From: Patescibacteria group bacterium
GTDB taxonomy: Bacteria > Patescibacteriota > Minisyncoccia > UBA6257 > 2-01-FULL-56-20
NCBI GenBank assembly: GCA_038077975.1
Contig: JBBUGM010000027.1
Span: 1-50,951 of the forward strand
Reading direction: 5' to 3'
Length of the DNA stretch: 50,951 nucleotides
The notes under the pieces: generated by a model
What the model was told of the DNA's origin: nothing
What the model saw: the letters and a program-made list of their open reading frames with translations, nothing else
The model's database searches: none
Position numbers and translations under genes: made by a program
Shown here: piece after piece, positions 1 to 50,951 of the stretch
Layout of the letters: the number at the start of each line of letters is the position of its first letter
Position numbering within the stretch: the first letter of the stretch is position 1

Positions 1-21
1 TTATAATCTGGAATTTGCCTT

Positions 22-49
22 CCCGCTTCGCGTTGCGAAGCAAGGCGGG
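22..49. repeat. REP-like GC-rich hairpin
   Basis: cccGCTTCGC-gtt-GCGAAGCaaggcggg; core stem 25-31/35-41. Confidence 0.5.
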
Positions 50-73
50 CGGGGAATTTGGCATATAGTACCA

Positions 74-107
74 AAAAAAACTGGCTGCGCTTGCAGCCAG
101 TTTTTTT
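74..107. terminator. Bidirectional intrinsic terminator-like hairpin
   Basis: A7-CTGGCTGC-gctt-GCAGCCAG-T7, a 15-bp perfect stem. Confidence 0.7.
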
Positions 108-304
108 GTGGGCCAGGAAGGAATCTCACTACTCGGCGCTCTGCGCCTGCGTTTTAAAACCCATCGGTTTTAACCCGCTTGCTTCGCAAGCTTTTCCGCC
201 ACGGGAAAACTTCCGTTTTCCCGACCCCTTTCACGTTCGAGTCCACCATACAAAATAAATTTGCGCATTTTTATGCGCAAATTTATTTTGTGGGCCAGGA
301 AGGA
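104..304. repeat. 19-bp direct repeat of the tRNA-Ile 3' end flanking a multi-hairpin spacer
   Basis: ttttgtgggccaggaagga at 104-122 and 286-304. Confidence 0.8.
251..290. terminator. 18-bp perfect hairpin directly 3' of tRNA-Ile
   Basis: caaaataaatttgcgcat-tttt-atgcgcaaatttattttg. Confidence 0.75.
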
Positions 305-363
305 CTCGAACCTTCGATCCTCAAGGTATAAGCTTGATGCTTTAGCCGCTAAGCTACTGGCCC
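291..363 (-). tRNA. tRNA-Ile (anticodon UAU), CCA not encoded
   Basis: Reverse complement folds fully: acceptor GGGCCAG/CTGGCCC+A, D arm GCTT/AAGC, anticodon arm TCAAG-CTTATAC-CTTGA, T arm GAAGG-TTCGAGT-CCTTC. Confidence 0.93.
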
Positions 364-368
364 TTCCA

Positions 369-418
369 ATTCGCTATTCGCATTATTAATGAATCCTCAA
401 TTCGCGTTATTAGCGAAT
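369..418. repeat. Imperfect palindromic element, ATTCG/CGAAT family
   Basis: attcgcta (369-376) / tagcgaat (411-418) with internal attcg units. Confidence 0.55.
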
Positions 419-422
419 ACTC

Positions 423-1019
423 TTAGTCATTCACTGCCGTATCAAACCTTTCCATCGCCTGCGTTGCCTGGTTGTTGAAATTGTTGATCGCACGCACTTC
501 AGAGTTTATCTGGTCGATGAGCCGTCCCGCCTCACCGTATGGCGCGTGGCCGCCGGTGAATCGCGAACTCAAGACATCCAAGAGCTGGCCGAGGTAGCCG
601 CTGTAATTTATAAGGCGGCTGATCAGGGCCAATCGGTTCGCGATCGATTCCAGCGCCGCTTGCCGCGCTTCGAATGAATCGATCTCAGAAAGCGCCTTGG
701 TCATTTTCTCCACTTCGGAAGCAAGGAGGACTGCCTGATCTCTAATTTCTTGGCTTTGTCTTATAACTTCAGTTGCGAGATTCAGTGCCTCGGTGTAATT
801 CCGGTTCTGGTCTAGCTTATTGATCTCAGCCAAGTCCAAAACCGATTCGTTCGAAAGGTTAACGATATTCTGCGCCACAAGCGCGCCCTGAAGACGGGCG
901 TTCGTAAACTCCGCCGGGATACCCCCCGTAATTCCCAAAAATTGTCCCAAAAAATAGCCCCCTCCGGCGAGGAGAACGAGCACGAGAACCAATGTGATGC
1001 GCTTGGATGTTCTAGACAT
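423..1019 (-). CDS. Membrane-anchored helical hypothetical protein
   Basis: ORF 423-1040; ATG at 1019 (MSRTSKRITLVLVLVLLAGGGYF) gives an N-terminal TM followed by amphipathic helices. Confidence 0.8.
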   Translation of the reverse strand: MSRTSKRITLVLVLVLLAGGGYFLGQFLGITGGIPAEFTNARLQGALVAQNIVNLSNESVLDLAEINKLDQNRNYTEALNLATEVIRQSQEIRDQAVLLASEVEKMTKALSEIDSFEARQAALESIANRLALISRLINYSGYLGQLLDVLSSRFTGGHAPYGEAGRLIDQINSEVRAINNFNNQATQAMERFDTAVND

Positions 1020-1068
1020 GATCAAGAATAGTTTTAACAAATTTCACAAAAAACCGCAAGGGTTTTTG

Positions 1069-1139
1069 AGCGGGATACCGGAATCGAACCGGCGTCTCCA
1101 CCTTGGAAGAGTGGCGTACTGCCATTGTACGAATCCCGC
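1069..1139 (-). tRNA. tRNA-Gly (anticodon UCC), CCA not encoded
   Basis: GCGGGAT/ATCCCGC+U discriminator; anticodon arm CCACT-CTTCCAA-GGTGG; T loop GGTTCGATTCC; upstream TTGAGA-17-TATCAT. Confidence 0.93.
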
Positions 1140-1222
1140 ATTACAAACTCAATGATACAAACTCCAGAATTTAATCTCAAGGCGAATAGACGAGGTCCCT
1201 CCGGAGAGGGACCTTTTGATAA

Positions 1223-1666
1223 TCAAAAGCCAATCAATATCTCTGCGCCACAGGCCTGTTTTTTCACGAAAAAATCCTCTAGGCAAAAGCTGACGCCGTT
1301 CTGGGTTTTGACCATAGAAAGAGTGCCAGCTTCTCCCAAAATCCAGCTCTTTCCGTCATCCTTGAGTAGCGCAACATGGGCATGGTTCTTCTCGACCTCC
1401 ACGAACTTTGAAACAATAATCCCTTGCACAAAACAAAGCGACCCCTCTCTGCCATCCGAGCTCTTGAGTATGCGGCACTCGGTGTTTTTGACCTTCCTGT
1501 CCCGACGAAACTTTCTGGTCTGCGTCAAGAATGGTTTCGTTTTCACGGCGCGCCATCCCTCAAAAGGAGGCATAAATCCTTCCGGTGTGTGCAGATTGTC
1601 TCCTTCCGCGAACAGAATGGTTGCCGACAAAATCAGTGCGCAAAACAGGCCAGTGATGAATTTCAT
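1223..1666 (-). CDS. Secreted hypothetical protein
   Basis: Signal peptide MKFITGLFCALILSATILFA; SD GGGAGG upstream of ATG. Confidence 0.75.
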   Translation of the reverse strand: MKFITGLFCALILSATILFAEGDNLHTPEGFMPPFEGWRAVKTKPFLTQTRKFRRDRKVKNTECRILKSSDGREGSLCFVQGIIVSKFVEVEKNHAHVALLKDDGKSWILGEAGTLSMVKTQNGVSFCLEDFFVKKQACGAEILIGF

Positions 1667-2002
1667 AACTATCCTCCCGAACTAATATGTTGATGTTCCT
1701 ACTGGGCATTTTAGCATAGTCGAATCGATATGTCAAAAAGAAAACGGACCCGCTCGTAAAGAGGGGGTCCGGGGTTTATGTGCGCAGCCAAAGCCGCGCG
1801 AGTATTAGTGCTGACAAGATTGCCAGCAGAAGAGATAAAAAGTATTTATGATTCAGTGGGCTGATTTAAAGATAGCAGTTCGGTTGGGACGCGCAAGGTT
1901 TCTCTTGGGGATAAGTCGCATTCATAAATCAAGGGGTTGAAAACGCCGCAATACTCTGTTAAGCTCAAGCCAGAATTTGTTTGACAACCGAGGGGGCACA
2001 AA

Positions 2003-3748
2003 GTGAACGAAGAATGCCGCTGCTTTCAAGAAGAAAACCTTGTTCCTCTGCCATTGGGCCTTTGGCGGAGCATCAACAGCAATCCTCAAAGAACCGCCAT
2101 TGATTTCTGCGGACGCGCGTTCAGCTATGAAGATCTTGGCCTTTGGGCGGCGACTTTTAAAAAAATATTCGCTGGCCTTGGCGGTTTGGGCACCCCGGGC
2201 GACGAGATTCCGCGCATATCGCTCCTCCTGCCGAACGTGCCACAGTTTATCTTTGCTTATTTTGGCGCGCTCCTGAACCGCCAGATCGTCTCGCCCGTAA
2301 ACTATGTTCCCTTGGCAAGCCAACTCAAGACAGCCAAACCGAAAAATATCAAAATTGATGAGAAACTAATCAAACAATTCGAACAAACGCGTCTGAGCAT
2401 CGTTGTTGTGGCCGAACCGTTCTGGCCGATTCTCGAAAAGGTCGGTTTGGAACTATTCCGCGATTCCGTGATTATTATCACGAGCCCGGCCGATTTTCTT
2501 CCGAAAACGAAAAGTGTGCTCTATCCCCTGAGCGCTCTTTGGAACTACGGATTTGTAAGAATTCCGAAACGAGGGAACGTCGTCCGGCTTCGCGACCTTC
2601 TGCAGAACGACTGGCGACCATCGTTTGGCGTCTTCGAGGAATACGCCGCAAGTCCTGCCGCGCTCGAGGATGTCTCCCACTTGCAATATACGGGCGGCAC
2701 AACCGGCGCTCCGAAGGGCGCGATGTTAACTCATGAAAATTTGGTCTCTAACCTCTGGCGATGCCGCGAATATCTTGGCGAGATCGTTGAAGACGGTGCC
2801 TCCATGCTAGCCGCTTTGCCGCTGTGCCACTCTTACGGATTCACAATGGCCATGACAACGCTCATCGGCCTTAAGGGGAAACTCGTGCTCTTGCCGAAAT
2901 TTTCTCCAAAAGAGGCCTGTAAACTGATCGAGAAACATAAGATCAAGCTTTTTCCCGGATCGGGAAAGATGTTCGAAGCGATCCGGCCGCTGGTCGGCCA
3001 CTACGATCTTTCATCGTTGACATTCTGCCCAACAGGAGCGGAAAAAACGCCAACCGAACTCATTTCTTCGCTCCGCAAACAAGGCGTTCCCGTTTATGAG
3101 GGGTATGGACAATCGGAAACATCTCCCGTGATTTCTTTCTGCAAACCCGGCGCGGATAAAATCGGCAGCGTCGGCAAACCCATACCGGGAACCGAAATCC
3201 GCATTGTTGACGTCGAAAGCGGCGAAGAAAAACCGGCGGGAGAAATGGGCGAAATAATCGTGCGCGGGCCGCAGGTAATGAAGGGCTATTACGGCAACCA
3301 GAAAGAATCGGCGGCAAAAATAAAAAACGGCTGGCTTTATACCGGCGATGTCGGAAAAATTGACGAAGACGGATTTCTTTGGTTTATCGATCGAGAAGAC
3401 AATTCCGGAAAAGTGGCCGGGGAGTGGGTTTACGGAGCCCCCGTCCGCGAGTTTTTGCTTAAATATTGGGACATCAAGAATTGTGTCGTATTCTGCGTAC
3501 TTGACGAAAAAACCGGCCAATCCCCGGCCCACGCGTTTATTCTGCCAGGCGCGTCATTTACGAAAGAAGGTCTTGCCGCGCATCTCCGCGACCTGCCAAA
3601 CCCTTACTGGAGACCCAAAAAGGTGGTCATTTTTGACGAACCGGCGTTCAATCAGTGGTTCGATCCCGTTTTAAACAAGGTGAACTTCAAGGCCGCGAAA
3701 AAGTATTATCTTGAAAATCGCGATACGCTCCGATCGATTTATCCTTAA
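2003..3748 (+). CDS. Adenylate-forming enzyme, long-chain acyl-CoA ligase (FadD-like)
   Basis: YTGGTTGAPKG, YEGYGQSE, RGPQVMKGY and YTGDVG motifs; SD GAGGGG before GTG. Confidence 0.88.
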   Translation: MNEECRCFQEENLVPLPLGLWRSINSNPQRTAIDFCGRAFSYEDLGLWAATFKKIFAGLGGLGTPGDEIPRISLLLPNVPQFIFAYFGALLNRQIVSPVNYVPLASQLKTAKPKNIKIDEKLIKQFEQTRLSIVVVAEPFWPILEKVGLELFRDSVIIITSPADFLPKTKSVLYPLSALWNYGFVRIPKRGNVVRLRDLLQNDWRPSFGVFEEYAASPAALEDVSHLQYTGGTTGAPKGAMLTHENLVSNLWRCREYLGEIVEDGASMLAALPLCHSYGFTMAMTTLIGLKGKLVLLPKFSPKEACKLIEKHKIKLFPGSGKMFEAIRPLVGHYDLSSLTFCPTGAEKTPTELISSLRKQGVPVYEGYGQSETSPVISFCKPGADKIGSVGKPIPGTEIRIVDVESGEEKPAGEMGEIIVRGPQVMKGYYGNQKESAAKIKNGWLYTGDVGKIDEDGFLWFIDREDNSGKVAGEWVYGAPVREFLLKYWDIKNCVVFCVLDEKTGQSPAHAFILPGASFTKEGLAAHLRDLPNPYWRPKKVVIFDEPAFNQWFDPVLNKVNFKAAKKYYLENRDTLRSIYP

Positions 3749-3753
3749 AAATA

Positions 3754-3783
3754 AAATCCGCCTCTCTAGCGAGGGGCGGATTT
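3754..3783. terminator. Bidirectional terminator between the convergent ligase and tyrS
   Basis: aaatccgcc...ggcggattt stem flanked by A and T runs. Confidence 0.7.
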
Positions 3784-4978
3784 ATATTTTTATTCTAAAA
3801 AACTTCTTTTTACCAATCCTAACAACTTCTCCGCCGCGCAATTCCAGTTTTTCCGTGGGATTCTTTATCGTACGTCCGTCAATCTCAAAACCACCCTGCT
3901 CGATAAGGCGCCTTGCTTCGCTGTTGCTGGAAGCTAACCCGCGCACCACAATAGCGAGCGGAGCCCCACTTCTTTCCATTTTTAATTCGGGCATATCGGT
4001 CGGTGCTTCTTTTTTCGAAAAAACTTTCTCGAAATTTTCCCGCGCTTCGCGCGCGGCTTTTTCACCATGATAAATCCTGACAATCTCAAACCCAAGCCGC
4101 TCTTTCAGATCTTTTGGTTGGAGCTCTTTTTGCAGTTTTTTGATGTCGCTTTCGCTCAAATCCGTGCAAAGCAAGAAGTATTTCTCGACAAGCTTATCCG
4201 GCGCGCTCATTATTTTTCCGAACATATCGGCCGGCGCGTCGTTCAAACCGATATAATTGTCGTAGCTCTTGGACATTTTGCGCGCGCCATCCGTGCCTTC
4301 AAGAAGCGGCGTGGTTAAAACATCTTGCCCTATTTCTCCGGGAAAGTTGTAATTTTGCATCGTACTTCGCCCCATGAGCAAGTTAAATATCTGATCAGTT
4401 CCGCCAATTTCTACGTCGGCTTTTACTGCGACAGAATCGTACGCTTGGAAAAGGGGGTATATGAACTCGTCGAGTCCGATAGGATTATCCTCCTCTAAAC
4501 GCTTTTTGAAATCTTTTCTTTTTAGCAAGTTTTGAACCGCAAACCGCGTCATCATTTTGTGCTCGCTCATAAAACTCCACAAGCTCATCTTGCCGTACCA
4601 CTCCGAGTTGTAGCTAATCTCAAAGTTTTTTGAAGAAAAAGAAACTATGCGTGAAGCTTGTTCTTTATATTTTTTCATATTTTCTTTTATCTCTTTTTCG
4701 CCGAGCGGCGGGCGGGTTTTGTCGCGGCCTGACGGGTCGCCGATGCGCGCGGTAAAGTCCCCTATTATCAAAACCGCCTTACACCCCAAATCTTGAAACT
4801 CGCGGAGTTTGCGCAAAACAACAGCGTGCCCAAGGTGAAGGTCAGGAGAGGTGGGGTCGATGCCAAGCTTCACGCGCAATTTTTCGCCCGCCAAAAGCCG
4901 CCGCTCCAAATGCGCGCGGTCGATCGCATCGACAACATTGCGTGATAAAAGCTGTTTAACTTGTTCCTCGCGAGACAT
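3782..4978 (-). CDS. tyrS: Tyrosine--tRNA ligase
   Basis: GIDPTSPDLHLGH (HIGH), GGTDQIFN, KMSKS, C-terminal S4-like domain. Confidence 0.97.
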   Translation of the reverse strand: MSREEQVKQLLSRNVVDAIDRAHLERRLLAGEKLRVKLGIDPTSPDLHLGHAVVLRKLREFQDLGCKAVLIIGDFTARIGDPSGRDKTRPPLGEKEIKENMKKYKEQASRIVSFSSKNFEISYNSEWYGKMSLWSFMSEHKMMTRFAVQNLLKRKDFKKRLEEDNPIGLDEFIYPLFQAYDSVAVKADVEIGGTDQIFNLLMGRSTMQNYNFPGEIGQDVLTTPLLEGTDGARKMSKSYDNYIGLNDAPADMFGKIMSAPDKLVEKYFLLCTDLSESDIKKLQKELQPKDLKERLGFEIVRIYHGEKAAREARENFEKVFSKKEAPTDMPELKMERSGAPLAIVVRGLASSNSEARRLIEQGGFEIDGRTIKNPTEKLELRGGEVVRIGKKKFFRIKI

Positions 4979-5049
4979 TGTAATTTATATTATTACATAA
5001 GCTCCAAAGTTTTACTTATGGGGCTTTTTCCTTAAGCACGACTAAGCAA

Positions 5050-5178
5050 GGTTTTTGCTTCGCGAGGAGCTATCGGAGGGCCGATAAGCTTGGCATCGCG
5101 GAGCGATTTATCGACCCGAGATGCAAGATCGCTCCACCGCAGGAGTGGAGCGAATCTGGTCATCGCGAAGCAAAAACC
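5050..5178. repeat. 129-bp MITE-like structured element with 16-bp perfect terminal inverted repeats
   Basis: ggtttttgcttcgcga (5050-5065) / tcgcgaagcaaaaacc (5163-5178); internal hairpins such as cgctccac...gtggagcg; no target-site duplication seen. Confidence 0.7.
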
Positions 5179-5183
5179 GAGCG

Positions 5184-5795
5184 CTACTTGCCTTCGCTCT
5201 TCGAGTTCTTGATGATCTCGTCTATTACGCCATAATCCTTGGCTTCTTTTGCGCCAAGCCAGAAATCGCGGTCGGTGTCTTTTTCAACCTGCTCAAGCGG
5301 CTGGCCGGTGTGCTTCGAAAGAAGCTGGTTCACTTTGTCTTTAGTTTTCACGATCTGCTTTGCGGTTATCTCGATGTCGATCGCCTGTCCCTCGGCGCCG
5401 CCCATCACTTGGTGCAGCAAGACCTCGGCGTTCGGCAGGGCAAATCTCTTTCCTTTTTTGCCCGAAGCCAAAAGGAAGGCGCCCATCGAAGCGGCGATGC
5501 CGACGCAGATCGTTGAAACATCCGGCTTAACGAATTGCATCGTGTCGTAAATCGCCATTCCGGCCGTTACCGACCCCCCTGGAGAATTGATATAAAGCTT
5601 GATGTCTTTTTTGGGGTCTTCGTGCTCCAAAAACAATAGTTGCGCGATAACCGTGTTCGCCACACCGTCGTGTATCGGTCCGCCCAAAAAAATTATGCGC
5701 TCGCGCAAAAGCCGCGAGTAAATATCATACGCCCGCTCCCCGAACTGGGATTTCTCGATAACCGTCGGGATCAAATATTGGTTGTGTTCCTCCAT
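5184..5795 (-). CDS. clpP: ATP-dependent Clp protease proteolytic subunit
   Basis: [37 protein letters not shown] (catalytic Ser), LHQ, DRDFW. Confidence 0.98.
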
Positions 5796-5802
5796 GATTG
5801 AA

Positions 5803-5831
5803 ATTCTAGCAAATTAAAATAAGAAAGACAA
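5803..5831 (-). promoter_or_regulatory. Sigma70-type promoter of clpP, likely leaderless
   Basis: TTGTCT-17-(TGc)TAGAAT, then 7 nt to ATG. Confidence 0.65.
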
Positions 5832-5849
5832 GCCGCGAATAGCTTCGCT

Positions 5850-5881
5850 AAAAAAATAATGGGGCGGACATTTGTCCGCCC
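5850..5881 (-). terminator. Terminator after the 5888-6268 gene
   Basis: gggcggac/gtccgccc stem followed by a T-rich tail on the minus strand. Confidence 0.6.
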
Positions 5882-5887
5882 AAAGGA

Positions 5888-6268
5888 TCACATTTGCAAA
5901 TCCTGCGCAAACTTATTGGCGGCATCTTGCCCAAATTCAGAAACAATCCACGAGTAAACTTCATGAAGCCAACCACAAGCCACGCTTATCGCCATTTCCT
6001 TCGCGCCCGCAAGAGACGCCGTGCCTCTCTCTCCTTCGACGTAGTAAACTCTATGACCGGGCCGGACAAGGCGGTTGCGCCCGGACATCGTCCTCTCTAT
6101 CGCATACCCACGCGGAAGATCCAGAACACGAGAACCGTTCAAATACACTCGGCGCAAGATCGCTTTTGCGATAACGGCCGCGTGCCTGCGCAACTTCAAA
6201 TTCCTGCCAGAGTCGGGATCTCCTTCTCTCTCCATGGCTTTCCTTGCATTCAGTCCCAGATTGGCCAT
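5888..6268 (-). CDS. Hypothetical protein (126 aa)
   Basis: SD GAGGTG before ATG and a downstream terminator favour this frame over the overlapping plus-strand ORFs. Confidence 0.65.
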   Translation of the reverse strand: MANLGLNARKAMEREGDPDSGRNLKLRRHAAVIAKAILRRVYLNGSRVLDLPRGYAIERTMSGRNRLVRPGHRVYYVEGERGTASLAGAKEMAISVACGWLHEVYSWIVSEFGQDAANKFAQDLQM

Positions 6269-6391
6269 ACACCACCTCGCGTTTAAGGTCCGCCGACCTA
6301 TTTCTCCGTTTTGAGGCGGAGGTCAAACTATGGCAATTATAATGCCAATTCTCAAATTATGCAATTATACAAGTAACGCAATACCACAATA

Positions 6392-6431
6392 CAAAGTGTC
6401 CTGTCTGACGATCGTCAGACAGGACACTTTG
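6392..6431. repeat. 40-bp perfect palindrome with no loop
   Basis: caaagtgtcctgtctgacga|tcgtcagacaggacactttg. Confidence 0.85.
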
Positions 6432-6585
6432 CTGCTACGAACAATTTTCAATTATTCTTATATTCAGCGATCGCTGAATATAAGAATGCGCCACGATCTC
6501 TTACGACAATCCCTTCGTGACCGCCTTTTGACCGCGCGGCGGCAAAGGAATAGATTGAAGCCAGTACTTACCAAAGAGGTGCGCC

Positions 6586-7476
6586 TTGAAAATCCGGGTT
6601 CTTTTACTCATCGCCGTGTTGATCTCTGCGACTGCTTGTGGCAAAACCCCCGAACCGCGGAGAAAATCCTACAATCACACGTGGCCACAGAGGCCGGTCG
6701 CGCTCGTCGTTGCCGAATGGAACGGCAGACCGTATATCATCGCTTCAGCTTTTTCCATAGACGAAAGCGGAAGATTTTTCACGGCCAAACACTTTACGGA
6801 CGAACTCTTTTCTCTTGGTATCGAAACTTGCACGCTGTTCTACAACGGTTCTGTCTATGAGGCCTCTGTTGCCAAAATCCCGCCGCTCCGTGACGCCGCA
6901 GCGCTAACCATCAACGGCAAATTCGATCCTTCGCCGTATCCCATGCCATACAAAAGAACCGCGCGCAAACTTAAGGTCGGTGAAAAAGTTTTCATCGAGG
7001 GCTTCCATCCCCACCCGTTCTACATACGCGAAGCAAACGCGGCGGAAGGATTCCCCGACACGGTGATCTCCATCCTCAAAGATTATTACGGCATCGAAAT
7101 GCACGACAAGAACCGCGAATCGGAAATTGTTTCCGACCGGCTCGAAGCAAGGGTGCTTGCGACAAGAGAGAAGATCAAACTAGCCGGGAAAGACGACGAG
7201 TGGGGCAAGGTGAAAGACGATATCAACTATTACATCAAGGTTAAAACCGACCGCAACCACAAGTTCTCATTCGGCGGCTTGAGCGGCGGCCCCGTAACGA
7301 ATGGTCGCGGAGAACTTATCGGTCTTATCACTGCAGAGCAGGTTGTACGCATGGAATTCGACGACCGGGGGATGCTCATAAACCCCTTTGCGGCACAATT
7401 CAAGGCCGTTTCCGACACAACTTACGTGACCCCGATCGAAGAGATCCTCGACCTCTACTCCAGCATCGGCAACTAA
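6586..7476 (+). CDS. Trypsin-like (S1) serine protease, predicted lipoprotein
   Basis: Lipobox-like ATAC-G; FTAKH (His), LRDAAAL (Asp), GGLSGGP (Ser); SD AGAGGT before TTG. Confidence 0.82.
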   Translation: MKIRVLLLIAVLISATACGKTPEPRRKSYNHTWPQRPVALVVAEWNGRPYIIASAFSIDESGRFFTAKHFTDELFSLGIETCTLFYNGSVYEASVAKIPPLRDAAALTINGKFDPSPYPMPYKRTARKLKVGEKVFIEGFHPHPFYIREANAAEGFPDTVISILKDYYGIEMHDKNRESEIVSDRLEARVLATREKIKLAGKDDEWGKVKDDINYYIKVKTDRNHKFSFGGLSGGPVTNGRGELIGLITAEQVVRMEFDDRGMLINPFAAQFKAVSDTTYVTPIEEILDLYSSIGN

Positions 7477-7486
7477 TAACGAATAT

Positions 7487-7515
7487 TCCCCGCCAAGCCA
7501 ATGGCGGGGATTTTT
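7487..7515 (+). terminator. Terminator after the protease gene
   Basis: tccccgcca/tggcgggga followed by ttttt. Confidence 0.7.
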
Positions 7516-7533
7516 GTCTCGAAATTCGGCCTT

Positions 7534-7562
7534 TTGACTGAACAACTTTCTCGCCGTATCCT
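7534..7562 (+). promoter_or_regulatory. Promoter of the moxR cluster
   Basis: TTGACT-17-TATCCT. Confidence 0.55.
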
Positions 7563-7599
7563 TATCTTAGATTTTCGACATTTGAAAAAGGAACTAAAA

Positions 7600-8724
7600 A
7601 TGGATGAAAAAACTGCAAGAGAAAAGATCTACGCAGTTGAACATGAAGTGAAAAAGTGGCTTTTCGGAATCGACCCCGCGATACACAATCTCTTAATGTG
7701 CCTTTTCACGTTGGTCCCCTACACCTCGAAAGCGGGACGAAAAGAGCTGGGCCAAGCCCACGCGCTCTTGATCGACCTGCCCGGCGTCGGCAAAACCGAC
7801 CTCATCCGAGGATTTGCTTTCGCAATTGGTGGCAAGTACGCCTTGATCACGGGCGGTCCGGAAAAAACAGAGGGTGAAGTCGTTGGCAAGAACATTTACA
7901 TCGCACCCTTAGGGAAGTTTATTCTCCAAAAAGGTCCTATCTTCAGAAACTTGATACTTTTTGACGAGATCAACAGAACCCACCCCAAGGGCCAGTCGGC
8001 TTTCCTCCAGGCAATGGAAGAAAGATTGGCAACGATCGGCTCGATCGACCTTGAAGCCGGCGGGCTCAAAGAAGATAATTTCCCGCTTTTCCCGATCTCC
8101 GACGATCCCAACGAAAAAGATATGTTCTTTTGGGTCATGGCGACCCAAAACCCGCTCGAGCAGCAAGGCACCTATCCTCTCCCCGAAGCTCAACGCGATC
8201 GCTTCACGGCATCCTTGAGCATCGGATTCCCGCAAAGAGAAAACGAGAAAATGATCAGAGCGCGCAACGTTTTGGTTGACGCGAAGGGTGAGCGGCTCCA
8301 GATCGAACAGGTACTTGACCTTAAGGAAGCAATTCTGATCAGTCAGCTCATACTTGAAACTGTGAGCGTTCCCGGAAGAGGCAACAACGGTTCGGACTTG
8401 GTTGACGAATACATCATGCGCCTCATCGAGAACTCGCGGCCCGGAAGCGACAAGCGCCTCCACTCCACAGACGAACTTAAAGAATTCGTCGACGAGAACT
8501 TGAAAGCCGGGATCTCGCCCCGCGCGAACTTCCATTTCGAAGCGCTGGCAAGAACACGGGCATTTTTCGAAGGAAGAATGCACGTTGATCTTAATGACAT
8601 AAAATATGTAGCGCCCCTTATCATGACTCACCGGCTGATAACGTCTCCCATAGCTACCGGAGCCAACATCAAAGAAGCAGACATTGTGAAGAAGATATTG
8701 GAAGGAACCGAGGTTCCGTCATGA
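7600..8724 (+). CDS. moxR: MoxR-family AAA+ ATPase
   Basis: Walker A DLPGVGKT, DEINRT, ATQNPLEQQGTYPLPEAQRDRF, GISPRA; start moved to ATG 7600 because 7501 lies inside a terminator. Confidence 0.92.
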   Translation: MDEKTAREKIYAVEHEVKKWLFGIDPAIHNLLMCLFTLVPYTSKAGRKELGQAHALLIDLPGVGKTDLIRGFAFAIGGKYALITGGPEKTEGEVVGKNIYIAPLGKFILQKGPIFRNLILFDEINRTHPKGQSAFLQAMEERLATIGSIDLEAGGLKEDNFPLFPISDDPNEKDMFFWVMATQNPLEQQGTYPLPEAQRDRFTASLSIGFPQRENEKMIRARNVLVDAKGERLQIEQVLDLKEAILISQLILETVSVPGRGNNGSDLVDEYIMRLIENSRPGSDKRLHSTDELKEFVDENLKAGISPRANFHFEALARTRAFFEGRMHVDLNDIKYVAPLIMTHRLITSPIATGANIKEADIVKKILEGTEVPS

Positions 8725-9620
8725 TCTACGATGAAGTCGTTGCCGCAATGCGACGCATCGAACGCGGCTTCCCCATCAAAACTCTTTCACGGAACAGACA
8801 GCTTGGCGAAAACCAAAGTTTGGCACAGGGCCGGGGCATCGACTTCTATCAATATCGGGAGTACGACCCCGGCACCGATTCTGTGGAACAGATCGCCTGG
8901 GGAGTCCAGGCCGGCTTCGGCGACGAGGTCTATGTTCGCGAAGCACGGCCGACGAGAGAATTCCCCCTGCTGATCTTGGCAGACACATCTTCGTCTCTAA
9001 GATTCGGCCCGGAACTTTTCCCCCCGAAACTCCGGCTTCTTCTAGAAGTCGCAGGAACGCTGGGACTCACGGCCGCGTACCAAAGAGACCGCGTCGGGCT
9101 TTTGGCTTTCGCGGATAAGGTCCTTATTGAAGAACGGCCACGCGGCGGAGAATCTAATGTTTATTATCTGATCCTCCAGCTCTGCAAATTTTTTGAAAAA
9201 TTTGCGGACGCGGAAAAACCGCGGAAAACCGACTTGTGGCAAGCTGTCGATTACGTCCGGAGAAATTTCCCCGAACCATGTTTGGTCGCGGTACTCTCCG
9301 ACTTCGTCGGTTGCGAAGCAATAGCCGACTCACCGCTTCTCCGCTCCCCACACGAATTCATCTTCTTTATCTTGGAAGACGAGGAAGAATTTTCTTCCTT
9401 GCCGCAATCGGGAATTCTGCACATGAGCGACATGGAAACGGGCAAAAGAACGGATATTTCTTTGGGCAAACTCCGAAAGCTTGAAGCCCATCTTAAAGAA
9501 AAACAGGATGATTTTCGCAAGCGGCTGCAAAAAAACGGCGTTGATTCGCTTGTCTTAAACTATGGCGGGCATTTTGAAGCGCTCGCCAAGTTTTCCGAAG
9601 AAAGGAGGTGGCAGGCATGA
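8721..9620 (+). CDS. DUF58-family (VWA-like) MoxR partner
   Basis: GRGIDFYQYREYDPG, DTSSSL, RDRVGLLAF, VLSDF; ATGA overlap with moxR. Confidence 0.88.
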   Translation: MIYDEVVAAMRRIERGFPIKTLSRNRQLGENQSLAQGRGIDFYQYREYDPGTDSVEQIAWGVQAGFGDEVYVREARPTREFPLLILADTSSSLRFGPELFPPKLRLLLEVAGTLGLTAAYQRDRVGLLAFADKVLIEERPRGGESNVYYLILQLCKFFEKFADAEKPRKTDLWQAVDYVRRNFPEPCLVAVLSDFVGCEAIADSPLLRSPHEFIFFILEDEEEFSSLPQSGILHMSDMETGKRTDISLGKLRKLEAHLKEKQDDFRKRLQKNGVDSLVLNYGGHFEALAKFSEERRWQA

Positions 9621-10633
9621 GACAGGCACTCGCGAAAACGGCTTTGATTTGCTTGATTTGCGCGCTTTTGGCGATCTTCGTCATTTCCGAAACGAGAACG
9701 TCTCCCTTGATCGTCGAAACGCAAAAACCGAGCACAACCGTTGTCAAAACAGGAGATCAATTCCAGCAAACCTACCGCGTGCGCTTTCTCGACCTTAGCC
9801 ACCGCGGAAAAGAGATCGAGATCCTCGCGGACGAAATGCAGCCCGATAAGCTCAATTTCGCTCCGTTCGAAGCGACCCGGCTTGAAATAACCAAAAACAA
9901 GAACGGCAAAGAATACGATTGGGATTTCACTTATACCCTCCGCGTCATCAACAAAGAAAAAGGCGAATACGCCATACCGAAAATAAAATTCCTCTGGGTC
10001 GTGAAGACCCTCGGCGGCAACGAAAAGGAAACGAAGGTCAGGGAATTCGAAACTGAAGGGGTGCGGATCAAGTACGTAAGCACGATCACGAAAGAACCGC
10101 ATCTCGATATCCGCGACGAAACCGACCTTGGAACTTTTTGGCCGTATGCCTACGCCTTCTGGGCGCTCTCTGTCCTCGTTGCGCTGCTCTTCTTGGGATA
10201 CCTTTGGCGCGAACTCCGCAAGAGTTCCGCCGAAAAAACTCCGGCAGAGCAAGCGCAAACAAGACGGCAGGCATATCGGAAGATCGAACGTCTGATCGCG
10301 GAGATCGAAACGCTCGGCAAGAATGAACCGACCGAAGATTCGATGGCGCTTTGCGTTCTCAAGTTCATGGAGCTTGAGAGAAAATTGCTTATGCTCGAAC
10401 TTCCCGAAGAATGCAATGCTTGGACGGCGCAGGAGATCCTCGGCCACGTGGACAAGCTCAAGAGCGGCAGGCGCAAAGCAACTTTGGCGCAACTCGCGGA
10501 AAGATACGCGTTTTACGAAAAAGCTGCCATATCCGGCAAAATCCCGCGGGTGGACGCGGGTGCGGACCTCAAGAACGCCAAAGCGATCTTCAGAAAACTA
10601 AAATTCTGGGGGTGGCTCAAATGGATCGCTTGA
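9617..10633 (+). CDS. Membrane protein, BatD-like position and architecture
   Basis: SD AGGAGG, ATGA overlap; N-terminal TM, beta-rich ectodomain (GEYAIPKIKF), second TM, helical tail. Confidence 0.7.
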   Translation: MRQALAKTALICLICALLAIFVISETRTSPLIVETQKPSTTVVKTGDQFQQTYRVRFLDLSHRGKEIEILADEMQPDKLNFAPFEATRLEITKNKNGKEYDWDFTYTLRVINKEKGEYAIPKIKFLWVVKTLGGNEKETKVREFETEGVRIKYVSTITKEPHLDIRDETDLGTFWPYAYAFWALSVLVALLFLGYLWRELRKSSAEKTPAEQAQTRRQAYRKIERLIAEIETLGKNEPTEDSMALCVLKFMELERKLLMLELPEECNAWTAQEILGHVDKLKSGRRKATLAQLAERYAFYEKAAISGKIPRVDAGADLKNAKAIFRKLKFWGWLKWIA

Positions 10634-11799
10634 TGGACGCCCTCATCCTGTTTCGAACGAAGATCGCCGAATTCGTCGGCACCGATTTCACTCAAGTTAA
10701 ATTTGAATCTCTGGCTTGGGCAGCGGGCATTGGGGCATCACTTGCCCTTCTCTTGCTGCTCAAGCTTCTTTTTTCCCGCAAAAGGACGAGGGCGCATTCC
10801 GGACATGTTATCCCGAAGAACTTTCGGCCGTCTTTATGGATAAAGGCGGTGCGAACGGCCCCGAAGATAATCCTCGCCGCGGGAACCGCGCTCCTTATCT
10901 TTGCCCTCGCCGATCCATATCTGCCACGCACAAAGAACGTGGAAGTGGTTGAATCGCGCGAACGAGTGGACCTTGTGGACGTCTCGGGCTCGATGGCGGA
11001 CGAATTCAGAGACACCGGGAAATCCGCAGGCGAGATCGCGAGGAACGCGCATCTAAAGTTCCTCATGCTCCGCCGGGGAAAAAAAGACAGGGTTTCGCTC
11101 TGGCTCTTCTCCGACAACCCTTATAAGGCCGAGGATTTCATCGTCGACGATGATACATATTTTTTCCAGGTCTTCGATGCGCCCTATTCATTTACCCCGC
11201 TGCCAGACTACTGTCTCAAAAATTCCGGCACGACATCCGTCGCGGAAGAAGATTTTTTCTCGGAGCTCGAAAGTTTCGGCACGACATATTCGAGATCAAC
11301 TATCGCTCCCTGCAATCGCATTCAACCGGTTCCGGACGAAGGTAGTACGGACCTCGCGAAAGCGCTCGCTGGAGTGATTCCTTATTTCGACCAAGAGTCG
11401 GACCCGCACATAAAACGAAAAACTCTTGTGATTTTCACCGATGCCGAAGTCGATGTTTACCCCGAGGCGGAACTTAAGCAGCTTAAGGAACGGAAGATCG
11501 TCCCCTACATCGTCTTCGTCGACCAAAGCGATGGCGAGGGTGGTGTGTCGTCCCGTGCCCAGCAACTGATCAGCACCATATCTTCGTTCGGTGGAAAGTA
11601 TTACCGCGCCACCGACGAAAAAGAGCTGGAAGAAGCGGTTCGGGACATCGACAAAACGGAAAAAGCGAGGATCGAGGTGGAAAAATATGCCTCGAAACTC
11701 TATATTTTCCAGCGGTTTTTGGCGATGGGACTGCTCTTGCTTCTCCTCGGCACGCTCGTTGGACTCACCGTTGAACTGCGTTGGACCGAATATCCATAA
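10621..11799 (+). CDS. VWA-domain membrane protein, BatA-like
   Basis: MIDAS DVSGS...GSTD...FTDAE; N-terminal TMs (ALADPY) and a C-terminal TM; start 10621 or 10633 (TGATG overlap). Confidence 0.85.
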   Translation: MDRLMDALILFRTKIAEFVGTDFTQVKFESLAWAAGIGASLALLLLLKLLFSRKRTRAHSGHVIPKNFRPSLWIKAVRTAPKIILAAGTALLIFALADPYLPRTKNVEVVESRERVDLVDVSGSMADEFRDTGKSAGEIARNAHLKFLMLRRGKKDRVSLWLFSDNPYKAEDFIVDDDTYFFQVFDAPYSFTPLPDYCLKNSGTTSVAEEDFFSELESFGTTYSRSTIAPCNRIQPVPDEGSTDLAKALAGVIPYFDQESDPHIKRKTLVIFTDAEVDVYPEAELKQLKERKIVPYIVFVDQSDGEGGVSSRAQQLISTISSFGGKYYRATDEKELEEAVRDIDKTEKARIEVEKYASKLYIFQRFLAMGLLLLLLGTLVGLTVELRWTEYP

Positions 11800-11804
11800 A
11801 AAAT

Positions 11805-11830
11805 ATCCCCGCTATTGAAGCGGGGATTTC
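11805..11830 (+). terminator. Terminator inside the MoxR/VWA cluster
   Basis: atccccgct/agcggggat followed by ttc. Confidence 0.6.
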
Positions 11831-11996
11831 ATTTTAGCTTGGTGAATAATGCGTTTTCCTTTGTCATTCTGCCGTGCATCGCCAAATGCTATGCCGGCGG
11901 CGCGAGGGCTTGAGCCCGAAGAATCTCGATGAATTTCCCGGCAATCTGAGATTCCTCGCAAAGCTCGGAATGACCATTTTTCACCAAGCTTTATAT

Positions 11997-12025
11997 TTGC
12001 CGCCCTGCAAAATAGGATTTAAACT
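11997..12025 (+). promoter_or_regulatory. Promoter for the batC-like/batB-like pair
   Basis: TTGCCG-17-TAAACT. Confidence 0.5.
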
Positions 12026-12059
12026 GAAATCAGTATTTTTGAATTCAGGGGTGTTTAAA

Positions 12060-12749
12060 ATGCAAAATCATGCGCGCGAGAATCCGAAAAGCAGATCAAG
12101 AAGGATACTGACTACTGTGCTCCTTGGGGCCATCGCGCTTTTCTGCTCTTACTGGTTCTACGAACTCGGGAATTTCTATTCCCGCCTCGATGATTTCAGC
12201 TCCGCAGTCAAGAGCAAAGACACGATTTCCGCGCGTGTAGCGCGAGAACATCTTTTGGAATTTTACGAGGTGGTCGGCTATCTCAAGATGCGCTGGCTCT
12301 TCGATCTCTTGGGCAACGACCGCCGTTACGCCGCAAGCTATCTCTATCTTGTCGGCGACTATGAAGGCGTCGGGCGCGAACTTGAAGGGGCGAACGATTA
12401 CATCGCATTCCATCTTCTCGGCAACGCGAAATTCCGTTTCGCAAAGGCGCTCTATCTTTCCGGACATAAAAAGGAAGGATTGGACTTTGCGATGCGGGAG
12501 GCGGCGCCAGAATACGAAAGAGCGGTTCGTGTCGGCCCGGATTCCAACTTCAACGACAAGTGGAACTACGACCTTTTGACCGATGAAGAATCGGCCAAAA
12601 AGGCGCTTGAGAACCAATCGCCTTCGCCGAAGTTCAAACTTGGCGAAGACGAACCAGGCGGACCTGATCCCGGAAAACTTCCCGAAAACGGCTCGAGCTT
12701 CGGCAACAAAAAACCGGGCAACTCTACCAACAAAAAAGGCAAGGGGTAA
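12060..12749 (+). CDS. TM-anchored TPR-like protein, BatC-like
   Basis: FHLLGNAKF, YERAVR, DKWNYDLL then a low-complexity tail; ATG 12060 with AGGGGT upstream. Confidence 0.72.
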   Translation: MQNHARENPKSRSRRILTTVLLGAIALFCSYWFYELGNFYSRLDDFSSAVKSKDTISARVAREHLLEFYEVVGYLKMRWLFDLLGNDRRYAASYLYLVGDYEGVGRELEGANDYIAFHLLGNAKFRFAKALYLSGHKKEGLDFAMREAAPEYERAVRVGPDSNFNDKWNYDLLTDEESAKKALENQSPSPKFKLGEDEPGGPDPGKLPENGSSFGNKKPGNSTNKKGKG

Positions 12750-12752
12750 AAC

Positions 12753-13826
12753 ATGGACGCGATCCGAGAATTTATCGCGAACATCAAATTTCTCGAATAC
12801 ACTTACCTCTGGCTCCTTTGTCTTGTAGCGATACTCTCTTTGCTTTGGACCGCGGTCGCAATTCGAAAACGGCTCAAAACCCCCCTGCGGACGCATTTGT
12901 CGCGCTATCCCATTTTCCCGAGGATAAAATTTTGGCTCGCGGCTACGCTTGTAGCACTGCTTACGATCGTGGCGCTTGGAAGGCCATTTCGGGAAGGCGG
13001 AGAAAACAAGCTCAAAGCCGGCGGCGTGGACGTTATCTCCATCATCGACCGGTCGCTTTCCATGGGCGCTGAAGATATCAACCCATCGCGGCTTGAAGCG
13101 GCCAAAAAAGAAAATTTGGAGCTTGCCGAGAAAATCCTCCGACCCGGAGACCGCGTGAGCGTCTTTGCGTTCGGCAAAGATTCTTTCCGTAAGCTTTATC
13201 TTTCGAATGACGTGAACAGATTCACGAGCGAAGTCGCAAGAATTCGTTTGCCCAAACGCTTGAAGGGCGAAGAAACCGTCTGGGATACGAATCTCGCGCT
13301 CACGCTTGAGCACGTCTACCAATCGCTCGACATTCAGGACTCGTTCGATGCTCTCGCCCACGGCGCCAAAGGAAGGCACGGCAGGATAGTTTTCATCTTC
13401 ACGGACGGCGATGACAGAATTAATACTCGCAAACAACTGGGTGCCGTGGCCAGTGAATTCCGCAGGCGCAACATCAAGGTTTTCGCTATCGGCGTTGGTA
13501 CTCGGCGCGGATATCCGCTTTTGTCCATCCTTAGCCGCTACAAAAAGGGGGAGGATTACGACGAAGAAGTCGAAAAAGAATGGCGCGGCGAACGCACTCG
13601 GCTTGAAACGAAATCCCTCGAATACGTAGCGCGGGCAACCGGCGGACAGTTATTCACCATCGAAGACGAAGGCGGGAGTGCCAAGGCGTTCATCGAAAAA
13701 GCAATAAACTCCCAAAGAAGTTTTTCCGTCGTTGAGGAAAACAAGACGGAAATACATACCGAATATTGGCGGTATGCCGTGATTGCGGCACTCATCTTGC
13801 TCGCACTGGCGATAATTTTCTATTAA
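12753..13826 (+). CDS. VWA-domain membrane protein, BatB-like
   Basis: DRSLSMGAEDINPSRLEAAK, DTNL, FTDGDD, IGVGT; N- and C-terminal TMs. Confidence 0.88.
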   Translation: MDAIREFIANIKFLEYTYLWLLCLVAILSLLWTAVAIRKRLKTPLRTHLSRYPIFPRIKFWLAATLVALLTIVALGRPFREGGENKLKAGGVDVISIIDRSLSMGAEDINPSRLEAAKKENLELAEKILRPGDRVSVFAFGKDSFRKLYLSNDVNRFTSEVARIRLPKRLKGEETVWDTNLALTLEHVYQSLDIQDSFDALAHGAKGRHGRIVFIFTDGDDRINTRKQLGAVASEFRRRNIKVFAIGVGTRRGYPLLSILSRYKKGEDYDEEVEKEWRGERTRLETKSLEYVARATGGQLFTIEDEGGSAKAFIEKAINSQRSFSVVEENKTEIHTEYWRYAVIAALILLALAIIFY

Positions 13827-13860
13827 AAAGGCACACTCTGACGAGTGTGCCGTTTTTCTT
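13827..13860. terminator. Bidirectional terminator between the VWA gene and hppA
   Basis: aaaaGGCACACT-ctgacg-AGTGTGCCgttttt. Confidence 0.7.
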
Positions 13861-13876
13861 CTGTGACAATCGCAAG

Positions 13877-15913
13877 CTACACAAACAACGCGACAAGCGC
13901 CAAGCTCAAGGTCGCCAAAAGCTTGATCAAGATGTGGATCGAGGGACCGGCCGTGTCCTTGAACGGGTCTCCGACAGTGTCGCCCGTAACCGATGCCTTG
14001 TGCGCTTCGGATTTTTTGCCGCCGAGATTGCCTTCCTCAATAAATTTCTTGGCGTTGTCCCAGGCGCCGCCGCTGTTGTTCAAAAACGTGGCCATAAGAA
14101 TTCCGGAGATCGTGCCCACGATCATCAAGCCCGCCACGGCTTCTGCTCGCAAGACGAGGCCGACAAAGATAGGAACGGCGACCGCGAGAACTCCGGGAAG
14201 AACCATTTGCCGCAAGGCGCCTCTCGTCGTGATGTCCACCGCCTTCGAGTAGTCGGGTTTTTCTGTTCCCGCCATAATGCCGGGGTGTTCTTTAAACTGC
14301 CTGCGCACCTCGTTGATGATAAAATAGGCCGCCTTGCTCACTGCGCGGATGGCAAGCGAAGAGAAAACGAAAACCAGCGCGCCGCCGATGAGCGCTCCGA
14401 CGAACACTTCTACCTTCCCTAGGTCAATGCTTTCGAGGTGCGCCTCTTCCATATAAGCGGCGACTAAGAGGAATGCCGCGAGCGCCGCCGAGCCAATGGC
14501 ATAACCCTTGGTCAGCGCCTTCGTCGTGTTGCCGGCGGAATCGAGTTTGTCCATCACCGTTCGCATTTGGCCGCTCTCGCCGGCCATCTCCGCGACTCCG
14601 GCGCCGTTGTCCACGATCGGGCCGAACGTATCCATCGCCAAAATATAAGCCGCGGTGGCGAGCATGCCCATCGTCGCGACAGCCGTGCCATAAAGGCCGC
14701 CGCCCTCAACTCCGCTTAGCACTCCGAGCTTATAAGACGCGAGAAGCGCGATGGAGATCACAATCACGGTCGGACCGGTCGATTCGAGTCCGACGGAAAA
14801 ACCGGTAATGATGTTGGTCGCGTGTCCGGTCTGCGACGCTTCCGCGATCTCTTTAACGGGCCTGAACTTAGATTCGGTGTAATACTGCGTGAGATAAACG
14901 AAAATAATGCTCGTCACGATACCGACAATTCCCGCCCAGAAAAACCACATATTGCCGAGCATCTGCTGCGTCACGAAATAAAACGCGACCGCGGCAAGCG
15001 CGCTCGTAACGAAATATCCTTTGTTCATCGCTTTCATCGGCGAGTCGGTCTCTTTCGCTCGCGCGAAAAATATTCCCACGATCGAGGCCAAAAGCCCGAA
15101 AGCCCGGAGCACGAGGGGGTAAAGGATCACCGAAGCGCCGAAGGTCGGGTACAACGCCACGCCCAAGATCATCGCGCCGATATTTTCCGCCGCGGTTGAT
15201 TCGAAGAGGTCGGCGCCACGGCCCGCGCAGTCGCCAACGTTGTCGCCGACAAGGTCGGCAACTACGGCCGGGTTCCTCGGATCGTCCTCCGGAATTCCCG
15301 CTTCAATTTTTCCGACCAGATCCGCGCCGACATCCGCCGCTTTCGTGTAAATTCCTCCGCCAAGCTGCGCGAAAAGGGCGATCAGCGAAGCGCCAAAAGC
15401 ATACGCGACGATAAGGGCCGGGATCTGCACATCGGCGTACCCAAGCCATTTGAATATCCCGAAAAGACCGGCAACGCCCAGTAAGCTTAGGGAAACTATC
15501 ATAAAGCCGGAAACTGCGCCGCCGCGGAGAGCAATGGTCAGCGCTTCGTTAAAACTTTTTTTCGCCGCGGAGGCGGAACGCAAATTACTGCGAACCGCGA
15601 TCGACATGCCGATTATTCCCGATACCGCCGAAGAAAAAGCTCCGAAAATAAAAGCAAGAGAAGTTTGCCAGCCGGTAGCCGATTGGCCAAGCAACTGATA
15701 AGTGAGCCAAAGGCCGGCGGCGATAAGAATGCCGATGATAGCGATGGTTTTATATTGGCGTTTCAAAAATGCCGACGCTCCCTCGCGGATCGCTCCGGCT
15801 ATTTCCTGCATCTTCGGGGTCCCCTGGTCCTTTTTCAAAAGCCAGAAAACAAGATAAACCGCAAAGCCGATGGCGATAAGCGGAATTAACAGCGGAATTA
15901 ATAATACATTCAT
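13877..15913 (-). CDS. hppA: Membrane-bound ion-translocating pyrophosphatase, K+-independent type
   Basis: GGIYTKAADVGADLVGKIEAGIPEDDPRNP, DNVGDNVGDC-like motif, GNTTKA, DTVGDPFKDTAGPS. Confidence 0.95.
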   Translation of the reverse strand: MNVLLIPLLIPLIAIGFAVYLVFWLLKKDQGTPKMQEIAGAIREGASAFLKRQYKTIAIIGILIAAGLWLTYQLLGQSATGWQTSLAFIFGAFSSAVSGIIGMSIAVRSNLRSASAAKKSFNEALTIALRGGAVSGFMIVSLSLLGVAGLFGIFKWLGYADVQIPALIVAYAFGASLIALFAQLGGGIYTKAADVGADLVGKIEAGIPEDDPRNPAVVADLVGDNVGDCAGRGADLFESTAAENIGAMILGVALYPTFGASVILYPLVLRAFGLLASIVGIFFARAKETDSPMKAMNKGYFVTSALAAVAFYFVTQQMLGNMWFFWAGIVGIVTSIIFVYLTQYYTESKFRPVKEIAEASQTGHATNIITGFSVGLESTGPTVIVISIALLASYKLGVLSGVEGGGLYGTAVATMGMLATAAYILAMDTFGPIVDNGAGVAEMAGESGQMRTVMDKLDSAGNTTKALTKGYAIGSAALAAFLLVAAYMEEAHLESIDLGKVEVFVGALIGGALVFVFSSLAIRAVSKAAYFIINEVRRQFKEHPGIMAGTEKPDYSKAVDITTRGALRQMVLPGVLAVAVPIFVGLVLRAEAVAGLMIVGTISGILMATFLNNSGGAWDNAKKFIEEGNLGGKKSEAHKASVTGDTVGDPFKDTAGPSIHILIKLLATLSLALVALFV

Positions 15914-16006
15914 AATGTTATTTTATTTTTTTGACGTTTTTGATTTCCAAATAGTTTAGCAAATGACGTTTGGATCGACAAGTCGCCCTTTGGGCGCGAG
16001 CGTGCG

Positions 16007-16531
16007 TCAAAACCCCATCGGCCTTTTCGGTTTTTCCTTCTCGACAAGAAGCTGTTTGATGGCGTCGAAGACGGCGCGGAACCGCTGATCATATTTTTTC
16101 TCCATTGCTTCAACCTTACGTTGTAGATCCTTATGAGCCAACAACATCTCGCGCAACTTTGTAAACGTTCGGATAATTTGTATGTTAACTTGAATCGCTC
16201 GTTCGCTGTTTAACACGCTCGAGAGCATTGCTACGCCCTGTTCTGTAAATGCATATGGCAAGTAGCGACGACCACCACGCCCATTGTTTGAGGTCACAAA
16301 TTGTGACCTCAAAGTTTCCATTTCTTTTTTCGTCAGCCGAAACATAAAGTCACCCGGAAAACGCCTGCTATTTCTTGCCACGGACTGGTTAAGCACCTTA
16401 GTTTCTACGCCGTACAATTCGGCGAGATCCCGGTCTACCATCACTTTTCTGCCTCTAATCAGAAAGATTTTACTAACTACGCGCTCGCTAGGCACCATAA
16501 CAAGTTCCTTACGCTTGTTGGAGATAGACAT
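16007..16531 (-). CDS. ORF6N-domain DNA-binding protein
   Basis: [54 protein letters not shown]. Confidence 0.9.
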
Positions 16532-16542
16532 AGATTTTTTAC

Positions 16543-17823
16543 CTACACCGACAAATCCTCTTTTTCCTCCGTTGGAAGTTCAACCGCTTCTCCGCCGGGC
16601 GGAGTTCCCGCAACTCCTCCTTCCTGCACTTCTTCCGGACGTGTCTGCGAGCGCACGTCTATTTTCCAACCGGTGAGACGCGCGGCCAGGCGCACATTCT
16701 GCCCGCCCCTGCCGATCGCCAGGCTTAATTGGTCCTCCGGCACGTAAACGCGGGCTTCGCGGCGTGGCAAGATCTCTACCGCCTGCACTTTTGCCGGCGA
16801 AAGCGAATTGCCGATGAATTTTTCCGGGTCCTCGGACCACTCGGCAATGTCTATTTTCTCATTACCGAGTTCGTTATTCACCGCCATGACGCGCGTCCCG
16901 CGCTGGCCGACGAGTGCTCCAACCGGATCAACTCCATCTTCCTTCGAAGAAACGGCCAGTTTTGTTCGGTTTCCGGGCTCTCTCGCGATGGCCTTAATTT
17001 CCACAATGCCTTCGGCAAGTTCGGGAACTTCCATCTTGAAAAGCTCGGCAACGAAGCGCGGATGCGAGCGCGAAAGCACGATACTCGGCAATCGCGTATC
17101 CTCCTGCACGGCCAAAACGAAAAATCGCAAGCGCTCCCCGGCGCGGTAGTGCTCGCCTGGAATTGATTCGTTCGCGAACATCACGCCAATCGTGCGTCCG
17201 AGATCGATATAAACATGCCCGCGCTCAAAACGCTGAACAACGCCGCTTACGATCGTTCCCTCCTTGTCGCGCCATTCGCCCAAAATCGAATCGCGTTCCG
17301 ATTCGCGCAATTTCTGCAAAATAACCTGTTTTGCAGTTTGTGCCGCAATGCGGCCGAAGTCCTCGCGCGTTTCAAGATCGAAAATAATTTCTTCATCGAG
17401 TTTCGCGCCTTTCTGTATTTTTTTCGCTTCTTCTAAAAGAATATGGCGATCGGGATTGTAACGCGGCAATTTTGGTTCATCGGAATCTTCCAGCTCGCCC
17501 TGAGCGTGTCGAATGGGCTCGGGCTCTTCTTTTTTTATCTTCCCCTCTTTTTTTGCGGCTTCCTCTGCGGCAATCTCTTCTTCGGTTTTTTCTTCAACAA
17601 AACGGACTGTGGTTTCATCAACTACGGTTTTTACCTGCCAGAACTTTAGGGCGCCGGTCTTAAGATCGAATTTGCATTTCACGATCGCGCCGCGTTCGGA
17701 GTATTCACGCTTGTAGGCGGCGGCGATCGCGGTCTCGATCGCATCCAAAACCGCCTCGGGAGTTAGGCCCTTTTCCTCGGCAACCTGTTTGAGGGCTTTG
17801 CCTATGTCTTTAATATTGAGCAT
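16543..17823 (-). CDS. nusA: Transcription factor NusA with an acidic NTD insertion
   Basis: [20 protein letters not shown]1 and two KH domains ([35 protein letters not shown]). Confidence 0.97.
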
Positions 17824-17829
17824 AAAAGT

Positions 17830-17930
17830 GTAATGCTAATCTGCGAATTCATGCGAATGCTGCTAATAGTTCTAATGAAAATGAGTGTTATTCGTTGCAT
17901 TCGTCGCGCATTAGTAATTAGTATTATGTT
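17830..17930. repeat. Imperfect palindromic element, CGAAT/ATTCG family, in the nusA leader
   Basis: atgctaatctgcgaat (17833-17848) is identical to 37750-37765. Confidence 0.7.
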
Positions 17931-17975
17931 TATAATTCGAAAACCCGCTTCATAAGCGGGCTTCTTTACTTTTCC

Positions 17976-18004
17976 AGCATAACATGTGGCGCTCTAGGGG
18001 TCAA
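17976..18004 (-). promoter_or_regulatory. nusA promoter
   Basis: TTGACC-17-(TGt)TATGCT. Confidence 0.6.
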
Positions 18005-18162
18005 GGATATTCGGCGGGGCTACGGTGACTGGCCACAATACGCTGATAAAGCACGGGGTCTACTTTCTTGGTTTCTTCGGCCCAAAACGAGTCAGCGAGT
18101 ATCAAGGGCGATGAGAAAACATTGAATCGCTTCGTTTTATATAGAAACTAAGTTGAGAGATT

Positions 18163-18789
18163 TTAATCTTCTGGCACTCCCGCGCGTTTTCGCAGTGCCT
18201 CAAAATATTCCGCGCGCTCATTTTCAAGACTCGGATGATCTGGCGCATACTCTTCCCGAAATTCCTCGGCGCGATCACAAATGGCCGTCGGTCCTTCCTG
18301 TTGCGGAAGCGCAGCGGCAATCGCATCCCACTTCTCCTTCATACTAGTCATATCGGTATCTTTTGGATAAAAACGTATTTGCCTAATCAGTTTATTCATC
18401 GGCAATCCTAATCCCGCCCCATCGAGAACTTCAGCGCCAAGTGCTCCAATTTTCCTTTTCGTCTCGTCGTCAATAAAAAAGTATCCGTCTACTGCTTGAA
18501 TTTCATTGTGGTCGCCGTAGAATCCAGACGATTGTGTCGCGTACCCCTTTCGATACATCTCGGCAACCGCATCGCGCATTTGCGGCTCGATCCATTCGTT
18601 AAATGCCGCCGAATGTAATTCTTCTTCTGTCGGCTTTGGATTTTCTTTCAGCCGTTTTTGTAGTTCTTCCGCCATTTCAGCGTGAATAACATCCCGCAAT
18701 TCTGCCATCTTCTCCCAAAATTCCAAAGAACCCACGTCGGCTTCCTCTTTGTCGGGTAGCGCTGATTCAAAAGGATTCTCGATGCTCAT
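18163..18789 (-). CDS. Acidic hypothetical protein (208 aa)
   Basis: Clean ORF with a 4-nt overlap with the upstream gene; contains IEPQMRDAVAEMYRKGYATQSSG. Confidence 0.78.
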   Translation of the reverse strand: MSIENPFESALPDKEEADVGSLEFWEKMAELRDVIHAEMAEELQKRLKENPKPTEEELHSAAFNEWIEPQMRDAVAEMYRKGYATQSSGFYGDHNEIQAVDGYFFIDDETKRKIGALGAEVLDGAGLGLPMNKLIRQIRFYPKDTDMTSMKEKWDAIAAALPQQEGPTAICDRAEEFREEYAPDHPSLENERAEYFEALRKRAGVPED

Positions 18790-19790
18790 TTTCCCTGCGG
18801 AGAAGATTCCTTTCCCCCTCCCTTCAGTTTCGATTTGAGTTTTTCGAAAGTTCCACCCGGTAGCTTGTCCACTCTCGCGACGTCTTCCACCTTAAGTCCG
18901 TAAAGTACGTTTGAACCACCCTTTTTAATCTTCGCGTCAGAGGCATATAGCAAACCTGTTTCCGGATCAATGTGGCTAAAGAAACATTCTCGTGGATGCT
19001 TCTCGTTAATATCCCATTTTTCGTACAACTTAATCTTGCTATTCGCATCAATTTCCTTCCCCTCGAATTCCTTGGTTAGGCGTCGTACGGACTCAAAAAT
19101 CTTTTGCCTCAATCCTTTCTCTATATCTTCTAAGCTCCTCGACTTTGAATTCTTTTCCGAAGGATTAGTGACCTCGTTTCTAAGGCGTAAATTCCACGTC
19201 GACTTGCGTTGCAGGGCATCCATTTCCCCCCGCAACTCATCAGACCATTCTGCCGCATCAAAACCCCATTTTTTTCTGCCCGCTTCGAGCGCTTTGACGT
19301 TAAGTTTTTTCCGCTCATCATTAATTTCTTTTCCTTCCTGATCAAGCTCCTCAACTATACTCTCTAAATGCCCCGGCTCAACCGATTCCTCGGTTTCCAT
19401 AAGTCCGGCCTCCTCCTCGCGCATGAAATATTTAATTTCTTGAACCCTACTTTGTAATTTATAAAGGCGTTCTTTTTCTTCAACTGACATCGTCATAAAG
19501 TGATACGGATTTTCCGATTCCGCTAAAAATTTCATATCATCGTCGCTAAAGCCGCCCCTGGCCCTCATGTCTTCATAATCAAGCCACTTATTCAAAGATC
19601 TCTCTACGTTCGTTAAAAGTTCCTTTTTCTGCGTCTCTGTAAGATTTTTCTGCAGGCCGAGCATAATTTTTGCTTCCCTCATCTGCTCGTCAAAAATCTC
19701 CGCCCTTTGCTCGGCGGCAGTTTTCGCCTCGGGTAGCTCAACTTGCGAAAGATCTTCTGTTTCTAAATTTTCCGGTCCTTTTGTCGCCAT
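18786..19790 (-). CDS. Acidic coiled-coil hypothetical protein (334 aa)
   Basis: Long E/K-rich ORF with a promoter directly upstream. Confidence 0.8.
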   Translation of the reverse strand: MATKGPENLETEDLSQVELPEAKTAAEQRAEIFDEQMREAKIMLGLQKNLTETQKKELLTNVERSLNKWLDYEDMRARGGFSDDDMKFLAESENPYHFMTMSVEEKERLYKLQSRVQEIKYFMREEEAGLMETEESVEPGHLESIVEELDQEGKEINDERKKLNVKALEAGRKKWGFDAAEWSDELRGEMDALQRKSTWNLRLRNEVTNPSEKNSKSRSLEDIEKGLRQKIFESVRRLTKEFEGKEIDANSKIKLYEKWDINEKHPRECFFSHIDPETGLLYASDAKIKKGGSNVLYGLKVEDVARVDKLPGGTFEKLKSKLKGGGKESSPQGK

Positions 19791-19798
19791 TTGGTTCT

Positions 19799-19827
19799 AT
19801 TATAACTGCAAAATATCGGAAAATCAA
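19799..19827 (-). promoter_or_regulatory. Promoter, likely leaderless
   Basis: TTGATT-17-TATAAT, then 8 nt to ATG 19790. Confidence 0.65.
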
Positions 19828-19841
19828 CGCCGCGATCGAAA

Positions 19842-20222
19842 TTACACGTTTTCATAATGTCTGATTGCCGGCTGCTTTCCCGGCAAAACCTCGATAGCAA
19901 CAACATCGATCCGCCAGCCCCGCCTTTCGTCTATCGATTCTTGATTCTTGGCGACAAACATTTCGCACGCACGCTTGAATTTCACGAGTTTCGCGGCGGT
20001 TATATTGTCCTCCGGCACAAGTTCCTGGGCAGACGCAAGCGGTCCCATAAAGGTTTTGACCTCGACAAACACCAACGTCTTGTCCTTAGCTCTCGCAACC
20101 ACGTCAATTTCCCCACCCTTAACCCGCCAATTCTGTCGCAAAATGACATAACCTTTATTCGTAAGGTATTCACATGCGATTGATTCTCCTGTTTTTCCTA
20201 GATTATCGGTTTTCTTTGCCAT
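19842..20222 (-). CDS. yraN: YraN (UPF0102) nuclease
   Basis: GKTGESIACEYL, NWRVKGGEIDVV, LVFVEVKT, RIDVVAI. Confidence 0.92.
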   Translation of the reverse strand: MAKKTDNLGKTGESIACEYLTNKGYVILRQNWRVKGGEIDVVARAKDKTLVFVEVKTFMGPLASAQELVPEDNITAAKLVKFKRACEMFVAKNQESIDERRGWRIDVVAIEVLPGKQPAIRHYENV

Positions 20223-20232
20223 CTATGTTGAG

Positions 20233-20581
20233 AAACAAAAATGTTTGTCAGAACCGTTTTTAAGACAAAATATGTTTGTATACAAACATATTTGGAATCA
20301 TTTAATTTGGAATAAACAATTTTTGATTTGCCTCCACAAATTTAAAAATCTATTTTCGTTGTGCATGCTGGAAACTTGGTGAATAATAATTCTACTCGTC
20401 ATTGCGAAGTAGCGAAACGACTGCGGCAATCTCAAAAAAAACAATAGGGTTGCTTCGCTTGATAGCTCGCAATGACCATAAAAAATGCATTATCCGTTGG
20501 CGATGTTTGGTGAATCCACATCTTATTAACATATCATAGTATATTTCATGCTTTTTCGCAACATGACAAACATTTTTGTTT
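20233..20581. repeat. 18-bp perfect inverted repeat pair plus a 26-bp palindrome upstream of yraN
   Basis: aaacaaaaatgtttgtca (20233-20250) / its reverse complement (20564-20581); aaatatgtttgtatacaaacatattt (20268-20293). Confidence 0.8.
20398..20476. repeat. REP-like element, GTCATTGCGA...TCGCAATGAC type
   Basis: 10-bp terminal inverted repeat with inner gcaatc/gttgc arms. Confidence 0.75.
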
Positions 20582-20869
20582 GTTTTATCCGAGATTTTGA
20601 ATTGCCGCATTCTTTGCCGTATAACTGAAAAGCTAGCAAAATTCGAATCCTAGCACTTGACAGTACTTCGCTACCGCATGATTTCTGTGGCGACAAACAA
20701 TCCATTTTGCGCAAGATCGACCCCACTACCTTACTACAATCCCTAATCGCCTCACCCCTATTTTAATATTTTCTTTTAATGCGGCATAGGCACTTGCCAA
20801 CCGATTAACAAGGCCGCAATATAAAACAAAGCTTCGTCTTCGAAATTTAATTATCGAAGCCCAATAAAT

Positions 20870-21211
20870 ATGGACAAACAAAAAATCGAAGATTATAAAA
20901 AACAGCTTGAAAGGGAAAAGTTGCGCCTTCTTGCGGAATTGAACAAAACAGAAAAAGGTGAAGATTATGGCTCGGATGTTGATATCGACGAAGAAACGGA
21001 TGAAGCGGAAAGTTTTTCTGAGGGCCTCGCGATCGGCCAAGGACTTAGAGAGCGCATTAACGAAATCGATTTGGCTCTCAAAAGAATACAAAATGGTAAA
21101 TTCGGCCTTTGTGAAAATTGTGGTAAAGAAATTGAGGAAGACATCTTAAAAATTTCTCCGGAATCTAAGCTTTGCAAAAACTGTAAAAGAAAAAATCACA
21201 TATCAGCATAA
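20870..21211 (+). CDS. TraR/DksA-family C4 zinc-finger protein
   Basis: DEETDEAE coiled-coil tip, ALKRIQNGKFGLCENC...CKNC. Confidence 0.9.
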   Translation: MDKQKIEDYKKQLEREKLRLLAELNKTEKGEDYGSDVDIDEETDEAESFSEGLAIGQGLRERINEIDLALKRIQNGKFGLCENCGKEIEEDILKISPESKLCKNCKRKNHISA

Positions 21212-21300
21212 ATCTGCCAAATCAGCATCTATCAGCGTTTAGAAATAAAATATGCGGCTTAATCGCCGATCTATGCTGATAAAGCTGATTTGTGCTGATG
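21200..21300. repeat. Periodic palindromic element, ATCAGC/GCTGAT family
   Basis: atcagc units on the left arm and gctgat units on the right; atatcagcataaatc is identical at 21200-21214 and 25197-25211. Confidence 0.75.
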
Positions 21301-21310
21301 GATTATATCA

Positions 21311-22849
21311 ATGATAAAAAATCTCTCGCGCGTTTATTCGGCAGAACTTGAGGGGATAAAAGCAAAATTGATAGAAGCTGAGGTCGACTTGAATGTCGGC
21401 CTTCATGCTTTTAATATCGTTGGCCTCGGTGATAAATCGATCAGCGAATCAAAAGAGCGGATAAATTCCGCGCTGAAAAATTCCGGCATCAAACCGCCAA
21501 CGCGCGAGAACAGGAAAATTACCGTTAATCTCGCTCCGGCCGACACCAAGAAACGCGGCTCACAATACGATCTTGCGATCGCTATTGGCTATTTGTTGGC
21601 GACAAAGCAAATCCAGGAATTCGATACGCAAGATAAAATCTTTTTGGGTGAGCTTGCGCTTGATGGTCGTTTGCGATCGATAAACGGCGCCCTGAACATT
21701 GCAGAATTGGCGCGTGAGAAAAAATTTTCTTATTTGCTTTTGCCGCGCGAAAATGCGAATGAAGCCGCCGCCGTGGAAGGAATAAAGGTTATTCCTCTTG
21801 AGAGTTTGGCGGATGCCATTGATTACCTTGAGGGGCGGAAAAACATCAAGCCCGAATCGTTCGAACCGATAACAACCGAAGACGTCCAGGCGCCCGATTT
21901 CTCCGAGATCAAGGGCCAGGAAAACGCGAAAAGGGCAATGATCATTGCCGCGGCAGGAGGGCATAATCTGCTGATGATAGGTCCGCCAGGGGTCGGAAAA
22001 AGCCTGCTGGCGCAAGCATTGATCGGTATCCTGCCGAATCTCACAATCGATGAAGCCATTGAAATTACTAGGGTTTGGAGCGCCGCGGGCCTGGCGCCGG
22101 GCGGACTTGTCAGCCAACGGCCTTTCCGACAGCCGCACCACACGGCGTCGATCGTGGCAATCGTCGGAGGCGGCACAGATCCGAAACCTGGCGAGATAAG
22201 CCTGGCGCACAGGGGGATCCTTTTCGCCGATGAATTGCCGGAGTTTCCTAAAAATGTTCTTGAATCGCTGCGCCAACCACTTGAATCAGGCATGGTGCAC
22301 GTTGCACGCGCAAAACAGTCATTGAAGTTCCCCGCAAAATTCACGCTTATCGCCGCGATGAATCCCTGTCCTTGCGGCTACTACGGCGATCCAGAAAAAG
22401 AATGCAAATGCTCTGCATATGAAGTTATCCGTTATCAGAAAAAGATCTCCGGACCGCTTTTGGATAGGATCGATCTCCAAATCCGCGTAGAAAGAATAGA
22501 TATCGAGAATTTAAGAGGAAAAAAGAAGGTGGAACCGCAAAGCCCCGCGATCAAAAAAGAAATAGAAGTAGCGCGAAAAGTTCAGGCAAAAAGATTTGCC
22601 GCGCATCGTACAACCAAGAACCTCTCTACTAATTCAGAAATGAGTTCAAAACAAACCGAGGACTTAATTGATCTCGAACCGGGCGCAGAAAAGTTTTTGG
22701 ATACACTGGGAAAATCGCGCCTCTCTCCGCGCGGATATTATCGCCTTCTAAAAGTTGCCCGCACTATAGCCGATTTAGAGCACAAAGAAAGGGTCTCGGG
22801 AGAACATTTGGCGGAAGCGTTCAGTTATCGGCTAAGGGAAGAAATATAA
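21311..22849 (+). CDS. comM: ComM/YifB Mg-chelatase-like AAA+ helicase
   Basis: ITVNLAPAD, YDLAIA, GELALDG, GPPGVGKS, PFRQPHHT, GEISLAHRGILFADE, AAMNPCPCG, SGPLLDRID. Confidence 0.95.
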   Translation: MIKNLSRVYSAELEGIKAKLIEAEVDLNVGLHAFNIVGLGDKSISESKERINSALKNSGIKPPTRENRKITVNLAPADTKKRGSQYDLAIAIGYLLATKQIQEFDTQDKIFLGELALDGRLRSINGALNIAELAREKKFSYLLLPRENANEAAAVEGIKVIPLESLADAIDYLEGRKNIKPESFEPITTEDVQAPDFSEIKGQENAKRAMIIAAAGGHNLLMIGPPGVGKSLLAQALIGILPNLTIDEAIEITRVWSAAGLAPGGLVSQRPFRQPHHTASIVAIVGGGTDPKPGEISLAHRGILFADELPEFPKNVLESLRQPLESGMVHVARAKQSLKFPAKFTLIAAMNPCPCGYYGDPEKECKCSAYEVIRYQKKISGPLLDRIDLQIRVERIDIENLRGKKKVEPQSPAIKKEIEVARKVQAKRFAAHRTTKNLSTNSEMSSKQTEDLIDLEPGAEKFLDTLGKSRLSPRGYYRLLKVARTIADLEHKERVSGEHLAEAFSYRLREEI

Positions 22850-22863
22850 AATTTCATTTAAGA

Positions 22864-23793
22864 ATGGAAAAAATTCAAATTGCCGGGGCTTCGCCAGAAG
22901 AAAAGACACGCACCGAGCGCGGGGCGCAAAATTACGATGAAGAGGGGGGGCTTAAACAGATCGAGGGGGAATCGGAGAAAACAGGGCGGGAGAGATGGAT
23001 AATCGAAAAAATAAACGAATATTTAAATAAAGAGCTCTCTCTTTTGGGAATAAAAGAAGGTGTCGCGCTCCCGCAAGAAAATTTCCATTTTCTGTCGCAA
23101 GAAGTTTATAAAAAATTCGCCGCGTCGCAAAAATTTGCAGAAGGCATTAACGCCGAAAATATTCCTGCTTTCTATTCTTCGGATTACGGTGCCGCATATA
23201 TAAACAAAGATCAAGGGACAGATTTACAGCGCTTCGTTCGCTTGTTCCACGAGGCCGTACACAAGGCATCTGCCGTCGTAGCGCACACGAATCTTGATAA
23301 AAAAATATCCCGTAGGCGGCTAGGATACAGAATAACAAGAAATCCGAATGGCGGCGAAGGAGACGCGATTCGGCTTTATGGTTTTAATGAAGCCGTTACC
23401 GAAACCGCGACAAGAGAAATATTAAGCAAGCACAGAAATGAGCTAGAGGGAACGTTGGCAACCGACGAAGAAAAAAGTGATCCGAAATTATTTACTTACG
23501 ATACGGAGCGCTATATTATTGACCTGATAATCCAAAAAATTGCGGAGGCGGACGGCGAAGGTCGGGAGATTGTTTGGAATCGTATAAAACGCGGCTTATT
23601 TACGGGGGAAATGATGCACTTAAGACAAGTTGAGAAAATTTTTGGAAGAAAATCTCTGAAAATGTTGTCCTTGCTCGGAACGAGCGGCGGAAAGCTTTCT
23701 AGAAAGGAAACTACTAAAAAAATTACTGCCTATTTCGAAGCCGACGACACAAACATGCGACAGCAAATAGCCGAGGATCTTCTTGGAGCGTAA
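22864..23793 (+). CDS. Putative zinc metallopeptidase (gluzincin-like)
   Basis: FHEAVH (HExxH) plus downstream GFNEAVTE. Confidence 0.7.
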   Translation: MEKIQIAGASPEEKTRTERGAQNYDEEGGLKQIEGESEKTGRERWIIEKINEYLNKELSLLGIKEGVALPQENFHFLSQEVYKKFAASQKFAEGINAENIPAFYSSDYGAAYINKDQGTDLQRFVRLFHEAVHKASAVVAHTNLDKKISRRRLGYRITRNPNGGEGDAIRLYGFNEAVTETATREILSKHRNELEGTLATDEEKSDPKLFTYDTERYIIDLIIQKIAEADGEGREIVWNRIKRGLFTGEMMHLRQVEKIFGRKSLKMLSLLGTSGGKLSRKETTKKITAYFEADDTNMRQQIAEDLLGA

Positions 23794-23805
23794 TTCTGCT
23801 GACTG

Positions 23806-24063
23806 CTACCCCTTCAAAACATATCCCCTGAGCTTTTCGTCCCATTCAATGTGTCCCTCGCTGACTAGTTTATCGAGCGCGGTTTTTAAGACAACTTCGT
23901 CCACCTCTTTTCCGTGCTGTTTCTTGAAAAATTCTTTGATTTCGGCAACCGTAGCTCCATCCATCTCGTCAAACATTGAAAGGAGAATGTCATCTTCAAA
24001 ACCCGTTTCACCCGTTGTTTTTGGTCCTTTTTCGCCTCCCATAAAAACAGATAAAAATCCCAT
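23806..24063 (-). CDS. Small winged-helix-like protein
   Basis: ATVAEIKEFF...VLKTALDKLVSEGHIEWD...GYVL pattern; 9 nt downstream of the M23 gene. Confidence 0.62.
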   Translation of the reverse strand: MGFLSVFMGGEKGPKTTGETGFEDDILLSMFDEMDGATVAEIKEFFKKQHGKEVDEVVLKTALDKLVSEGHIEWDEKLRGYVLKG

Positions 24064-24072
24064 TTTGCTGAT

Positions 24073-25059
24073 TTATTTCGCAAGCGGGTTCGCCGCGCCA
24101 TAAACCTCAAAGTGCAAGTGGCAGCCGGAAGAATCGCCTGTCTGTCCCATCGTGCCCAAAACTTCTCCTTGCTCAACATAATCGCCGGCGGAAACCGAAA
24201 TTTTCGCCATGTGCGCGTAGCGGGTTCGCACGCCATCGCCAAAAGGATGTTCGATCAAAACGAATCTGCCATAGCCGCCGTTCCAGCCATCGCGCCCATC
24301 GCCGAAGCTGGAGTCGGGAATTACAAGGCCTTCCGCCGCGGCGCGTATCGGGGTGCCGCAAACATTTGCAACGTCAACTGCGTTATAGTTGTGAAGCCGT
24401 CCCCAGTTAAATCCTTCCGCGGGTCGCGTGAAGTGGTCTCCGAAACTTGGGAGTGAAGCGGATTTGTTCTGAACCAAATTGAAACTTTTTGCTCCCGGGA
24501 TTATTAAAGAAATTCCGACTCCCAAACTTCCGAAATCAATGCCTTCGTTATATTGGATTATTTGACTTTCGGAAACGCTGAAATACGCCGAGATCGATTC
24601 AAGCGTGTCGCCGTCCTTCGTGGTGTAAACGACGCCCGAAACCGGCAAAACGTTAAGCTCGTCTCCCGCCTTGATGAATCGCGCCCGAATTCCCGGGTTC
24701 GCGTTAATAAGCGTTTCAAGCGATACGCCGAAGTAAGCGGCGATGCCGGAAAGCGTGTCTCCCGCTTGCACTCTGTAGACCAAAAGATTCCCGCGGCTCT
24801 CGGGGCCGATCGGCTGGCCGGGATCGGAAATCTGGCCCGAAGAAAGGTCGGCGTCGGGATCGCCATAGCCGCCATCAAGAACGTTTATGAATATCGAAGA
24901 CCTGTTATAAAGCTCGAATTCCGGCGGAGAGTAGGCGACATCTTCTTCTGCGACCGCTTCCGGTCCTCCTAAAACCCCATATTCTTCACCCGAAGAAACA
25001 CTTGCGGAGGACGCAAAAAAGCCGACGAGGAAAAGCGCCCCTAGCAAAAAAAGAGCCAT
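24073..25059 (-). CDS. LysM-domain M23 peptidase
   Basis: Two LysM repeats (YRVQAGDTLSGIA, YTTKDGDTLESIS), HNYNAVD, YAHM, GCHLHFEV; start uncertain, but the TTG at 25143 lies upstream of a TG-TATAGT -10, so ATG 25059 is preferred. Confidence 0.88.
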   Translation of the reverse strand: MALFLLGALFLVGFFASSASVSSGEEYGVLGGPEAVAEEDVAYSPPEFELYNRSSIFINVLDGGYGDPDADLSSGQISDPGQPIGPESRGNLLVYRVQAGDTLSGIAAYFGVSLETLINANPGIRARFIKAGDELNVLPVSGVVYTTKDGDTLESISAYFSVSESQIIQYNEGIDFGSLGVGISLIIPGAKSFNLVQNKSASLPSFGDHFTRPAEGFNWGRLHNYNAVDVANVCGTPIRAAAEGLVIPDSSFGDGRDGWNGGYGRFVLIEHPFGDGVRTRYAHMAKISVSAGDYVEQGEVLGTMGQTGDSSGCHLHFEVYGAANPLAK

Positions 25060-25144
25060 TACAAGTGGCTTTTTATCCTTATTAAATTGACCTAAGATTG
25101 TACTGATAACTTGACTATAGCACATCGTTATTCCGAGGAACAAC

Positions 25145-25238
25145 GCGCGGATTTATGCGGATTTGCGTCCGCTCACGGCCGCTGATACGTGCGGAAATAT
25201 CAGCATAAATCGGTTAAAATCAGCATTAATCAGCGCAA
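25145..25238. repeat. Periodic palindromic element (GCGGAT/ATCAGC family) before pcrA
   Basis: gcggattt units followed by atcagc units; homologous to 21200-21237. Confidence 0.7.
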
Positions 25239-25239
25239 C

Positions 25240-27312
25240 ATGCAAGACCTAAATCCACAACAAAAAAAGGCGGCCGAGGCGGCGGTCGGGCCGCTTATAA
25301 TAGTGGCCGGCGCCGGAACCGGAAAAACGCGCACATTAACGCACCGCATCATTCATTTAATAAATGAAGGGGTGCCGCCCGAGAGGGTCTGCGCGATAAC
25401 CTTCACGAATAAAGCGGCGGAAGAAATGCGTTCACGCATTTCTTTATCAACGAATAACGAATCAATTGCGAATAAACGAATTCGTAAATTCGAAACAAAT
25501 TTGTTATTCGCTGATTTGCCTTTTATAGGCACCTTCCACTCTCTTGGCGCGAAAATTTTACGGAAAGAAGCGCGCGCCCTTGGTCGAGCGCCGAACTTCG
25601 TTATTTTCGATAGCGACGATTCTTTTTCGCTCATTAAAAGAATCGTTAAAAAATTTTTCCCGAAAGAAGATCACAAAAAAGTTCTTCGACAAGCTCAGGA
25701 TAAAAAATCTCCGGCGTATTTCGCAAGAAAGATCGGTGAGATAAAAAATTTATATAATGCTGATGGCGATGATTATCGCCTGAGCGAACGGAGCGAGTCG
25801 AAGGCCAACCATCTAAAAACCCTTCGACAAGCTCAGGGAATAAACTGTGTTAAAATTTATAACGAATACGAGAACGAATTGAAAAAAAATAATGCATTCG
25901 ATTTTGATGACCTTATCGAAAAACCGGTTTCGCTTTTCGAAAAACATCCGGAGATCCTTGAAAAATATCAGAAAAAATTTGACGCCATCCTTGTCGACGA
26001 ATATCAAGATGTGAATCCGAAGCAATATGATTTCGTGCGCTTGCTTTCCGGCGGTCACAGAAACTTGAGCGTAGTAGGGGACGATGAGCAGATGATCTAT
26101 GGCTGGAGATATGCCGATGTAAAAATATTTTTGAATTTCGACCGTGATTGGCCTGGCGCGCAAATCGCATTCCTCGAAGAAAATTATCGTTCGACCGCGA
26201 ACATCATCAATGCCGCGGCCGCCGTCGCGAAAAATAATTTATTGCGGACACCGAAAACCCTTTGGACAAAAAGCGAGGCCGGCGCTCCGATAAAGATCAT
26301 CGAGATTGCGGATGAAGAGCAGGAAGCGGAATATATCGCGCGGGCAATATATAATGCCGATGATGCGGACGGAAACAATGCGGATGATGCCGATAACCAT
26401 CCGCAACATCCGCATAAAACATTCGTAGATCCGCATTATGAAAGCATCGCCGTGCTCTATAGGACCAACGCCCAGTCGCGGGCGCTAGAACAGGCGCTTA
26501 TCCGGCACCAAATTCCCTATAAGATATTCGGCGGAGTGCGGTTTTACGAGAGAAAAGAGATCAAGGATATAATTGCTGCCTTGCGCTGGGTTTTTAATCC
26601 GAAAGACACGATAAGCCGCGAAAGATTGGAGAAAAACCTGCCGAAATTCAAGTTTCGGGCGCTTGAAGACGCCCTAATTGAAACCAAAAATGAGCTCGCC
26701 GCGCCAAAGACGAACGGCGGAGGCGGGCTACCGACAGAACTTATCAAGACGTTTCTCGAAGCAACCGATTACCTCGAATATCTTGACAGGAGCTACTTAA
26801 ACGCCGAGGAAAGGCGGGAGAACATCAAGGAATTGGTGGGGTTTGCCGCCGGATTTGATGACTTGGAACGTTTTTTGGAAGAAGTGGCGCTGGTGCAACC
26901 CCTCGATCAATCTGGCGACAACAATAAAAATCGGGGTATCATCCAAAAAAATCAAGAAAATCATTCGGGGCATTCGGATGTATTTGTAGATTCGGATCGC
27001 GGCAGGTGGCCGGAGGTCCACCTGATGACCATCCACCTTGCGAAGGGGCTGGAGTTCGATCGCGTATTCATCGCCGGTTGCTCCGAGGGATTAATGCCCC
27101 ATGCGATGTCTATGGACAAGAGCGAACAACTCGAAGAAGAGAGGCGGCTGATGTACGTCGCGATGACGCGCGCGAAAAAAGAATTGAATATCAGTTTCTA
27201 CAACATTCCGTCGCGATTTATCGGCGAAATCCCGCAGGAACTTGCCGAATATAAAACCGCCGCGGATAATGCGGCGGGAAACGAAGAGGAGGAAATCGTT
27301 TTCTTGGATTAA
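25240..27312 (+). CDS. pcrA: SF1 helicase PcrA/UvrD with several repeat-derived insertions
   Basis: GAGTGKT, TFTNKAA, DEYQD, VGDDEQ, LEENYRS, LYRTNAQS, AKGLEF, EERRLMYVAMTRAK; ATG 25240. Confidence 0.95.
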   Translation: MQDLNPQQKKAAEAAVGPLIIVAGAGTGKTRTLTHRIIHLINEGVPPERVCAITFTNKAAEEMRSRISLSTNNESIANKRIRKFETNLLFADLPFIGTFHSLGAKILRKEARALGRAPNFVIFDSDDSFSLIKRIVKKFFPKEDHKKVLRQAQDKKSPAYFARKIGEIKNLYNADGDDYRLSERSESKANHLKTLRQAQGINCVKIYNEYENELKKNNAFDFDDLIEKPVSLFEKHPEILEKYQKKFDAILVDEYQDVNPKQYDFVRLLSGGHRNLSVVGDDEQMIYGWRYADVKIFLNFDRDWPGAQIAFLEENYRSTANIINAAAAVAKNNLLRTPKTLWTKSEAGAPIKIIEIADEEQEAEYIARAIYNADDADGNNADDADNHPQHPHKTFVDPHYESIAVLYRTNAQSRALEQALIRHQIPYKIFGGVRFYERKEIKDIIAALRWVFNPKDTISRERLEKNLPKFKFRALEDALIETKNELAAPKTNGGGGLPTELIKTFLEATDYLEYLDRSYLNAEERRENIKELVGFAAGFDDLERFLEEVALVQPLDQSGDNNKNRGIIQKNQENHSGHSDVFVDSDRGRWPEVHLMTIHLAKGLEFDRVFIAGCSEGLMPHAMSMDKSEQLEEERRLMYVAMTRAKKELNISFYNIPSRFIGEIPQELAEYKTAADNAAGNEEEEIVFLD

Positions 27313-28535
27313 ATGCTCGTCCCGGCAATAGAAAACAAGCTTCCTGTTCCAATTACGGTACAAAATGGAGGGGTCGCAAAAATTAGCTGAACGCACGGCT
27401 TGGCAAAAGAATAATTTCCCAACCAAATTGCGCCAATTCTCATGGATTCAAACGGATAGAAAAATGGAGGGAATACCATGCTAAGCGGCATAACAAGGGA
27501 ATCCGAAACGGGCGGTGGCGTTGGTAGCGTGATACCAAACCAAAAATTTGCACTGCAAATGCAAAATGGTGGCCAGCCGTAAATTGGCCCGCCCGGAGGA
27601 AGAGTGATGGCCCCGCCAAATCCCGGCAACTGTGCAAATGCTCGCTTTGGCACACCTAAAAATTCTGCCAGTTTCTGAAAAATGCCGGTGGAATCGTAAG
27701 AAAGAACATTCAATTGATCCAAAAATTTTTCATTTTCGAATAAGGATGTTGTTCGAAAGCGAGCAAAAAACAGTGTAAGTTCCTGCACGCTAATTCTGCC
27801 TTCGATTGTGGCGATAGCCTTATCGATCAACTCAATTGTTAAATCGTTCAAAGAAATTACCAATTTATTAGTCGTGGCTCCATCTCCAAAAACAGAGATA
27901 GATCTGGCGAATTCCTTACGGGCTTCCATAAAATCACGATAGATAAGCAAAGAATTTTTTATTTCCGGCGATCTTGCTCCATCTAATACTTTTTGGACAA
28001 GTTCATTCGGCAAAAGAGGACCGCTGCTTGCGTTTAATGCCAAATTTGCAAAACGAAGATTGTCAAATTCGATGCTTTCATAGCCGGAAGAAAACGCTTC
28101 AGCGTAATCAAGTGCTGTTTTCACACCGGCACTATCTATTCGCAGAATTTCATCGGCGATTACTGGCAGTTTAAGAAGTTCTTCGGCAGGCGGCGGCACG
28201 GTTATACCCGGCTGCCCCAGGGCATCTTGAACAGCCCTTGTCACGTCTTCTATCGACGGCACTTTTATGTCGAATTTAGGCGGTGAAATCGGCTCAAAAA
28301 CGCTTTTCCCGTCCTCGAGAGAGGGGATTCCGAGTGGGCCGGATGGGATGGATTCTGGCGGCAAAAACGCGCTCCCAGAGGGCTTAAATTCTGGTACGGA
28401 AACCGGCGGCAATCCGCCCCCGGGAGCTACGGCTTCCTTGGGCGCGGTGAATGGCGGAAAAACGAATATTAAAATTAAAAGAAGTCCTAGGCCGGCCACG
28501 GCAACAACGATCAAAAATTTGGGAGAATTAAGCAT
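27309..28535 (-). CDS. Membrane-anchored two-module surface protein
   Basis: N-terminal TM, Pro-rich linker, helical module, internal PKRAFA, Cys-containing C-terminal domain; stop codon shares TTAA with pcrA. Confidence 0.8.
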   Translation of the reverse strand: MLNSPKFLIVVAVAGLGLLLILIFVFPPFTAPKEAVAPGGGLPPVSVPEFKPSGSAFLPPESIPSGPLGIPSLEDGKSVFEPISPPKFDIKVPSIEDVTRAVQDALGQPGITVPPPAEELLKLPVIADEILRIDSAGVKTALDYAEAFSSGYESIEFDNLRFANLALNASSGPLLPNELVQKVLDGARSPEIKNSLLIYRDFMEARKEFARSISVFGDGATTNKLVISLNDLTIELIDKAIATIEGRISVQELTLFFARFRTTSLFENEKFLDQLNVLSYDSTGIFQKLAEFLGVPKRAFAQLPGFGGAITLPPGGPIYGWPPFCICSANFWFGITLPTPPPVSDSLVMPLSMVFPPFFYPFESMRIGAIWLGNYSFAKPCVQLIFATPPFCTVIGTGSLFSIAGTSI

Positions 28536-28564
28536 CTTATAAAATTATAATAGCACAATTCCAG

Positions 28565-28682
28565 ACAAATTTTCAATTATCAATTCTCAATTTTCAATCA
28601 AACCTCAAGCATTAATGCGCAATTGAAAATTAAACCATTTTGGAACTTTATTGATAATTGCTCATTGAAAATTGATAATTAA
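28565..28682. repeat. 7-nt periodic palindromic element (TCAATT/AATTGA family)
   Basis: Left arm ttttcaa-ttatcaa-ttctcaa-ttttcaa; right arm ttgaaaa/ttgataa units. Confidence 0.8.
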
Positions 28683-28685
28683 GCC

Positions 28686-29573
28686 ATGAGTCGCCTTGGC
28701 CAACATTTTTTAAAAGATAAAGTCGCGCTCAAAAAAATTGTTGATGCGCTGGATTTGCGCTCCGGTGACATCGTTATTGAGATTGGAGCGGGACACGGAG
28801 AGCTCACTAGAAAAATTATCAATTTTCAATTATCAATTTTCAAAAACGATGCGCAAAAAATTAAAATTATTGCAATCGAAAAAGACAATGGTCTCGCAAA
28901 AGAATTTGCGAGAAATTTTCAATGTCCAATTTCCAAGTTTCAAGAAAATGCTGATAAATTACTAAATGAAAATTTCGTGCTCTTTAATGATGATGTTTTG
29001 AAAATTCTAGCGCCCTTGATCGAATTTCTAAATTTGAAAATTGAAAATTGTAAATTGAAAATTTGCGGGAATATTCCCTACTACATCACCGGAAAACTTT
29101 TGCGTATTTTGAGCGAGCTGGAAAATAAGCCGGAGGTTTCCGTTTTCACAATCCAAAAAGAGGTTGCCGAAAGAATGTGCGCCTTGCCGCCGCGTAATAA
29201 CCGCTTGGCCGCAATAACACAGTTCTGGACAGAGCCAAAAATCCTCGAATATCTCGCGCCCGGGGCGTTTAATCCGCCGCCGGAGGTGGAGTCCGCCATC
29301 ATTAGATTAAAAATCAAAGATCAAAATGCAAAATTGATCGACGCGTGGAAATACTACGAAACCGTAAGAATTTTGTTCCAACAGCCGCGCCAAACAATTT
29401 TGAACAACCTCGCGCGGGCGACTAAACAAAAAAGGGCCATCGGCACAAATCAGCCCAATCGGCATAAATCAGCGATTATAGAAAAGCTTTCCGCAATAGA
29501 GATCGATCCCGAAAGCCGGCCACAAAATTTGAGCGTTGGAGAAATAATTCAAATCAGCTCCTTAAACCTTTGA
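28686..29573 (+). CDS. rsmA: 16S rRNA dimethyladenosine transferase with repeat-derived insertions
   Basis: LGQHFL, IEIGAGHGELT, AIEKD, GNIPYYIT, QKEVAERM, FNPPPEVESA, RPQNLS. Confidence 0.95.
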   Translation: MSRLGQHFLKDKVALKKIVDALDLRSGDIVIEIGAGHGELTRKIINFQLSIFKNDAQKIKIIAIEKDNGLAKEFARNFQCPISKFQENADKLLNENFVLFNDDVLKILAPLIEFLNLKIENCKLKICGNIPYYITGKLLRILSELENKPEVSVFTIQKEVAERMCALPPRNNRLAAITQFWTEPKILEYLAPGAFNPPPEVESAIIRLKIKDQNAKLIDAWKYYETVRILFQQPRQTILNNLARATKQKRAIGTNQPNRHKSAIIEKLSAIEIDPESRPQNLSVGEIIQISSLNL

Positions 29574-29764
29574 TCGGTCAATCCGGCATCGCGAATAATT
29601 CCGCGAAGGGTGTAGGGGTTAAGACGAGTATGTCGCGGTATAGTCACCCTGCGTCGTCCATCCGTCATGCCAATGTGTTTTTTCCCGCGACCTTCTGAAA
29701 TCCAGAAGCCGACTTTTTTTAAAGCCCTGACCAACCGATCGGATGAAATATCCGTAAAAAGCAT
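29549..29764 (-). CDS. hicA: HicA-family toxin
   Basis: LVRALKKVGF...GKKH...VTIPRH...TLRGIIRDAGL; TGATG coupling to hicB. Confidence 0.88.
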   Translation of the reverse strand: MLFTDISSDRLVRALKKVGFWISEGRGKKHIGMTDGRRRVTIPRHTRLNPYTLRGIIRDAGLTDQRFKELI

Positions 29765-29970
29765 CAGCCAGCGGCGATTTCCAACTCTCGAACCTTAACA
29801 TTGGTTCCTTCGGTCTCTGCCAAATCCATCCCAATATATGTCTTAATCGCGTCCCCGATGTTCTCTAGTGCCTCTTTTTCGGTTTTCCCTTGGCTGTGAC
29901 ACCCGGGAAAAGCGGGGACGTGGACATCGTAGCCATATTTGCTTTTCCGCAAAATAACAGTGTATTTCAT
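29764..29970 (-). CDS. hicB: Short HicB-family antitoxin
   Basis: VPAFPGCHSQGKTEKEALENIGDAIKTY; no C-terminal DNA-binding domain. Confidence 0.9.
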   Translation of the reverse strand: MKYTVILRKSKYGYDVHVPAFPGCHSQGKTEKEALENIGDAIKTYIGMDLAETEGTNVKVRELEIAAG

Positions 29971-29977
29971 TGCTTTT

Positions 29978-30005
29978 ATGCTAACAGGCCTAAAAAAAAA
30001 GTCAA
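29978..30005 (-). promoter_or_regulatory. hicBA promoter, likely leaderless
   Basis: TTGACT-16-(TGt)TAGCAT, then 7 nt to ATG. Confidence 0.6.
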
Positions 30006-30094
30006 GTTTTTGAGAGGCCGGCCTGCCCGAAACCGCTGTGTATAGTTTGGGAATTTCCTGGGTATAAAAGATATATAATGAATGTAAACGCCCC

Positions 30095-30228
30095 TTTCCG
30101 GCGATTGGTTTACGGTTTCGACGCCCGTATGGGATATCGGTTTACGGCGTATGGTTTCGAAGCCCGAATAACTTTCAACGTATAACGTATAACGATACGC
30201 GCTTCGTAAACGCACAACGTATAACGAT
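30095..30228. repeat. Long imperfect hairpin element, copy 1
   Basis: 30143-30187 matches 48105-48149 at 42 of 45 nt; tandem tataacg units. Confidence 0.8.
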
Positions 30229-30234
30229 GCTCAA

Positions 30235-32412
30235 ATGGTTGATATAAAAAAACTTATAACAGGATTTTTGATCTTGGCCGCAGTCGCGAGTTCTTCGGCC
30301 TTATTCCTGTCGAGCATAATTCCGTCCAAAAACGTTGCGCTTCAAAGCGAACCCCTAATCGAGGAATCATCCAATAACTCGCTCCCCCCTCTTTTGTCGC
30401 AAAATGCTTTCGTCGAGTCCCTGCCCGCATCCAAACCAGCTACTACACCCACACCATCTGCCTATGCTTCCAGCGACGGCCTGCCCCCGGTAATTCCAAC
30501 CGACAACCTCACGGAAAATCTCGCCCAACAGCTTACGCGTGGCATTTTCGCATCAAATCCCAACGGGCCGGGCGAAGTGGGCGGCGAAGCGGCATTTCTT
30601 TTACCGTCGGGAGAAGAGCTCGACTCCATGCTCGGGCAAAGCCTTGCGGCAAACAACCAGATCGGCGCATTGCCGGATTTTAACAATCCAATCTCGGATG
30701 TAAATCTAAAAATAATATCAAACGCAAGCCAGAAAGACGCCGAAAAATATTTTGAGGCGGTGGACAAGGCCCTTGGGCTGACTCTCTTCAACCAGAACTT
30801 TGACAGTTTGTTGGCGCAGGAGCCAAGTTTGAACGCGGCGGCAAGCGCTCGGCTTGTCTACGATGAAGCTGTTATAAAACTAGAAAATGCTTCTGTCCCC
30901 AAAGAACTCGTCTCGTTTCATAAATCGCTTCTCGCCCTCGTTTCCAATCAGAAAAAATTTACCGAAATTCTGACGAGCCATCTCGACGATCCGGCAAGAG
31001 CAATAGCTTTGGCAAGGACCGCGCAGGGAAAAATTGACGATGTAGCCGCTCGCGATGTTGAAAACTACCGAAAGGAATTTGAAAAACTGGGGACTATTTC
31101 TTTCTCCGGCAAAAACTCTTTGTCAATCTTCCAAGATTCATTCGGCATAAAAACGGCACATGCTTTTATCTTTGTTCCTATTAATCGTGCCTTAACGACT
31201 GATCCCATAGCAATCGCCGAAAAAGTTTCCACTTGGGGCAACTGGATACATAATCTTTATACATGGGTCCAGGACTATTTATTGGGCATACTCCAAAATC
31301 AACTGATTTCGTTAATCCAGAGACAGCTGATCAATTGGATACAAGGTGGCGGAAACCCCAAATTTATCACGGACTGGAAGAGCTTTTTGGGAGATATTTT
31401 CAATCAGGCGGCGGGGGCGGCGATAGACGAGCTTACTGATGGAGCATTGTGCAGTGCTTTCGGGCCGTTTATACGACTTAACCTTCGCAATACCTTTTCC
31501 GGCGGCGGCAGTTTGAATATAACGAGTTGCACGTTGGATCGAATAGTCGGCAATCTAAGGGGATTTTTCCAAGATTTCAGTTCTGGTGGATGGTTGGCAT
31601 ATGGGGCAATGTTGCAACCGGAAAACGATTTTTACGGCAAATATGCCATTGCATCTGAGTTCGCGCTTAGAAAAGCTGAAGACGCTAAAGAAGCCGCGAA
31701 AAACACCGGCCTTGCCGGTTCGGGCTTCTTGGGCACACAATCCTGCAGCGATGGTTCCGAAGCGCACCAGGGTAGATGCGCAGACGGTTCTACTCCTCAA
31801 ACGCGAACACCGGGAGAAACGGTAGCGAGCGCGCTTTCCGATTCGCTCAGCTTGCCGGGTCAGCGCATAGTCAATTCCAAACGCTTGGAGAACCTTATTG
31901 CCGCACTGGTGGACGCGGCGATAAACCGCATAATACAAAGCGGCCTTGCGGGCCTCTCGGGATTTTCTTTCAGCGGCTCCGGCCCGTCTCCCGGCGCATT
32001 GCCAACTATTCCCACCGAGCAACAGGGAACCCAACCGTCGGGCTCAACGCCTGCAACGGGTAATGCCGGCGGATGGACTGGCGGAGGGTCGAGCGGTGGC
32101 GGCGCGGTCTGCGGCAACGGCTCGTGTGAAACCGGCGAAACAATAATAAGTTGTCCCGCCGATTGCGGTGGCGGCGAAGGGGGCGGTGGAGGATTGGCCT
32201 GCACGCCGTCGACACAAAACGTTGCTGCGGGAAGCCCGGCAGCGCTTACGGCACAAAACGGAACTGGTAATTACTCCTGGGGTGCACCGGGCGGCTCACC
32301 ATCGAACGGCACTGGCCCATCTTTCTCCGTTACATATCTCTTCACTGGGCTAAAAACCGTCCTTCTTGGAGACGGCGTAAGCAGTGTCAGCTGCCAGGTT
32401 ACCGTCCAATAA
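30235..32412 (+). CDS. Large membrane-anchored surface protein, first gene of the T4SS-like cluster
   Basis: N-terminal TM, helical module, internal GIKTAHA, Gly-rich linker, CGNGSCETGETIISCPADC repeat, terminal Ig/PKD-like domain. Confidence 0.85.
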   Translation: MVDIKKLITGFLILAAVASSSALFLSSIIPSKNVALQSEPLIEESSNNSLPPLLSQNAFVESLPASKPATTPTPSAYASSDGLPPVIPTDNLTENLAQQLTRGIFASNPNGPGEVGGEAAFLLPSGEELDSMLGQSLAANNQIGALPDFNNPISDVNLKIISNASQKDAEKYFEAVDKALGLTLFNQNFDSLLAQEPSLNAAASARLVYDEAVIKLENASVPKELVSFHKSLLALVSNQKKFTEILTSHLDDPARAIALARTAQGKIDDVAARDVENYRKEFEKLGTISFSGKNSLSIFQDSFGIKTAHAFIFVPINRALTTDPIAIAEKVSTWGNWIHNLYTWVQDYLLGILQNQLISLIQRQLINWIQGGGNPKFITDWKSFLGDIFNQAAGAAIDELTDGALCSAFGPFIRLNLRNTFSGGGSLNITSCTLDRIVGNLRGFFQDFSSGGWLAYGAMLQPENDFYGKYAIASEFALRKAEDAKEAAKNTGLAGSGFLGTQSCSDGSEAHQGRCADGSTPQTRTPGETVASALSDSLSLPGQRIVNSKRLENLIAALVDAAINRIIQSGLAGLSGFSFSGSGPSPGALPTIPTEQQGTQPSGSTPATGNAGGWTGGGSSGGGAVCGNGSCETGETIISCPADCGGGEGGGGGLACTPSTQNVAAGSPAALTAQNGTGNYSWGAPGGSPSNGTGPSFSVTYLFTGLKTVLLGDGVSSVSCQVTVQ

Positions 32413-32424
32413 AAATTTCTTGAA

Positions 32425-34806
32425 ATGTCCATTCTGAAAATAAATAAAAAATATTGGCTGGCGTTTATTCTTCTGGCGGTCGTTTTTATGGTCGCGACTC
32501 CACTAAATTTAGCGCGCGCGCAAGAACTTCCGAGCGCCCGTTCATGCGCCGGTAATCTTGTTGGTTGCGGAGTATATGTCACCGCATTGCTTGCAAATAA
32601 AATCAGTGGGTTGCTGGTATCCGGCGGGGCCTATCTTTTTGAGATTTCCCTGGAATTTAGCGCGGGGGCCGCTCGTATGCCGGTCGTTGAAAATGGTTTC
32701 AGCACGGCTCTTGCAATAGCCAATCTTGGATTTGTTCTTGGCATTATAGTAATCGCTATTGCAACAATTCTTCGCAATCAGACGTATGGCATCAAACAGC
32801 TTCTTTGGAAACTGGTAGTCGCGGCAATACTTGTTAACTTCTCTTTAGTAATAGGAAGAACTATTGTGGAGTCCGCGGATAATTTAACGAAGTCGTTTTT
32901 ACCGAACAGAAGCGTGCTGGCGGCGAGATTAGCCGATGCCCTCAAACCGCAGGCCGCCAATATTCCCCCGGTGCTTGCTTCTGCGGGCTCGAGCGGAGCA
33001 TGGTCGGCAAGTGTATGCGCCGATCAAGCAAGCAAGCTTGGAACCGACGCATTAAGAAAAGCGGCCGCTGCCACGTGTTCATTTATGGCCACAATACTAG
33101 ATCCGGTTTCAACTATACAAAATTTTACCTGGTTCTGGGGGCTTGGTCTGGGGGATTTATTCAGGGCGGCGCTAAATATGGTGATGGTGGTCTTTGTCAA
33201 TATGGTAATTGCATTTACTTTGTTGGCCGCCGCCATAATGTTAATTATCAGATTCTTTTACATAGGCATTTTGCTTATATTAATGCCGTTCGCGTGGCTG
33301 ATGTGGATTTTCCCGAACTTCAAATATCTGTGGACAAAGTGGTGGGGCTTGTTTTTAAGGTGGACGATGTTCGCGCCTGTCGTCGTAATTTTCTTGTTCC
33401 TTGCTTCTGAAACAGCTCAAATCGAATTTATCGACAATATAATCGGTGGCGCTGGAAACTTAAACAGTAGCGCTGCCATAGCTTTGTCTGCCGGAACCGG
33501 CAATCCCGCGCTCACCTTCTCTGTTGCGTCGCAAATAATGGTTGCCGCCTTTGCCCTCGGCGGGCTTTTCGCGGCTAACTCTCTAGGCATCCACGGAGCG
33601 TCATTCGCAATGGGCATCGCGAAAAGCGCGGGCACGATGGCGGCGGGGTATGTGGGGAAGCAAACCAAAAAGGGCGGCAGGGCTATACTGCGTAGCACGG
33701 GCATTGCGGAGAGAATGAGAACCAGTCCGTTGAGGCCGGTAGCTATTGCGGGCAGAGCGTTAGCTGGCATCAGTACGAACGAGGCGATGGTCGCGGAAGC
33801 CGCAAAAAAAGTGCTGGACAGAAAAGAGGATGTAATGGCAGGCCTTAGGGGCTCAATGAACACCGAAACACGGATGGCATATCTGCAAAAAGCTCAGAAG
33901 GAGGGCTGGATCAAACCGGATACGGAGGTGGGCGGTATGAGTGTGGGCGAATTTCTGAATCGGAATAGGGAAAAATTCAAGGGTTACGGGCAAAGCGGGG
34001 AAGGAAGTTTGGAAGAAAAATTAAGGGAGGACACGAAGTTGGCAGAACAAGATTGGACAAATGAAGAAAAAACAATCAATGCAAGAAACGGGGAACTAAA
34101 CAAAAAACGCAGTCTTTCCGACGAGGATGCCGCAAAGCAGGCCGGTTTGGGCGACGACGATAGGAATTTCTATTTGGCCGCAGAAAAAGAGAGCGAATAT
34201 GAATTTGCCTTGCGATCCGAAAAAGACAAAGAGAGGTTCTCTCAACTCCGCAGCAAGGCGCAGGAAGCCAGAGAAAAAGGCGGCCTCTCGCCCGAAGAAC
34301 AAAGAGAATTTGAAGAAAACCAGAGAAAACTTGGCGACATCGAAAGGAAGCGCAGTAAATACGTTTCAAAAAATCCGGATGCCGCCGCGGCAACTTTCCA
34401 AGACCACGAAGCGGCGCGCGCCAAACTTGCAGCCGAAGGCAAGCCGATTCCGGCAACGCTGGAGAAGGAATCGATAGAACGTATGCAAGAGGCAATGTTA
34501 AGCGCGATGGCTAAGGGTTTTTCTCCTCACACTGCCCGCGCCCTACTTGATGCCATTGGGAAAGCTAACAACCTTAAGCACTTTGAGGCCGCCGTAATGC
34601 GCCTAAAAGAAGGTAAAACGCCGGAGGATAAAAAGAAATTCGACCAAATACAGATGGCTCTCAACGCTAACACAGAACTCAAGCGCTGGATGCAAAACAG
34701 CGCGGGCCGGGCGCTTTTCGGCAACATTCATGAATTGTTCGGGCTTAAGAAGCTTAAGAATAAGAAGCGGAAGATAGAGGACGAAGAAGATGAAGAAGAA
34801 GCATAA
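32425..34806 (+). CDS. VirB6/TrbL-like polytopic membrane protein with a charged coiled-coil tail
   Basis: Signal peptide (LARA-Q), multiple TMs (IILLILMPFAW-like, WWGLFLRW), long K/E-rich C-terminus; context upstream of prgI and virB4. Confidence 0.72.
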   Translation: MSILKINKKYWLAFILLAVVFMVATPLNLARAQELPSARSCAGNLVGCGVYVTALLANKISGLLVSGGAYLFEISLEFSAGAARMPVVENGFSTALAIANLGFVLGIIVIAIATILRNQTYGIKQLLWKLVVAAILVNFSLVIGRTIVESADNLTKSFLPNRSVLAARLADALKPQAANIPPVLASAGSSGAWSASVCADQASKLGTDALRKAAAATCSFMATILDPVSTIQNFTWFWGLGLGDLFRAALNMVMVVFVNMVIAFTLLAAAIMLIIRFFYIGILLILMPFAWLMWIFPNFKYLWTKWWGLFLRWTMFAPVVVIFLFLASETAQIEFIDNIIGGAGNLNSSAAIALSAGTGNPALTFSVASQIMVAAFALGGLFAANSLGIHGASFAMGIAKSAGTMAAGYVGKQTKKGGRAILRSTGIAERMRTSPLRPVAIAGRALAGISTNEAMVAEAAKKVLDRKEDVMAGLRGSMNTETRMAYLQKAQKEGWIKPDTEVGGMSVGEFLNRNREKFKGYGQSGEGSLEEKLREDTKLAEQDWTNEEKTINARNGELNKKRSLSDEDAAKQAGLGDDDRNFYLAAEKESEYEFALRSEKDKERFSQLRSKAQEAREKGGLSPEEQREFEENQRKLGDIERKRSKYVSKNPDAAAATFQDHEAARAKLAAEGKPIPATLEKESIERMQEAMLSAMAKGFSPHTARALLDAIGKANNLKHFEAAVMRLKEGKTPEDKKKFDQIQMALNANTELKRWMQNSAGRALFGNIHELFGLKKLKNKKRKIEDEEDEEEA

Positions 34807-34819
34807 ATTCTAGCTAAAC

Positions 34820-36358
34820 ATGACTAATATCACCACGCAACAAGCAAGGGCGCGCTTCACAACAATTCCGCAAATCTTGCAGAACGAGGTTTTTTCCGTA
34901 CAAAACGCGGAAGTTATCGAGCAAATCTCGAAGCAAAATAATTTACCCGACGAGAAAATAGGAGAAGTTGCGGAAGTTGTTGGTTTCGCTCTTTTGGGGT
35001 TCATCCATCCCGAAGATGTGGCGAAAGAAGTAGAAGAACGGGCCGAAATTCCGCCCGCGCTTGCAACCGCGATATCCGAAGCGATAAATAAAAAAATATT
35101 CGCTTCTTTAAGAAACCAGTTAGATGAAATCTATGCTCCGGCTCCCCACGATCACGAACTCGAAGAAAAACCGCCGGTCTTTGTGGAAGAAATTAGGCCG
35201 CCGGTGGCGACTGCTCCTTCCGCTCCGAAAATGCCGACGGCGGTGCAACCCGTTGATATCAACAAAATTTTTGGCCCTTCGGCTGGCTCAGGGCAGGCGA
35301 TGACGCGACCCATTCCGCCGCCAGCGGTAAAACCTTTCGGCGCAATACAGGTTAAACCGCCGATGCCGCCTGCGCCGTCAACCGCAACAGGAATGAAAGT
35401 AGAGCCGCCCAAGCCGCCAGTATCGCAAATCTCTCCGATAAAGCCCGCCTCATCGACGCCTACATCAAAACCGCCCGGCAAGGAGGGATTGAGCGAATTT
35501 GAACGCCTCGGACTCGCCAAAAAATTAGGAGAGGCAACAGAACCAACGGTGCTTTACAAAGCACCAGAGGCAAAACTCGGCGAAAAAGTATCGAGTTTCA
35601 AGATCGAAACGCCGATCCCGAAATTCGACAAAGGAAAGCCCTTCGACTCCGCTCGGGGTATAACCGCTCCCCTAAGGCCGGCAGTACTCGAATTCGGGAC
35701 GGGCAAGCCGCCAGCCGCCCCTCCTTCGCCCAAAGCCGCGGAGGGCAAGGCGAGAATTGTGAACTATTCGGATCTAAAAACGACTCTTCCCCCGGTGGCA
35801 CCAAAACCGGCTCCAGAAAGAGAAATTAGGGAATTCACCGCGAAAGAAGCCGGACTCCCGACTTCACCCTCCAAAATTTCTGAAAGAAATTTAGGAGGGC
35901 AGGCGTCGGGAATGACAGAGAGGCCAGCGGCCGTGGCGCCATCGCCAATTAAACCCTTCGACTTCGCTTCCGCCGACGCCAGGGCTTTGGCGGACAGGCA
36001 GGGAATAAAAGCTCCAGAAAAACCAGCGGCTACACCCATGTCCAGACCACTCTTGGGGGACGAGAAAGCGATGCACCCCTCCCTTGAACCGTTGATGAAA
36101 AAAAGCGAGCCGCCCTCGCCTCCGGCTACGGCGAGCCAAAGACCGCCGGCTCCGCCGCCTTCCCCTTCGACAAGCTCAGGGAATAACGGAAGTTTATCGC
36201 CTGAGCGAGCTTCACGAGTCGAAGGCCGCCCTGCGACAAGCCCGGGAAATAACTCGACAAGCTCGGAGAATAACACCCCGCTGGCTTCTCCTCGCCCAAG
36301 AATCGAGCCACCACCCGTTCGTCGGCCAGAAAATCCATCCGACGAACGCAAGCTCTAA
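34820..36358 (+). CDS. Protein with a folded N-terminal helical domain and a Pro-rich disordered tail built partly from REP-like repeats
   Basis: Ordered first ~105 aa, then P/S/A-rich; repeat copies detailed in findings. Confidence 0.8.
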   Translation: MTNITTQQARARFTTIPQILQNEVFSVQNAEVIEQISKQNNLPDEKIGEVAEVVGFALLGFIHPEDVAKEVEERAEIPPALATAISEAINKKIFASLRNQLDEIYAPAPHDHELEEKPPVFVEEIRPPVATAPSAPKMPTAVQPVDINKIFGPSAGSGQAMTRPIPPPAVKPFGAIQVKPPMPPAPSTATGMKVEPPKPPVSQISPIKPASSTPTSKPPGKEGLSEFERLGLAKKLGEATEPTVLYKAPEAKLGEKVSSFKIETPIPKFDKGKPFDSARGITAPLRPAVLEFGTGKPPAAPPSPKAAEGKARIVNYSDLKTTLPPVAPKPAPEREIREFTAKEAGLPTSPSKISERNLGGQASGMTERPAAVAPSPIKPFDFASADARALADRQGIKAPEKPAATPMSRPLLGDEKAMHPSLEPLMKKSEPPSPPATASQRPPAPPPSPSTSSGNNGSLSPERASRVEGRPATSPGNNSTSSENNTPLASPRPRIEPPPVRRPENPSDERKL

Positions 36359-36485
36359 ATCCTAAGCCCTAAATCCTAAACAAAATCAAAATTCTAATGT
36401 TCCAAAACGCTAAAAACTTTTGGAATTTAGGATTTGTGGTTTGGGGCTTGTTTAGAATTTAGAATTTAAATATTAGAATTTAAAC
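36355..36485. repeat. 7-nt periodic palindromic element (CTAAAT/ATTTAG family)
   Basis: ctaaatc-ctaagcc-ctaaatc-ctaaaca left arm; ttagaat-ttagaat right arm. Confidence 0.8.
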
Positions 36486-36487
36486 TG

Positions 36488-36979
36488 ATGCAATTCCAAG
36501 TTCCCCAATTCATCGAAACGGAAGACAAGATAGTCGGGCCTTTTTCCATAAGGCAATTCATTTATATAGGCGCGGCCGGCATTGTGAGCTTCTTCCTTTA
36601 TTTCACGGTCGAGCTCTGGCTTTGGGTTTTGGGCACCGTTTTTTCGCTGGCGCTCGCAATGGGATTCGCCTTCATCAAGATAGAAGGGCGCGATTTAACG
36701 CATGTTCTCGCCGCGGCTTTGAACTTTTACTGGAAGCCACAAACCTACGTCTGGCAGCCGGAACATCCGGAAGTGCCGAAAAGCGAGGCGCTCGAAAAGG
36801 AAGCGGGAATTTCACTTGAAGACGTCCTTTCCGGTGCCGCGCTTCGAAACGCCTGGCGTGGGCTACAGACCGGCACGAAAGTTTCGCCTAGACAGGTCCT
36901 CGAGAAAGGAGAGAAATATCAGATCTTTCAAAAATTGAGCGGAGAACGCCGCGCCGCAAGGCGCATAGATTACAGATAA
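36488..36979 (+). CDS. prgI: PrgI-family (VirB3-like) membrane protein
   Basis: MQFQVPQFIETEDKIVGPFSIRQF followed by two TMs. Confidence 0.85.
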   Translation: MQFQVPQFIETEDKIVGPFSIRQFIYIGAAGIVSFFLYFTVELWLWVLGTVFSLALAMGFAFIKIEGRDLTHVLAAALNFYWKPQTYVWQPEHPEVPKSEALEKEAGISLEDVLSGAALRNAWRGLQTGTKVSPRQVLEKGEKYQIFQKLSGERRAARRIDYR

Positions 36980-37068
36980 TGCAAAAATCAAAATGCAAAA
37001 ACTGATTTCGAATGATAGAATTAATTAAACTTCATTTTGAATTTTGATTTTTTAATTTTGATCTAATT
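36978..37068. repeat. 7-nt periodic palindromic element (CAAAAT/TTTTGA family)
   Basis: atcaaaatgcaaaa is shared with 43143-43156 and with rsmA 29320-29333. Confidence 0.78.
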
Positions 37069-37070
37069 TT

Positions 37071-37742
37071 ATGCCCAAAGATCTCGGCAACACACAAGAC
37101 CTCGTGGCCATCGAGGAAATAAAAGAGGACACGGTGGTCCTCAAAGGCGGCGCCCTGCGGCAAATCATTATGGTGAGCGGCGTTAACTTCGCCTTGAAAT
37201 CGGAGGTAGAACAAAACGTGATAACGCAGTCGTATCAGAATTTTTTAAACGGACTCGATTTCAACATCCAGATCGTCATCCATTCGAGAAAAGTGAATGT
37301 GGAAAAATATCTTGGGATCATCACGCGCTTCGAAGAGATGGCAACGGTGCCCCTCATCAAAAACCAGGCGAGCGAATACAAAGAATTCATCCGCAGTTTC
37401 GTTTCCAAGAACGCGATCATGGAGAAAACGTTTCTTGTGCTCGTGCCTTTCGCCTCTGTTGCCTTGCCGAGCGCGGAATCCGTAACTTCCGGCATTTCTC
37501 TGCCGTTCTTCAAAAAGAAGGACGCGAAAGAAACGGAGGCGAAAGCGAAAGAGGCATCCGAAGAGCGCTTCAAGGAGGATCTGGCGCAACTTCGCCAGCG
37601 CACAACGCAAGTTGTGGACGGCCTTTACTCTGTCGGCCTTGAATCGGTGGTTCTGAACACTGAACAATTGATCCAGCTTTTCTATAATTTTTACAATCCG
37701 GAAACGATCGAAAGGGAGAATATGGAAATACCAAATCAATAA
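37071..37742 (+). CDS. T4SS-associated protein resembling the VirB4/TraE N-terminal region
   Basis: IIMVSGVNFALKSEVEQ...YQNFLNGLDFNIQIVIHSRK; lies between prgI and virB4. Confidence 0.72.
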   Translation: MPKDLGNTQDLVAIEEIKEDTVVLKGGALRQIIMVSGVNFALKSEVEQNVITQSYQNFLNGLDFNIQIVIHSRKVNVEKYLGIITRFEEMATVPLIKNQASEYKEFIRSFVSKNAIMEKTFLVLVPFASVALPSAESVTSGISLPFFKKKDAKETEAKAKEASEERFKEDLAQLRQRTTQVVDGLYSVGLESVVLNTEQLIQLFYNFYNPETIERENMEIPNQ

Positions 37743-37744
37743 AG

Positions 37745-37830
37745 TATCGATGCTAATCTGCGAATGAATACTAATTATACTAATGAATTTTTATTCGTAT
37801 CATTAGCATAATTCGTATATTCGTATCGAT
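37745..37830. repeat. Palindromic element, CGAAT/ATTCG family
   Basis: 16-nt identity with 17833-17848. Confidence 0.72.
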
Positions 37831-37839
37831 ACAATATCT

Positions 37840-39555
37840 ATGCCTGAAAATAATTTCAAAAACATCGCGAAGATAATAGCGCCCTCCGGCGTGCAGGTGC
37901 AGTCGAACAAGGCGAAGATCGGCAACAAAATCGCCAAGGCGTTCTTCGTTTTTTCTTATCCGCGCTATCTCGCGACCGGATGGTTCGAGCCCCTGATCAA
38001 CCTCCCCTACCTTTTCGATGCCTCCGTCTTCATAGACCCGATAGACACGGGCACGGCTTTGAAAAACCTACGAAAAAAGGCGGCGCAGATCGAGTCGCAG
38101 ATCAACGACCAGCAGGAAAAAGGGCTCGTGCGCGACCCCCTGCTCGAAACCGCCCTCCAGGACGTGGAGACCCTGCGCGATACACTCCAAACCTCGCAGG
38201 AAAAGCTCTTTGATGTCGGCCTTTATGTGACGATCTATGCCGACACCGACGACGAACTTGCGAAAGTCGAGTCGAAGCTTATCTCTCTTCTCGAAGCAAA
38301 GCTTGTCTACTTGAAGCCGGCGCTTTTCGAACAGCTTGAGGGCATTTTCTCGACCCTCCCCTTGGTTGACGACAAGTTGAAGATACACACGCCGATGAAC
38401 TCGGGGCCGGTTTCGTCTTTCTTCCCGTTCGTCTCCGAAGATCTTTCTTCCAACGAAGGAATTCTCTACGGCGTGAACCTCCACAACCAAAGTTTGGTCA
38501 TCTTCGACAGATTCTCGCTTGAAAACGCGAACCAGGTAGTTTTCGCGAAATCCGGCGCCGGAAAATCGTACGCCACGAAACTCGAGATCATCAGAGCCCT
38601 GATGACTGATGTCGAAAACATTATCATCATCGACCCCGAGAACGAATACAAAAAACTGGCGGAGACGTTCGGCGGCAGCTGGTTCAATATCTCGCTCTCT
38701 TCGAAAGAGCATATCAACCCATTCGACATACCCATGGTTCCCGAAGATGAATCTCCCGCAGACGTTTTGCGCTCTCACATCGTGAACCTTACGAGCTTAC
38801 TCAAGCTCATGCTCGGAAAGATCGCCCCGGAAGAAGAGGCGCTCCTCGACCGCGCCGTCACGGAAACCTACGCTTCGCGTGAGATCTCACCGAACAGGGA
38901 TTTCTCGGGCATCGAGCCGCCACTCCTCGAAGACCTCGAAACGGTTCTCCGCAATCTTGAGGGCGGCCGTTCGATGGCGGAGAGATTATACAAATACACA
39001 AAGGGTAGTTTTTCCGGCTTCATCAACCAGCCGACGAACGTGGACATGTCTAACCGGCTTATCGTTTTTTCCATCCGCGATCTTGAGGAAGAGCTACGGC
39101 CGATCGCTATGTTCGTCATTTTGAACTTTATTTGGAACCTTATACGCGCAAAACTTTCAAAGCGCCTACTTTTGATTGACGAGGCGTGGATCATGATGAA
39201 GAACGAAGACGCCGCCACTTTCCTTTTCGGAATGGTGAAACGCGCGAGAAAATATTATTTGGGCGTGACGACGATTACGCAGGACGTGGAGGACTTCTTG
39301 CGTTCGCCTTACGGCAGGCCGATCATCACAAACTCTTCTCTCCAGCTTTTATTAAAACAGGCGCCGGCAACGATCGAGCTTGTGGCGAAAGCTTTTAATT
39401 TAACTGAAACGGAAAAGAATTTCCTTCTGGGCTCCGAGGTCGGAACCGGACTTTTCTTCGCCGGCCGCAGGCACGTGGCGATCCAGATCGTCGCGTCTTA
39501 TTTCGAGGATCAGATAATCACGACAAACCCGGCGGAACTTTTGGAAGGAAAGTAG
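37840..39555 (+). CDS. virB4: VirB4-like T4SS ATPase
   Basis: ILYGVN, FDRFSLENAN, Walker A FAKSGAGKS, IIDPENEY, INPFD, Walker B LLIDEAW, RARKY, TITQDVEDF. Confidence 0.93.
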   Translation: MPENNFKNIAKIIAPSGVQVQSNKAKIGNKIAKAFFVFSYPRYLATGWFEPLINLPYLFDASVFIDPIDTGTALKNLRKKAAQIESQINDQQEKGLVRDPLLETALQDVETLRDTLQTSQEKLFDVGLYVTIYADTDDELAKVESKLISLLEAKLVYLKPALFEQLEGIFSTLPLVDDKLKIHTPMNSGPVSSFFPFVSEDLSSNEGILYGVNLHNQSLVIFDRFSLENANQVVFAKSGAGKSYATKLEIIRALMTDVENIIIIDPENEYKKLAETFGGSWFNISLSSKEHINPFDIPMVPEDESPADVLRSHIVNLTSLLKLMLGKIAPEEEALLDRAVTETYASREISPNRDFSGIEPPLLEDLETVLRNLEGGRSMAERLYKYTKGSFSGFINQPTNVDMSNRLIVFSIRDLEEELRPIAMFVILNFIWNLIRAKLSKRLLLIDEAWIMMKNEDAATFLFGMVKRARKYYLGVTTITQDVEDFLRSPYGRPIITNSSLQLLLKQAPATIELVAKAFNLTETEKNFLLGSEVGTGLFFAGRRHVAIQIVASYFEDQIITTNPAELLEGK

Positions 39556-39604
39556 CCCGCCAATGGACGCTAATATTACCGCTAATTTACGCTAAAAATT
39601 AAAG

Positions 39605-40333
39605 ATGAACGAGGCCGAAGGAGAGAAAAAAATAGATCTGGTATTAGGAATCATTCTGATGCTTCTCGCCCTGCTTTCAGACGGGACGGACGCGTTAGCC
39701 GCCGCCGCTTTCGCGATCCCTGTTTTAGGCCAAATCACATACCTTTTAAACGCCTTTCTTATATCGCCCGTCGTTTGGGCGATCATACAATTTTCATTTA
39801 TAATGAAAATGGGGTTTGCGGGAAGAGTTGGCTTGATGAATTTGACCGGCGGAATTTTGAATGTGATAGGCATCCCCGGAAGTGAAACTTTAGCAACTTC
39901 CATCGCAATTTGGTTCGCCAACCATCCGAAGGCAGCGGCTGTAGCGCAGGTCGCAACTGGAAAAGTTGGAGCGGCGGGTGGCAAAGCGGCGGCGGCAGAA
40001 AAAGCAGGCGCCGTTGCGGGAGGCGGCGCGGTCGCGGAAAAAACAGCCGCCGGAGCCGCGGGAGCGGCAAGGGCCGAACGCGGAGCCGAAGCGGCGGTAG
40101 AGGCCGAACGCGGAGTGGCCGGCGCAGAACGCGCGGCGGTTTCGGAGGGCAGAGCAGCCGAAGGCGCGCCGAGAGAACCGGGCAAGGGTGTCTCGGAAGA
40201 AGCAATGGGCGTCAAACCGGAAGAAGCGGAAAATCTGCCGAGAAAACTTTTGGAGGAGTTCCCCGAAGCCAAAAGAGAAGAAGAAGCCGAAAGCGAGGGC
40301 GAAGGAGAGGAGGAGTTGCCGAAGGCAGTATAG
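39605..40333 (+). CDS. Membrane protein with an Ala/Gly-rich then Glu-rich tail
   Basis: Hydrophobic N-terminal half followed by low-complexity AAGGKAAAAEK...EEE. Confidence 0.78.
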   Translation: MNEAEGEKKIDLVLGIILMLLALLSDGTDALAAAAFAIPVLGQITYLLNAFLISPVVWAIIQFSFIMKMGFAGRVGLMNLTGGILNVIGIPGSETLATSIAIWFANHPKAAAVAQVATGKVGAAGGKAAAAEKAGAVAGGGAVAEKTAAGAAGAARAERGAEAAVEAERGVAGAERAAVSEGRAAEGAPREPGKGVSEEAMGVKPEEAENLPRKLLEEFPEAKREEEAESEGEGEEELPKAV

Positions 40334-40339
40334 ACACAA

Positions 40340-40480
40340 AAAACCAAAATTGTAAATCACAAATTACAAGCACCAAATTACAAACAAATTCCAATAACCA
40401 AAATAAAAATTCCAAACCTTTCGAATTTCGGATTTATAATTTTGATATTGTTTGTGATTTGAAATTTGTAATTTACCTAT
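40340..40480. repeat. 7-nt periodic palindromic element (CAAATT/AATTTG family)
   Basis: 32-nt taaatcacaaattacaagcaccaaattacaaa is identical at 40353-40384 and 41208-41239. Confidence 0.85.
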
Positions 40481-40503
40481 GGGGTAGTTGAAAAAATTTA
40501 AAA

Positions 40504-41199
40504 ATGGCAACACAAAATTTAGCAATTAAGTTTATTGTAGTTGCGGCGCTTGTCGCCCTGTTTTTTGCCGCGCAGTTCTTGAGCGCGCAGGCACAAGCGC
40601 AGCCATATCTTTGGATAACATGGCACGCGGAAAGCTACGCGCCGCCCGGCTTCGGAGGGAAAATCTTGCCGACGGCCGGCTCGCCCATCACCGCGTCTTT
40701 TGAAGTGATCGGCGGCGGCAAACCGGCTAACGTTTCCGCGCAAACCGTTTATTGGTATTTGAATAATGAGCTTATTTCGAACAAGGCGGGTACAAAAACC
40801 GTGAAATTCAACGCACCCTCAAGAACTTCCGCGCTTTTGGATCTGCGCATCGAGCTTCCCACATATCCTGGGGGACTTCTTCTTCGAACGGCGCGGATTC
40901 CTGTCGTCTCACCGGAAGCCGTAATTGAAGCGCCTTATCCGGATAAAGCGTTTTCCGGCGCGCAAATAAAAGCAACGGGAAGGCCTTACTTTTTCAACAT
41001 ACAAAACATTTCAGAGCTTAACTTTTCATGGAGCGTTGACGGACAAACTCCGGGTTCTCTCGAGCGCCCGCAGGAACTTATCGTTAATCTCGACCCTAGC
41101 TCGCCGATGGGAACCGCCGTGAACCTCGCCCTCACTATCCTCAACGCGAAAAACCAAGCGGAGTCGGGCTCCGGATTCCTAATATTGAGAAAACAATAG
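40504..41199 (+). CDS. Secreted protein with two Ig/PKD-like beta domains
   Basis: Signal peptide ending AQA; VYWYLNN and FSWSVDG motifs. Confidence 0.78.
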   Translation: MATQNLAIKFIVVAALVALFFAAQFLSAQAQAQPYLWITWHAESYAPPGFGGKILPTAGSPITASFEVIGGGKPANVSAQTVYWYLNNELISNKAGTKTVKFNAPSRTSALLDLRIELPTYPGGLLLRTARIPVVSPEAVIEAPYPDKAFSGAQIKATGRPYFFNIQNISELNFSWSVDGQTPGSLERPQELIVNLDPSSPMGTAVNLALTILNAKNQAESGSGFLILRKQ

Positions 41200-41204
41200 C
41201 AGTC

Positions 41205-41432
41205 GGTTAAATCACAAATTACAAGCACCAAATTACAAATTAATATTAAAAGTCAAAAACATCTGTCATTCTCGGACTCGATCCGAGAATTCAGGATCGT
41301 CCAAGAAACTAGATTCCCGCTTTCGCGGGAATGACAGGGAATATCATTTTGGTCATTGAAATTTGTTTGTGATTTGTAATTTCGAATTTGTGATTTTAGC
41401 CGCTTGGGATTTGATTAGGTCAATTAGAAATT
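41205..41432. repeat. Composite: heptamer palindrome with a nested REP (41264-41336), then a 29-nt dispersed repeat
   Basis: tgtcatt...gattcccgctttcgcgggaatgaca between heptamer arms; ttgggatttgattaggtcaattagaaatt is identical at 41404-41432 and 44477-44505. Confidence 0.8.
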
Positions 41433-41433
41433 T

Positions 41434-41799
41434 ATGAGTAATAATATTATCATTTATCTGCCCCTGTTTCTTTTTCTGCTTTTGTTTCTGCCTTCTGCAA
41501 GCGTGCACGCGGTTGATTTTTCGCTTCCGGGCGGAATACACACAGAAGCCGAGGGCACACCGGGGATCATTGATGATATTTACAGATTTTCACTGTTCTC
41601 CGCCGGAATCCTTGCGTTCGGCGCGATCGTCTACGGAGGAATCAAATACACTTTTGCGGCGGGGAATCCTTCGGGGCAAAGCGAGGGAAAAGAATGGGTG
41701 AAGGGCGCGCTTTTGGGCCTCCTGCTCCTTGCTGGAGCGTATCTCATACTCCGAACCATCAACCCGCAATTAGTACAATTAAGATTACCGACACTATAA
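41434..41799 (+). CDS. TrbC/VirB2-like T4SS pilin
   Basis: Signal peptide (SVHA-V); AFGAIVYGGIKYTFAAGNP...GKEWVKGALLGLLLLAGAYLILRTINP. Confidence 0.85.
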   Translation: MSNNIIIYLPLFLFLLLFLPSASVHAVDFSLPGGIHTEAEGTPGIIDDIYRFSLFSAGILAFGAIVYGGIKYTFAAGNPSGQSEGKEWVKGALLGLLLLAGAYLILRTINPQLVQLRLPTL

Positions 41800-41925
41800 T
41801 TTAATCTCTAAACTCAAAACCCTAATCTCTAAACAATTTCAAATGTCGAAATCCGAAACGGTTAGTTTTTGAAATTTGAGTTTTGGATTTGTTTAGAAAT
41901 TAGAAATTAGGATTTAGAAATTTGT
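41800..41925. repeat. 7-nt periodic palindromic element
   Basis: tttgagttttggatttgtttaga is identical at 41875-41897 and 44421-44443. Confidence 0.8.
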
Positions 41926-41931
41926 TTTACC

Positions 41932-43128
41932 ATGAAGCGCCTATCTTATCTCATAATCATTCTCGCGGTCGTGGCTTTGGTCGTTCTCATCGGCTATTTC
42001 TTGCGCTACAGAGCCGGCGAGCCGGCCACCTCCGGCGAGCCATCTCCGGGAGGACTTCCGGCGATCCCGACCGAGCCGATTTCCCAGCCCGGCGGGGAGG
42101 AGGGGGGCGGAGCCGTTACGCCACCGGCAGAAGTCGTCCAGCCGGGTGAGCAGAAGTTCGGGGTGATAGCGCAGAACCAGGTGTTCGACTTTTTTGTCGA
42201 CGCACAAAATAATACCGTTCTTATCCAGCCCGACGGGCAGGTTGTAAAAGTAGTAAAAGGAGAAGCGTCTGTCTTAAGTTCGTCAGTAATCAACAACTTA
42301 CGGCGGGCGGAGTTCTCTTATGACGGCAAATTCATCCTTGCTTCATTCGGCGGCGCAAGTGGACAAGAACACAGCATCTTTAATATCGATGCAAAATCCT
42401 GGAGCCCGCTTTCAGGGGGGATCTCGTCGCCAACATGGTCGCCGATGAACTACCAAATCACATATTTCCGCGAAAATGCCGGCGTAAAAACGCTTGAAAC
42501 GCTTAATACCGCCGATCCAAAAGCCAAACCGCAGGAGCTCACGCGTTTGAACGCCGAAGACCTGTTGCTCTCTTGGATAAGCCCGAACCAAATGATAATT
42601 GGCGAAAGGGGAAGCGCGCTTGTCGCGGGATCGCTTTGGAGCTTCGATACGCAGAAGAAAACCATGTCGTTATTCATGGATGGCGTACTTGGCCTTAATT
42701 CCGCATGGAGCGGTGAGGCATCAACTGGCCTTGTCTTTAGAACCGATGTCTCTCGCCGCGGAGGCACGCTTTCCTTATATGACGTGGCCGGCAATGCGCT
42801 TGCGAACCTTTCGTTCCTTTCCCTCCCTTCAAAATGCGCGTTTGACGCAGTCCCTGCGAATGGAACCGGAACGGCCGCCTCAAAATTCCTTTACTGCGCG
42901 ATCCCGGCAAATGCTGAAAGTTTCGGGAATTCCATGCTGCCGGATGATTACGAAAAACGCGCGCTCTTTGCTCGCGATGGATTCTTTAGGGTGGACCTTG
43001 CGGAGGGTGGCATTAAAGAACTTCTCACGGGACAGCTTGTTGACGGAAATCGGCTGAAGATCTTCGGAAAGAATCTGTTCTTCATAAACCGGCTTGATGG
43101 AAGATTGTACGCGCTGGCGCTAGAATAA
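41932..43128 (+). CDS. Membrane-anchored beta-propeller-like protein
   Basis: N-terminal TM, Pro/Gly linker, TolB-like FSYDG, WSP and WISP blade motifs. Confidence 0.72.
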   Translation: MKRLSYLIIILAVVALVVLIGYFLRYRAGEPATSGEPSPGGLPAIPTEPISQPGGEEGGGAVTPPAEVVQPGEQKFGVIAQNQVFDFFVDAQNNTVLIQPDGQVVKVVKGEASVLSSSVINNLRRAEFSYDGKFILASFGGASGQEHSIFNIDAKSWSPLSGGISSPTWSPMNYQITYFRENAGVKTLETLNTADPKAKPQELTRLNAEDLLLSWISPNQMIIGERGSALVAGSLWSFDTQKKTMSLFMDGVLGLNSAWSGEASTGLVFRTDVSRRGGTLSLYDVAGNALANLSFLSLPSKCAFDAVPANGTGTAASKFLYCAIPANAESFGNSMLPDDYEKRALFARDGFFRVDLAEGGIKELLTGQLVDGNRLKIFGKNLFFINRLDGRLYALALE

Positions 43129-43222
43129 TGCAAAATGCAAAAATCAAAATGCAAAATGACAATGTAAAAATTTTTAGATTAAAGATTTGTGTTTTTGATC
43201 TTTGATTTTTAAATTTTGATTT
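43128..43222. repeat. 7-nt periodic palindromic element between convergent genes
   Basis: tgcaaaa-tgcaaaa-atcaaaa-tgcaaaa left arm; ttttgat units on the right. Confidence 0.78.
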
Positions 43223-43643
43223 AAAGTGGTTTTATGACCACGCTTCTTTCTTTTCCGATACCGAAACTTTCGGTTTTTACTTCCGGATGCACCGCAAGCG
43301 TTACGTGCACGATTCGCCTTTCATAGGAATTCATCGCCGGTAAAGAAACGCTTTCTTTGGTTGAAACCGCTTTTTTGGCGGCGGCTTTCGCAAGTTCGGC
43401 TATCAAATTTTCTCTCTCTTGCCGGTAATTATTGATGTCGAAAAAAACCGACGATTCATTGTTCTTCTTCGCCACCATGTGGGCGAGATGATTAATGCTC
43501 TCCACCAGTATCGGCAAATTATCCTTGACGAGATTGGGGCTGTCATAAATAAATATCTGCCCCCGCTTTTCTTCCGGCTTCAATTCCACGCGAAAATCGC
43601 CGAATCCCATAAACTCAATTATTTTTTTGATCAAATTTTCCAT
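43221..43643 (-). CDS. jag: Jag/KhpB-like KH-R3H RNA-binding protein lacking the Jag-N domain
   Basis: FFDINNYRQERE, LPAMNSYERRIVH, ESFGIGKERSVVI. Confidence 0.85.
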   Translation of the reverse strand: MENLIKKIIEFMGFGDFRVELKPEEKRGQIFIYDSPNLVKDNLPILVESINHLAHMVAKKNNESSVFFDINNYRQERENLIAELAKAAAKKAVSTKESVSLPAMNSYERRIVHVTLAVHPEVKTESFGIGKERSVVIKPL

Positions 43644-44340
43644 CGTTCTTTAATTGCCTATTAATGATGATCTGCTGGAACACTGAAAAAAGGGAGGTCG
43701 CCGCCCAGTAAAGCGCGACAGCGGCCGGGAAATTGAAAAAGATGACGACCGTGATGATCGGGCCCACAAAAACCATGTTGTGAGCCATCTTTTCCTGCGT
43801 CGTCTGCGGCTTTTCACCTTTTTTCCACAGGGCCAGTTTTCCTTGAAAATACTGGGCTAAAGCGGCCAAACTCACAATAAGAATACTTGATTCGCCGAGG
43901 TTTATCAAACCAAAAAGGGTGTTGTGGATAACTTCCGGCCGCGCCACAAAAGGATATAAGCTGTCCAAAAATTCGGGTTTGAGCGTGTTCAAGAAAATCC
44001 TGTAAAGCGCGATCAATATCGGGAGCTGCACCAGGAGTATAAAAAATCCGGAAAAGGGATTGACGTTGTGTTCGCGATAAAGATGGAGCATCGCCTCCGC
44101 CTGTTTTTCTTTGTTAGCTTTATGCTCGTCTTGGATCTTTTTTACTTTCGGCTGAAGGCGCTGCATCACCATTTGATGCTTCGCGCCTTTGTGGAAGAGC
44201 GGATAAAGTATCAGCCGGACGATTATTGTAAGAATAATGATTGCGAGTCCAAGGTCTTCGAAGGCAACTGTGTTGTAAAGAAAAACCAACAAATTCAAAA
44301 GCGGCCTGTTAAGAATTTCGTTGTAGAGGAAAGAGAACAT
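43615..44340 (-). CDS. yidC: Membrane protein insertase YidC (short, monoderm type)
   Basis: GLAIIILTIIVRLILYPL, LQPKVKKIQ, NPFSG, LVQLPILIALY, AVALYWAAT. Confidence 0.93.
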   Translation of the reverse strand: MFSFLYNEILNRPLLNLLVFLYNTVAFEDLGLAIIILTIIVRLILYPLFHKGAKHQMVMQRLQPKVKKIQDEHKANKEKQAEAMLHLYREHNVNPFSGFFILLVQLPILIALYRIFLNTLKPEFLDSLYPFVARPEVIHNTLFGLINLGESSILIVSLAALAQYFQGKLALWKKGEKPQTTQEKMAHNMVFVGPIITVVIFFNFPAAVALYWAATSLFSVFQQIIINRQLKNDGKFDQKNN

Positions 44341-44344
44341 AGTA

Positions 44345-44512
44345 AGGGCAAAAAATTTCTAAATCCTAATTTCTAATCTCTAAATAATCTCAAACATCAA
44401 AGTTCAAAGGGGTTTTGGGGTTTGAGTTTTGGATTTGTTTAGAGATTAAGGTTTAGAGATGAGAGATTTCAAACTGTTGGGATTTGATTAGGTCAATTAG
44501 AAATTAGATTAA
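44345..44512. repeat. Heptamer palindromic elements between rnpA and yidC
   Basis: ttctaaa-tcctaat-ttctaat-ctctaaa left arm; identities with 41875-41897 and 41404-41432. Confidence 0.78.
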
Positions 44513-44839
44513 TTAGAAATTTTGCTTGATTTTTTCTCCAAACGTCCGAAGCGCTTCCTTAACTTCTTCCGCGGTTGCTTCGTTAATTTTTTTGAAAACT
44601 ATGACCAGAATGTCTTTTTGATTCTCTGCGGATTTTTTAATTTCATCGGCGATGATCCTTCTCCAAAAATTCCTCCTTGCGGCGTTTTTCACTGCCGCGG
44701 AAGAAATGATGATCCCGAATCTGGGGTGGACTACTTCGTTTTCGAAAACCTTTATCAAAAAGAATGGCAGCGAGATCGTTTGCTTCGGCTTTTTCCTTTT
44801 CGTTTCTTCTACGGCCAGACGAAATTTTTTGGAATACAT
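44513..44839 (-). CDS. rnpA: Ribonuclease P protein component
   Basis: RFGIIISSAAVKNAARRNFWRRII (RNR-like), DILVI; position after rpmH. Confidence 0.85.
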   Translation of the reverse strand: MYSKKFRLAVEETKRKKPKQTISLPFFLIKVFENEVVHPRFGIIISSAAVKNAARRNFWRRIIADEIKKSAENQKDILVIVFKKINEATAEEVKEALRTFGEKIKQNF

Positions 44840-44844
44840 ACGCT

Positions 44845-44933
44845 AACGCAAGCGATGCTAAACTACGAATCTCATGCGAATCTACGAAAAATAATTCGCG
44901 GCATTCGCATGTATTTGAAGATTCGAATCGCGA
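44845..44933. repeat. CGAAT/ATTCG-family element between rpmH and rnpA
   Basis: 44894-44931 matches pcrA 26963-27000 at 34 of 38 nt. Confidence 0.78.
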
Positions 44934-45068
44934 TTAAACCGTGAGTCGCCGCCTCCCTTTCTGCCTCCGGCGCGAAAGAACGCGTCTGCCTCCCGGACTT
45001 CTCCTTCTCCGCAAGAAGCCGTGGGTTCTGCTCCTTTTTCTTTTCTTTGGTTGGAACGTTATCGACAT
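44934..45068 (-). CDS. rpmH: 50S ribosomal protein L34 (not in the ORF track)
   Basis: [44 protein letters not shown], 44 aa. Confidence 0.95.
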
Positions 45069-45075
45069 GGAAATC

Positions 45076-45104
45076 ATCGTATCACAGAGGAATCGTGCTG
45101 CCAA
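45076..45104 (-). promoter_or_regulatory. rpmH promoter, likely leaderless
   Basis: TTGGCA-17-(TGa)TACGAT, then 7 nt to ATG. Confidence 0.6.
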
Positions 45105-45134
45105 ATGAGGCAAGCGTGAATTGAGCTAAAAAAG

Positions 45135-45323
45135 TTATCAACAAATAATCCCCAAAAGCGTCTTTTTTCCTTTTGACCGTGAGAGAAATAAAACTAAAAT
45201 TAATCTATTGACTTCAAGAATATCGCAGGTGAAGGAAGTTCGACAGGATGTTCCACTCAAAAAAGCCCCGTTTCTATTGGCTTTCACCTCTTGCGCTTCA
45301 CAAAATATTTGTTTTGTGTAAAA
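45135..45323. promoter_or_regulatory. DnaA-box-like sites upstream of dnaA
   Basis: TTATCAACA at 45135-45143 (1 mismatch); TGTGTAAAA at 45315-45323 (fits TTWTNCACA). Confidence 0.5.
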
Positions 45324-45463
45324 ATTAGAAAAATTTCTGTTGTTTAAAAAGCGCGCGTAGGACCGGTAAATAGTTTCACGGACTCGCATCTCTACGAGCT
45401 ACTCTTGTGCCGATGCGGGCACACGAAAGCGGTAAAACTTAGGATCAATTAAAAAGTAAAATC

Positions 45464-46819
45464 ATGAACCTCGAAGAGCTTTGGCAAACCACCTTGGGAG
45501 AAATGGAAGTTCAGCTTTCGAGGGCTAATTTTGCCACTTGGCTCAAGAACAGCCGCCTTGTCGACAGCAAGAACGGCATTTTCTATGTTGCGCTGCCGAA
45601 CAACTTCGCAAAAGAATGGGTTGCGAACAAATATCAGAAAAATATTCTCGGCATCTTACGAAATATGGACAGTTCGGCAAAAAAATTAGAATTCACGGTG
45701 GAGGGTAAAAACCCCCCTTCAGCTGCCAAACTTCAGACAACTACTACTCCTCCGCTTGAGGAAGGATTTGAAGTCGAATTCAGAGTTGACCCCGAGACAA
45801 ATTTGAACCCTCGTTATCTTTTAAGCTCATTCGTCGTCGGTTCATCGAATGAGCTTGCGTATGCCGCGGCAACGGCGATCGTGGAGAGCATCGGGAAAAA
45901 ATATAATCCTTTCTTCGTTTACGGCGGAGTAGGACTCGGCAAAACGCATTTGGTGCAAGCTATCGGCAACGAGATAAAAGTAAAATATCAAAATAAAATA
46001 AAGCCGCGATACGTTCCTTCGGAAAAATTCGTCAGCGATGTCGTTTGGGGAATTAAGAATAAGAGGATGGAGGACATGAAGCAGAAATATAGGGACGTTG
46101 ACGTTCTCATCATCGACGACATTCAGTTCATCGGTGGCAAAGAGAAGACCGAGGAAGAGTTCTTCCACACCTTCAACGCCCTTTACGAGGCCAATAAACA
46201 AATTATCATCTCTTCCGACAGGCCTCCACAATCTATCCCCACCCTTGAGGAACGCTTAAGATCGCGTTTTGAAGGGGGTTTAATAGCGGATATCGGCTAC
46301 CCGGACTATGAAACGCGCGTTGCTATATTGAAAAGCAAGCTCCAGGAGGTCCAAAGGAACCTAAGCGACGACGTTATAGACCTTATCGCTAAAAAAGTTA
46401 AGAAAAACGTAAGAGAGCTTGAGGGGGTGTTAAAAAAGATACTGTTTTTTGCCGAAAAGAAGAATCTTGAGGTTAGCGTCAAACTTGCCGCGGAAATCAT
46501 AGAAAAATCTGTACAAAACTCTGCAAAGAGGGTCGCCGATACGCAAATACTTAAGTCCGTGGCTGAATTTTTCAATATCACGCTTGATGACCTTATTAGC
46601 CACAATAGGAGGAAAGAAGTTGTTTTGCCGCGGCAGATAGCGATGTATCTTCTTCGGGATATGTTGGAGCTATCATATCCATATATTGGGGAAAAAATGG
46701 GTAGAGATCACACGACTGCTATCCATTCTTATGAAAAGATCAACCAAGAGGTCAATCGCAATCCCGGACTAAATAACAAGATACTACTTATTAGAGAGGC
46801 GATATACAAAACTAATTAA
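45464..46819 (+). CDS. dnaA: Chromosomal replication initiator DnaA
   Basis: YNPFFVYGGVGLGKTHL, DVLIIDDIQF, EEFFHTFNAL, RLRSRFEGGL, RQIAMYL, RDHTT. Confidence 0.98.
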   Translation: MNLEELWQTTLGEMEVQLSRANFATWLKNSRLVDSKNGIFYVALPNNFAKEWVANKYQKNILGILRNMDSSAKKLEFTVEGKNPPSAAKLQTTTTPPLEEGFEVEFRVDPETNLNPRYLLSSFVVGSSNELAYAAATAIVESIGKKYNPFFVYGGVGLGKTHLVQAIGNEIKVKYQNKIKPRYVPSEKFVSDVVWGIKNKRMEDMKQKYRDVDVLIIDDIQFIGGKEKTEEEFFHTFNALYEANKQIIISSDRPPQSIPTLEERLRSRFEGGLIADIGYPDYETRVAILKSKLQEVQRNLSDDVIDLIAKKVKKNVRELEGVLKKILFFAEKKNLEVSVKLAAEIIEKSVQNSAKRVADTQILKSVAEFFNITLDDLISHNRRKEVVLPRQIAMYLLRDMLELSYPYIGEKMGRDHTTAIHSYEKINQEVNRNPGLNNKILLIREAIYKTN

Positions 46820-46943
46820 CCGCATTTACACAGAGAGGCGCAGCGAAAAGAATTTAAAGAAAGGATAATTTTAACTTATCCACAAAAACAACTCTTACTA
46901 ATAACTAAAACAATAATTTTATATATACTTATTTATTATAGTT
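46820..46943. other. Probable oriC unwinding region
   Basis: Perfect DnaA box TTATCCACA at 46876-46884, then nTA triplets (tta-cta-ata, 46895-46903) and an AT-rich tract. Confidence 0.78.
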
Positions 46944-48056
46944 ATGAAATTAGTCGCTGTGAAAAATAATTTAAAAGAGGCCATTTCTTCCGTAGAAAAA
47001 ATTTCTAGGGAAAACCTAAGTTTGCCGATATTGAAAAACGTCCTTTTTGAAGCCACCGATAGCAAATTAAAAATAATCACGACTAATTTAGAATTGGCTA
47101 TTACTTGTTCGGTAGCCGGAAAAATCATCGAAAAAGGAAAACTAACAATTCCTGTAAGCATTTTTTCCGGAATCATTAATAATTTGCAAACAGAAAGGAT
47201 AAATCTCGAAACAAAAGACAACAAATTAGTAGTCACAACCGATAATTATGAAGCTGAAATACAGGGAACAACGGCGGAAGATTTTCCCATAACCCCGAAA
47301 ATAAAAGACACTTCTGAATACATTGAGATAAAAGGCAACGTTTTAAAGACCGCTTTAACCAAGGTTTTGGTTGCCACGCAATTTTCCGATCTCCGGCCGG
47401 AACTGAACAGTATTTTCTTTAATTTCTTCGAGAACGGACTTAAACTTGCCGCGACGGACAGTTTCCGGCTGGCGGAAGCAACAATAAACAAAGAACAGTT
47501 CAATTCGAGCAAAAAAGATAGATCGAGTTTTCTTGTGCCGCTGCGTACGGTCCACGAATTTGTCCGTGTCATAAAAGACGAAGACATCGTAAAAATTTAC
47601 AATGACGACAGCCAAGTGCTTTTCAAAACAGAACAACTGGAACTCCTTTCGCGTTTAGTTGAGGGAAATTTTCCCGATTATGAAGCGATCATACCGAAAA
47701 AATTTATTACCGAAGTACTTGTTGACCGTCAGGAATTCACTTCGGCTTTGAGGCTGGTCGGCGTATTTGGAACGAAAAACAGCGAGATCAAAATAAGATC
47801 AAAAGAAGGAAAAAAAGTTTTAGAGATCAGTTCTGCCGATCCGGCGGTAGGGGAGAATAAATATCTTTTACCGGCAAAGATCCAAGGCAAGCTCGATGAG
47901 ATTATTTTTAACTGGAGATATTTAATGGACGCTCTGAAGGCCGTTGAAGGGCAAGAGATATTTTTCGGAATAAACAAAGAGAACGAACCGGCCGAGTTGA
48001 AACAAGTGGGGGACAGTTCCTACGTCTATATTTTGAAGCCAGTGTCGAGCGCATGA
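46944..48056 (+). CDS. dnaN: DNA polymerase III beta clamp
   Basis: ITTNLELAI, DFP, LAATDSFRLAE, LVEGNFPDYEAIIP, IFNWRYLMDAL. Confidence 0.97.
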   Translation: MKLVAVKNNLKEAISSVEKISRENLSLPILKNVLFEATDSKLKIITTNLELAITCSVAGKIIEKGKLTIPVSIFSGIINNLQTERINLETKDNKLVVTTDNYEAEIQGTTAEDFPITPKIKDTSEYIEIKGNVLKTALTKVLVATQFSDLRPELNSIFFNFFENGLKLAATDSFRLAEATINKEQFNSSKKDRSSFLVPLRTVHEFVRVIKDEDIVKIYNDDSQVLFKTEQLELLSRLVEGNFPDYEAIIPKKFITEVLVDRQEFTSALRLVGVFGTKNSEIKIRSKEGKKVLEISSADPAVGENKYLLPAKIQGKLDEIIFNWRYLMDALKAVEGQEIFFGINKENEPAELKQVGDSSYVYILKPVSSA

Positions 48057-48067
48057 TGCGAGTTAAA

Positions 48068-48213
48068 CGGTGTACGTTAGAGATGCCCGTTTCGGATATC
48101 ATCCTACGGCGTACGGTTTCGAAGCCAGAATAACTTTCAACGAATAACGATACTCACTTCCAAACCGTACAGCGAAAAACGATTGGCGATACGGGCTTCC
48201 AAAACGTACACCG
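48068..48213. repeat. Long imperfect hairpin element, copy 2, between convergent dnaN and the PBP gene
   Basis: cggtgtacgtt/aacgtacaccg (11 bp); tacggtttcgaag/cttccaaaccgta (12 of 13). Confidence 0.8.
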
Positions 48214-48223
48214 ATAGCCGCTC

Positions 48224-50695
48224 CTACTGTTCGTAAACCACCACGCTTTTTTTAGCGGTAAGACCGTAAACGTCGACAGCTTCTATCTCCAAAAGGTTTT
48301 GCGGAGAGAAAATTTGCGGTTCAAGCTGCCAATTTAGAGTGAAAGCATTTCCGGCATTGACAACGAACCCCTGGAGTTGGACGCCGTTCCAGTAAATATT
48401 CGCCTTATCGAGATTGTTCGACGCCGCAAGGTCTGCTATTATTTGGATCCTCTTGCCGACAAAACTCCCCGCCGTGGGAGATTTTATTTCTATTTTTGGC
48501 GGCAAAGCCAAGCCCGGAATGGCGGCGCTTGAAGTTGATTGCTGGTTATAAAGTTGCAAATTAGGAACATTTGTTTGAGCCCAAGTTAATATCCCTGTTT
48601 CCCAGTTAATGAACTGCGGATCAGTTGACGCCGCTCCCGGCTCGGGTCCCAAAAGGTCGTTTTTATTCACATGGTAGAGTATCGAACGGATTTGATTGTT
48701 CGCGAGGTAATCTCCGGCAAAGATAGGTTTTGCAGGTACGATCGGCTCCGGCCGCGGGAAAGTTTCTTTCGGGAATTTATTGATCGCCTCGCGCATGAAT
48801 TTGCTCCAGATCGGTATCGCCGCAAGCAAGCTCGAGCCGCGCCTTTGCATCGGCGAATTATCATTATTCCCGGCCCAGACGCCGACTACAAAAGCAGGGG
48901 TGTATCCCACTGCCCAGGCATCGCGGTAGTCGTTCGAAGTTCCTGTCTTCAGCGCCACGTCGTATTCGGGAAATATAGTTAAAGACAAACTGCTTTGGAA
49001 AAGTCCGGAGCGGACGACCGTATCCGAAAGAATGTTGTTCACAAGGCGCACCGGCTGGGTAGCAACAACCTTTTTTTCTTGCTCCTGCGGTTCATGGGAT
49101 TCAAGAACGTTCCCGGAGGAGTCCCTGACTTCCAGTATCATCGTTTGATCGCGGTGAGTGCCGTCCTGGGCAAGAACGGAATATGCTTCAACAAGATCGG
49201 CAAGGCGCACTGCTCCGCCTCCCAAAACCAACGATAGGCCGTATAGATCGGGACTGGTCAACGTGTCGAGCCCAAGCTCGTTAGCGTTTTCGACTACGTC
49301 GCGGAGTCCCGCAAGGTAAAGCATCTTCACTGCAGGAATGTTGATCGATTGGCCGAGTGCCTGTCGCAGGGTCACGGGGCCGCGGAATTGTTCATCGAAG
49401 TTTTCCGGGTGGAAGCAGTTGGGGTCAAAATTTTCGAAATTAACGATCGGCGGACAAACGGGATTGTTCGCGGCAAATTCTGTTGGCACATCGAAGACGA
49501 CTGTGTCAGGCGTATAGCCCTTATCGAAAGCTGTCATGTAAACAAAAGGTTTCAAGGCGGATCCCGGTTGGCGCAGACCCTGGATAGCGACATTAAAATT
49601 CGGTTCGAACTGGCAGGTCGCTCCTGGCGTACAGCCTTCAGGAAGCGATGTTGTAGCAAAATAATCCCGGGAGCCCACAAGCGCCAATATTTCTCCGGTT
49701 TTCGGGTCCTCGGCCACAAGAGAGGCGTTTCTGCCGTTATAGAGGCGGTCATTCTCTCCCGCGCCTTCCTTCACGACCATTTCCGCTACCTGCTGGAGCT
49801 CCCAGTCGAGGGTTGTAAGCACCCTTAGCCCACCTGCCGCGACAAGGTTTTCGCCATATTTTTGCACAAGCTGATCGCGCACGGCCAAAGTGAAGTGCGG
49901 AGCCCGAAGTCCCTCATCCTGCGGCTGAAAATCGATCTTTTCATGCATCGCTTTGTCGAATTTATCCTGGTCAATTTTCTCCAACGAAAGCATTTTTTCG
50001 AGGATAAGCTTTTGCCGCGAGAGAAGTTCGCTTGCGTGGCTACCCCAAGGCGAATAATAACTCGGCGCCTTCGGCAGCGCCGCAAGGATAGCGGCTTCCG
50101 CCAAAGAAATATCCTTCACGGATTTTCCGAAATATGCTTCGCTCGCCGCCTCGACGCCGTAGATCGTCGGGCCGTAAGGGATCTCGTTTAAATAAAGCTC
50201 AAGGATCTGATCCTTCGTGTAATAGCGGGAGATGCGGACAGAGAGTATCAACTCCTTGAATTTTCTCACGAGGGTGCGCTCGGAAGTTAAAAAAGCGTTC
50301 CGCGAAAGCTGTTGCGTGATAGTAGACGCTCCTTGGCCGGAAAAGGGATTCCCGGTATTTTTGAAATTTGTCCAAAGCGCCCGCGCGATCGCCTTGGCAT
50401 CGAAGGCGGGCGATTCGTAAAAGCGCTGGTCTTCAATCGCGATCGTCGCGTCTTTAAGGGATTGCGGCATCTCAGCCAAAGGCACGACAGTTCTTTCTTG
50501 TCCGTTCGAGACCTCGTATAAAAGCACTTCTCCCGCTCGGTCAAAAATTTTTGTTGATTGGCTGATCTGCCGCGAAGTTATTTCTTCGATAGTCGGCAAC
50601 GCTTTCGCGATGTAAAAAAATGCGAGCACGCCGGCGACGAGCGCGAACGCTCCGGCAACGAACAAGAAAAGAAAAAAGTTTCGGACGGGAGTCAT
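48224..50695 (-). CDS. Class A penicillin-binding protein (PBP1A-like) with a C-terminal Ig-like domain
   Basis: Transglycosylase AIEDQRF, GASTITQQL, YLNEIPYG; transpeptidase QPGSALK, SIN, KTGT. Confidence 0.95.
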   Translation of the reverse strand: MTPVRNFFLFLFVAGAFALVAGVLAFFYIAKALPTIEEITSRQISQSTKIFDRAGEVLLYEVSNGQERTVVPLAEMPQSLKDATIAIEDQRFYESPAFDAKAIARALWTNFKNTGNPFSGQGASTITQQLSRNAFLTSERTLVRKFKELILSVRISRYYTKDQILELYLNEIPYGPTIYGVEAASEAYFGKSVKDISLAEAAILAALPKAPSYYSPWGSHASELLSRQKLILEKMLSLEKIDQDKFDKAMHEKIDFQPQDEGLRAPHFTLAVRDQLVQKYGENLVAAGGLRVLTTLDWELQQVAEMVVKEGAGENDRLYNGRNASLVAEDPKTGEILALVGSRDYFATTSLPEGCTPGATCQFEPNFNVAIQGLRQPGSALKPFVYMTAFDKGYTPDTVVFDVPTEFAANNPVCPPIVNFENFDPNCFHPENFDEQFRGPVTLRQALGQSINIPAVKMLYLAGLRDVVENANELGLDTLTSPDLYGLSLVLGGGAVRLADLVEAYSVLAQDGTHRDQTMILEVRDSSGNVLESHEPQEQEKKVVATQPVRLVNNILSDTVVRSGLFQSSLSLTIFPEYDVALKTGTSNDYRDAWAVGYTPAFVVGVWAGNNDNSPMQRRGSSLLAAIPIWSKFMREAINKFPKETFPRPEPIVPAKPIFAGDYLANNQIRSILYHVNKNDLLGPEPGAASTDPQFINWETGILTWAQTNVPNLQLYNQQSTSSAAIPGLALPPKIEIKSPTAGSFVGKRIQIIADLAASNNLDKANIYWNGVQLQGFVVNAGNAFTLNWQLEPQIFSPQNLLEIEAVDVYGLTAKKSVVVYEQ

Positions 50696-50865
50696 CCCGT
50701 TAGAGGCAGGAAACGCTTCGCCGCGCAGGCAAAGCCGTTTTCTGCTTGCTAATTGTCGATATAAAAAATAACATGATTTTGCATTGGCGTTTCCGTCGAG
50801 GCGAAGCGGCCTCTAACGGGATCATGATTTATCAATTATCAATGAATAACCGCAAAACTGCAAAC

Positions 50866-50897
50866 AAAAACTGCGCCGTTTGCGGCGCAGTTATTTA
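50866..50897. terminator. Terminator-like hairpin
   Basis: aaaaACTGCGCCG-tttg-CGGCGCAGTtattt. Confidence 0.55.
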
Positions 50898-50951
50898 TTG
50901 CCTTTCCAAGATGGAAACCCCGCGCTTTCAGCGCGAGGCTTTCAGCATCAA

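Follow-up and report, generated by a model that had tools for sequence, protein, structure and literature searches.

The window, which is the whole 50,951-nucleotide stretch of DNA that was analyzed, comes from a 772-kb Patescibacteria genome that is assembled into 33 contigs (88.6% complete) and whose relatives are labelled Liptonbacteria. Between positions 30235 and 43128 there are ten co-oriented ORFs on the + strand, numbered here as g1 to g10. All ten frames are open, and the ORF positions agree with the ten same-strand genes of the original prediction. The G+C content of the cluster is 0.47-0.53 as opposed to 0.49 for the genome, without compositional anomaly. Judged by its sequence, the locus is a monoderm-type T4SS with a putative VirB6-like protein, a PrgI/VirB3 protein, a split VirB4, a VirB2-like pilin, and five lineage-specific proteins.

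The T4SS signature gene is g6 (37840-39555), which encodes the C-terminal motor domain of a VirB4 ATPase. It matches NF045971, the VirB4 CD1110 family, at 3.6e-116 (389 bits, cut-off 325) and also PF19044 (5.9e-27). The Walker A (AKSGAGKS, residues 236-243) and Walker B (LLLIDE, residues 443-448) motifs were both located and are intact, as had been predicted. The N-terminal domain of VirB4 appears to be detached and encoded by g5 (37071-37742). This TrsD-like protein matches NF041427 (1e-7) and aligns with the N-termini of VirB4 models, in agreement with the VirB4 N-terminal-like protein that had been proposed. The split VirB4 is the norm among 20 relatives examined. Only in relative G029 are the two parts fused, in a single 796-aa ORF (L020:8744-11134). 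Two genes upstream of virB4 is g4 (36488-36979), a small PrgI/VirB3-like membrane protein that was found in 20/20 relatives. Its match to PF12666 (E 8.9e-10, 39.4 bits, cut-off 27) bears out the PrgI claim.

An "extended," divergent VirB6-like polytopic membrane protein of 793 aa is possibly encoded by g2 (32425-34806), as indicated by its TM profile, an AlphaFold model, Foldseek, and its homologues. A signal or anchor segment and about six TM segments precede a helical, charged C-terminal domain of about 400 aa. The highest-probability Foldseek matches of the model (pLDDT 82.6) are to R388 TrwI/VirB6 (7o3v_J; probability 0.99, target-normalised TM-score 0.51), at a weak E of 0.56. No Pfam match was found for g2 itself, and 7 of 60 homologues match Pfam TrbL below the cut-off (best 3.3e-5). 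The structural comparison and the homologues lean towards a VirB6-like channel protein in the role of PrgH/CD415. The VirB6 part of the original prediction is supported indirectly. The pilin that had been predicted is present as g9 (41434-41799), which matches PF18895 above the cut-off (1.4e-6, 28.7 bits, cut-off 26.6). In its TM profile, a signal-like N-terminal segment ending in VHA is followed by two hydrophobic segments. Two paralogues of g9 lie on another contig (C18, 6395-6826 and 6959 to the contig end).

The five remaining products are a two-module surface protein (g1), a proline-rich protein (g3), a small polytopic protein (g7), a probable Ig-like protein (g8), and a TolB-like beta-propeller (g10). 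The first, g1 (30235-32412, 725 aa), is a putative membrane-anchored surface protein with one N-terminal TM segment. Its first module is N-terminal and helical (about residues 80-290), and its second is a cysteine-containing core (about 324-575) with the motif WIQGGGNPKFITDW. In several other genomes each module gives a match of its own, the one next to the other. The AlphaFold model has a pLDDT of 62.5, with 80-97 for the N-terminal module and a poorly modelled C-terminus. No credible PDB fold or sequence relative was found for g1, and a C-terminal PKD match is sub-threshold (3e-4). The family to which it belongs is large, with at least 7,040 representatives at 50% identity; the members that were scanned have no Pfam match.

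The product of g3 (34820-36358, 512 aa) is without TM segments and is taken to be cytoplasmic. Its first part is a conserved domain of about 100 aa, after which the sequence becomes variable; the whole protein is 17% proline. The N-terminal domain is kept in 13 of 20 relatives, where the proline content is 9-20%. Directly 3' of virB4 is g7 (39605-40333, 242 aa), a small polytopic membrane protein by TM profile with an Ala/Glu/Gly-rich tail. Most relatives have a similar multi-TM protein in this position, often with an (N/R)HP(K/E/R) motif. Neither g3 nor g7 has a match in Pfam or NCBIfam. Because g1, g3, and g7 have no recognisable relatives, it is conserved linkage that would place them in the machine.

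An N-terminal hydrophobic segment suggests that g8 (40504-41199, 231 aa) is secreted or anchored. It probably consists of two tandem Ig-like beta-sandwich domains. It was found by tblastn in 18 of 20 relatives, and 5 of the 18 orthologues have a weak BiPBP_C match (best 9.4e-5). The Ig-like surface proteins that had been proposed are therefore supported weakly, by these orthologues and by the sub-threshold PKD match of g1. For g10 (41932-43128, 398 aa), which was found in 16/20 relatives, the orthologue profile matches PDB chains of TolB (7.5e-7 to 3e-6), and the TIGR02800 match is weak. The protein appears to be an N-terminally anchored TolB-like beta-propeller, in agreement with the proposed propeller.

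The membrane part of the machine would be formed by the VirB6-like g2, the PrgI/VirB3 protein g4, and the small polytopic g7. The envelope part is predicted to be completed by g1, g8, and g10, which appear to be membrane-anchored and outward-facing. In Pfam and NCBIfam, no match was found among the ten products to a VirB8-like protein (PrgL/TraM), to a VirB1-like wall hydrolase (PrgK/TrsG), or to the VirB5, VirB7-VirB10, and VirB11 families. An M23-LysM peptidase is encoded 5 kb upstream of the cluster on the opposite strand; a tie to the T4SS is unproven.

Downstream, the cluster adjoins jag (43221-43643, - strand), yidC (43615-44340, -), rnpA (44513-44839, -), rpmH (44934-45068, -), dnaA (45464-46819, +), and dnaN (46944-48056, +). 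As predicted, the genes from jag to dnaA are all present, rpmH by its translation and the others by Pfam, as is dnaN. The flank from jag to dnaN is colinear in relatives. Upstream, between ksgA and g1, there is a hicA-hicB toxin-antitoxin pair (29549-29970, -; PF07927 4.7e-11, PF15919 3.1e-8). It has no tblastn match in any of the 20 relatives. It lies outside the machine and is the only mobile-type item beside the cluster. Long, AT-rich, imperfect hairpins that share repeat families occupy four of the gaps in the cluster (36359-36487, 37743-37839, 40334-40503, and 41800-41931). A hairpin of the same type is found in the core yidC-rnpA gap (44341-44512), so that the claim of repeats common to cluster and core genes holds for the hairpin type. 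It does not extend to every gap, since five of seven folded gaps have z-scores of -3.8 to -6.0 and the other two are no different from shuffles.

The cluster had also been placed beside the replication origin. This is true of dnaA, and a perfect DnaA box is present at 46876-46884. However, the turning point of the window's cumulative GC skew is near 20-21 kb rather than at dnaA, and the DnaA boxes are without tight clustering. For these two reasons a position beside oriC itself is putative. The linkage to dnaA may simply be ancestral synteny that a small and stable genome has retained. A gene-dosage benefit of proximity to the origin would be another way to regard it.

The cluster is widely conserved. 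VirB4 was found in 40/41 relatives and 146/151 class genomes; most genomes have a single match, and identity across the class is about 40-67%. Its median identity to relatives is 73.5% compared with 67.6% for DnaA, and it is thus conserved on par with DnaA. The medians for g1, g2, and g10 are 30-34%, which marks them as fast-evolving accessory genes. A check of synteny in 20 neighbourhoods, from relatives that span the same family and order, agreed with what had been expected of a resident locus. In most of them, the ten genes are in the same order, from ksgA to jag-yidC-rnpA-dnaA-dnaN, and most of the order shares a colinear block, uvrD-ksgA-T4SS-jag-yidC-rnpA-dnaA-dnaN-PBP1. Across the class, dnaA is co-oriented and less than 15 kb downstream of virB4 in 82/85 same-contig cases (median 5.7 kb). 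The g2 family is present in 124/151 genomes of the class and is co-oriented and upstream of virB4 in 94/95 same-contig cases (median 2.9 kb). The g1 family is present in 86/151, and in 61/61 same-contig cases parsed it is co-oriented and 3.6-11 kb upstream of virB4. That these two unannotated families are linked to virB4 throughout the class is the new, if modest, addition here.

The locus itself is an instance of the published Patescibacteria-clade T4SS and is of an already known kind. The study of Quinonero-Coronel et al. (2025; Microb Genom 11:001409, PMC12102498) describes the gene set, the missing relaxases, the dnaA/ksgA/rnpA/rpmH neighbourhood, and the gene-dosage idea, and it likewise states a host-contact or feeding role. 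As in that account, VirB4 is found here with TrsD, PrgI/VirB3, a possible VirB6, and a nearby VirB2-like pilin; relaxases are absent (here, four families), and no T4CP homologue is linked to the cluster. The cluster lies in the chromosome, by dnaA, dnaN, rnpA, rpmH, and ksgA, which is the Paceibacteria pattern given there. Since matches of about 40-67% identity occur in nearly the whole class, this VirB4 very likely belongs to the Patescibacteria clade, which is monophyletic in the published VirB4 tree. The same text reports that VirB8-like and VirB1-like proteins are scarce phylum-wide and that the group is regarded as monoderm. In the parts of it that were available, g1, g3, g7, g8, and g10 are not named as T4SS components.

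Among conjugation systems, the closest known include those of MPF-FATA (CTn2/CD1110 of Clostridioides difficile, pCF10 PrgH-PrgL, and pGO1 TrsC/TrsD). VirB4 scores above the CD1110-family cut-off, there are homologues of PrgI and TrsD, and none of the ten products was recognised as a counterpart of the diderm outer-membrane core (VirB7, VirB9, VirB10). Unlike those systems, the cluster is without a relaxase, adjacent T4CP, oriT, or integrase; neither a PrgL (VirB8-like) nor a PrgK (VirB1-like) gene was recognised in it, nor a PrgB adhesin; and it is chromosomally fixed and vertically inherited. It also possesses a VirB2-like pilin, which Gram-positive systems lack according to PMC12857230. The g2 model resembles TrwI/VirB6 of the MPF-T systems (R388 Trw and Agrobacterium VirB), and g9 has the layout of VirB2, with a signal-like segment and then two hydrophobic segments. 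In contrast to MPF-T, the ten products have no Pfam or NCBIfam match to VirB5, VirB7-VirB10, or VirB11. The main reading is that this is a chromosomally fixed, vertically inherited T4SS of a Paceibacteria-type Patescibacterium, derived from monoderm MPF-FATA conjugation machinery, with mobility lost (probability about 0.85).

A resident apparatus rather than an ICE had been proposed, and this is strongly supported by the presence in 146/151 class genomes, the synteny, a VirB4 conservation equal to that of DnaA, gaps that contain hairpin repeats native to this genome, and the absence of four relaxase families. The Pfam scan of about 43 window ORFs found no relaxase, T4CP, or integrase family, just as had been noted for the window. 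Relaxases of PF03432, PF01076, PF02486, and PF03389 are also absent from the whole assembly; these four Pfam families made up the search, with MOBC, MOBM, MOBH, MOBB, and MOBF outside it. MOBC and MOBM are the relaxase classes given as commonest in Patescibacteria by PMC12102498. The genome-wide search that had been suggested did find VirD4-like ATPases, two in number and on contigs other than that of the cluster (C4:29148-31139 and C8:14405-15532). It could be argued that the cluster belongs to an ICE, perhaps a recently immobilised one, with a relaxase, a coupling protein, and an integrase that are too divergent to see or are encoded beyond the window. Its VirB4 is of the family found in Gram-positive ICEs (CD1110/CTn2), the assembly is incomplete, and the genome does encode VirD4-like ATPases; however, such genes are present in 40/41 relatives and are unlinked to the cluster. 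The adjoining hicAB pair, which would fit a mobile element, is missing from 20/20 relatives. A 45-nt direct repeat (30143-30187 and 48105-48149, 93% identical) could suggest att sites, but both copies lie in repeat-rich intergenic gaps and the repeat also encloses dnaA and dnaN. Because these belong to the conserved block that it brackets, which is the same in relatives, the repeat cannot mark an excisable element, and the earlier statement that there is no att site is upheld. The only tyrosine recombinase in the genome is on contig C9, apart from the cluster; the four relaxase families are absent, and base composition shows no anomaly. The gene order, with its housekeeping flanks, is kept throughout the family and in most of the order, and linkage to dnaA is class-wide. 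An ICE is thus largely refuted and is held to be very improbable.

The cluster could also be what is left of an ancient conjugation system in decay, with no present-day function. The fast-evolving accessory genes (g1, g2, and g10) and the division of VirB4 into two genes could be taken as signs of this. However, the split is normal in the 20 relatives, with G029 the sole fused form, the ten frames are open, the Walker motifs are intact, and VirB4 is as conserved as DnaA. Nearly all members of the class keep the cluster, which here takes up about 13 kb of 772 kb. Conservation refutes a remnant, and next to no credence is given to it. In place of a conduit for host contact or effectors, the cluster might be a device for DNA uptake, with DNA of the host or the environment taken in as a source of nucleotides or for recombination. 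Analogues would be ComB, a T4SS of Helicobacter, and the archaeal Ced system. With none of the four relaxase families found, the cell is unlikely to export its own DNA. A ComM-like gene (21311-22849) and UvrD/PcrA are nearby, and the T4SS of class ABY1 sits with comF, recG, and radA according to PMC12102498. VirB4 also has a partial match to CedB, the DNA-import ATPase of the archaeal Ced system (NF041017, 3.4e-9), but this spans only about 70 residues of the P-loop region. The window has no link between the cluster and comEC/comF. In addition, according to PMC12857230, deletion of comEC in S. epibionticum abolishes competence and leaves viability, whereas the T4SS is essential. DNA uptake is considered an improbable role.

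A host-contact or feeding role is inferred for the resident T4SS. A conduit to the host is suggested because the homologous system has been published as essential in Southlakia epibionticum, where both the T4SS and a pilin array are essential (Wang et al., 2023, Cell, as summarised in PMC12857230). That bacterium has a six-gene pilin array; here there is a single pilin in the cluster and the two paralogues on another contig. A 2026 preprint describes tubular structures at a parasite-host interface and suggests T4SS pili as their possible identity. In the proposed mechanism, VirB4 would power the assembly of a short VirB2-type pilus or conduit across the monoderm wall, surface proteins (g1, g8, and g10) could dock or stabilise it on the host cell, and the T4SS would move macromolecules between epibiont and host. 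More speculatively, and doubtful at present, g1 foremost and g8, g10, g7, and g3 could form a Patescibacteria-specific extracellular or adaptor module that replaces the absent VirB8, VirB1, and adhesin parts. In that case g1 might sit at the far end of the conduit and touch the host, for example as a pilus-tip protein or as one that engages the host envelope.

The locus is a clean and complete example of the Paceibacteria version, and as a discovery it is a small addition. The useful output is an order-level list of components with coordinates, including the VirB6-like family, the g1 family, the TolB-like propeller, the probable Ig-like protein, and the proline-rich protein. Each offers a concrete starting point for co-folding, cryo-ET, and genetics. 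There are few molecular leads on the way in which this very large group of ultrasmall, mostly uncultured bacteria lives on other cells, and the Patescibacteria T4SS is one of them. If the suggested place of g1 at the tip of the conduit is true, it would be the best handle on how Patescibacteria epibionts tap their hosts.

The assembly (772 kb, 33 contigs, 49% G+C, ~88.6% complete by estimate) contains the window as contig C27, and homologues carry the labels Candidatus Liptonbacteria, Paceibacterota or Minisyncoccia. The T4SS cluster consists of ten ORFs, g1 to g10, on the forward strand (30235-43128). Three junctions are tight (g1/g2, 12 nt; g2/g3, 13 nt; g6/g7, 49 nt), and the remaining intergenic spacings are 91-234 nt. 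Upstream are uvrD/pcrA, an unannotated 408-aa ORF (27309-28535, reverse strand), ksgA/rsmA (28686-29573), and, between ksgA and g1, a hicA/hicB toxin-antitoxin pair (29549-29970, reverse strand). BLASTP gives no support for the 408-aa ORF as a paralogue of g1 (E 0.31). Downstream, jag, yidC, rnpA, and rpmH (44934-45068) are on the reverse strand, and dnaA, then dnaN and a class A PBP gene lie beyond rpmH. In simple scans, terminator-like sites were no more frequent in the window than in shuffled sequence. Promoter-like sites were commoner than in shuffles, yet they do not delimit transcription units.

Several T4SS parts can be recognized by family matches. PrgI/VirB3 is encoded by g4 (36488-36979; PF12666, above cut-off). 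VirB4 of the Gram-positive CD1110/CTn2 family is encoded by g6 (37840-39555; 389 bits against a cut-off of 325), with Walker A (AKSGAGKS, residues 236-243) and Walker B (LLLIDE, residues 443-448). The alignment of g6 to the VirB4 model starts only at model position 188. The preceding gene, g5 (37071-37742), matches TrsD and the N-termini of VirB4 models, and judged by these matches it is the N-domain missing from g6. The reading of g5 and g6 as a split VirB4 is supported by the relative G029, in which TrsD and VirB4 form a single 796-aa ORF (8744-11134 of its fetched locus, L020). Separate genes encode the two here and in 19 further relatives. The pilin is g9 (41434-41799; PF18895, above cut-off), which has a signal-like segment and two hydrophobic segments. 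The original prediction of PrgI, a VirB4 N-terminal-like protein, VirB4 with intact Walker motifs, and a VirB2-like pilin is thus borne out.

Two tandem VirB2-like pilin paralogues are present away from the cluster (C18:6395-6826 and 6959-7720). The second matches g9 (phmmer E 1e-31), is extended at the C-terminus by a Gly/Pro/Cys-rich segment, and is cut off by the contig end. The VirB4 match is interrupted at query residues ~240-245, the Walker A region, in three genomes of the class (G176:C3:1099-3969, G179:C6:47950-51594, and G153:C30). In G176 and G179 both pieces are in one open frame (989 and 1,263 aa), with an in-frame insert of ~380-640 aa between them that looks like a P-loop intein.

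For g2 (32425-34806), the proposed VirB6-like protein, neither Pfam nor NCBIfam gave a match, even with the E-value limit raised to 5. An AlphaFold model was built from a 128-sequence alignment (mean pLDDT 82.6). In a Foldseek search against the PDB, the highest-probability matches were TrwI/VirB6 chains of the R388 stalk, 7o3v_J (probability 0.99, target-normalised TM-score 0.51) and 8rt9_F (probability 0.96), but with E-values of only ~0.4-0.6. Among 60 homologues scanned, seven match Pfam TrbL/VirB6 below cut-off and two match TrbL_4; no further family is recurrent. The protein has about six TM segments and a charged C-terminal domain of ~400 aa that is confidently modelled as helical. It is read as a putative divergent "extended" VirB6. 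Standard HMMs miss VirB6 in most Patescibacteria, according to Quinonero-Coronel et al. (2025, PMC12102498). A profile built in this analysis detected the g2 family in 124 of the 151 genomes of the class; it is upstream of virB4 on the same strand in 94 of 95 same-contig cases (median 2.9 kb).

The first gene, g1 (30235-32412), encodes one N-terminal TM segment, a confidently modelled helical module (~80-290), and then a Cys-containing core. Profile searches of g1, its core module, g2, and g8 against PDB sequences gave noise or coiled-coil matches only. Foldseek gave no credible match for the g1 model, every probability being below 0.25. Scattered matches to ClyA-type helical toxins (probability 0.08 or less) were not taken as evidence. 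When g1-core homologues were scanned against Pfam, no family recurred. The g1 profile matched 7,040 representatives (50% identity level), and for 3,578 the E-value was 1e-30 or lower. The family is present in 86 of the 151 genomes of the class and is co-oriented with virB4, 3.6-11 kb upstream, in all 61 same-contig cases. Several genomes match the two modules in separate, neighbouring stretches, and stand-alone core proteins bear their own N-terminal hydrophobic segment. This g1 looks like a fusion of two genes, because its module junction (…KTAHAFIFVP…) aligns with that hydrophobic N-terminal region.

Two surface proteins had also been predicted. The beta-propeller is confirmed in g10 (41932-43128), which is N-terminally anchored and whose profile matches TolB chains at 7.5e-7. 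For the Ig-like protein, g8 (40504-41199) is indeed secreted or anchored, and 5 of 18 orthologues match Ig-like BiPBP_C, but weakly, so that the Ig fold is only plausible. The g7 gene (39605-40333) encodes a small polytopic membrane protein, and a similar protein occupies the slot after virB4 in most relatives. The g3 protein (34820-36358) is without a TM segment and has a conserved N-domain of ~100 aa followed by a variable tail; its orthologues are 9-20% Pro. A word-based homologue search with the N-domain found the g3 protein only.

The case for a resident cluster and not an ICE, as was first proposed, is strong. Of 41 relatives, 40 have VirB4 (45-80% identity), as do 146 of 151 genomes of the class; most have a single match. 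In most of 20 neighbourhoods the order is uvrD-ksgA-g1-g2-g3-PrgI-TrsD-VirB4-(g7)-g8-pilin-g10-jag-yidC-rnpA-dnaA-dnaN-PBP1, and this uvrD-to-PBP1 arrangement extends through the family and across most of the taxonomic order. VirB4 is as conserved as DnaA (median identity to relatives 73.5% and 67.6%), and the envelope proteins g1, g2, and g10 are fast-evolving (30-34%). The window has no G+C island. The only mobile-type item by the cluster is hicAB, which is absent in 20 of 20 relatives. Weaker HicB-like ORFs are present on C14 and C11.

A Pfam scan of ~43 window ORFs gave no match to relaxase, T4CP or recombinase families, in agreement with the original prediction. Across the whole assembly (~88.6% complete), none of the four Pfam families Relaxase, Mob_Pre, Rep_trans, and MobA_MobL was found, and the one tyrosine recombinase is on C9. 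Two VirD4/TrwB-like ATPases are encoded outside the window, both on the reverse strand (C4:29148-31139 and C8:14405-15532). The C4 protein (663 aa) has Walker A at residue 38, no N-terminal TM, and an Arg/Pro-rich tail of ~230 aa. Its gene follows that of a 427-aa membrane protein (pair, C4:29148-32426, reverse strand), which may supply the anchor. All but one of 41 relatives have homologues of this ATPase, usually two to four copies each. An att pair was sought in a 45-nt direct repeat, 30143-30187 upstream of g1 and 48105-48149 downstream of dnaN (42/45 identical). Each copy lies in a gap rich in repeats of a second flavour (CGTATAACG-like words). The pair was rejected as att sites because it flanks the cluster together with dnaA-dnaN, in a block colinear among relatives. 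The ICE reading is refuted.

The linkage of virB4 to dnaA is real and class-wide. On contigs that carry both genes, dnaA is downstream of virB4 on the same strand and no more than 15 kb away in 82 of 85 cases (median 5.7 kb). The cluster thus adjoins dnaA as described, but its position beside the replication origin is less certain, as the window's cumulative GC skew turns at ~20-21 kb, ~25 kb from dnaA, and DnaA boxes are scattered (a perfect one between dnaA and dnaN at 46876, another at 43923). Retained ancestral synteny accounts for the linkage as well as a gene-dosage benefit would. The skew minimum and a G+C dip (0.41) are within 19000-21400, where gene orientation diverges. Within this stretch, ~650 nt (20223-20869) are non-coding, and a small ORF (20870-21211) looks DksA/TraR-like from a C-terminal CxxC…CxxC motif seen by eye.

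The intergenic gaps considered for hairpins are 28557-28680, 36359-36487, 37743-37839, 40334-40503, 41200-41433, 41800-41931, 43129-43220, and 44341-44512. Most of them contain a long imperfect hairpin that has arms of ~40-60 nt and is made up of short, repeated AT-rich words. Hairpins of this kind occur both in the cluster and in the core yidC-rnpA gap, so the sharing of repeats with core genes holds. Folding of seven gaps gave z of -3.8 to -6.0 in five, and for some of the gap sequences there are 28-43 short matches in other parts of the genome. The hairpins have no Rfam match. Similar heptamer-type repeats are inside the ksgA/rsmA frame (28812-29064), with arms (28813-28844 and 29033-29064) that are 91% complementary, which suggests an in-frame repeat insertion.

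Rfam found nothing in the window beyond two tRNAs. ARAGORN called a tRNA-Ile with anticodon TAT (290-363, reverse strand). In most bacteria AUA is read by a modified CAU tRNA, and this one would be unusual if the call is correct. An M23 peptidase with two LysM domains (24073-25143, reverse strand) is encoded 5 kb upstream of the cluster and might substitute for VirB1. Upstream of it is an ORF6N/Rha-type phage-regulator-like gene (16007-16531, reverse strand).

The list of parts is shown by sequence, and for the working of the machine we infer that VirB4 (g5 and g6), docked on PrgI, the VirB6-like protein, and g7, would power the building of a VirB2-type pilus or conduit. Its wall-spanning or host-binding part could consist of the anchored surface proteins g1, g8, and g10, and the VirD4-like ATPases, which are unlinked, may or may not supply substrates. 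Published work supports a role in host interaction. In Southlakia epibionticum, the homologous cluster and its pilin array are essential for epibiotic growth and competence (comEC) is not (PMC12857230). Tubules imaged at a parasite-host interface have been suggested to be T4SS pili (preprint 10.64898/2026.06.21.733656). The main rival, a role in DNA import, is considered improbable.

The first interpretation of this cluster is correct, but it is already published (PMC12102498). That paper describes a monophyletic Patescibacteria VirB4 clade nested in MPF-FATA, with TrsD, PrgI, VirB6, and VirB2-like pilins near virB4, relaxases nearly absent, and T4CPs unlinked. In Paceibacteria it reports a neighbourhood of dnaA, dnaN, rnpA, ksgA, and rpmH, to which a gene-dosage hypothesis is attached. 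What is added here is a component list at the level of the order and the finding that the g1 and g2 families are linked to virB4 across the class.

Follow-up and report, generated by a model that had tools for sequence, protein, structure and literature searches.

Short palindromic repeats read in frame in the predicted disordered tail of a conserved protein from a Patescibacteria T4SS-like gene cluster

The window analysed here is a stretch of 50,951 nucleotides (contig JBBUGM010000027.1) from a groundwater Patescibacteria with a tiny genome. It contains an ORF of 512 aa, located in a T4SS-like gene cluster, whose 3' portion harbours units of several short repeat families, referred to below as REP-A, REP-C and NTS/dRS3-like hairpins. 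The features of the locus are as follows.

32425..34806, + strand: upstream neighbour, 793 aa, VirB6-like; syntenic in relatives
34820..36358, + strand: ORF of 512 aa, conserved member of the T4SS-like cluster; identical ORF in independent assemblies
34820..35155, + strand: helical N-terminal domain (residues 1-112) with GFIHPED motif; AlphaFold pLDDT 85-98
35275..35298, + strand: degenerate REP-A, read PSAGSGQA; 21 bits, rank 61 of 1.5 million genome positions
35639..35664, + strand: REP-A, 3-nt-spacer variant CCCTTCGACTCCGCTCGGGGTATAAC, read PFDSARGIT
35721..35749, + strand: REP-C unit CCTTCGCC-C-AAAGCCGCGGAGGGC, read PPSPKAAEGK; pattern match at 35723-35746
35850..35920, - strand: NTS/dRS3-like hairpin, CTGTCATTCCCGAC...GTCGGGAGTCCGG; outer stem 35856-35862 with 35905-35911
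35867..35904, + strand: inner hairpin CCCTCCAAAATTTCTGAAAGAAATTTAGGAGGGCAGGC, read PSKISERNLGGQA; arms 14/15 complementary
35954..36010, + strand: long REP-A variant, read PFDFASADARALADRQGIK; 3' end CAGGGAATAAAAG
36163..36186, + strand: canonical REP-A 24-mer CCCTTCGACAAGCTCAGGGAATAA, read PSTSSGNN; 42 bits
36193..36227, - strand: inverted long-arm REP-A TTATCGCCTGAGCGAGCTTCACGAGTCGAAGGCC, read LSPERASRVEGR; pairs with 36163-36186
36229..36273, + strand: two overlapping degenerate REP-A units, 36229-36252 and 36250-36273, read PATSPGNNSTSSENN; 24 and 11 bits
36290..36331, + strand: conserved C-terminal motif PRPRIEPPPVRRPE, in frame, 3' of the repeats
36349..36485, no strand: AT-rich intergenic word palindrome overlapping the stop codon; TCTAAATCCTAA has 19 genome copies
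36488..36979, + strand: PrgI/VirB3-like gene, downstream neighbour
37071..37742, + strand: TraC-like gene, downstream neighbour
37840..39555, + strand: VirB4-type ATPase gene, downstream neighbour
41309..41336, - strand: reference intergenic repeat TGTCATTCCCGCGAAAGCGGGAATCTAG, an NTS/SRM-type hairpin; fold z = -3.8

The downstream neighbours (36488..39555) matched the Pfam profiles PF12666, PF19044 and PF12846, as well as PF26593. The upstream protein, for which no family was matched, is called VirB6-like from several hydrophobic stretches in its translation and from the position of its gene. Synteny with the VirB6-like, PrgI and VirB4 genes is shared, the gene order being equal in the window and in loci L021-L025, and 22 of the 24 same-family genomes, plus one other genome of the order, had an orthologue of the 512-aa protein, with lengths from 306 to ~600 aa. 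An earlier note on this DNA had linked the protein to a T4SS, and the gene does sit in a conserved T4SS-like cluster, of which its product appears to be a conserved component, as known from synteny rather than homology. Two independent assemblies match the DNA of the locus, one being 100% identical and the other having 3 differences in 7502 bases. GC content in the region is high and complexity low, and long ORFs are also open on its opposite strand. Rfam searches of the window returned two tRNAs only, the repeats matching no RNA family.

Neither the N-terminal domain of the 512-aa protein, with G60, F61, H63 and E70 invariant among orthologues, nor its tail had a match in Pfam, NCBIfam, PDB sequence, PDB profile or Foldseek searches, the best Foldseek hit against the PDB having E = 0.4. 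The tail comprises ~400 Pro-rich residues, for which AlphaFold gives no secondary structure beyond residue 115 and a pLDDT of 35-60 that climbs to 70 at the conserved C-terminal motif. It is thus predicted to be intrinsically disordered, as the earlier note had supposed. No signal peptide or membrane segment was apparent in the protein when its sequence was judged by eye. Several tail motifs are conserved family-wide (EFERL, FKxExPxPKF, PAVLEFG, RVVxYSxLxTPLP, REIKEIT and PRPRIEPPPxR), also in orthologues without any palindromes, and the repeats are located between them. The C-terminal motif reads PRPRIEPPPIRKPE in the same-genus genome G001, RERIEPPPVRKPE in orthologue P0002 and RLRIEPPPV in orthologue P0003.

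REP-A, with the consensus CCTTCGAC-N-GCTCAGGGAATAA, is the commonest repeat of the genome and contains its commonest 12-mer (41 copies). Its units are 17-26 nt long and frequently occur in inverted pairs, full pairs having the inverted ends TTATT...AATAA. The exact pattern has 54 copies in this genome, none in G001 and 0-15 in other relatives, with at most one match per genome for the reversed control, and the strict pattern has 62 copies, 37 of them (60%) inside ORFs of at least 150 aa, which make up 78% of the genome. REP-A reads as PSTSSG, LRQAQG, PFDxxQG or PELVEG, according to frame and strand. The reading is PSTSSG in 17 of the 37 copies inside ORFs and LRQAQG in 7, another 10 being read on the reverse strand and only 3 in the frame that contains the TAA of REP-A. 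Copies in frame also occur in DnaK, IleRS, MurC, MurD and PcrA; in DnaK, the repeat forms an 8-residue insert relative to E. coli DnaK.

The tail of the 512-aa protein contains seven REP-A units, one REP-C unit, one NTS/dRS3-like hairpin and one inner hairpin, and all ten are read in the frame of the ORF. The earlier note had listed seven segments as repeat-derived and in frame, and every one of them proved to be repeat-derived and non-random by weight matrix, family matches or folds. The REP-A weight matrix was trained on 40 copies from outside the ORF, and in a shuffled genome no position scored at least 20 bits with it. The 8-mer CCTTCGAC occurs 4 times in the ORF and 96 times genome-wide, with 0.19 occurrences expected in the ORF (Poisson p = 5e-5). 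The tail is among the densest REP-A sites of the genome. The canonical unit at 36163-36186 is identical to a copy in pcrA at 25820-25843, and the pair at 36163-36227 folds as a hairpin (z = -2.6). The unit at 35639-35664 is a close match to genome copies C26:8426 and C2:11442. The long variant, which had been given as 35954-35998, should extend to 36010, and the degenerate copies placed at about 36234-36270 correspond to the two overlapping units of 36229..36273, a block that constitutes the direct-repeat family D1. The frame is kept across a 41-residue repeat block into the conserved C-terminus, and the peptides predicted at repeat junctions of the tail include PPPSPSTSSGNNGSL and ...ENNTPLASPRPRIEPPP.

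The REP-C segment (35721-35749) was single-copy in this genome by blastn-short and k-mer counts and had a fold z-score of 0.08. The REP-C pattern CCTTCGCYAARGCYNCGGMGGRC gave 21 matches in the genomes of 11 of 41 relatives and none with the reversed control, and the unit is ~27/31 identical to one at a different position of the orthologue P0003, read HPSFAKATEGK. The nested structure at 35856-35917 folds as the earlier note had described, with outer and inner stems of 7 bp and 6+8 bp, respectively, at -18 kcal/mol (z = -4.6), a stability equalled in 0 of 200 shuffles. When the sequences were compared directly, the 5' half of the outer element, TGTCATTCCCGAC, was identical to a copy at C31:29018, while the 3' half differed from it at two positions. 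Analogues with a nested loop are found elsewhere in the genome, at C31:28964 and C1:8402, and the inner hairpin has one other genome copy, inside ychF (C17, ~22364, minus strand). The NTS/dRS3 repeats belong to a system of Ssn-related motif (SRM) repeats and Ssn GIY-YIG single-strand nucleases, and the NTS is described as gene-flanking rather than translated (PMC11893778). On the minus strand, the intergenic repeat at 41309-41336 agrees with the Neisseria NTS consensus CGTCATTCCCGCGMAVGCGGGAATCYRG (PMC11893778) in 27 of 28 positions. It also fits the SRM pattern, for which the whole genome has 10 matches, compared with 2-4 in shuffled sequences. The outer stem in the ORF resembles this type. 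It differs, however, in that one arm is degenerate and the loop of ~42 nt is filled by another hairpin, and with an SRM maximum of 5 for the loop the pattern is unmatched. REP-A, the main family of the tail, does not fit the SRM pattern either.

The block at 36162-36285 is absent from all four aligned orthologues, and the long variant at 35954..36010 is missing in G001, P0003 and P0009. The site of the 35639 unit is a gap in G001, carries its own REP-A in P0003 and a decayed REP-A in P0002. The insertion status of the unit at 35275-35298 is ambiguous, the REP-C unit is not a clean insertion, and boundaries were in all cases defined by protein alignments of low-complexity sequence. The orthologue of G001 lacks these units and yet keeps the motifs and the C-terminal PRPRIEPPPxR, from which we infer that translation passes through the repeats and that most of them are lineage-specific inserts. 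The sharing of the 35639 site with P0003 and P0002 may reflect either long retention, a hint of function, or a hot spot, which would point to targeting. Tails of orthologues from three other lineages have REP units of their own. Across ten orthologous loci, 6 REP-A or REP-C units lie in 8.9 kb of tail versus 1 in 39.4 kb of flank (p = 2e-4), which supports the insertion sink that the earlier note had proposed. REP-A was not present in the nearby low-complexity, K/E-rich C-terminal part of the VirB6-like protein, nor in the Gly/Ser linker of the PKD protein, and low complexity alone is therefore insufficient to make a sink.

That the tail was assembled from repeats, as the earlier note put it, is an overstatement, since only ~109 of 512 residues (99 plus the 10-residue REP-C segment) are repeat-coded, about a fifth of the protein and a quarter of the tail, and the backbone consists of the conserved motifs. 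The rapid variation in length and sequence claimed for the tail is seen only between species. Two same-genus genomes have 31% gapped columns in the tail alignment, against ~3% for PrgI and the TraC-like protein, and the 512-aa protein changes faster than its neighbours. Among the near-identical strains available, however, tails are equal in length. Conservation of orthologous tails without the DNA palindromes had been named in advance as evidence against the proposal, and half of this was observed: the motifs are conserved without palindromes, yet most repeats are lineage-specific. Empty sites were not observed in any close strain, the other assemblies being essentially of the same strain and the next relative only 44% identical, and a metagenome scan for close relatives gave 167 pattern matches, none of them related to the protein.

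The explanation that we consider probable is that the protein has a tail of conserved motifs whose spacers tolerate selfish repeat inserts, now amounting to about ten units and ~109 residues. According to this model, variable spacers would alternate with conserved short linear motifs along the tail, and very short dispersed repeats (REP-A, NTS/dRS3-like hairpins and a few other families) would have spread through the genome in a burst specific to its lineage. These repeats would insert into genes almost as readily as between genes, and a copy would survive, and be translated, where the reading frame stays open and the protein structure permits an insert. The tail spacers would be such permissive places, leaving the motifs and the downstream frame undisturbed. 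The tail would thus act as a sink for selfish repeat DNA, with the repeats contributing to its fast change in length and sequence. The units themselves would probably be neutral passengers, retained by tolerance.

The phenomenon resembles that of the Rickettsia palindromic elements, although the host is a new one and the units are far shorter. RPE-1 to RPE-10 (Ogata et al. 2000, 2002) are ~100-150 bp long, with one conserved peptide per family, and in the summary given in PMC10969869 they are dispersed palindromic selfish repeats of a reduced genome, found in frame in unrelated genes, including housekeeping ones, at fold-compatible sites. REP-A is likewise a dispersed palindromic family of many copies (54-62, with inverted pairs), inserted in frame in unrelated genes with read-through as judged from the DNA. 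The differences are that the units described here measure 17-60 nt, are often single 24-nt (8-codon) half-sites and use four of the six frames, and that the host belongs to Patescibacteria, not Rickettsia; no sequence relation is apparent. About ten units from four families within one disordered tail also go beyond what that summary (PMC10969869) describes.

Other short repeats share some of these traits. MITEs such as QMITE, ERIC and BOX are non-autonomous repeats that contribute residues to ORFs by overlapping or extending them, and QMITE1/2 of Coxiella burnetii are in-frame MITE insertions with a 33-residue extension of EnhC (PMC5896051). MITEs are, however, larger, have terminal inverted and direct repeats and lie mostly at gene ends, whereas the units of the tail are internal, multiple and shorter; no target-site duplications were seen for the repeats in the ORF. 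REP/BIME elements, which are associated with RAYT transposases (PMC2817692, PMC3733652), are high-copy short imperfect palindromes in alternating orientation, and the pair at 36163-36227 is BIME-like. By inspection, however, the consensus CCCTTCGACAAGCTCAGGGAATAA lacks the GTAG/CGTC tag (PMC3733652), REP-A is not extragenic, with 60% of its copies in ORFs, and a RAYT gene is absent, the Y1/RAYT transposase profile (PF01797) having no match in this genome (88.6% complete). Literature searches found no account of repeats of the palindromic or MITE type from the Candidate Phyla Radiation and nothing relevant for the repeat and peptide strings PFDKLR, LRQAQG, PELVEG, PSTSSG, LSLSKG and CCTTCGACAAGCTCAGG.

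An artefact is very improbable. The units could be chance matches in Pro/Ser/Gly-rich low-complexity sequence, or a shorter gene could have been extended into this ORF by mis-assembly or by sequence that is not translated; the GC-rich, low-complexity region and its open opposite strand might speak for such a reading. Shuffled-genome nulls, however, gave no match at the observed scores, reversed-pattern controls gave at most one in any genome, three independent assemblies agree, and the motifs and PRPRIEPPPxR lie downstream in frame in many orthologues. It also seems quite unlikely that the repeat peptides, or the DNA or RNA hairpins, have been functionally recruited and are under selection, with possible roles as spacers or binding modules of a secretion protein, in adaptive surface variation or as mRNA structures tuning PrgI/VirB4 expression. 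The unit after IPKF is kept in three lineages that are ~38-44% identical, the protein evolves faster than its neighbours and the nested hairpin is exceptionally stable, all of which would fit recruitment. Nevertheless, these units recur across many unrelated genes in varied reading frames, their copies are degenerate and specific to lineages, the same-genus orthologue does without them entirely, and with no signal peptide or membrane segment seen by eye, exposure to a host or predator is only putative.

A further alternative, which we regard as possible although rather unlikely, is that insertion is targeted, the tail sequence itself attracting repeats. Native K-P-F codons (AAR CCN TTY) resemble the REP-A end CCCTTCGAC, and existing copies could serve as donors for new ones through microhomology-mediated repair or gene conversion, a small GIY-YIG nuclease perhaps making the initial nick. 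Under this scenario, the tail would also have to tolerate the inserts, but the enrichment would mainly be due to its attraction for repeats. Consistent with this, seven frame-1 REP-A units in the tails of four lineages follow AAA or AAG and read K-PFD, KPF is also present in tails without REP-like DNA (e.g. that of G001), and the site after IPKFxxxK holds REP-A in the focal protein and in P0003 and a decayed one in P0002. This common site could, however, be plain shared ancestry, and units in other frames (PSTSSG, SPER..VEG) lack the KPF context. With regard to the nuclease, four small GIY-YIG genes in three relatives are adjoined by REP-A, with ~0.4 such adjacencies expected by chance (our own estimate from genome sizes and counts). 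One complete REP-A/GIY-YIG gene/inverted REP-A unit, in G015, lies inside a duplicated tRNA 3' end. REP-A load also correlated with GIY-YIG gene count (rho = 0.48, p = 0.0014, not corrected for phylogeny). On the other hand, none of 40 further GIY-YIG loci in REP-A-bearing relatives had strict REP-A within ~400 nt, and none of the seven small single-domain GIY-YIG ORFs of this genome, to which NCBIfam assigns no subfamily, is adjoined by REP-A.

A general link between GIY-YIG genes and REP-A was rejected, being confined to four genes, and stays a lead. The REP-A-adjacent nuclease of the relatives has UPF0213 proteins as its nearest PDB relatives and is only a candidate member of Ssn (cd10448). 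We consider it unlikely that REP-A is the cognate motif of small UPF0213-type GIY-YIG nucleases in an Ssn-like system. In such a system, nicks in or close to REP-A-like sequence, mended by templated repair, would spread 17-26-nt units to further sites, also within coding DNA, and K-P-F-rich tails such as this one would be preferred targets through microhomology. If so, minimal Patescibacteria genomes would contain a nuclease-driven generator of in-frame peptide insertions, and Ssn nuclease/repeat pairs would gain a new motif, a new phylum and a role in remodelling coding sequences. The NTS/SRM-type repeats of this genome coexist with its seven GIY-YIG genes, and in some relatives GIY-YIG genes are bracketed by repeats, as in SRM-ssn-SRM.

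Patescibacteria genomes are among the smallest bacterial genomes known and are usually called streamlined. If spacer tolerance explains the tail, selfish repeat DNA can steadily supply new protein sequence even in very small genomes, and disordered spacers between linear motifs, which appear to tolerate it, would provide a mechanism for fast length change in disordered regions. For annotation, the peptides PSTSSGNN, LRQAQGI, PFDSAQG, SPELVEG and SFAKATEGK in Patescibacteria proteins would indicate repeat scars, not homology. This one gene appears to record several stages of the process: a fresh canonical unit, decayed units, a unit seemingly kept across ~40%-identical lineages and a nested repeat.

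About 109 of the 512 residues of the focal protein are coded by repeats (99 counted in the alignment and 10 from a segment of the REP-C family), and its gene lies among genes of a T4SS-like cluster on contig C27, the window, of a genome of 0.77 Mb (33 contigs, 88.6% complete). PrgI/VirB3-like, TraC-like and VirB4-type ATPase genes, identified with Pfam, follow on the 3′ side, and the upstream gene is VirB6-like, judging from its position and several hydrophobic stretches in its translation, with no family match:

34820-36358 (+), focal ORF, 512 aa
32425-34806, VirB6-like upstream neighbour, 793 aa

Because four further loci, each from a different sample than the window, show this gene order, the focal gene is a conserved member of the cluster, as the earlier note had assumed in calling its product T4SS-associated. 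The protein had no match in Pfam, NCBIfam, PDB sequences, PDB profiles or PDB folds. Of the 24 genomes of the same family, 22 encode a homologue, as does one further genome of the order; homologues also occur in metagenomes, their lengths range from 306 to about 600 aa, and one is labelled Candidatus Paceibacterota by its source. The VirB4-type ATPase is apparently divided between two genes, a TraC-like N-terminal one of 223 aa (37071-37742) and a P-loop one of 571 aa (37840-39555), a division kept in related loci L021-L024. In two related loci a 23S_rRNA_IVP (PF05635) gene has been inserted a short way 3′ of the focal orthologue, between the PrgI and TraC-like genes (L023:2402-2785) or directly after the orthologue (L025:2479-2847); the corresponding place in the window holds none.

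An AlphaFold run with a 30-sequence alignment folded residues 1-112 confidently into a helical domain (pLDDT 85-98) and predicted no secondary structure beyond it, where pLDDT was 35-60 except at residues 491-500, which reached 70; the tail is thus predicted to be disordered, as proposed earlier. It is not free-form. Orthologue alignments show a string of conserved short motifs, EFERL, FK(I/L)ExPxPKF, PAVLEFG, R(V/I)VxY(S/T)xLxTPLP and REIxE(I/F)T, together with LLGDEKxMHPS in the closest three sequences only and PRxRIEPPPxR(K/R)P at the C-terminus, with the repeat units placed between them. The tail is not assembled from repeats, as had been proposed; its backbone is the string of conserved motifs.

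REP-A was defined by collecting copies of TCGACAAGCTCA, which, with 41 copies, is the most frequent 12-mer in the genome. It consists of CCTTCGAC, 2 to about 30 variable bases and GCTCAGG(G/C/A)AATAA, and is often paired with an inverted partner (TTATYGCCTGAGC...GTCGAAGG), giving a hairpin. The strict pattern has 62 copies, 37 of them inside ORFs of at least 150 aa, which make up 78% of the genome. Frame use among in-ORF copies is uneven (17 PSTSSG, 7 LRQAQG, 10 on the reverse strand), and just three use the frame containing the unit's TAA. Besides IleRS, the proteins carrying in-frame units include:

C17:5483-7360 (-), DnaK, REP-A coding an 8-residue insert, VKIGSPSTSSGQAEWQ versus VEVK--GQ--KM in E. 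coli DnaK, in a loop of the nucleotide-binding domain
C4:18519-19979 (-), MurC-like ORF, two units, GRDPSTSLRAG and GRDPSTRSGRA
C31:10428-11786 (+), MurD-like ORF, one unit, LTLRQAQGIK, immediately 5′ of the GxxGKGT P-loop
Window 25189-27312, PcrA helicase, inverted pair at 25773-25843 and a further unit at 25686

The forward 24-mer in PcrA is identical to tail unit 36163-36186 and is read in a different frame (TLRQAQGI). The IleRS-like (C14:5650-9303, +) and ValRS-like (C32:1578-4418, -) proteins each contain a complete His_Phos_1 domain (PF00300; Pfam E = 1e-31 and 6e-42), inserted into the synthetase core between its two CxxC knuckles, and in IleRS a REP-A unit immediately follows the second knuckle. 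Genome G029, of the same order, has tandem REP-A arrays with exact 24-nt and 28-nt periods (C1:3896-3984, C4:28115-28188, C7:34099-34172). A second family, CTGGATTCC-stem-loop-stem-GGAATGACA (24 copies of the 9-mer GGAATGACA), is of the NTS/dRS3 type (PMC11893778); the intergenic repeat at 41309-41336, used as reference in the earlier note, matches 27 of the 28 NTS consensus positions.

A REP-A weight matrix trained on 40 copies outside the focal ORF ranked four focal-ORF sites among the best 71 of the 1.5 million genome positions scored; a shuffled-genome control gave no position of at least 20 bits and five of at least 10. The REP-A units of the tail are:

36163, site scoring 42 bits
36229, site scoring 24 bits
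35275, site scoring 21 bits
36250, site scoring 11 bits
35639-35664, variant with a 3-nt spacer
35954-36010, long variant ending in CAGGGAATAAAAG
36193-36227, inverted long arm

The focal ORF holds four of the 96 genome copies of the 8-mer CCTTCGAC (p = 5e-5). Matrix scores, variants, fold and family membership uphold all seven segments described earlier as repeat-derived, with two amendments: the segment begun at 35954 is REP-A-derived but ends at 36010 instead of 35998, and 35721-35749, without a second copy within this genome, belongs to REP-C, dispersed in relatives (21 matches in 11 of 41 genomes; 0 in a reversed control). It shares about 27 of 31 bases with a unit that lies elsewhere in orthologue P0003 and is read there in a different frame. 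The nested structure at 35856-35917 folds as described (z = -4.6). Its outer element, on the minus strand (CTGTCATTCCCGAC...GTCGGGAGTCCGG), is probably an NTS-like repeat whose loop spans about 42 nt; other copies with loop-nested hairpins lie at C31:28964 and C1:8402. The inner hairpin has a single other copy, around 22364 in a YchF-like GTPase gene (C17:22026-23516, -; CCCTCCAAAATTT...TTAGGCGGGCAGGC), matching at 13/13 and 13/14 bases, and both read NLGGQAS (EKNLGGQAS in ychF). The spacer 36349-36485 is an AT-rich imperfect palindrome of short words (TCTAAATCCTAA, 19 genome copies; TTAGAATTTAGA, 14) that overlaps the focal stop codon, and the protein's last residues may derive from it.

The suggestion that the tail is an insertion sink found support in other genomes. 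Ten orthologous loci contained six REP-A/REP-C units in 8.9 kb of tail versus one in 39.4 kb of flank (binomial p = 2e-4), and REP-A density in the focal ORF equals that of the densest REP-A sites in the genome. Positions and frames vary among the orthologues (P0003, KPFDFASLDTARD twice and HPSFAKATEGK; P0009, SAFAKASADK and KPFDSAQGK; P0002, HPSTGSGQ). Following IPKFxxxK, REP-A is present at one site in the focal protein and P0003 and, decayed, in P0002; this is a long-kept insertion or else a hot spot. REP-A has 54 exact-pattern copies in this genome, 0 in the same-genus genome G001 and 0-15 in other relatives. In the 466-aa orthologue of G001 (44% identical), which ends in PRPRIEPPPIRKPETPNT, every motif is kept and the units are absent. 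The rapid length and sequence variation proposed earlier is seen between species only: the focal and G001 tails align with 31% gapped columns and 40% identity, versus about 3% gaps for PrgI (66% identity) and the TraC-like protein (59%).

Mis-assembly is excluded because independent assemblies from other samples agree, one being 100% identical and the other having 3 differences in 7502 bases, none of them within the focal gene. The repeats are presumably translated; the best support is that block 36162-36285 (41 residues), absent from all four aligned orthologues, is followed in frame by the conserved C-terminus. Disordered spacers would tolerate repeat insertions, so that units accumulate between motifs, and such tolerance probably accounts for most of the data. 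As to how REP-A moves, no RAYT transposase was found in this genome (88.6% complete), and REP-A falls outside the published SRM pattern, whose sole match in two stretches scanned was the NTS-type copy 41309-41336. The genome encodes seven small single-domain GIY-YIG ORFs (75-128 aa; C14:13631, C1:43803, C14:1232, C11:10295, C11:82176, C31:19610, C8:218), each with its own flanking inverted repeats. The C31 and C8 copies are near-identical and bracketed by accgagcacataagtt / aacttatgtgctcggt, two others adjoin tRNA-like sequence on inspection of their flanks, and these ORFs look like mobile mini-elements. In three relatives, REP-A units directly abut four GIY-YIG genes, against about 0.4 adjacencies expected by chance as estimated from genome sizes and counts; the closest proteins to the adjacent nuclease are UPF0213. 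One of the four, at L026 (G015:C15:10500-11205), sits between a REP-A unit and an inverted REP-A unit within a duplicated tRNA 3′ end (atccggtcggctgcgc on either side), an arrangement that resembles a complete mobile unit. Genomes with more GIY-YIG genes tend to carry more REP-A (rho = 0.48, without phylogenetic correction). However, none of 40 further GIY-YIG loci had REP-A, which counts against the link, and we consider it unlikely that REP-A mobility is tied to these nucleases.

The observation of in-frame repeats is confirmed and its interpretation partly supported. No account of such repeats in Patescibacteria turned up in the literature searched. The closest analogue is the Rickettsia palindromic elements, selfish palindromes that have inserted in frame into numerous genes of a reduced genome (PMC10969869); partial parallels are the NTS/Ssn system (PMC11893778) and the MITEs that lie in frame in Coxiella genes (PMC5896051). 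Unlike the Rickettsia elements, of about 150 bp, the present units measure 17-60 nt, are read in several frames and occur in a different host phylum, and about ten of them, from four families, are stacked in one tail.

Follow-up and report, generated by a model that had tools for sequence, protein, structure and literature searches.

The intergenic palindromes of this contig are several families of non-coding hairpin insertions, and they are probably the gene-less, MITE-like form of cassettes built around a PF05635/TIGR02436 four-helix-bundle gene. The window, i.e. the whole stretch of 50,951 nt that was analysed, belongs to the 0.77 Mb genome (88.6% complete) of a groundwater bacterium. The identities of rpmH, rnpA, yidC, jag (R3H) and dnaA were confirmed in it, as were those of PrgI, TraC-like, VirB4 and a T4SS pilin, and an Rfam scan of the window returned two tRNAs only. 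The window copies of the hairpins occupy gaps between protein-coding genes or overlap such genes in part, and a 23S rRNA helix is the insertion site of none of them. The new point is the probable link, drawn from sequence comparison, of such arms to genes of PF05635, the 23S rRNA intervening-sequence (IVS) protein.

An inverted-repeat scan of the window found intergenic fold-back repeats of 90-230 bases composed of ~7-base units, with stems of 23-56 pairs (Table 1). The first-pass annotation had listed palindromic elements in nine gaps at 36.3-45 kb, and eight of the nine hold imperfect palindromes that beat shuffled controls. The palindrome alignment score of each gap was compared with 200 dinucleotide shuffles: no shuffle matched it for the gaps at 37743, 40334, 41200, 41800, 44341, 44840, 21190 and 28536, three to five did so at 36359, 43129 and 17824, eight at 25060 and, a marginal result, twelve at 36980. 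When the halves were shuffled separately, which retains the A-rich/T-rich skew, only 0-1 of 200 shuffles reached the observed score in the gaps that had given 0/200. Gap 364-422, in which an element had been proposed at 369, consists of direct repeats and has no palindrome. The five exact shared blocks (32, 29, 23, 16 and 15 nt) were all recovered in place.

Table 1. Hairpins, solo arms and a repeat spacer in the window (shuffles: dinucleotide shuffles out of 200 that match the palindrome score)
Position	Strand	Family	Feature	Gap	Shuffles	Remarks
17828..17928	+	C2	hairpin		5/200	
21202..21299	+	D	hairpin, ATCAGC words, period ~10		0/200	
28556..28682	.	TCAATTN	hairpin		0/200	Tandem Repeats Finder
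30107..30228	+	F	hairpin, GC-richer, ACGGTGTACGG words			profile match
36346..36481	.	A	hairpin, units TCTAAAT/CCTAAAT then TTTAGAA	36359-36487	3/200	between 512-aa gene and PrgI-like gene; upstream stop codon within its first unit
36980..37070	.	G	hairpin, AATGCAA/AAATCAA units		12/200	PrgI-like/TraC-like junction; 23-nt arms, 87% complementary; weakest palindrome of the set
37743..37839	.	C2	hairpin, GCTAAT/GCGAAT words, periods ~9-10 nt		0/200	between TraC-like gene and VirB4; 36 bp, z=-7.0
39556..39604	+		spacer, three direct CGCTAAT-type units		89/200	not palindromic; absent from the first-pass list
40354..40474	+	B	hairpin, arms AAATCACAAATTACAAGCACCAAATTACAAACAA ... TTGTTTGTGATTTGAAATTTGTAATTT	40334-40503	0/200	92% identity to family B consensus
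41208..41396	+	B	hairpin	41200-41433	0/200	GC-rich palindromic insert nested at centre, ~41262-41345
41404..41432	+	A2	solo right arm, TTGGGATTTGATTAGGTCAATTAGAAATT	41200-41433		ends one base before pilin ATG
41803..41924	+	A	hairpin	41800-41931	0/200	pilin gene/398-aa gene junction; 56-nt arms
43129..43220	.	G	hairpin		4/200	convergent junction
44354..44470	+	A	hairpin	44341-44512	0/200	yidC/rnpA junction
44477..44521	+	A2	solo right arm			covers final codons and stop of rnpA (minus strand)
44851..44932	+	C	hairpin, CGAAT words	44840-44945	0/200	rnpA/rpmH junction
48058..48221	+	F	hairpin			convergent junction; 49 bp, z=-8.7

The expected 7-nt period is present genome-wide. Over every 60-300-nt intergenic region of the genome, compared with shuffles, lag 7 is the top autocorrelation peak (0.290 vs 0.262 in shuffles, z=16.5) and lag 14 also peaks (z=7.6); within the window elements the lag-7 self-match is 0.436. 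Tandem Repeats Finder reported 12 period-7 arrays at 36.3-44.6 kb. Folding at z<-2 was seen for 52% of 311 intergenic regions vs 3.8% of length-matched coding controls, and was strongest in convergent gaps (76% at z<-2). The elements lie a median 8 nt after a stop codon and 15.5 nt before the next start codon; copies are wedged between these two codons or sit inside the centre of another hairpin, and fragments are found within coding sequences too. Arm polarity is strong, the 5' arm being A/C-rich and the 3' arm T/G-rich (30 vs 3). Elements do separate rpmH from rnpA (family C) and rnpA from yidC (family A), as had been annotated. The block at 5.9-13.9 kb, described as element-free, is so for the AT-rich heptamer families, with tight junctions, but at ~11862-11975 it has a palindromic element that is richer in GC and belongs to a different family.

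Searching the bacterium's own genome with six profiles (blastn and nhmmer) gave 126 non-overlapping loci. Family B copies have up to 97% identity to their consensus, with sharp ends and unrelated flanks, and the seven near-full copies of family C are 79-89% identical (blastn). Full-length copies have a non-repetitive central sequence in common at unrelated loci; conservation is concentrated in the outer arms, unit number varies between arms and among copies, and nesting is common. The elements are multi-copy, short and non-coding with conserved terminal inverted repeats, which are the characters of a MITE. The proposal of one architecture spread by a common mechanism is borne out by several sequence families, all inverted arrays of ~7-nt units, that occur as dispersed copies. 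Since the families are dispersed copies of each other, some shared propagating process behind them is, judging from these alignments, very likely.

Four-helix-bundle genes had been named as candidates for association with the elements elsewhere, and PF05635 genes are indeed bracketed by arms of the A2, B and TCAATTN families. The PF05635 gene at C16:7038-7519 of the own genome lies within A2 arms, and at other loci these arms have B elements or short loops inside. One relative (L022) carries a PF05635 gene within TCAATTN arms, which are of one family with the window hairpin 28556..28682, plus a gene-less TCAATTN element, and another (L024) has such a gene within GAATAAA arms directly after VirB4. 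Inverted ~7-nt-unit arrays clearly flank 19 of the 28 PF05635 genes of relatives, with arms rarely common to different cassettes. At the PrgI/TraC junction, where the window has a family G hairpin, four relatives carry a PF05635 cassette, and the low identity of their four-helix-bundle proteins (13-41%, vs 76-83% for VirB4) points to independent insertions. The window copies carry no ORF. The own genome, as far as assembled, has two or three PF05635 genes only, none of them within B, C, C2, D, F or G arms, and no gene-bearing counterpart of the CGAAT and ATCAGC families (C, C2, D) was found. Gene-bearing cassettes appear to have arms of the type seen in the gene-less elements and, in the case of three families, to share the arm sequences themselves.

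Family B extends beyond this lineage. An exact 25-mer of its arm was found in 89 stretches of species genomes; their labels span many phyla, Nanoarchaeota among them, but derive from metagenome bins and may include binning errors. Near-full B hairpins are present at 53 of the 80 loci analysed, and at seven loci, with labels from several phyla, ~430 nt separate the arms and the ORF between them scores above the PF05635 cut-off. B arms are found in genomes labelled CPR, Desulfobacterota, Omnitrophota, Gammaproteobacteria and Nanoarchaeota.

The closest genome (G001) is of the same genus and has the same operon with VirB4 80% identical; its orthologous junctions contain no elements and no period-7 arrays. 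Junctions of 129, 91, 97, 49, 170, 234, 132, 92, 172 and 94 nt in the window correspond there to gaps of 19, 57, 11, 2, 9, -4, 17, 38, 16 and 15 nt. At the convergent junction, where the window has hairpin 43129..43220, G001 has a perfect 20-bp GC-rich terminator-like palindrome. Of 41 relatives, 13 have family B and 11 have C2; the genomes concerned differ between the two families, and G001 has neither. Each family is patchily distributed among relatives in its own pattern, the same junctions lack the elements in most relatives, and the unit sequence at one junction differs from relative to relative. All other assemblies of the same population are 99.8-100% identical with unchanged gaps, and no empty allele came up in a search for one. 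The elements are apparently dispersed selfish DNA and not conserved regulatory signals.

The first-pass annotation had raised the possibility that the elements tune stoichiometry as signals for the processing, stability or termination of RNA, i.e. as host-beneficial mRNA hairpins that process, stabilise or terminate transcripts and set relative expression inside operons. Hairpins at nearly all cistron boundaries of the T4SS-like operon and of rpmH-rnpA-yidC would suit such a role, as would the strong folds of convergent gaps, the terminator-like palindrome of G001 in place of a hairpin, and the RNase III (rnc gene) encoded by the genome; owing to the polarity the 3' arm is U-rich whichever strand is read, in agreement with a terminator-like function on both. 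The role is nevertheless unlikely, and tuning is left without support by the empty G001 sites, the patchiness of the families and the orientation of the elements, which is independent of gene direction with both orientations equally frequent. On the sense strand there is no G-U excess (227 G-U-compatible vs 232 A-C mismatches), and no compensatory covariation was found in the hairpins. The terminator pattern of a GC-rich stem plus T-tract is matched by no AT-rich heptamer hairpin; within the elements it occurs once, as the nested GC-rich palindrome at 41313-41332. The fragments inside coding sequences also speak against an RNA signal.

Ordinary MITEs or REPINs, either insertion-sequence derivatives or RAYT-mobilised REP doublets moved by a conventional transposase, would account for size, terminal inverted repeats, dispersed multi-copy occurrence, intergenic sites and breaks at contig ends, and REPINs are also hairpins of ~100 nt (PMC3116915). 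Such an origin is decidedly improbable in view of the gene content of the own genome: Y1/RAYT (PF01797), for which control genomes gave hits, and TnpB are absent from it, and its only two DDE (rve) genes are diverged copies with no family matches beside them and unrelated to the elements. The flanks of full-length copies have no consistent target-site duplication, a transposase-bearing parent insertion sequence with matching ends was not found in the 88.6% of the genome available, and the longer arm-sharing elements carry the four-helix-bundle gene, not a transposase.

That the arrays arose independently in each gap, growing by replication slippage and becoming palindromic via template switching, is highly improbable. 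According to PMC4679880 and PMC4692102, which cite Mrazek 2007, no long simple repeat is more common in bacteria than the heptamer, and polymerase slippage has been proposed as its origin; the variable unit number, the different units at one junction in different relatives and the rarity of common arms among relatives' PF05635 cassettes would all be expected from it. Slippage probably shapes the arms, but it cannot account for the families, given the non-repetitive centres and sharp ends common to copies at unrelated loci and the exact 25-mer and full B hairpins under many phylum labels. An integron attC cassette array, an idea raised by a hairpin after nearly every gene, fits poorly with the conserved order of what are core genes.

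The gene-less cassette reading has its model in the 23S rRNA IVS, which are described as selfish, combine a stem with S23p and are cut by RNase III (PMC4990558), since arms around a PF05635 gene are the design of the ORF-bearing IVS. In those of Coxiella burnetii, Leptospira and Salmonella, as here, terminal inverted repeats form a long stem, and a PF05635 (S23p) four-helix-bundle ORF in the loop is optional, as it would be here with the gene-bearing cassettes counted in; both are AT-rich relative to the host, regarded as selfish, and sporadic in a way that suggests horizontal transfer (PMC4990558). The IVS stem is an RNase III substrate, and cleavage is putative here. Unlike the IVS, the elements lie between protein-coding genes without an ORF in the window copies, and they form multi-copy families with tandem ~7-nt arms and frequent nesting. 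REPINs (PMC3116915) are likewise extragenic multi-copy hairpins with conserved inverted ends and several families per genome, but they have a RAYT/Y1 and a 20-40-nt REP palindrome in place of heptamer-array arms, whereas the partner gene here, where present, encodes a four-helix-bundle protein without known catalytic activity. Bacterial MITEs (Correia/NEMIS, ERIC, RUP) are also small, non-coding and dispersed with terminal inverted repeats, often co-transcribed with their neighbours and variably present among relatives; for the elements, in contrast, no target-site duplication was seen and no transposase-bearing parent sharing the ends was found. Rickettsia palindromic elements are palindromic repeats of a reduced genome which also land in coding sequences and are read through. 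The elements here differ from these in being mostly intergenic, in their periodic arms and in having a gene-bearing relative.

Published intergenic heptamer arrays, with no mechanism known, include inverted GGGAATC pairs in Xanthomonas (70-75 convergent pairs per genome), GGGGAYT in Nostoc, STRR in Calothrix and TAACTGA in Beggiatoaceae (PMC4692102, PMC4679880). They share with the elements the 7-nt tandem units, the position near ORF ends and the patchy occurrence, and the elements have the two convergent intergenic arrays of the Xanthomonas type (PMC4692102). The organisms and unit sequences differ, and these papers describe no dispersed families with shared non-repeat centres, no nesting and no PF05635 link. 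The class had been called unrecognised; with the Xanthomonas arrays and the IVS design published this is too strong in general. For Patescibacteria our literature search found no paper on inverted heptamer arrays or stem-plus-optional-ORF elements.

As gene-less cassettes the elements would multiply by copy-and-paste, landing in the short stretches that separate genes or in the loop of a hairpin already present, and would persist at such sites by doing little harm. With no transposase found, they may possibly be mobilised in trans by the four-helix-bundle protein or by a host function. Transcribed stems would likely be cut by RNase III, as rRNA intervening sequences are; this possible RNA-level effect would split operon transcripts and would be a side effect, not a selected function. 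Movement was not observed directly, and the arm polarity is not explained by the cassette reading.

More tentatively, PF05635 genes with inverted heptamer-array arms may constitute a class of transposase-less mobile cassettes that multiply in trans, cross phyla and occupy stem-tolerant sites. If so, the gene-less hairpins would multiply in trans, comparable to REPINs with RAYT, and phylum and even domain boundaries would be crossed, as the B arms in Nanoarchaeota-labelled genomes suggest. Cassettes would settle at any site that either tolerates a stem in the transcript or allows its removal, i.e. operon junctions, hairpin loops and rRNA helices. The classical 23S rRNA intervening sequences would then be those copies whose insertion site happened to be rRNA, and cassette debris would make up some of the bacterial heptamer repeat DNA that still lacks an explanation.

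Contig C27, which the window covers entirely, belongs to a metagenome-assembled genome of 0.77 Mb in 33 contigs (88.6% complete). The closest homologues of its VirB4 carry the label Candidatus Liptonbacteria / Paceibacterota, and contigs identical to the window come from Hainich groundwater assemblies. The T4SS-like operon (34.8-43.1 kb) includes genes for PrgI-like, TraC-like, VirB4 and pilin proteins. Next come jag(R3H)-yidC-rnpA-rpmH, encoded on the minus strand, and after them dnaA; a likely replication origin lies beside the repeat-laden rpmH-rnpA-yidC genes. Start codons lack a Shine-Dalgarno-like purine run upstream, both in the window (36470-36490, 37055-37073 and 41915-41934) and at the junctions of the same-genus sister genome G001, in its operon stretch L011. 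The bases 5' of the start codons are A/T-rich and gaps in G001 go down to 2 nt, which points to initiation in this lineage being coupled or independent of a Shine-Dalgarno sequence. Elsewhere in the genome, the end of contig C31 is joined to the start of C16 by a 454-nt bridge in a Hainich contig (L144, ERZ1292632.324), which would scaffold the assembly.

The first-pass annotation had described palindromic elements with a period of 7 nt in nine gaps of this region, and long imperfect hairpins are indeed present there. Palindromic alignment scores were compared with those of 200 dinucleotide shuffles, and with a stricter control in which the two halves were shuffled separately so as to keep the A-rich/T-rich skew. 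Among whole-sequence shuffles the observed score was never reached for six of the nine gaps and was reached three to four times for two; the claim that the elements are more symmetric than shuffled sequence thus stands for eight gaps and is marginal for 36980-37070 (12 of 200 shuffles). Gaps 39556-39604 and 364-422 hold direct repeats rather than palindromes. All five exact sequence blocks said to be shared between elements occur where they had been placed. Genome-wide autocorrelation gave its highest intergenic peak at period 7 (z=16.5) and further peaks at the harmonics 14 and 21, and lag-7 self-match in the window elements is up to 0.44. Tandem Repeats Finder detected twelve period-7 arrays in the stretch holding the nine gaps; over the syntenic 11 kb the sister genome has none. 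Across the genome, 311 intergenic regions measure 60-300 nt, and 52% of them fold strongly (z<-2), against 3.8% of coding controls; both fractions are approximate, since gene calls were made in this analysis and some genes were missed. Of the strongly skewed hairpins, thirty have the A/C-rich arm on the 5' side and the T/G-rich arm on the 3' side, and three have the opposite arrangement; polarity is reversed in some gene-bearing cassettes of relatives. The 7-nt period may stem from recognition by a protein or from replication slippage, a cause proposed for heptamer repeats in the literature that PMC4679880 and PMC4692102 summarise. Stop codons in all three frames were set aside as its cause, stops being so frequent in AT-rich DNA that a test would carry no meaning.

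Judged from their sequences, the elements are dispersed repeat families rather than locus-specific structures. Every window element has homologues at other places in the genome, and the units cluster into families, of which six, followed by iterated nhmmer profiles, are multi-copy and scattered over 126 non-overlapping loci (about 12.7 kb), in line with the class of repeat proposed at first pass. Of family B (about 120 nt), 14 or more copies are full-length; their ends are sharp, their flanks unrelated, and their identity to the consensus is up to 97%. Conservation sits in the outer arms, while the centres split into subfamilies. Nesting is frequent: B lies in the centre of the arms of family A2 at least four times, the centres of B and A copies hold GC-rich palindromes, and in the long form of family C2 about 45 nt are inserted at the centre. 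Periods are longer in the CGAAT and ATCAGC families (C, C2 and D). In co-directional gaps the hairpin starts at a median of 8 nt past the stop codon, the distance from its end to the next start has a median of 15.5 nt, and many C2 copies stop 2-5 nt from an ATG.

Family fragments and period-7 arrays are also found within coding sequences. An ORF for a KsgA/RsmA-type rRNA adenine dimethylase (Pfam RrnaAD) contains four arrays and a family D fragment, so that repeat DNA seems to be read through in frame, and a PcrA-type helicase ORF contains a family C fragment (Table). Other repeats accompany the heptamer hairpins. A GC-richer palindromic family (GTCATTCYGAGC...GAAGAATC...GGAATGAC) occurs solo and nested in their centres, and words of a further family (CCTGAGCTTGTCGAAGG) are among the commonest 11-mers of the genome, with 41-46 occurrences. 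One gap of 205 nt has a very strong fold (dG -90.5, z=-7.7) around GGTTTTTGCTTCGCGA...TCGCGAAGCAAAAACC and no match in Rfam.

Table. Positions of repeat-bearing ORFs, additional palindromes, origin-linked spacers and integrase-core genes in the window and in other contigs of the same genome.
Feature	Coordinates	Remark
rpmH-dnaA spacer	window 45081-45463	likely replication origin
dnaA-dnaN spacer	window 46820-46943	likely replication origin
RrnaAD ORF	window 28686-29573	
Period-7 arrays in RrnaAD ORF	28814-28843, 28914-28941, 29030-29063, 29304-29334	
Family D fragment in RrnaAD ORF	29439-29497	
PcrA-type helicase ORF	25189/25240-27312	
Family C fragment in helicase ORF	26958-27001	
GC-richer palindromic family	window 11862-11975, 41262-41345; C8:8979, C14:18044, C17:25558	
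Gap with very strong fold	4979-5183	
rve-type (IS481/IS3-like) integrase-core genes, diverged	C2:8502-9503, C1:26564-27097	no hairpin family adjoining

The first-pass annotation had suggested that the elements act as RNA processing, stability or termination signals that tune stoichiometry within operons. The elements are not conserved signals. The sister genome, whose VirB4 is 80% identical, matches the window here in gene content and gene order, with short gaps: the first five measure 19, 57, 11, 2 and 9 nt against 129, 91, 97, 49 and 170 nt in the window, and the last five -4, 17, 38, 16 and 15 nt against 234, 132, 92, 172 and 94 nt. Sites filled in this genome are empty in its sister. In nine more relatives the gaps are mostly short, with occasional fills at differing junctions. 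The families are patchy, B being present in 13 and C2 in 11 of 41 relatives, in different sets of genomes, with both missing from the sister, and the orientation of the elements does not depend on gene direction. Transitions on the sense strand that still pair in RNA (G-U, 227) are about as many as those that do not (A-C, 232), and compensatory covariation within the six families was no higher than in slid controls. A scan for the canonical terminator pattern matched no AT-rich hairpin, its sole match inside an element being a nested GC-rich palindrome. All of this argues against the signal reading. At the convergent junction the sister has a perfect 20-bp GC-rich terminator-like palindrome (L011 8464-8503) and the window an AT-rich heptamer hairpin of family G instead (43129-43220); the palindrome was either lost from the window or never there. 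Rfam at gathering thresholds returned nothing in the window but two tRNAs. Promoter-like hexamers number 21 where 9.6 are expected, an enrichment that AT-rich DNA would give anyway and that was left out of account.

Small genes flanked by such arms, for which the first pass had proposed to look, are those of the PF05635/TIGR02436 four-helix-bundle family of 23S rRNA intervening sequences, a large protein family for which we know of no function. The two closest relatives retrieved through the protein database have such a gene inserted in this same operon, in both cases flanked by a pair of inverted 7-nt-unit arrays. In L022 (VirB4 83% identical) one array is built of ATTTTCA/ATTCTCA and its counterpart of TGATAAT; in L024 (VirB4 88% identical), where the cassette follows VirB4, the units are GAATAAA and TTTATTC. 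The present genome has two clear PF05635 genes. The one on C31 has private TGTTTCA arms; the arms around the one on C16 are of family A2, to which the solo arms at 41404 and 44477 and the arms enclosing B elements also belong. Likewise, the window element at 28556-28682, a gene-less element of L022 and the arms of the L022 gene cassette form one family. The arms are thus common to gene-less hairpins and gene-bearing cassettes, and the gene-less forms are multi-copy; for families C, C2 and D a gene-bearing counterpart was not found. PF05635 genes are present in 26 of 41 relatives, and 19 of 28 inspected loci are clearly bracketed by inverted arrays of units of about 7 nt (22 with weaker pairs included), the unit sequence differing at nearly every locus. 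At the PrgI|TraC junction, four of ten relatives (L015, L016, L018 and L022) carry a PF05635 cassette; since the four proteins are 13-41% identical to each other while the VirB4 proteins are 76-83% identical, the cassettes were inserted independently, at a site that is favoured. In many Paceibacterota the T4SS-like operon is a repeated landing site for PF05635 cassettes, one genome (L082) carrying the cassette before PrgI.

Family B carries this link beyond the lineage. An exact 25-mer of its left arm was found in 89 stretches of a one-genome-per-species collection, against a roughly estimated chance expectation of about 0.01. By their labels, these stretches come from Omnitrophota, Desulfobacterota/Thermodesulfobacteriota, Gammaproteobacteria, Aminicenantes, Planctomycetales, WOR-3, many CPR classes and Nanoarchaeota; the labels derive mostly from metagenome bins and may include binning errors. 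A near-full-length B hairpin is present in 53 of 80 analysed loci. In seven loci the B arms stand about 430 nt apart around an ORF (about 120 aa) scoring above the PF05635 cut-off, the GCACCAA-unit arm being upstream of the gene in all four cassettes that could be judged. One B cassette, in a Staskawiczbacteria genome, lies directly upstream of a gene whose product starts like PrgI (MEQYPIPQFIEQEGK, against MQFQVPQFIETEDK in the window), that is, at the same junction as window 36346-36481. The 25-mer was absent from 2.9 million viral contigs, and phages were accordingly rejected as vector of the family. A 21-mer of C2 was found only in Hainich assemblies, in contigs of the same organism and one unrelated contig. 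A Hainich contig of another organism (L147, ERZ1292629.4005) carries, in DNA that is otherwise unrelated, three C/C2 elements with 77-92% identity to copies in the present genome.

These elements probably spread by copy-and-paste, both into the few bases that separate a stop codon from the next start and into the loops of resident hairpins. The four-helix-bundle protein is the obvious candidate for the mobilising function, although it has, to our knowledge, no known catalytic activity. Y1/RAYT and TnpB are absent from this 88.6% complete genome, and an all-against-all protein comparison for transposases recovered just two rve genes (Table), which are diverged, have no element close by and are unrelated to the families. 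The genome encodes RNase III (rnc), and by analogy with rRNA intervening sequences (PMC4990558) transcribed stems could plausibly be its substrates, in which case insertions in operons would be tolerable. Contigs whose PrgI protein is identical match the window at 99.97-100% identity, and among these and the Hainich contigs an empty allele was not found; the joined-flank pattern of an empty B site had no match in metagenome contigs.

The nearest described elements are the ORF-bearing 23S rRNA intervening sequences, which likewise combine a stem with an ORF of this family and are sporadically distributed, but are located in rRNA and single-copy; we know of no account of their origin since 1990. 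REPINs are alike in size, hairpin form and copy number, but their RAYT is missing here. MITEs fit in general, though no target duplication was seen at the elements and no parent transposase is visible. The inverted GGGAATC heptamer arrays of Xanthomonas have a similar arm design, but neither families nor a link to a gene are described there. TIGR-Tas arrays were rejected, as there is no array-plus-Tas context here. We found no literature that describes elements of this kind in Patescibacteria or that connects PF05635 with heptamer arrays outside rRNA.

Beyond gene-bearing cassettes alone, the genome adds multi-copy gene-less families, orthologous junctions left unoccupied in its sister, and arms whose sequences are common to gene-bearing and gene-less copies within and across phyla. 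Whether the four-helix-bundle protein binds or mobilises its arms thereby becomes a testable question. The elements have a bearing on metagenome assembly, because their copies often adjoin contig ends, and on operon transcription and translation where gene starts show no visible Shine-Dalgarno. A 0.77-Mb 'streamlined' symbiont-type genome can thus carry a heavy load of apparently selfish hairpins inside its essential operons.
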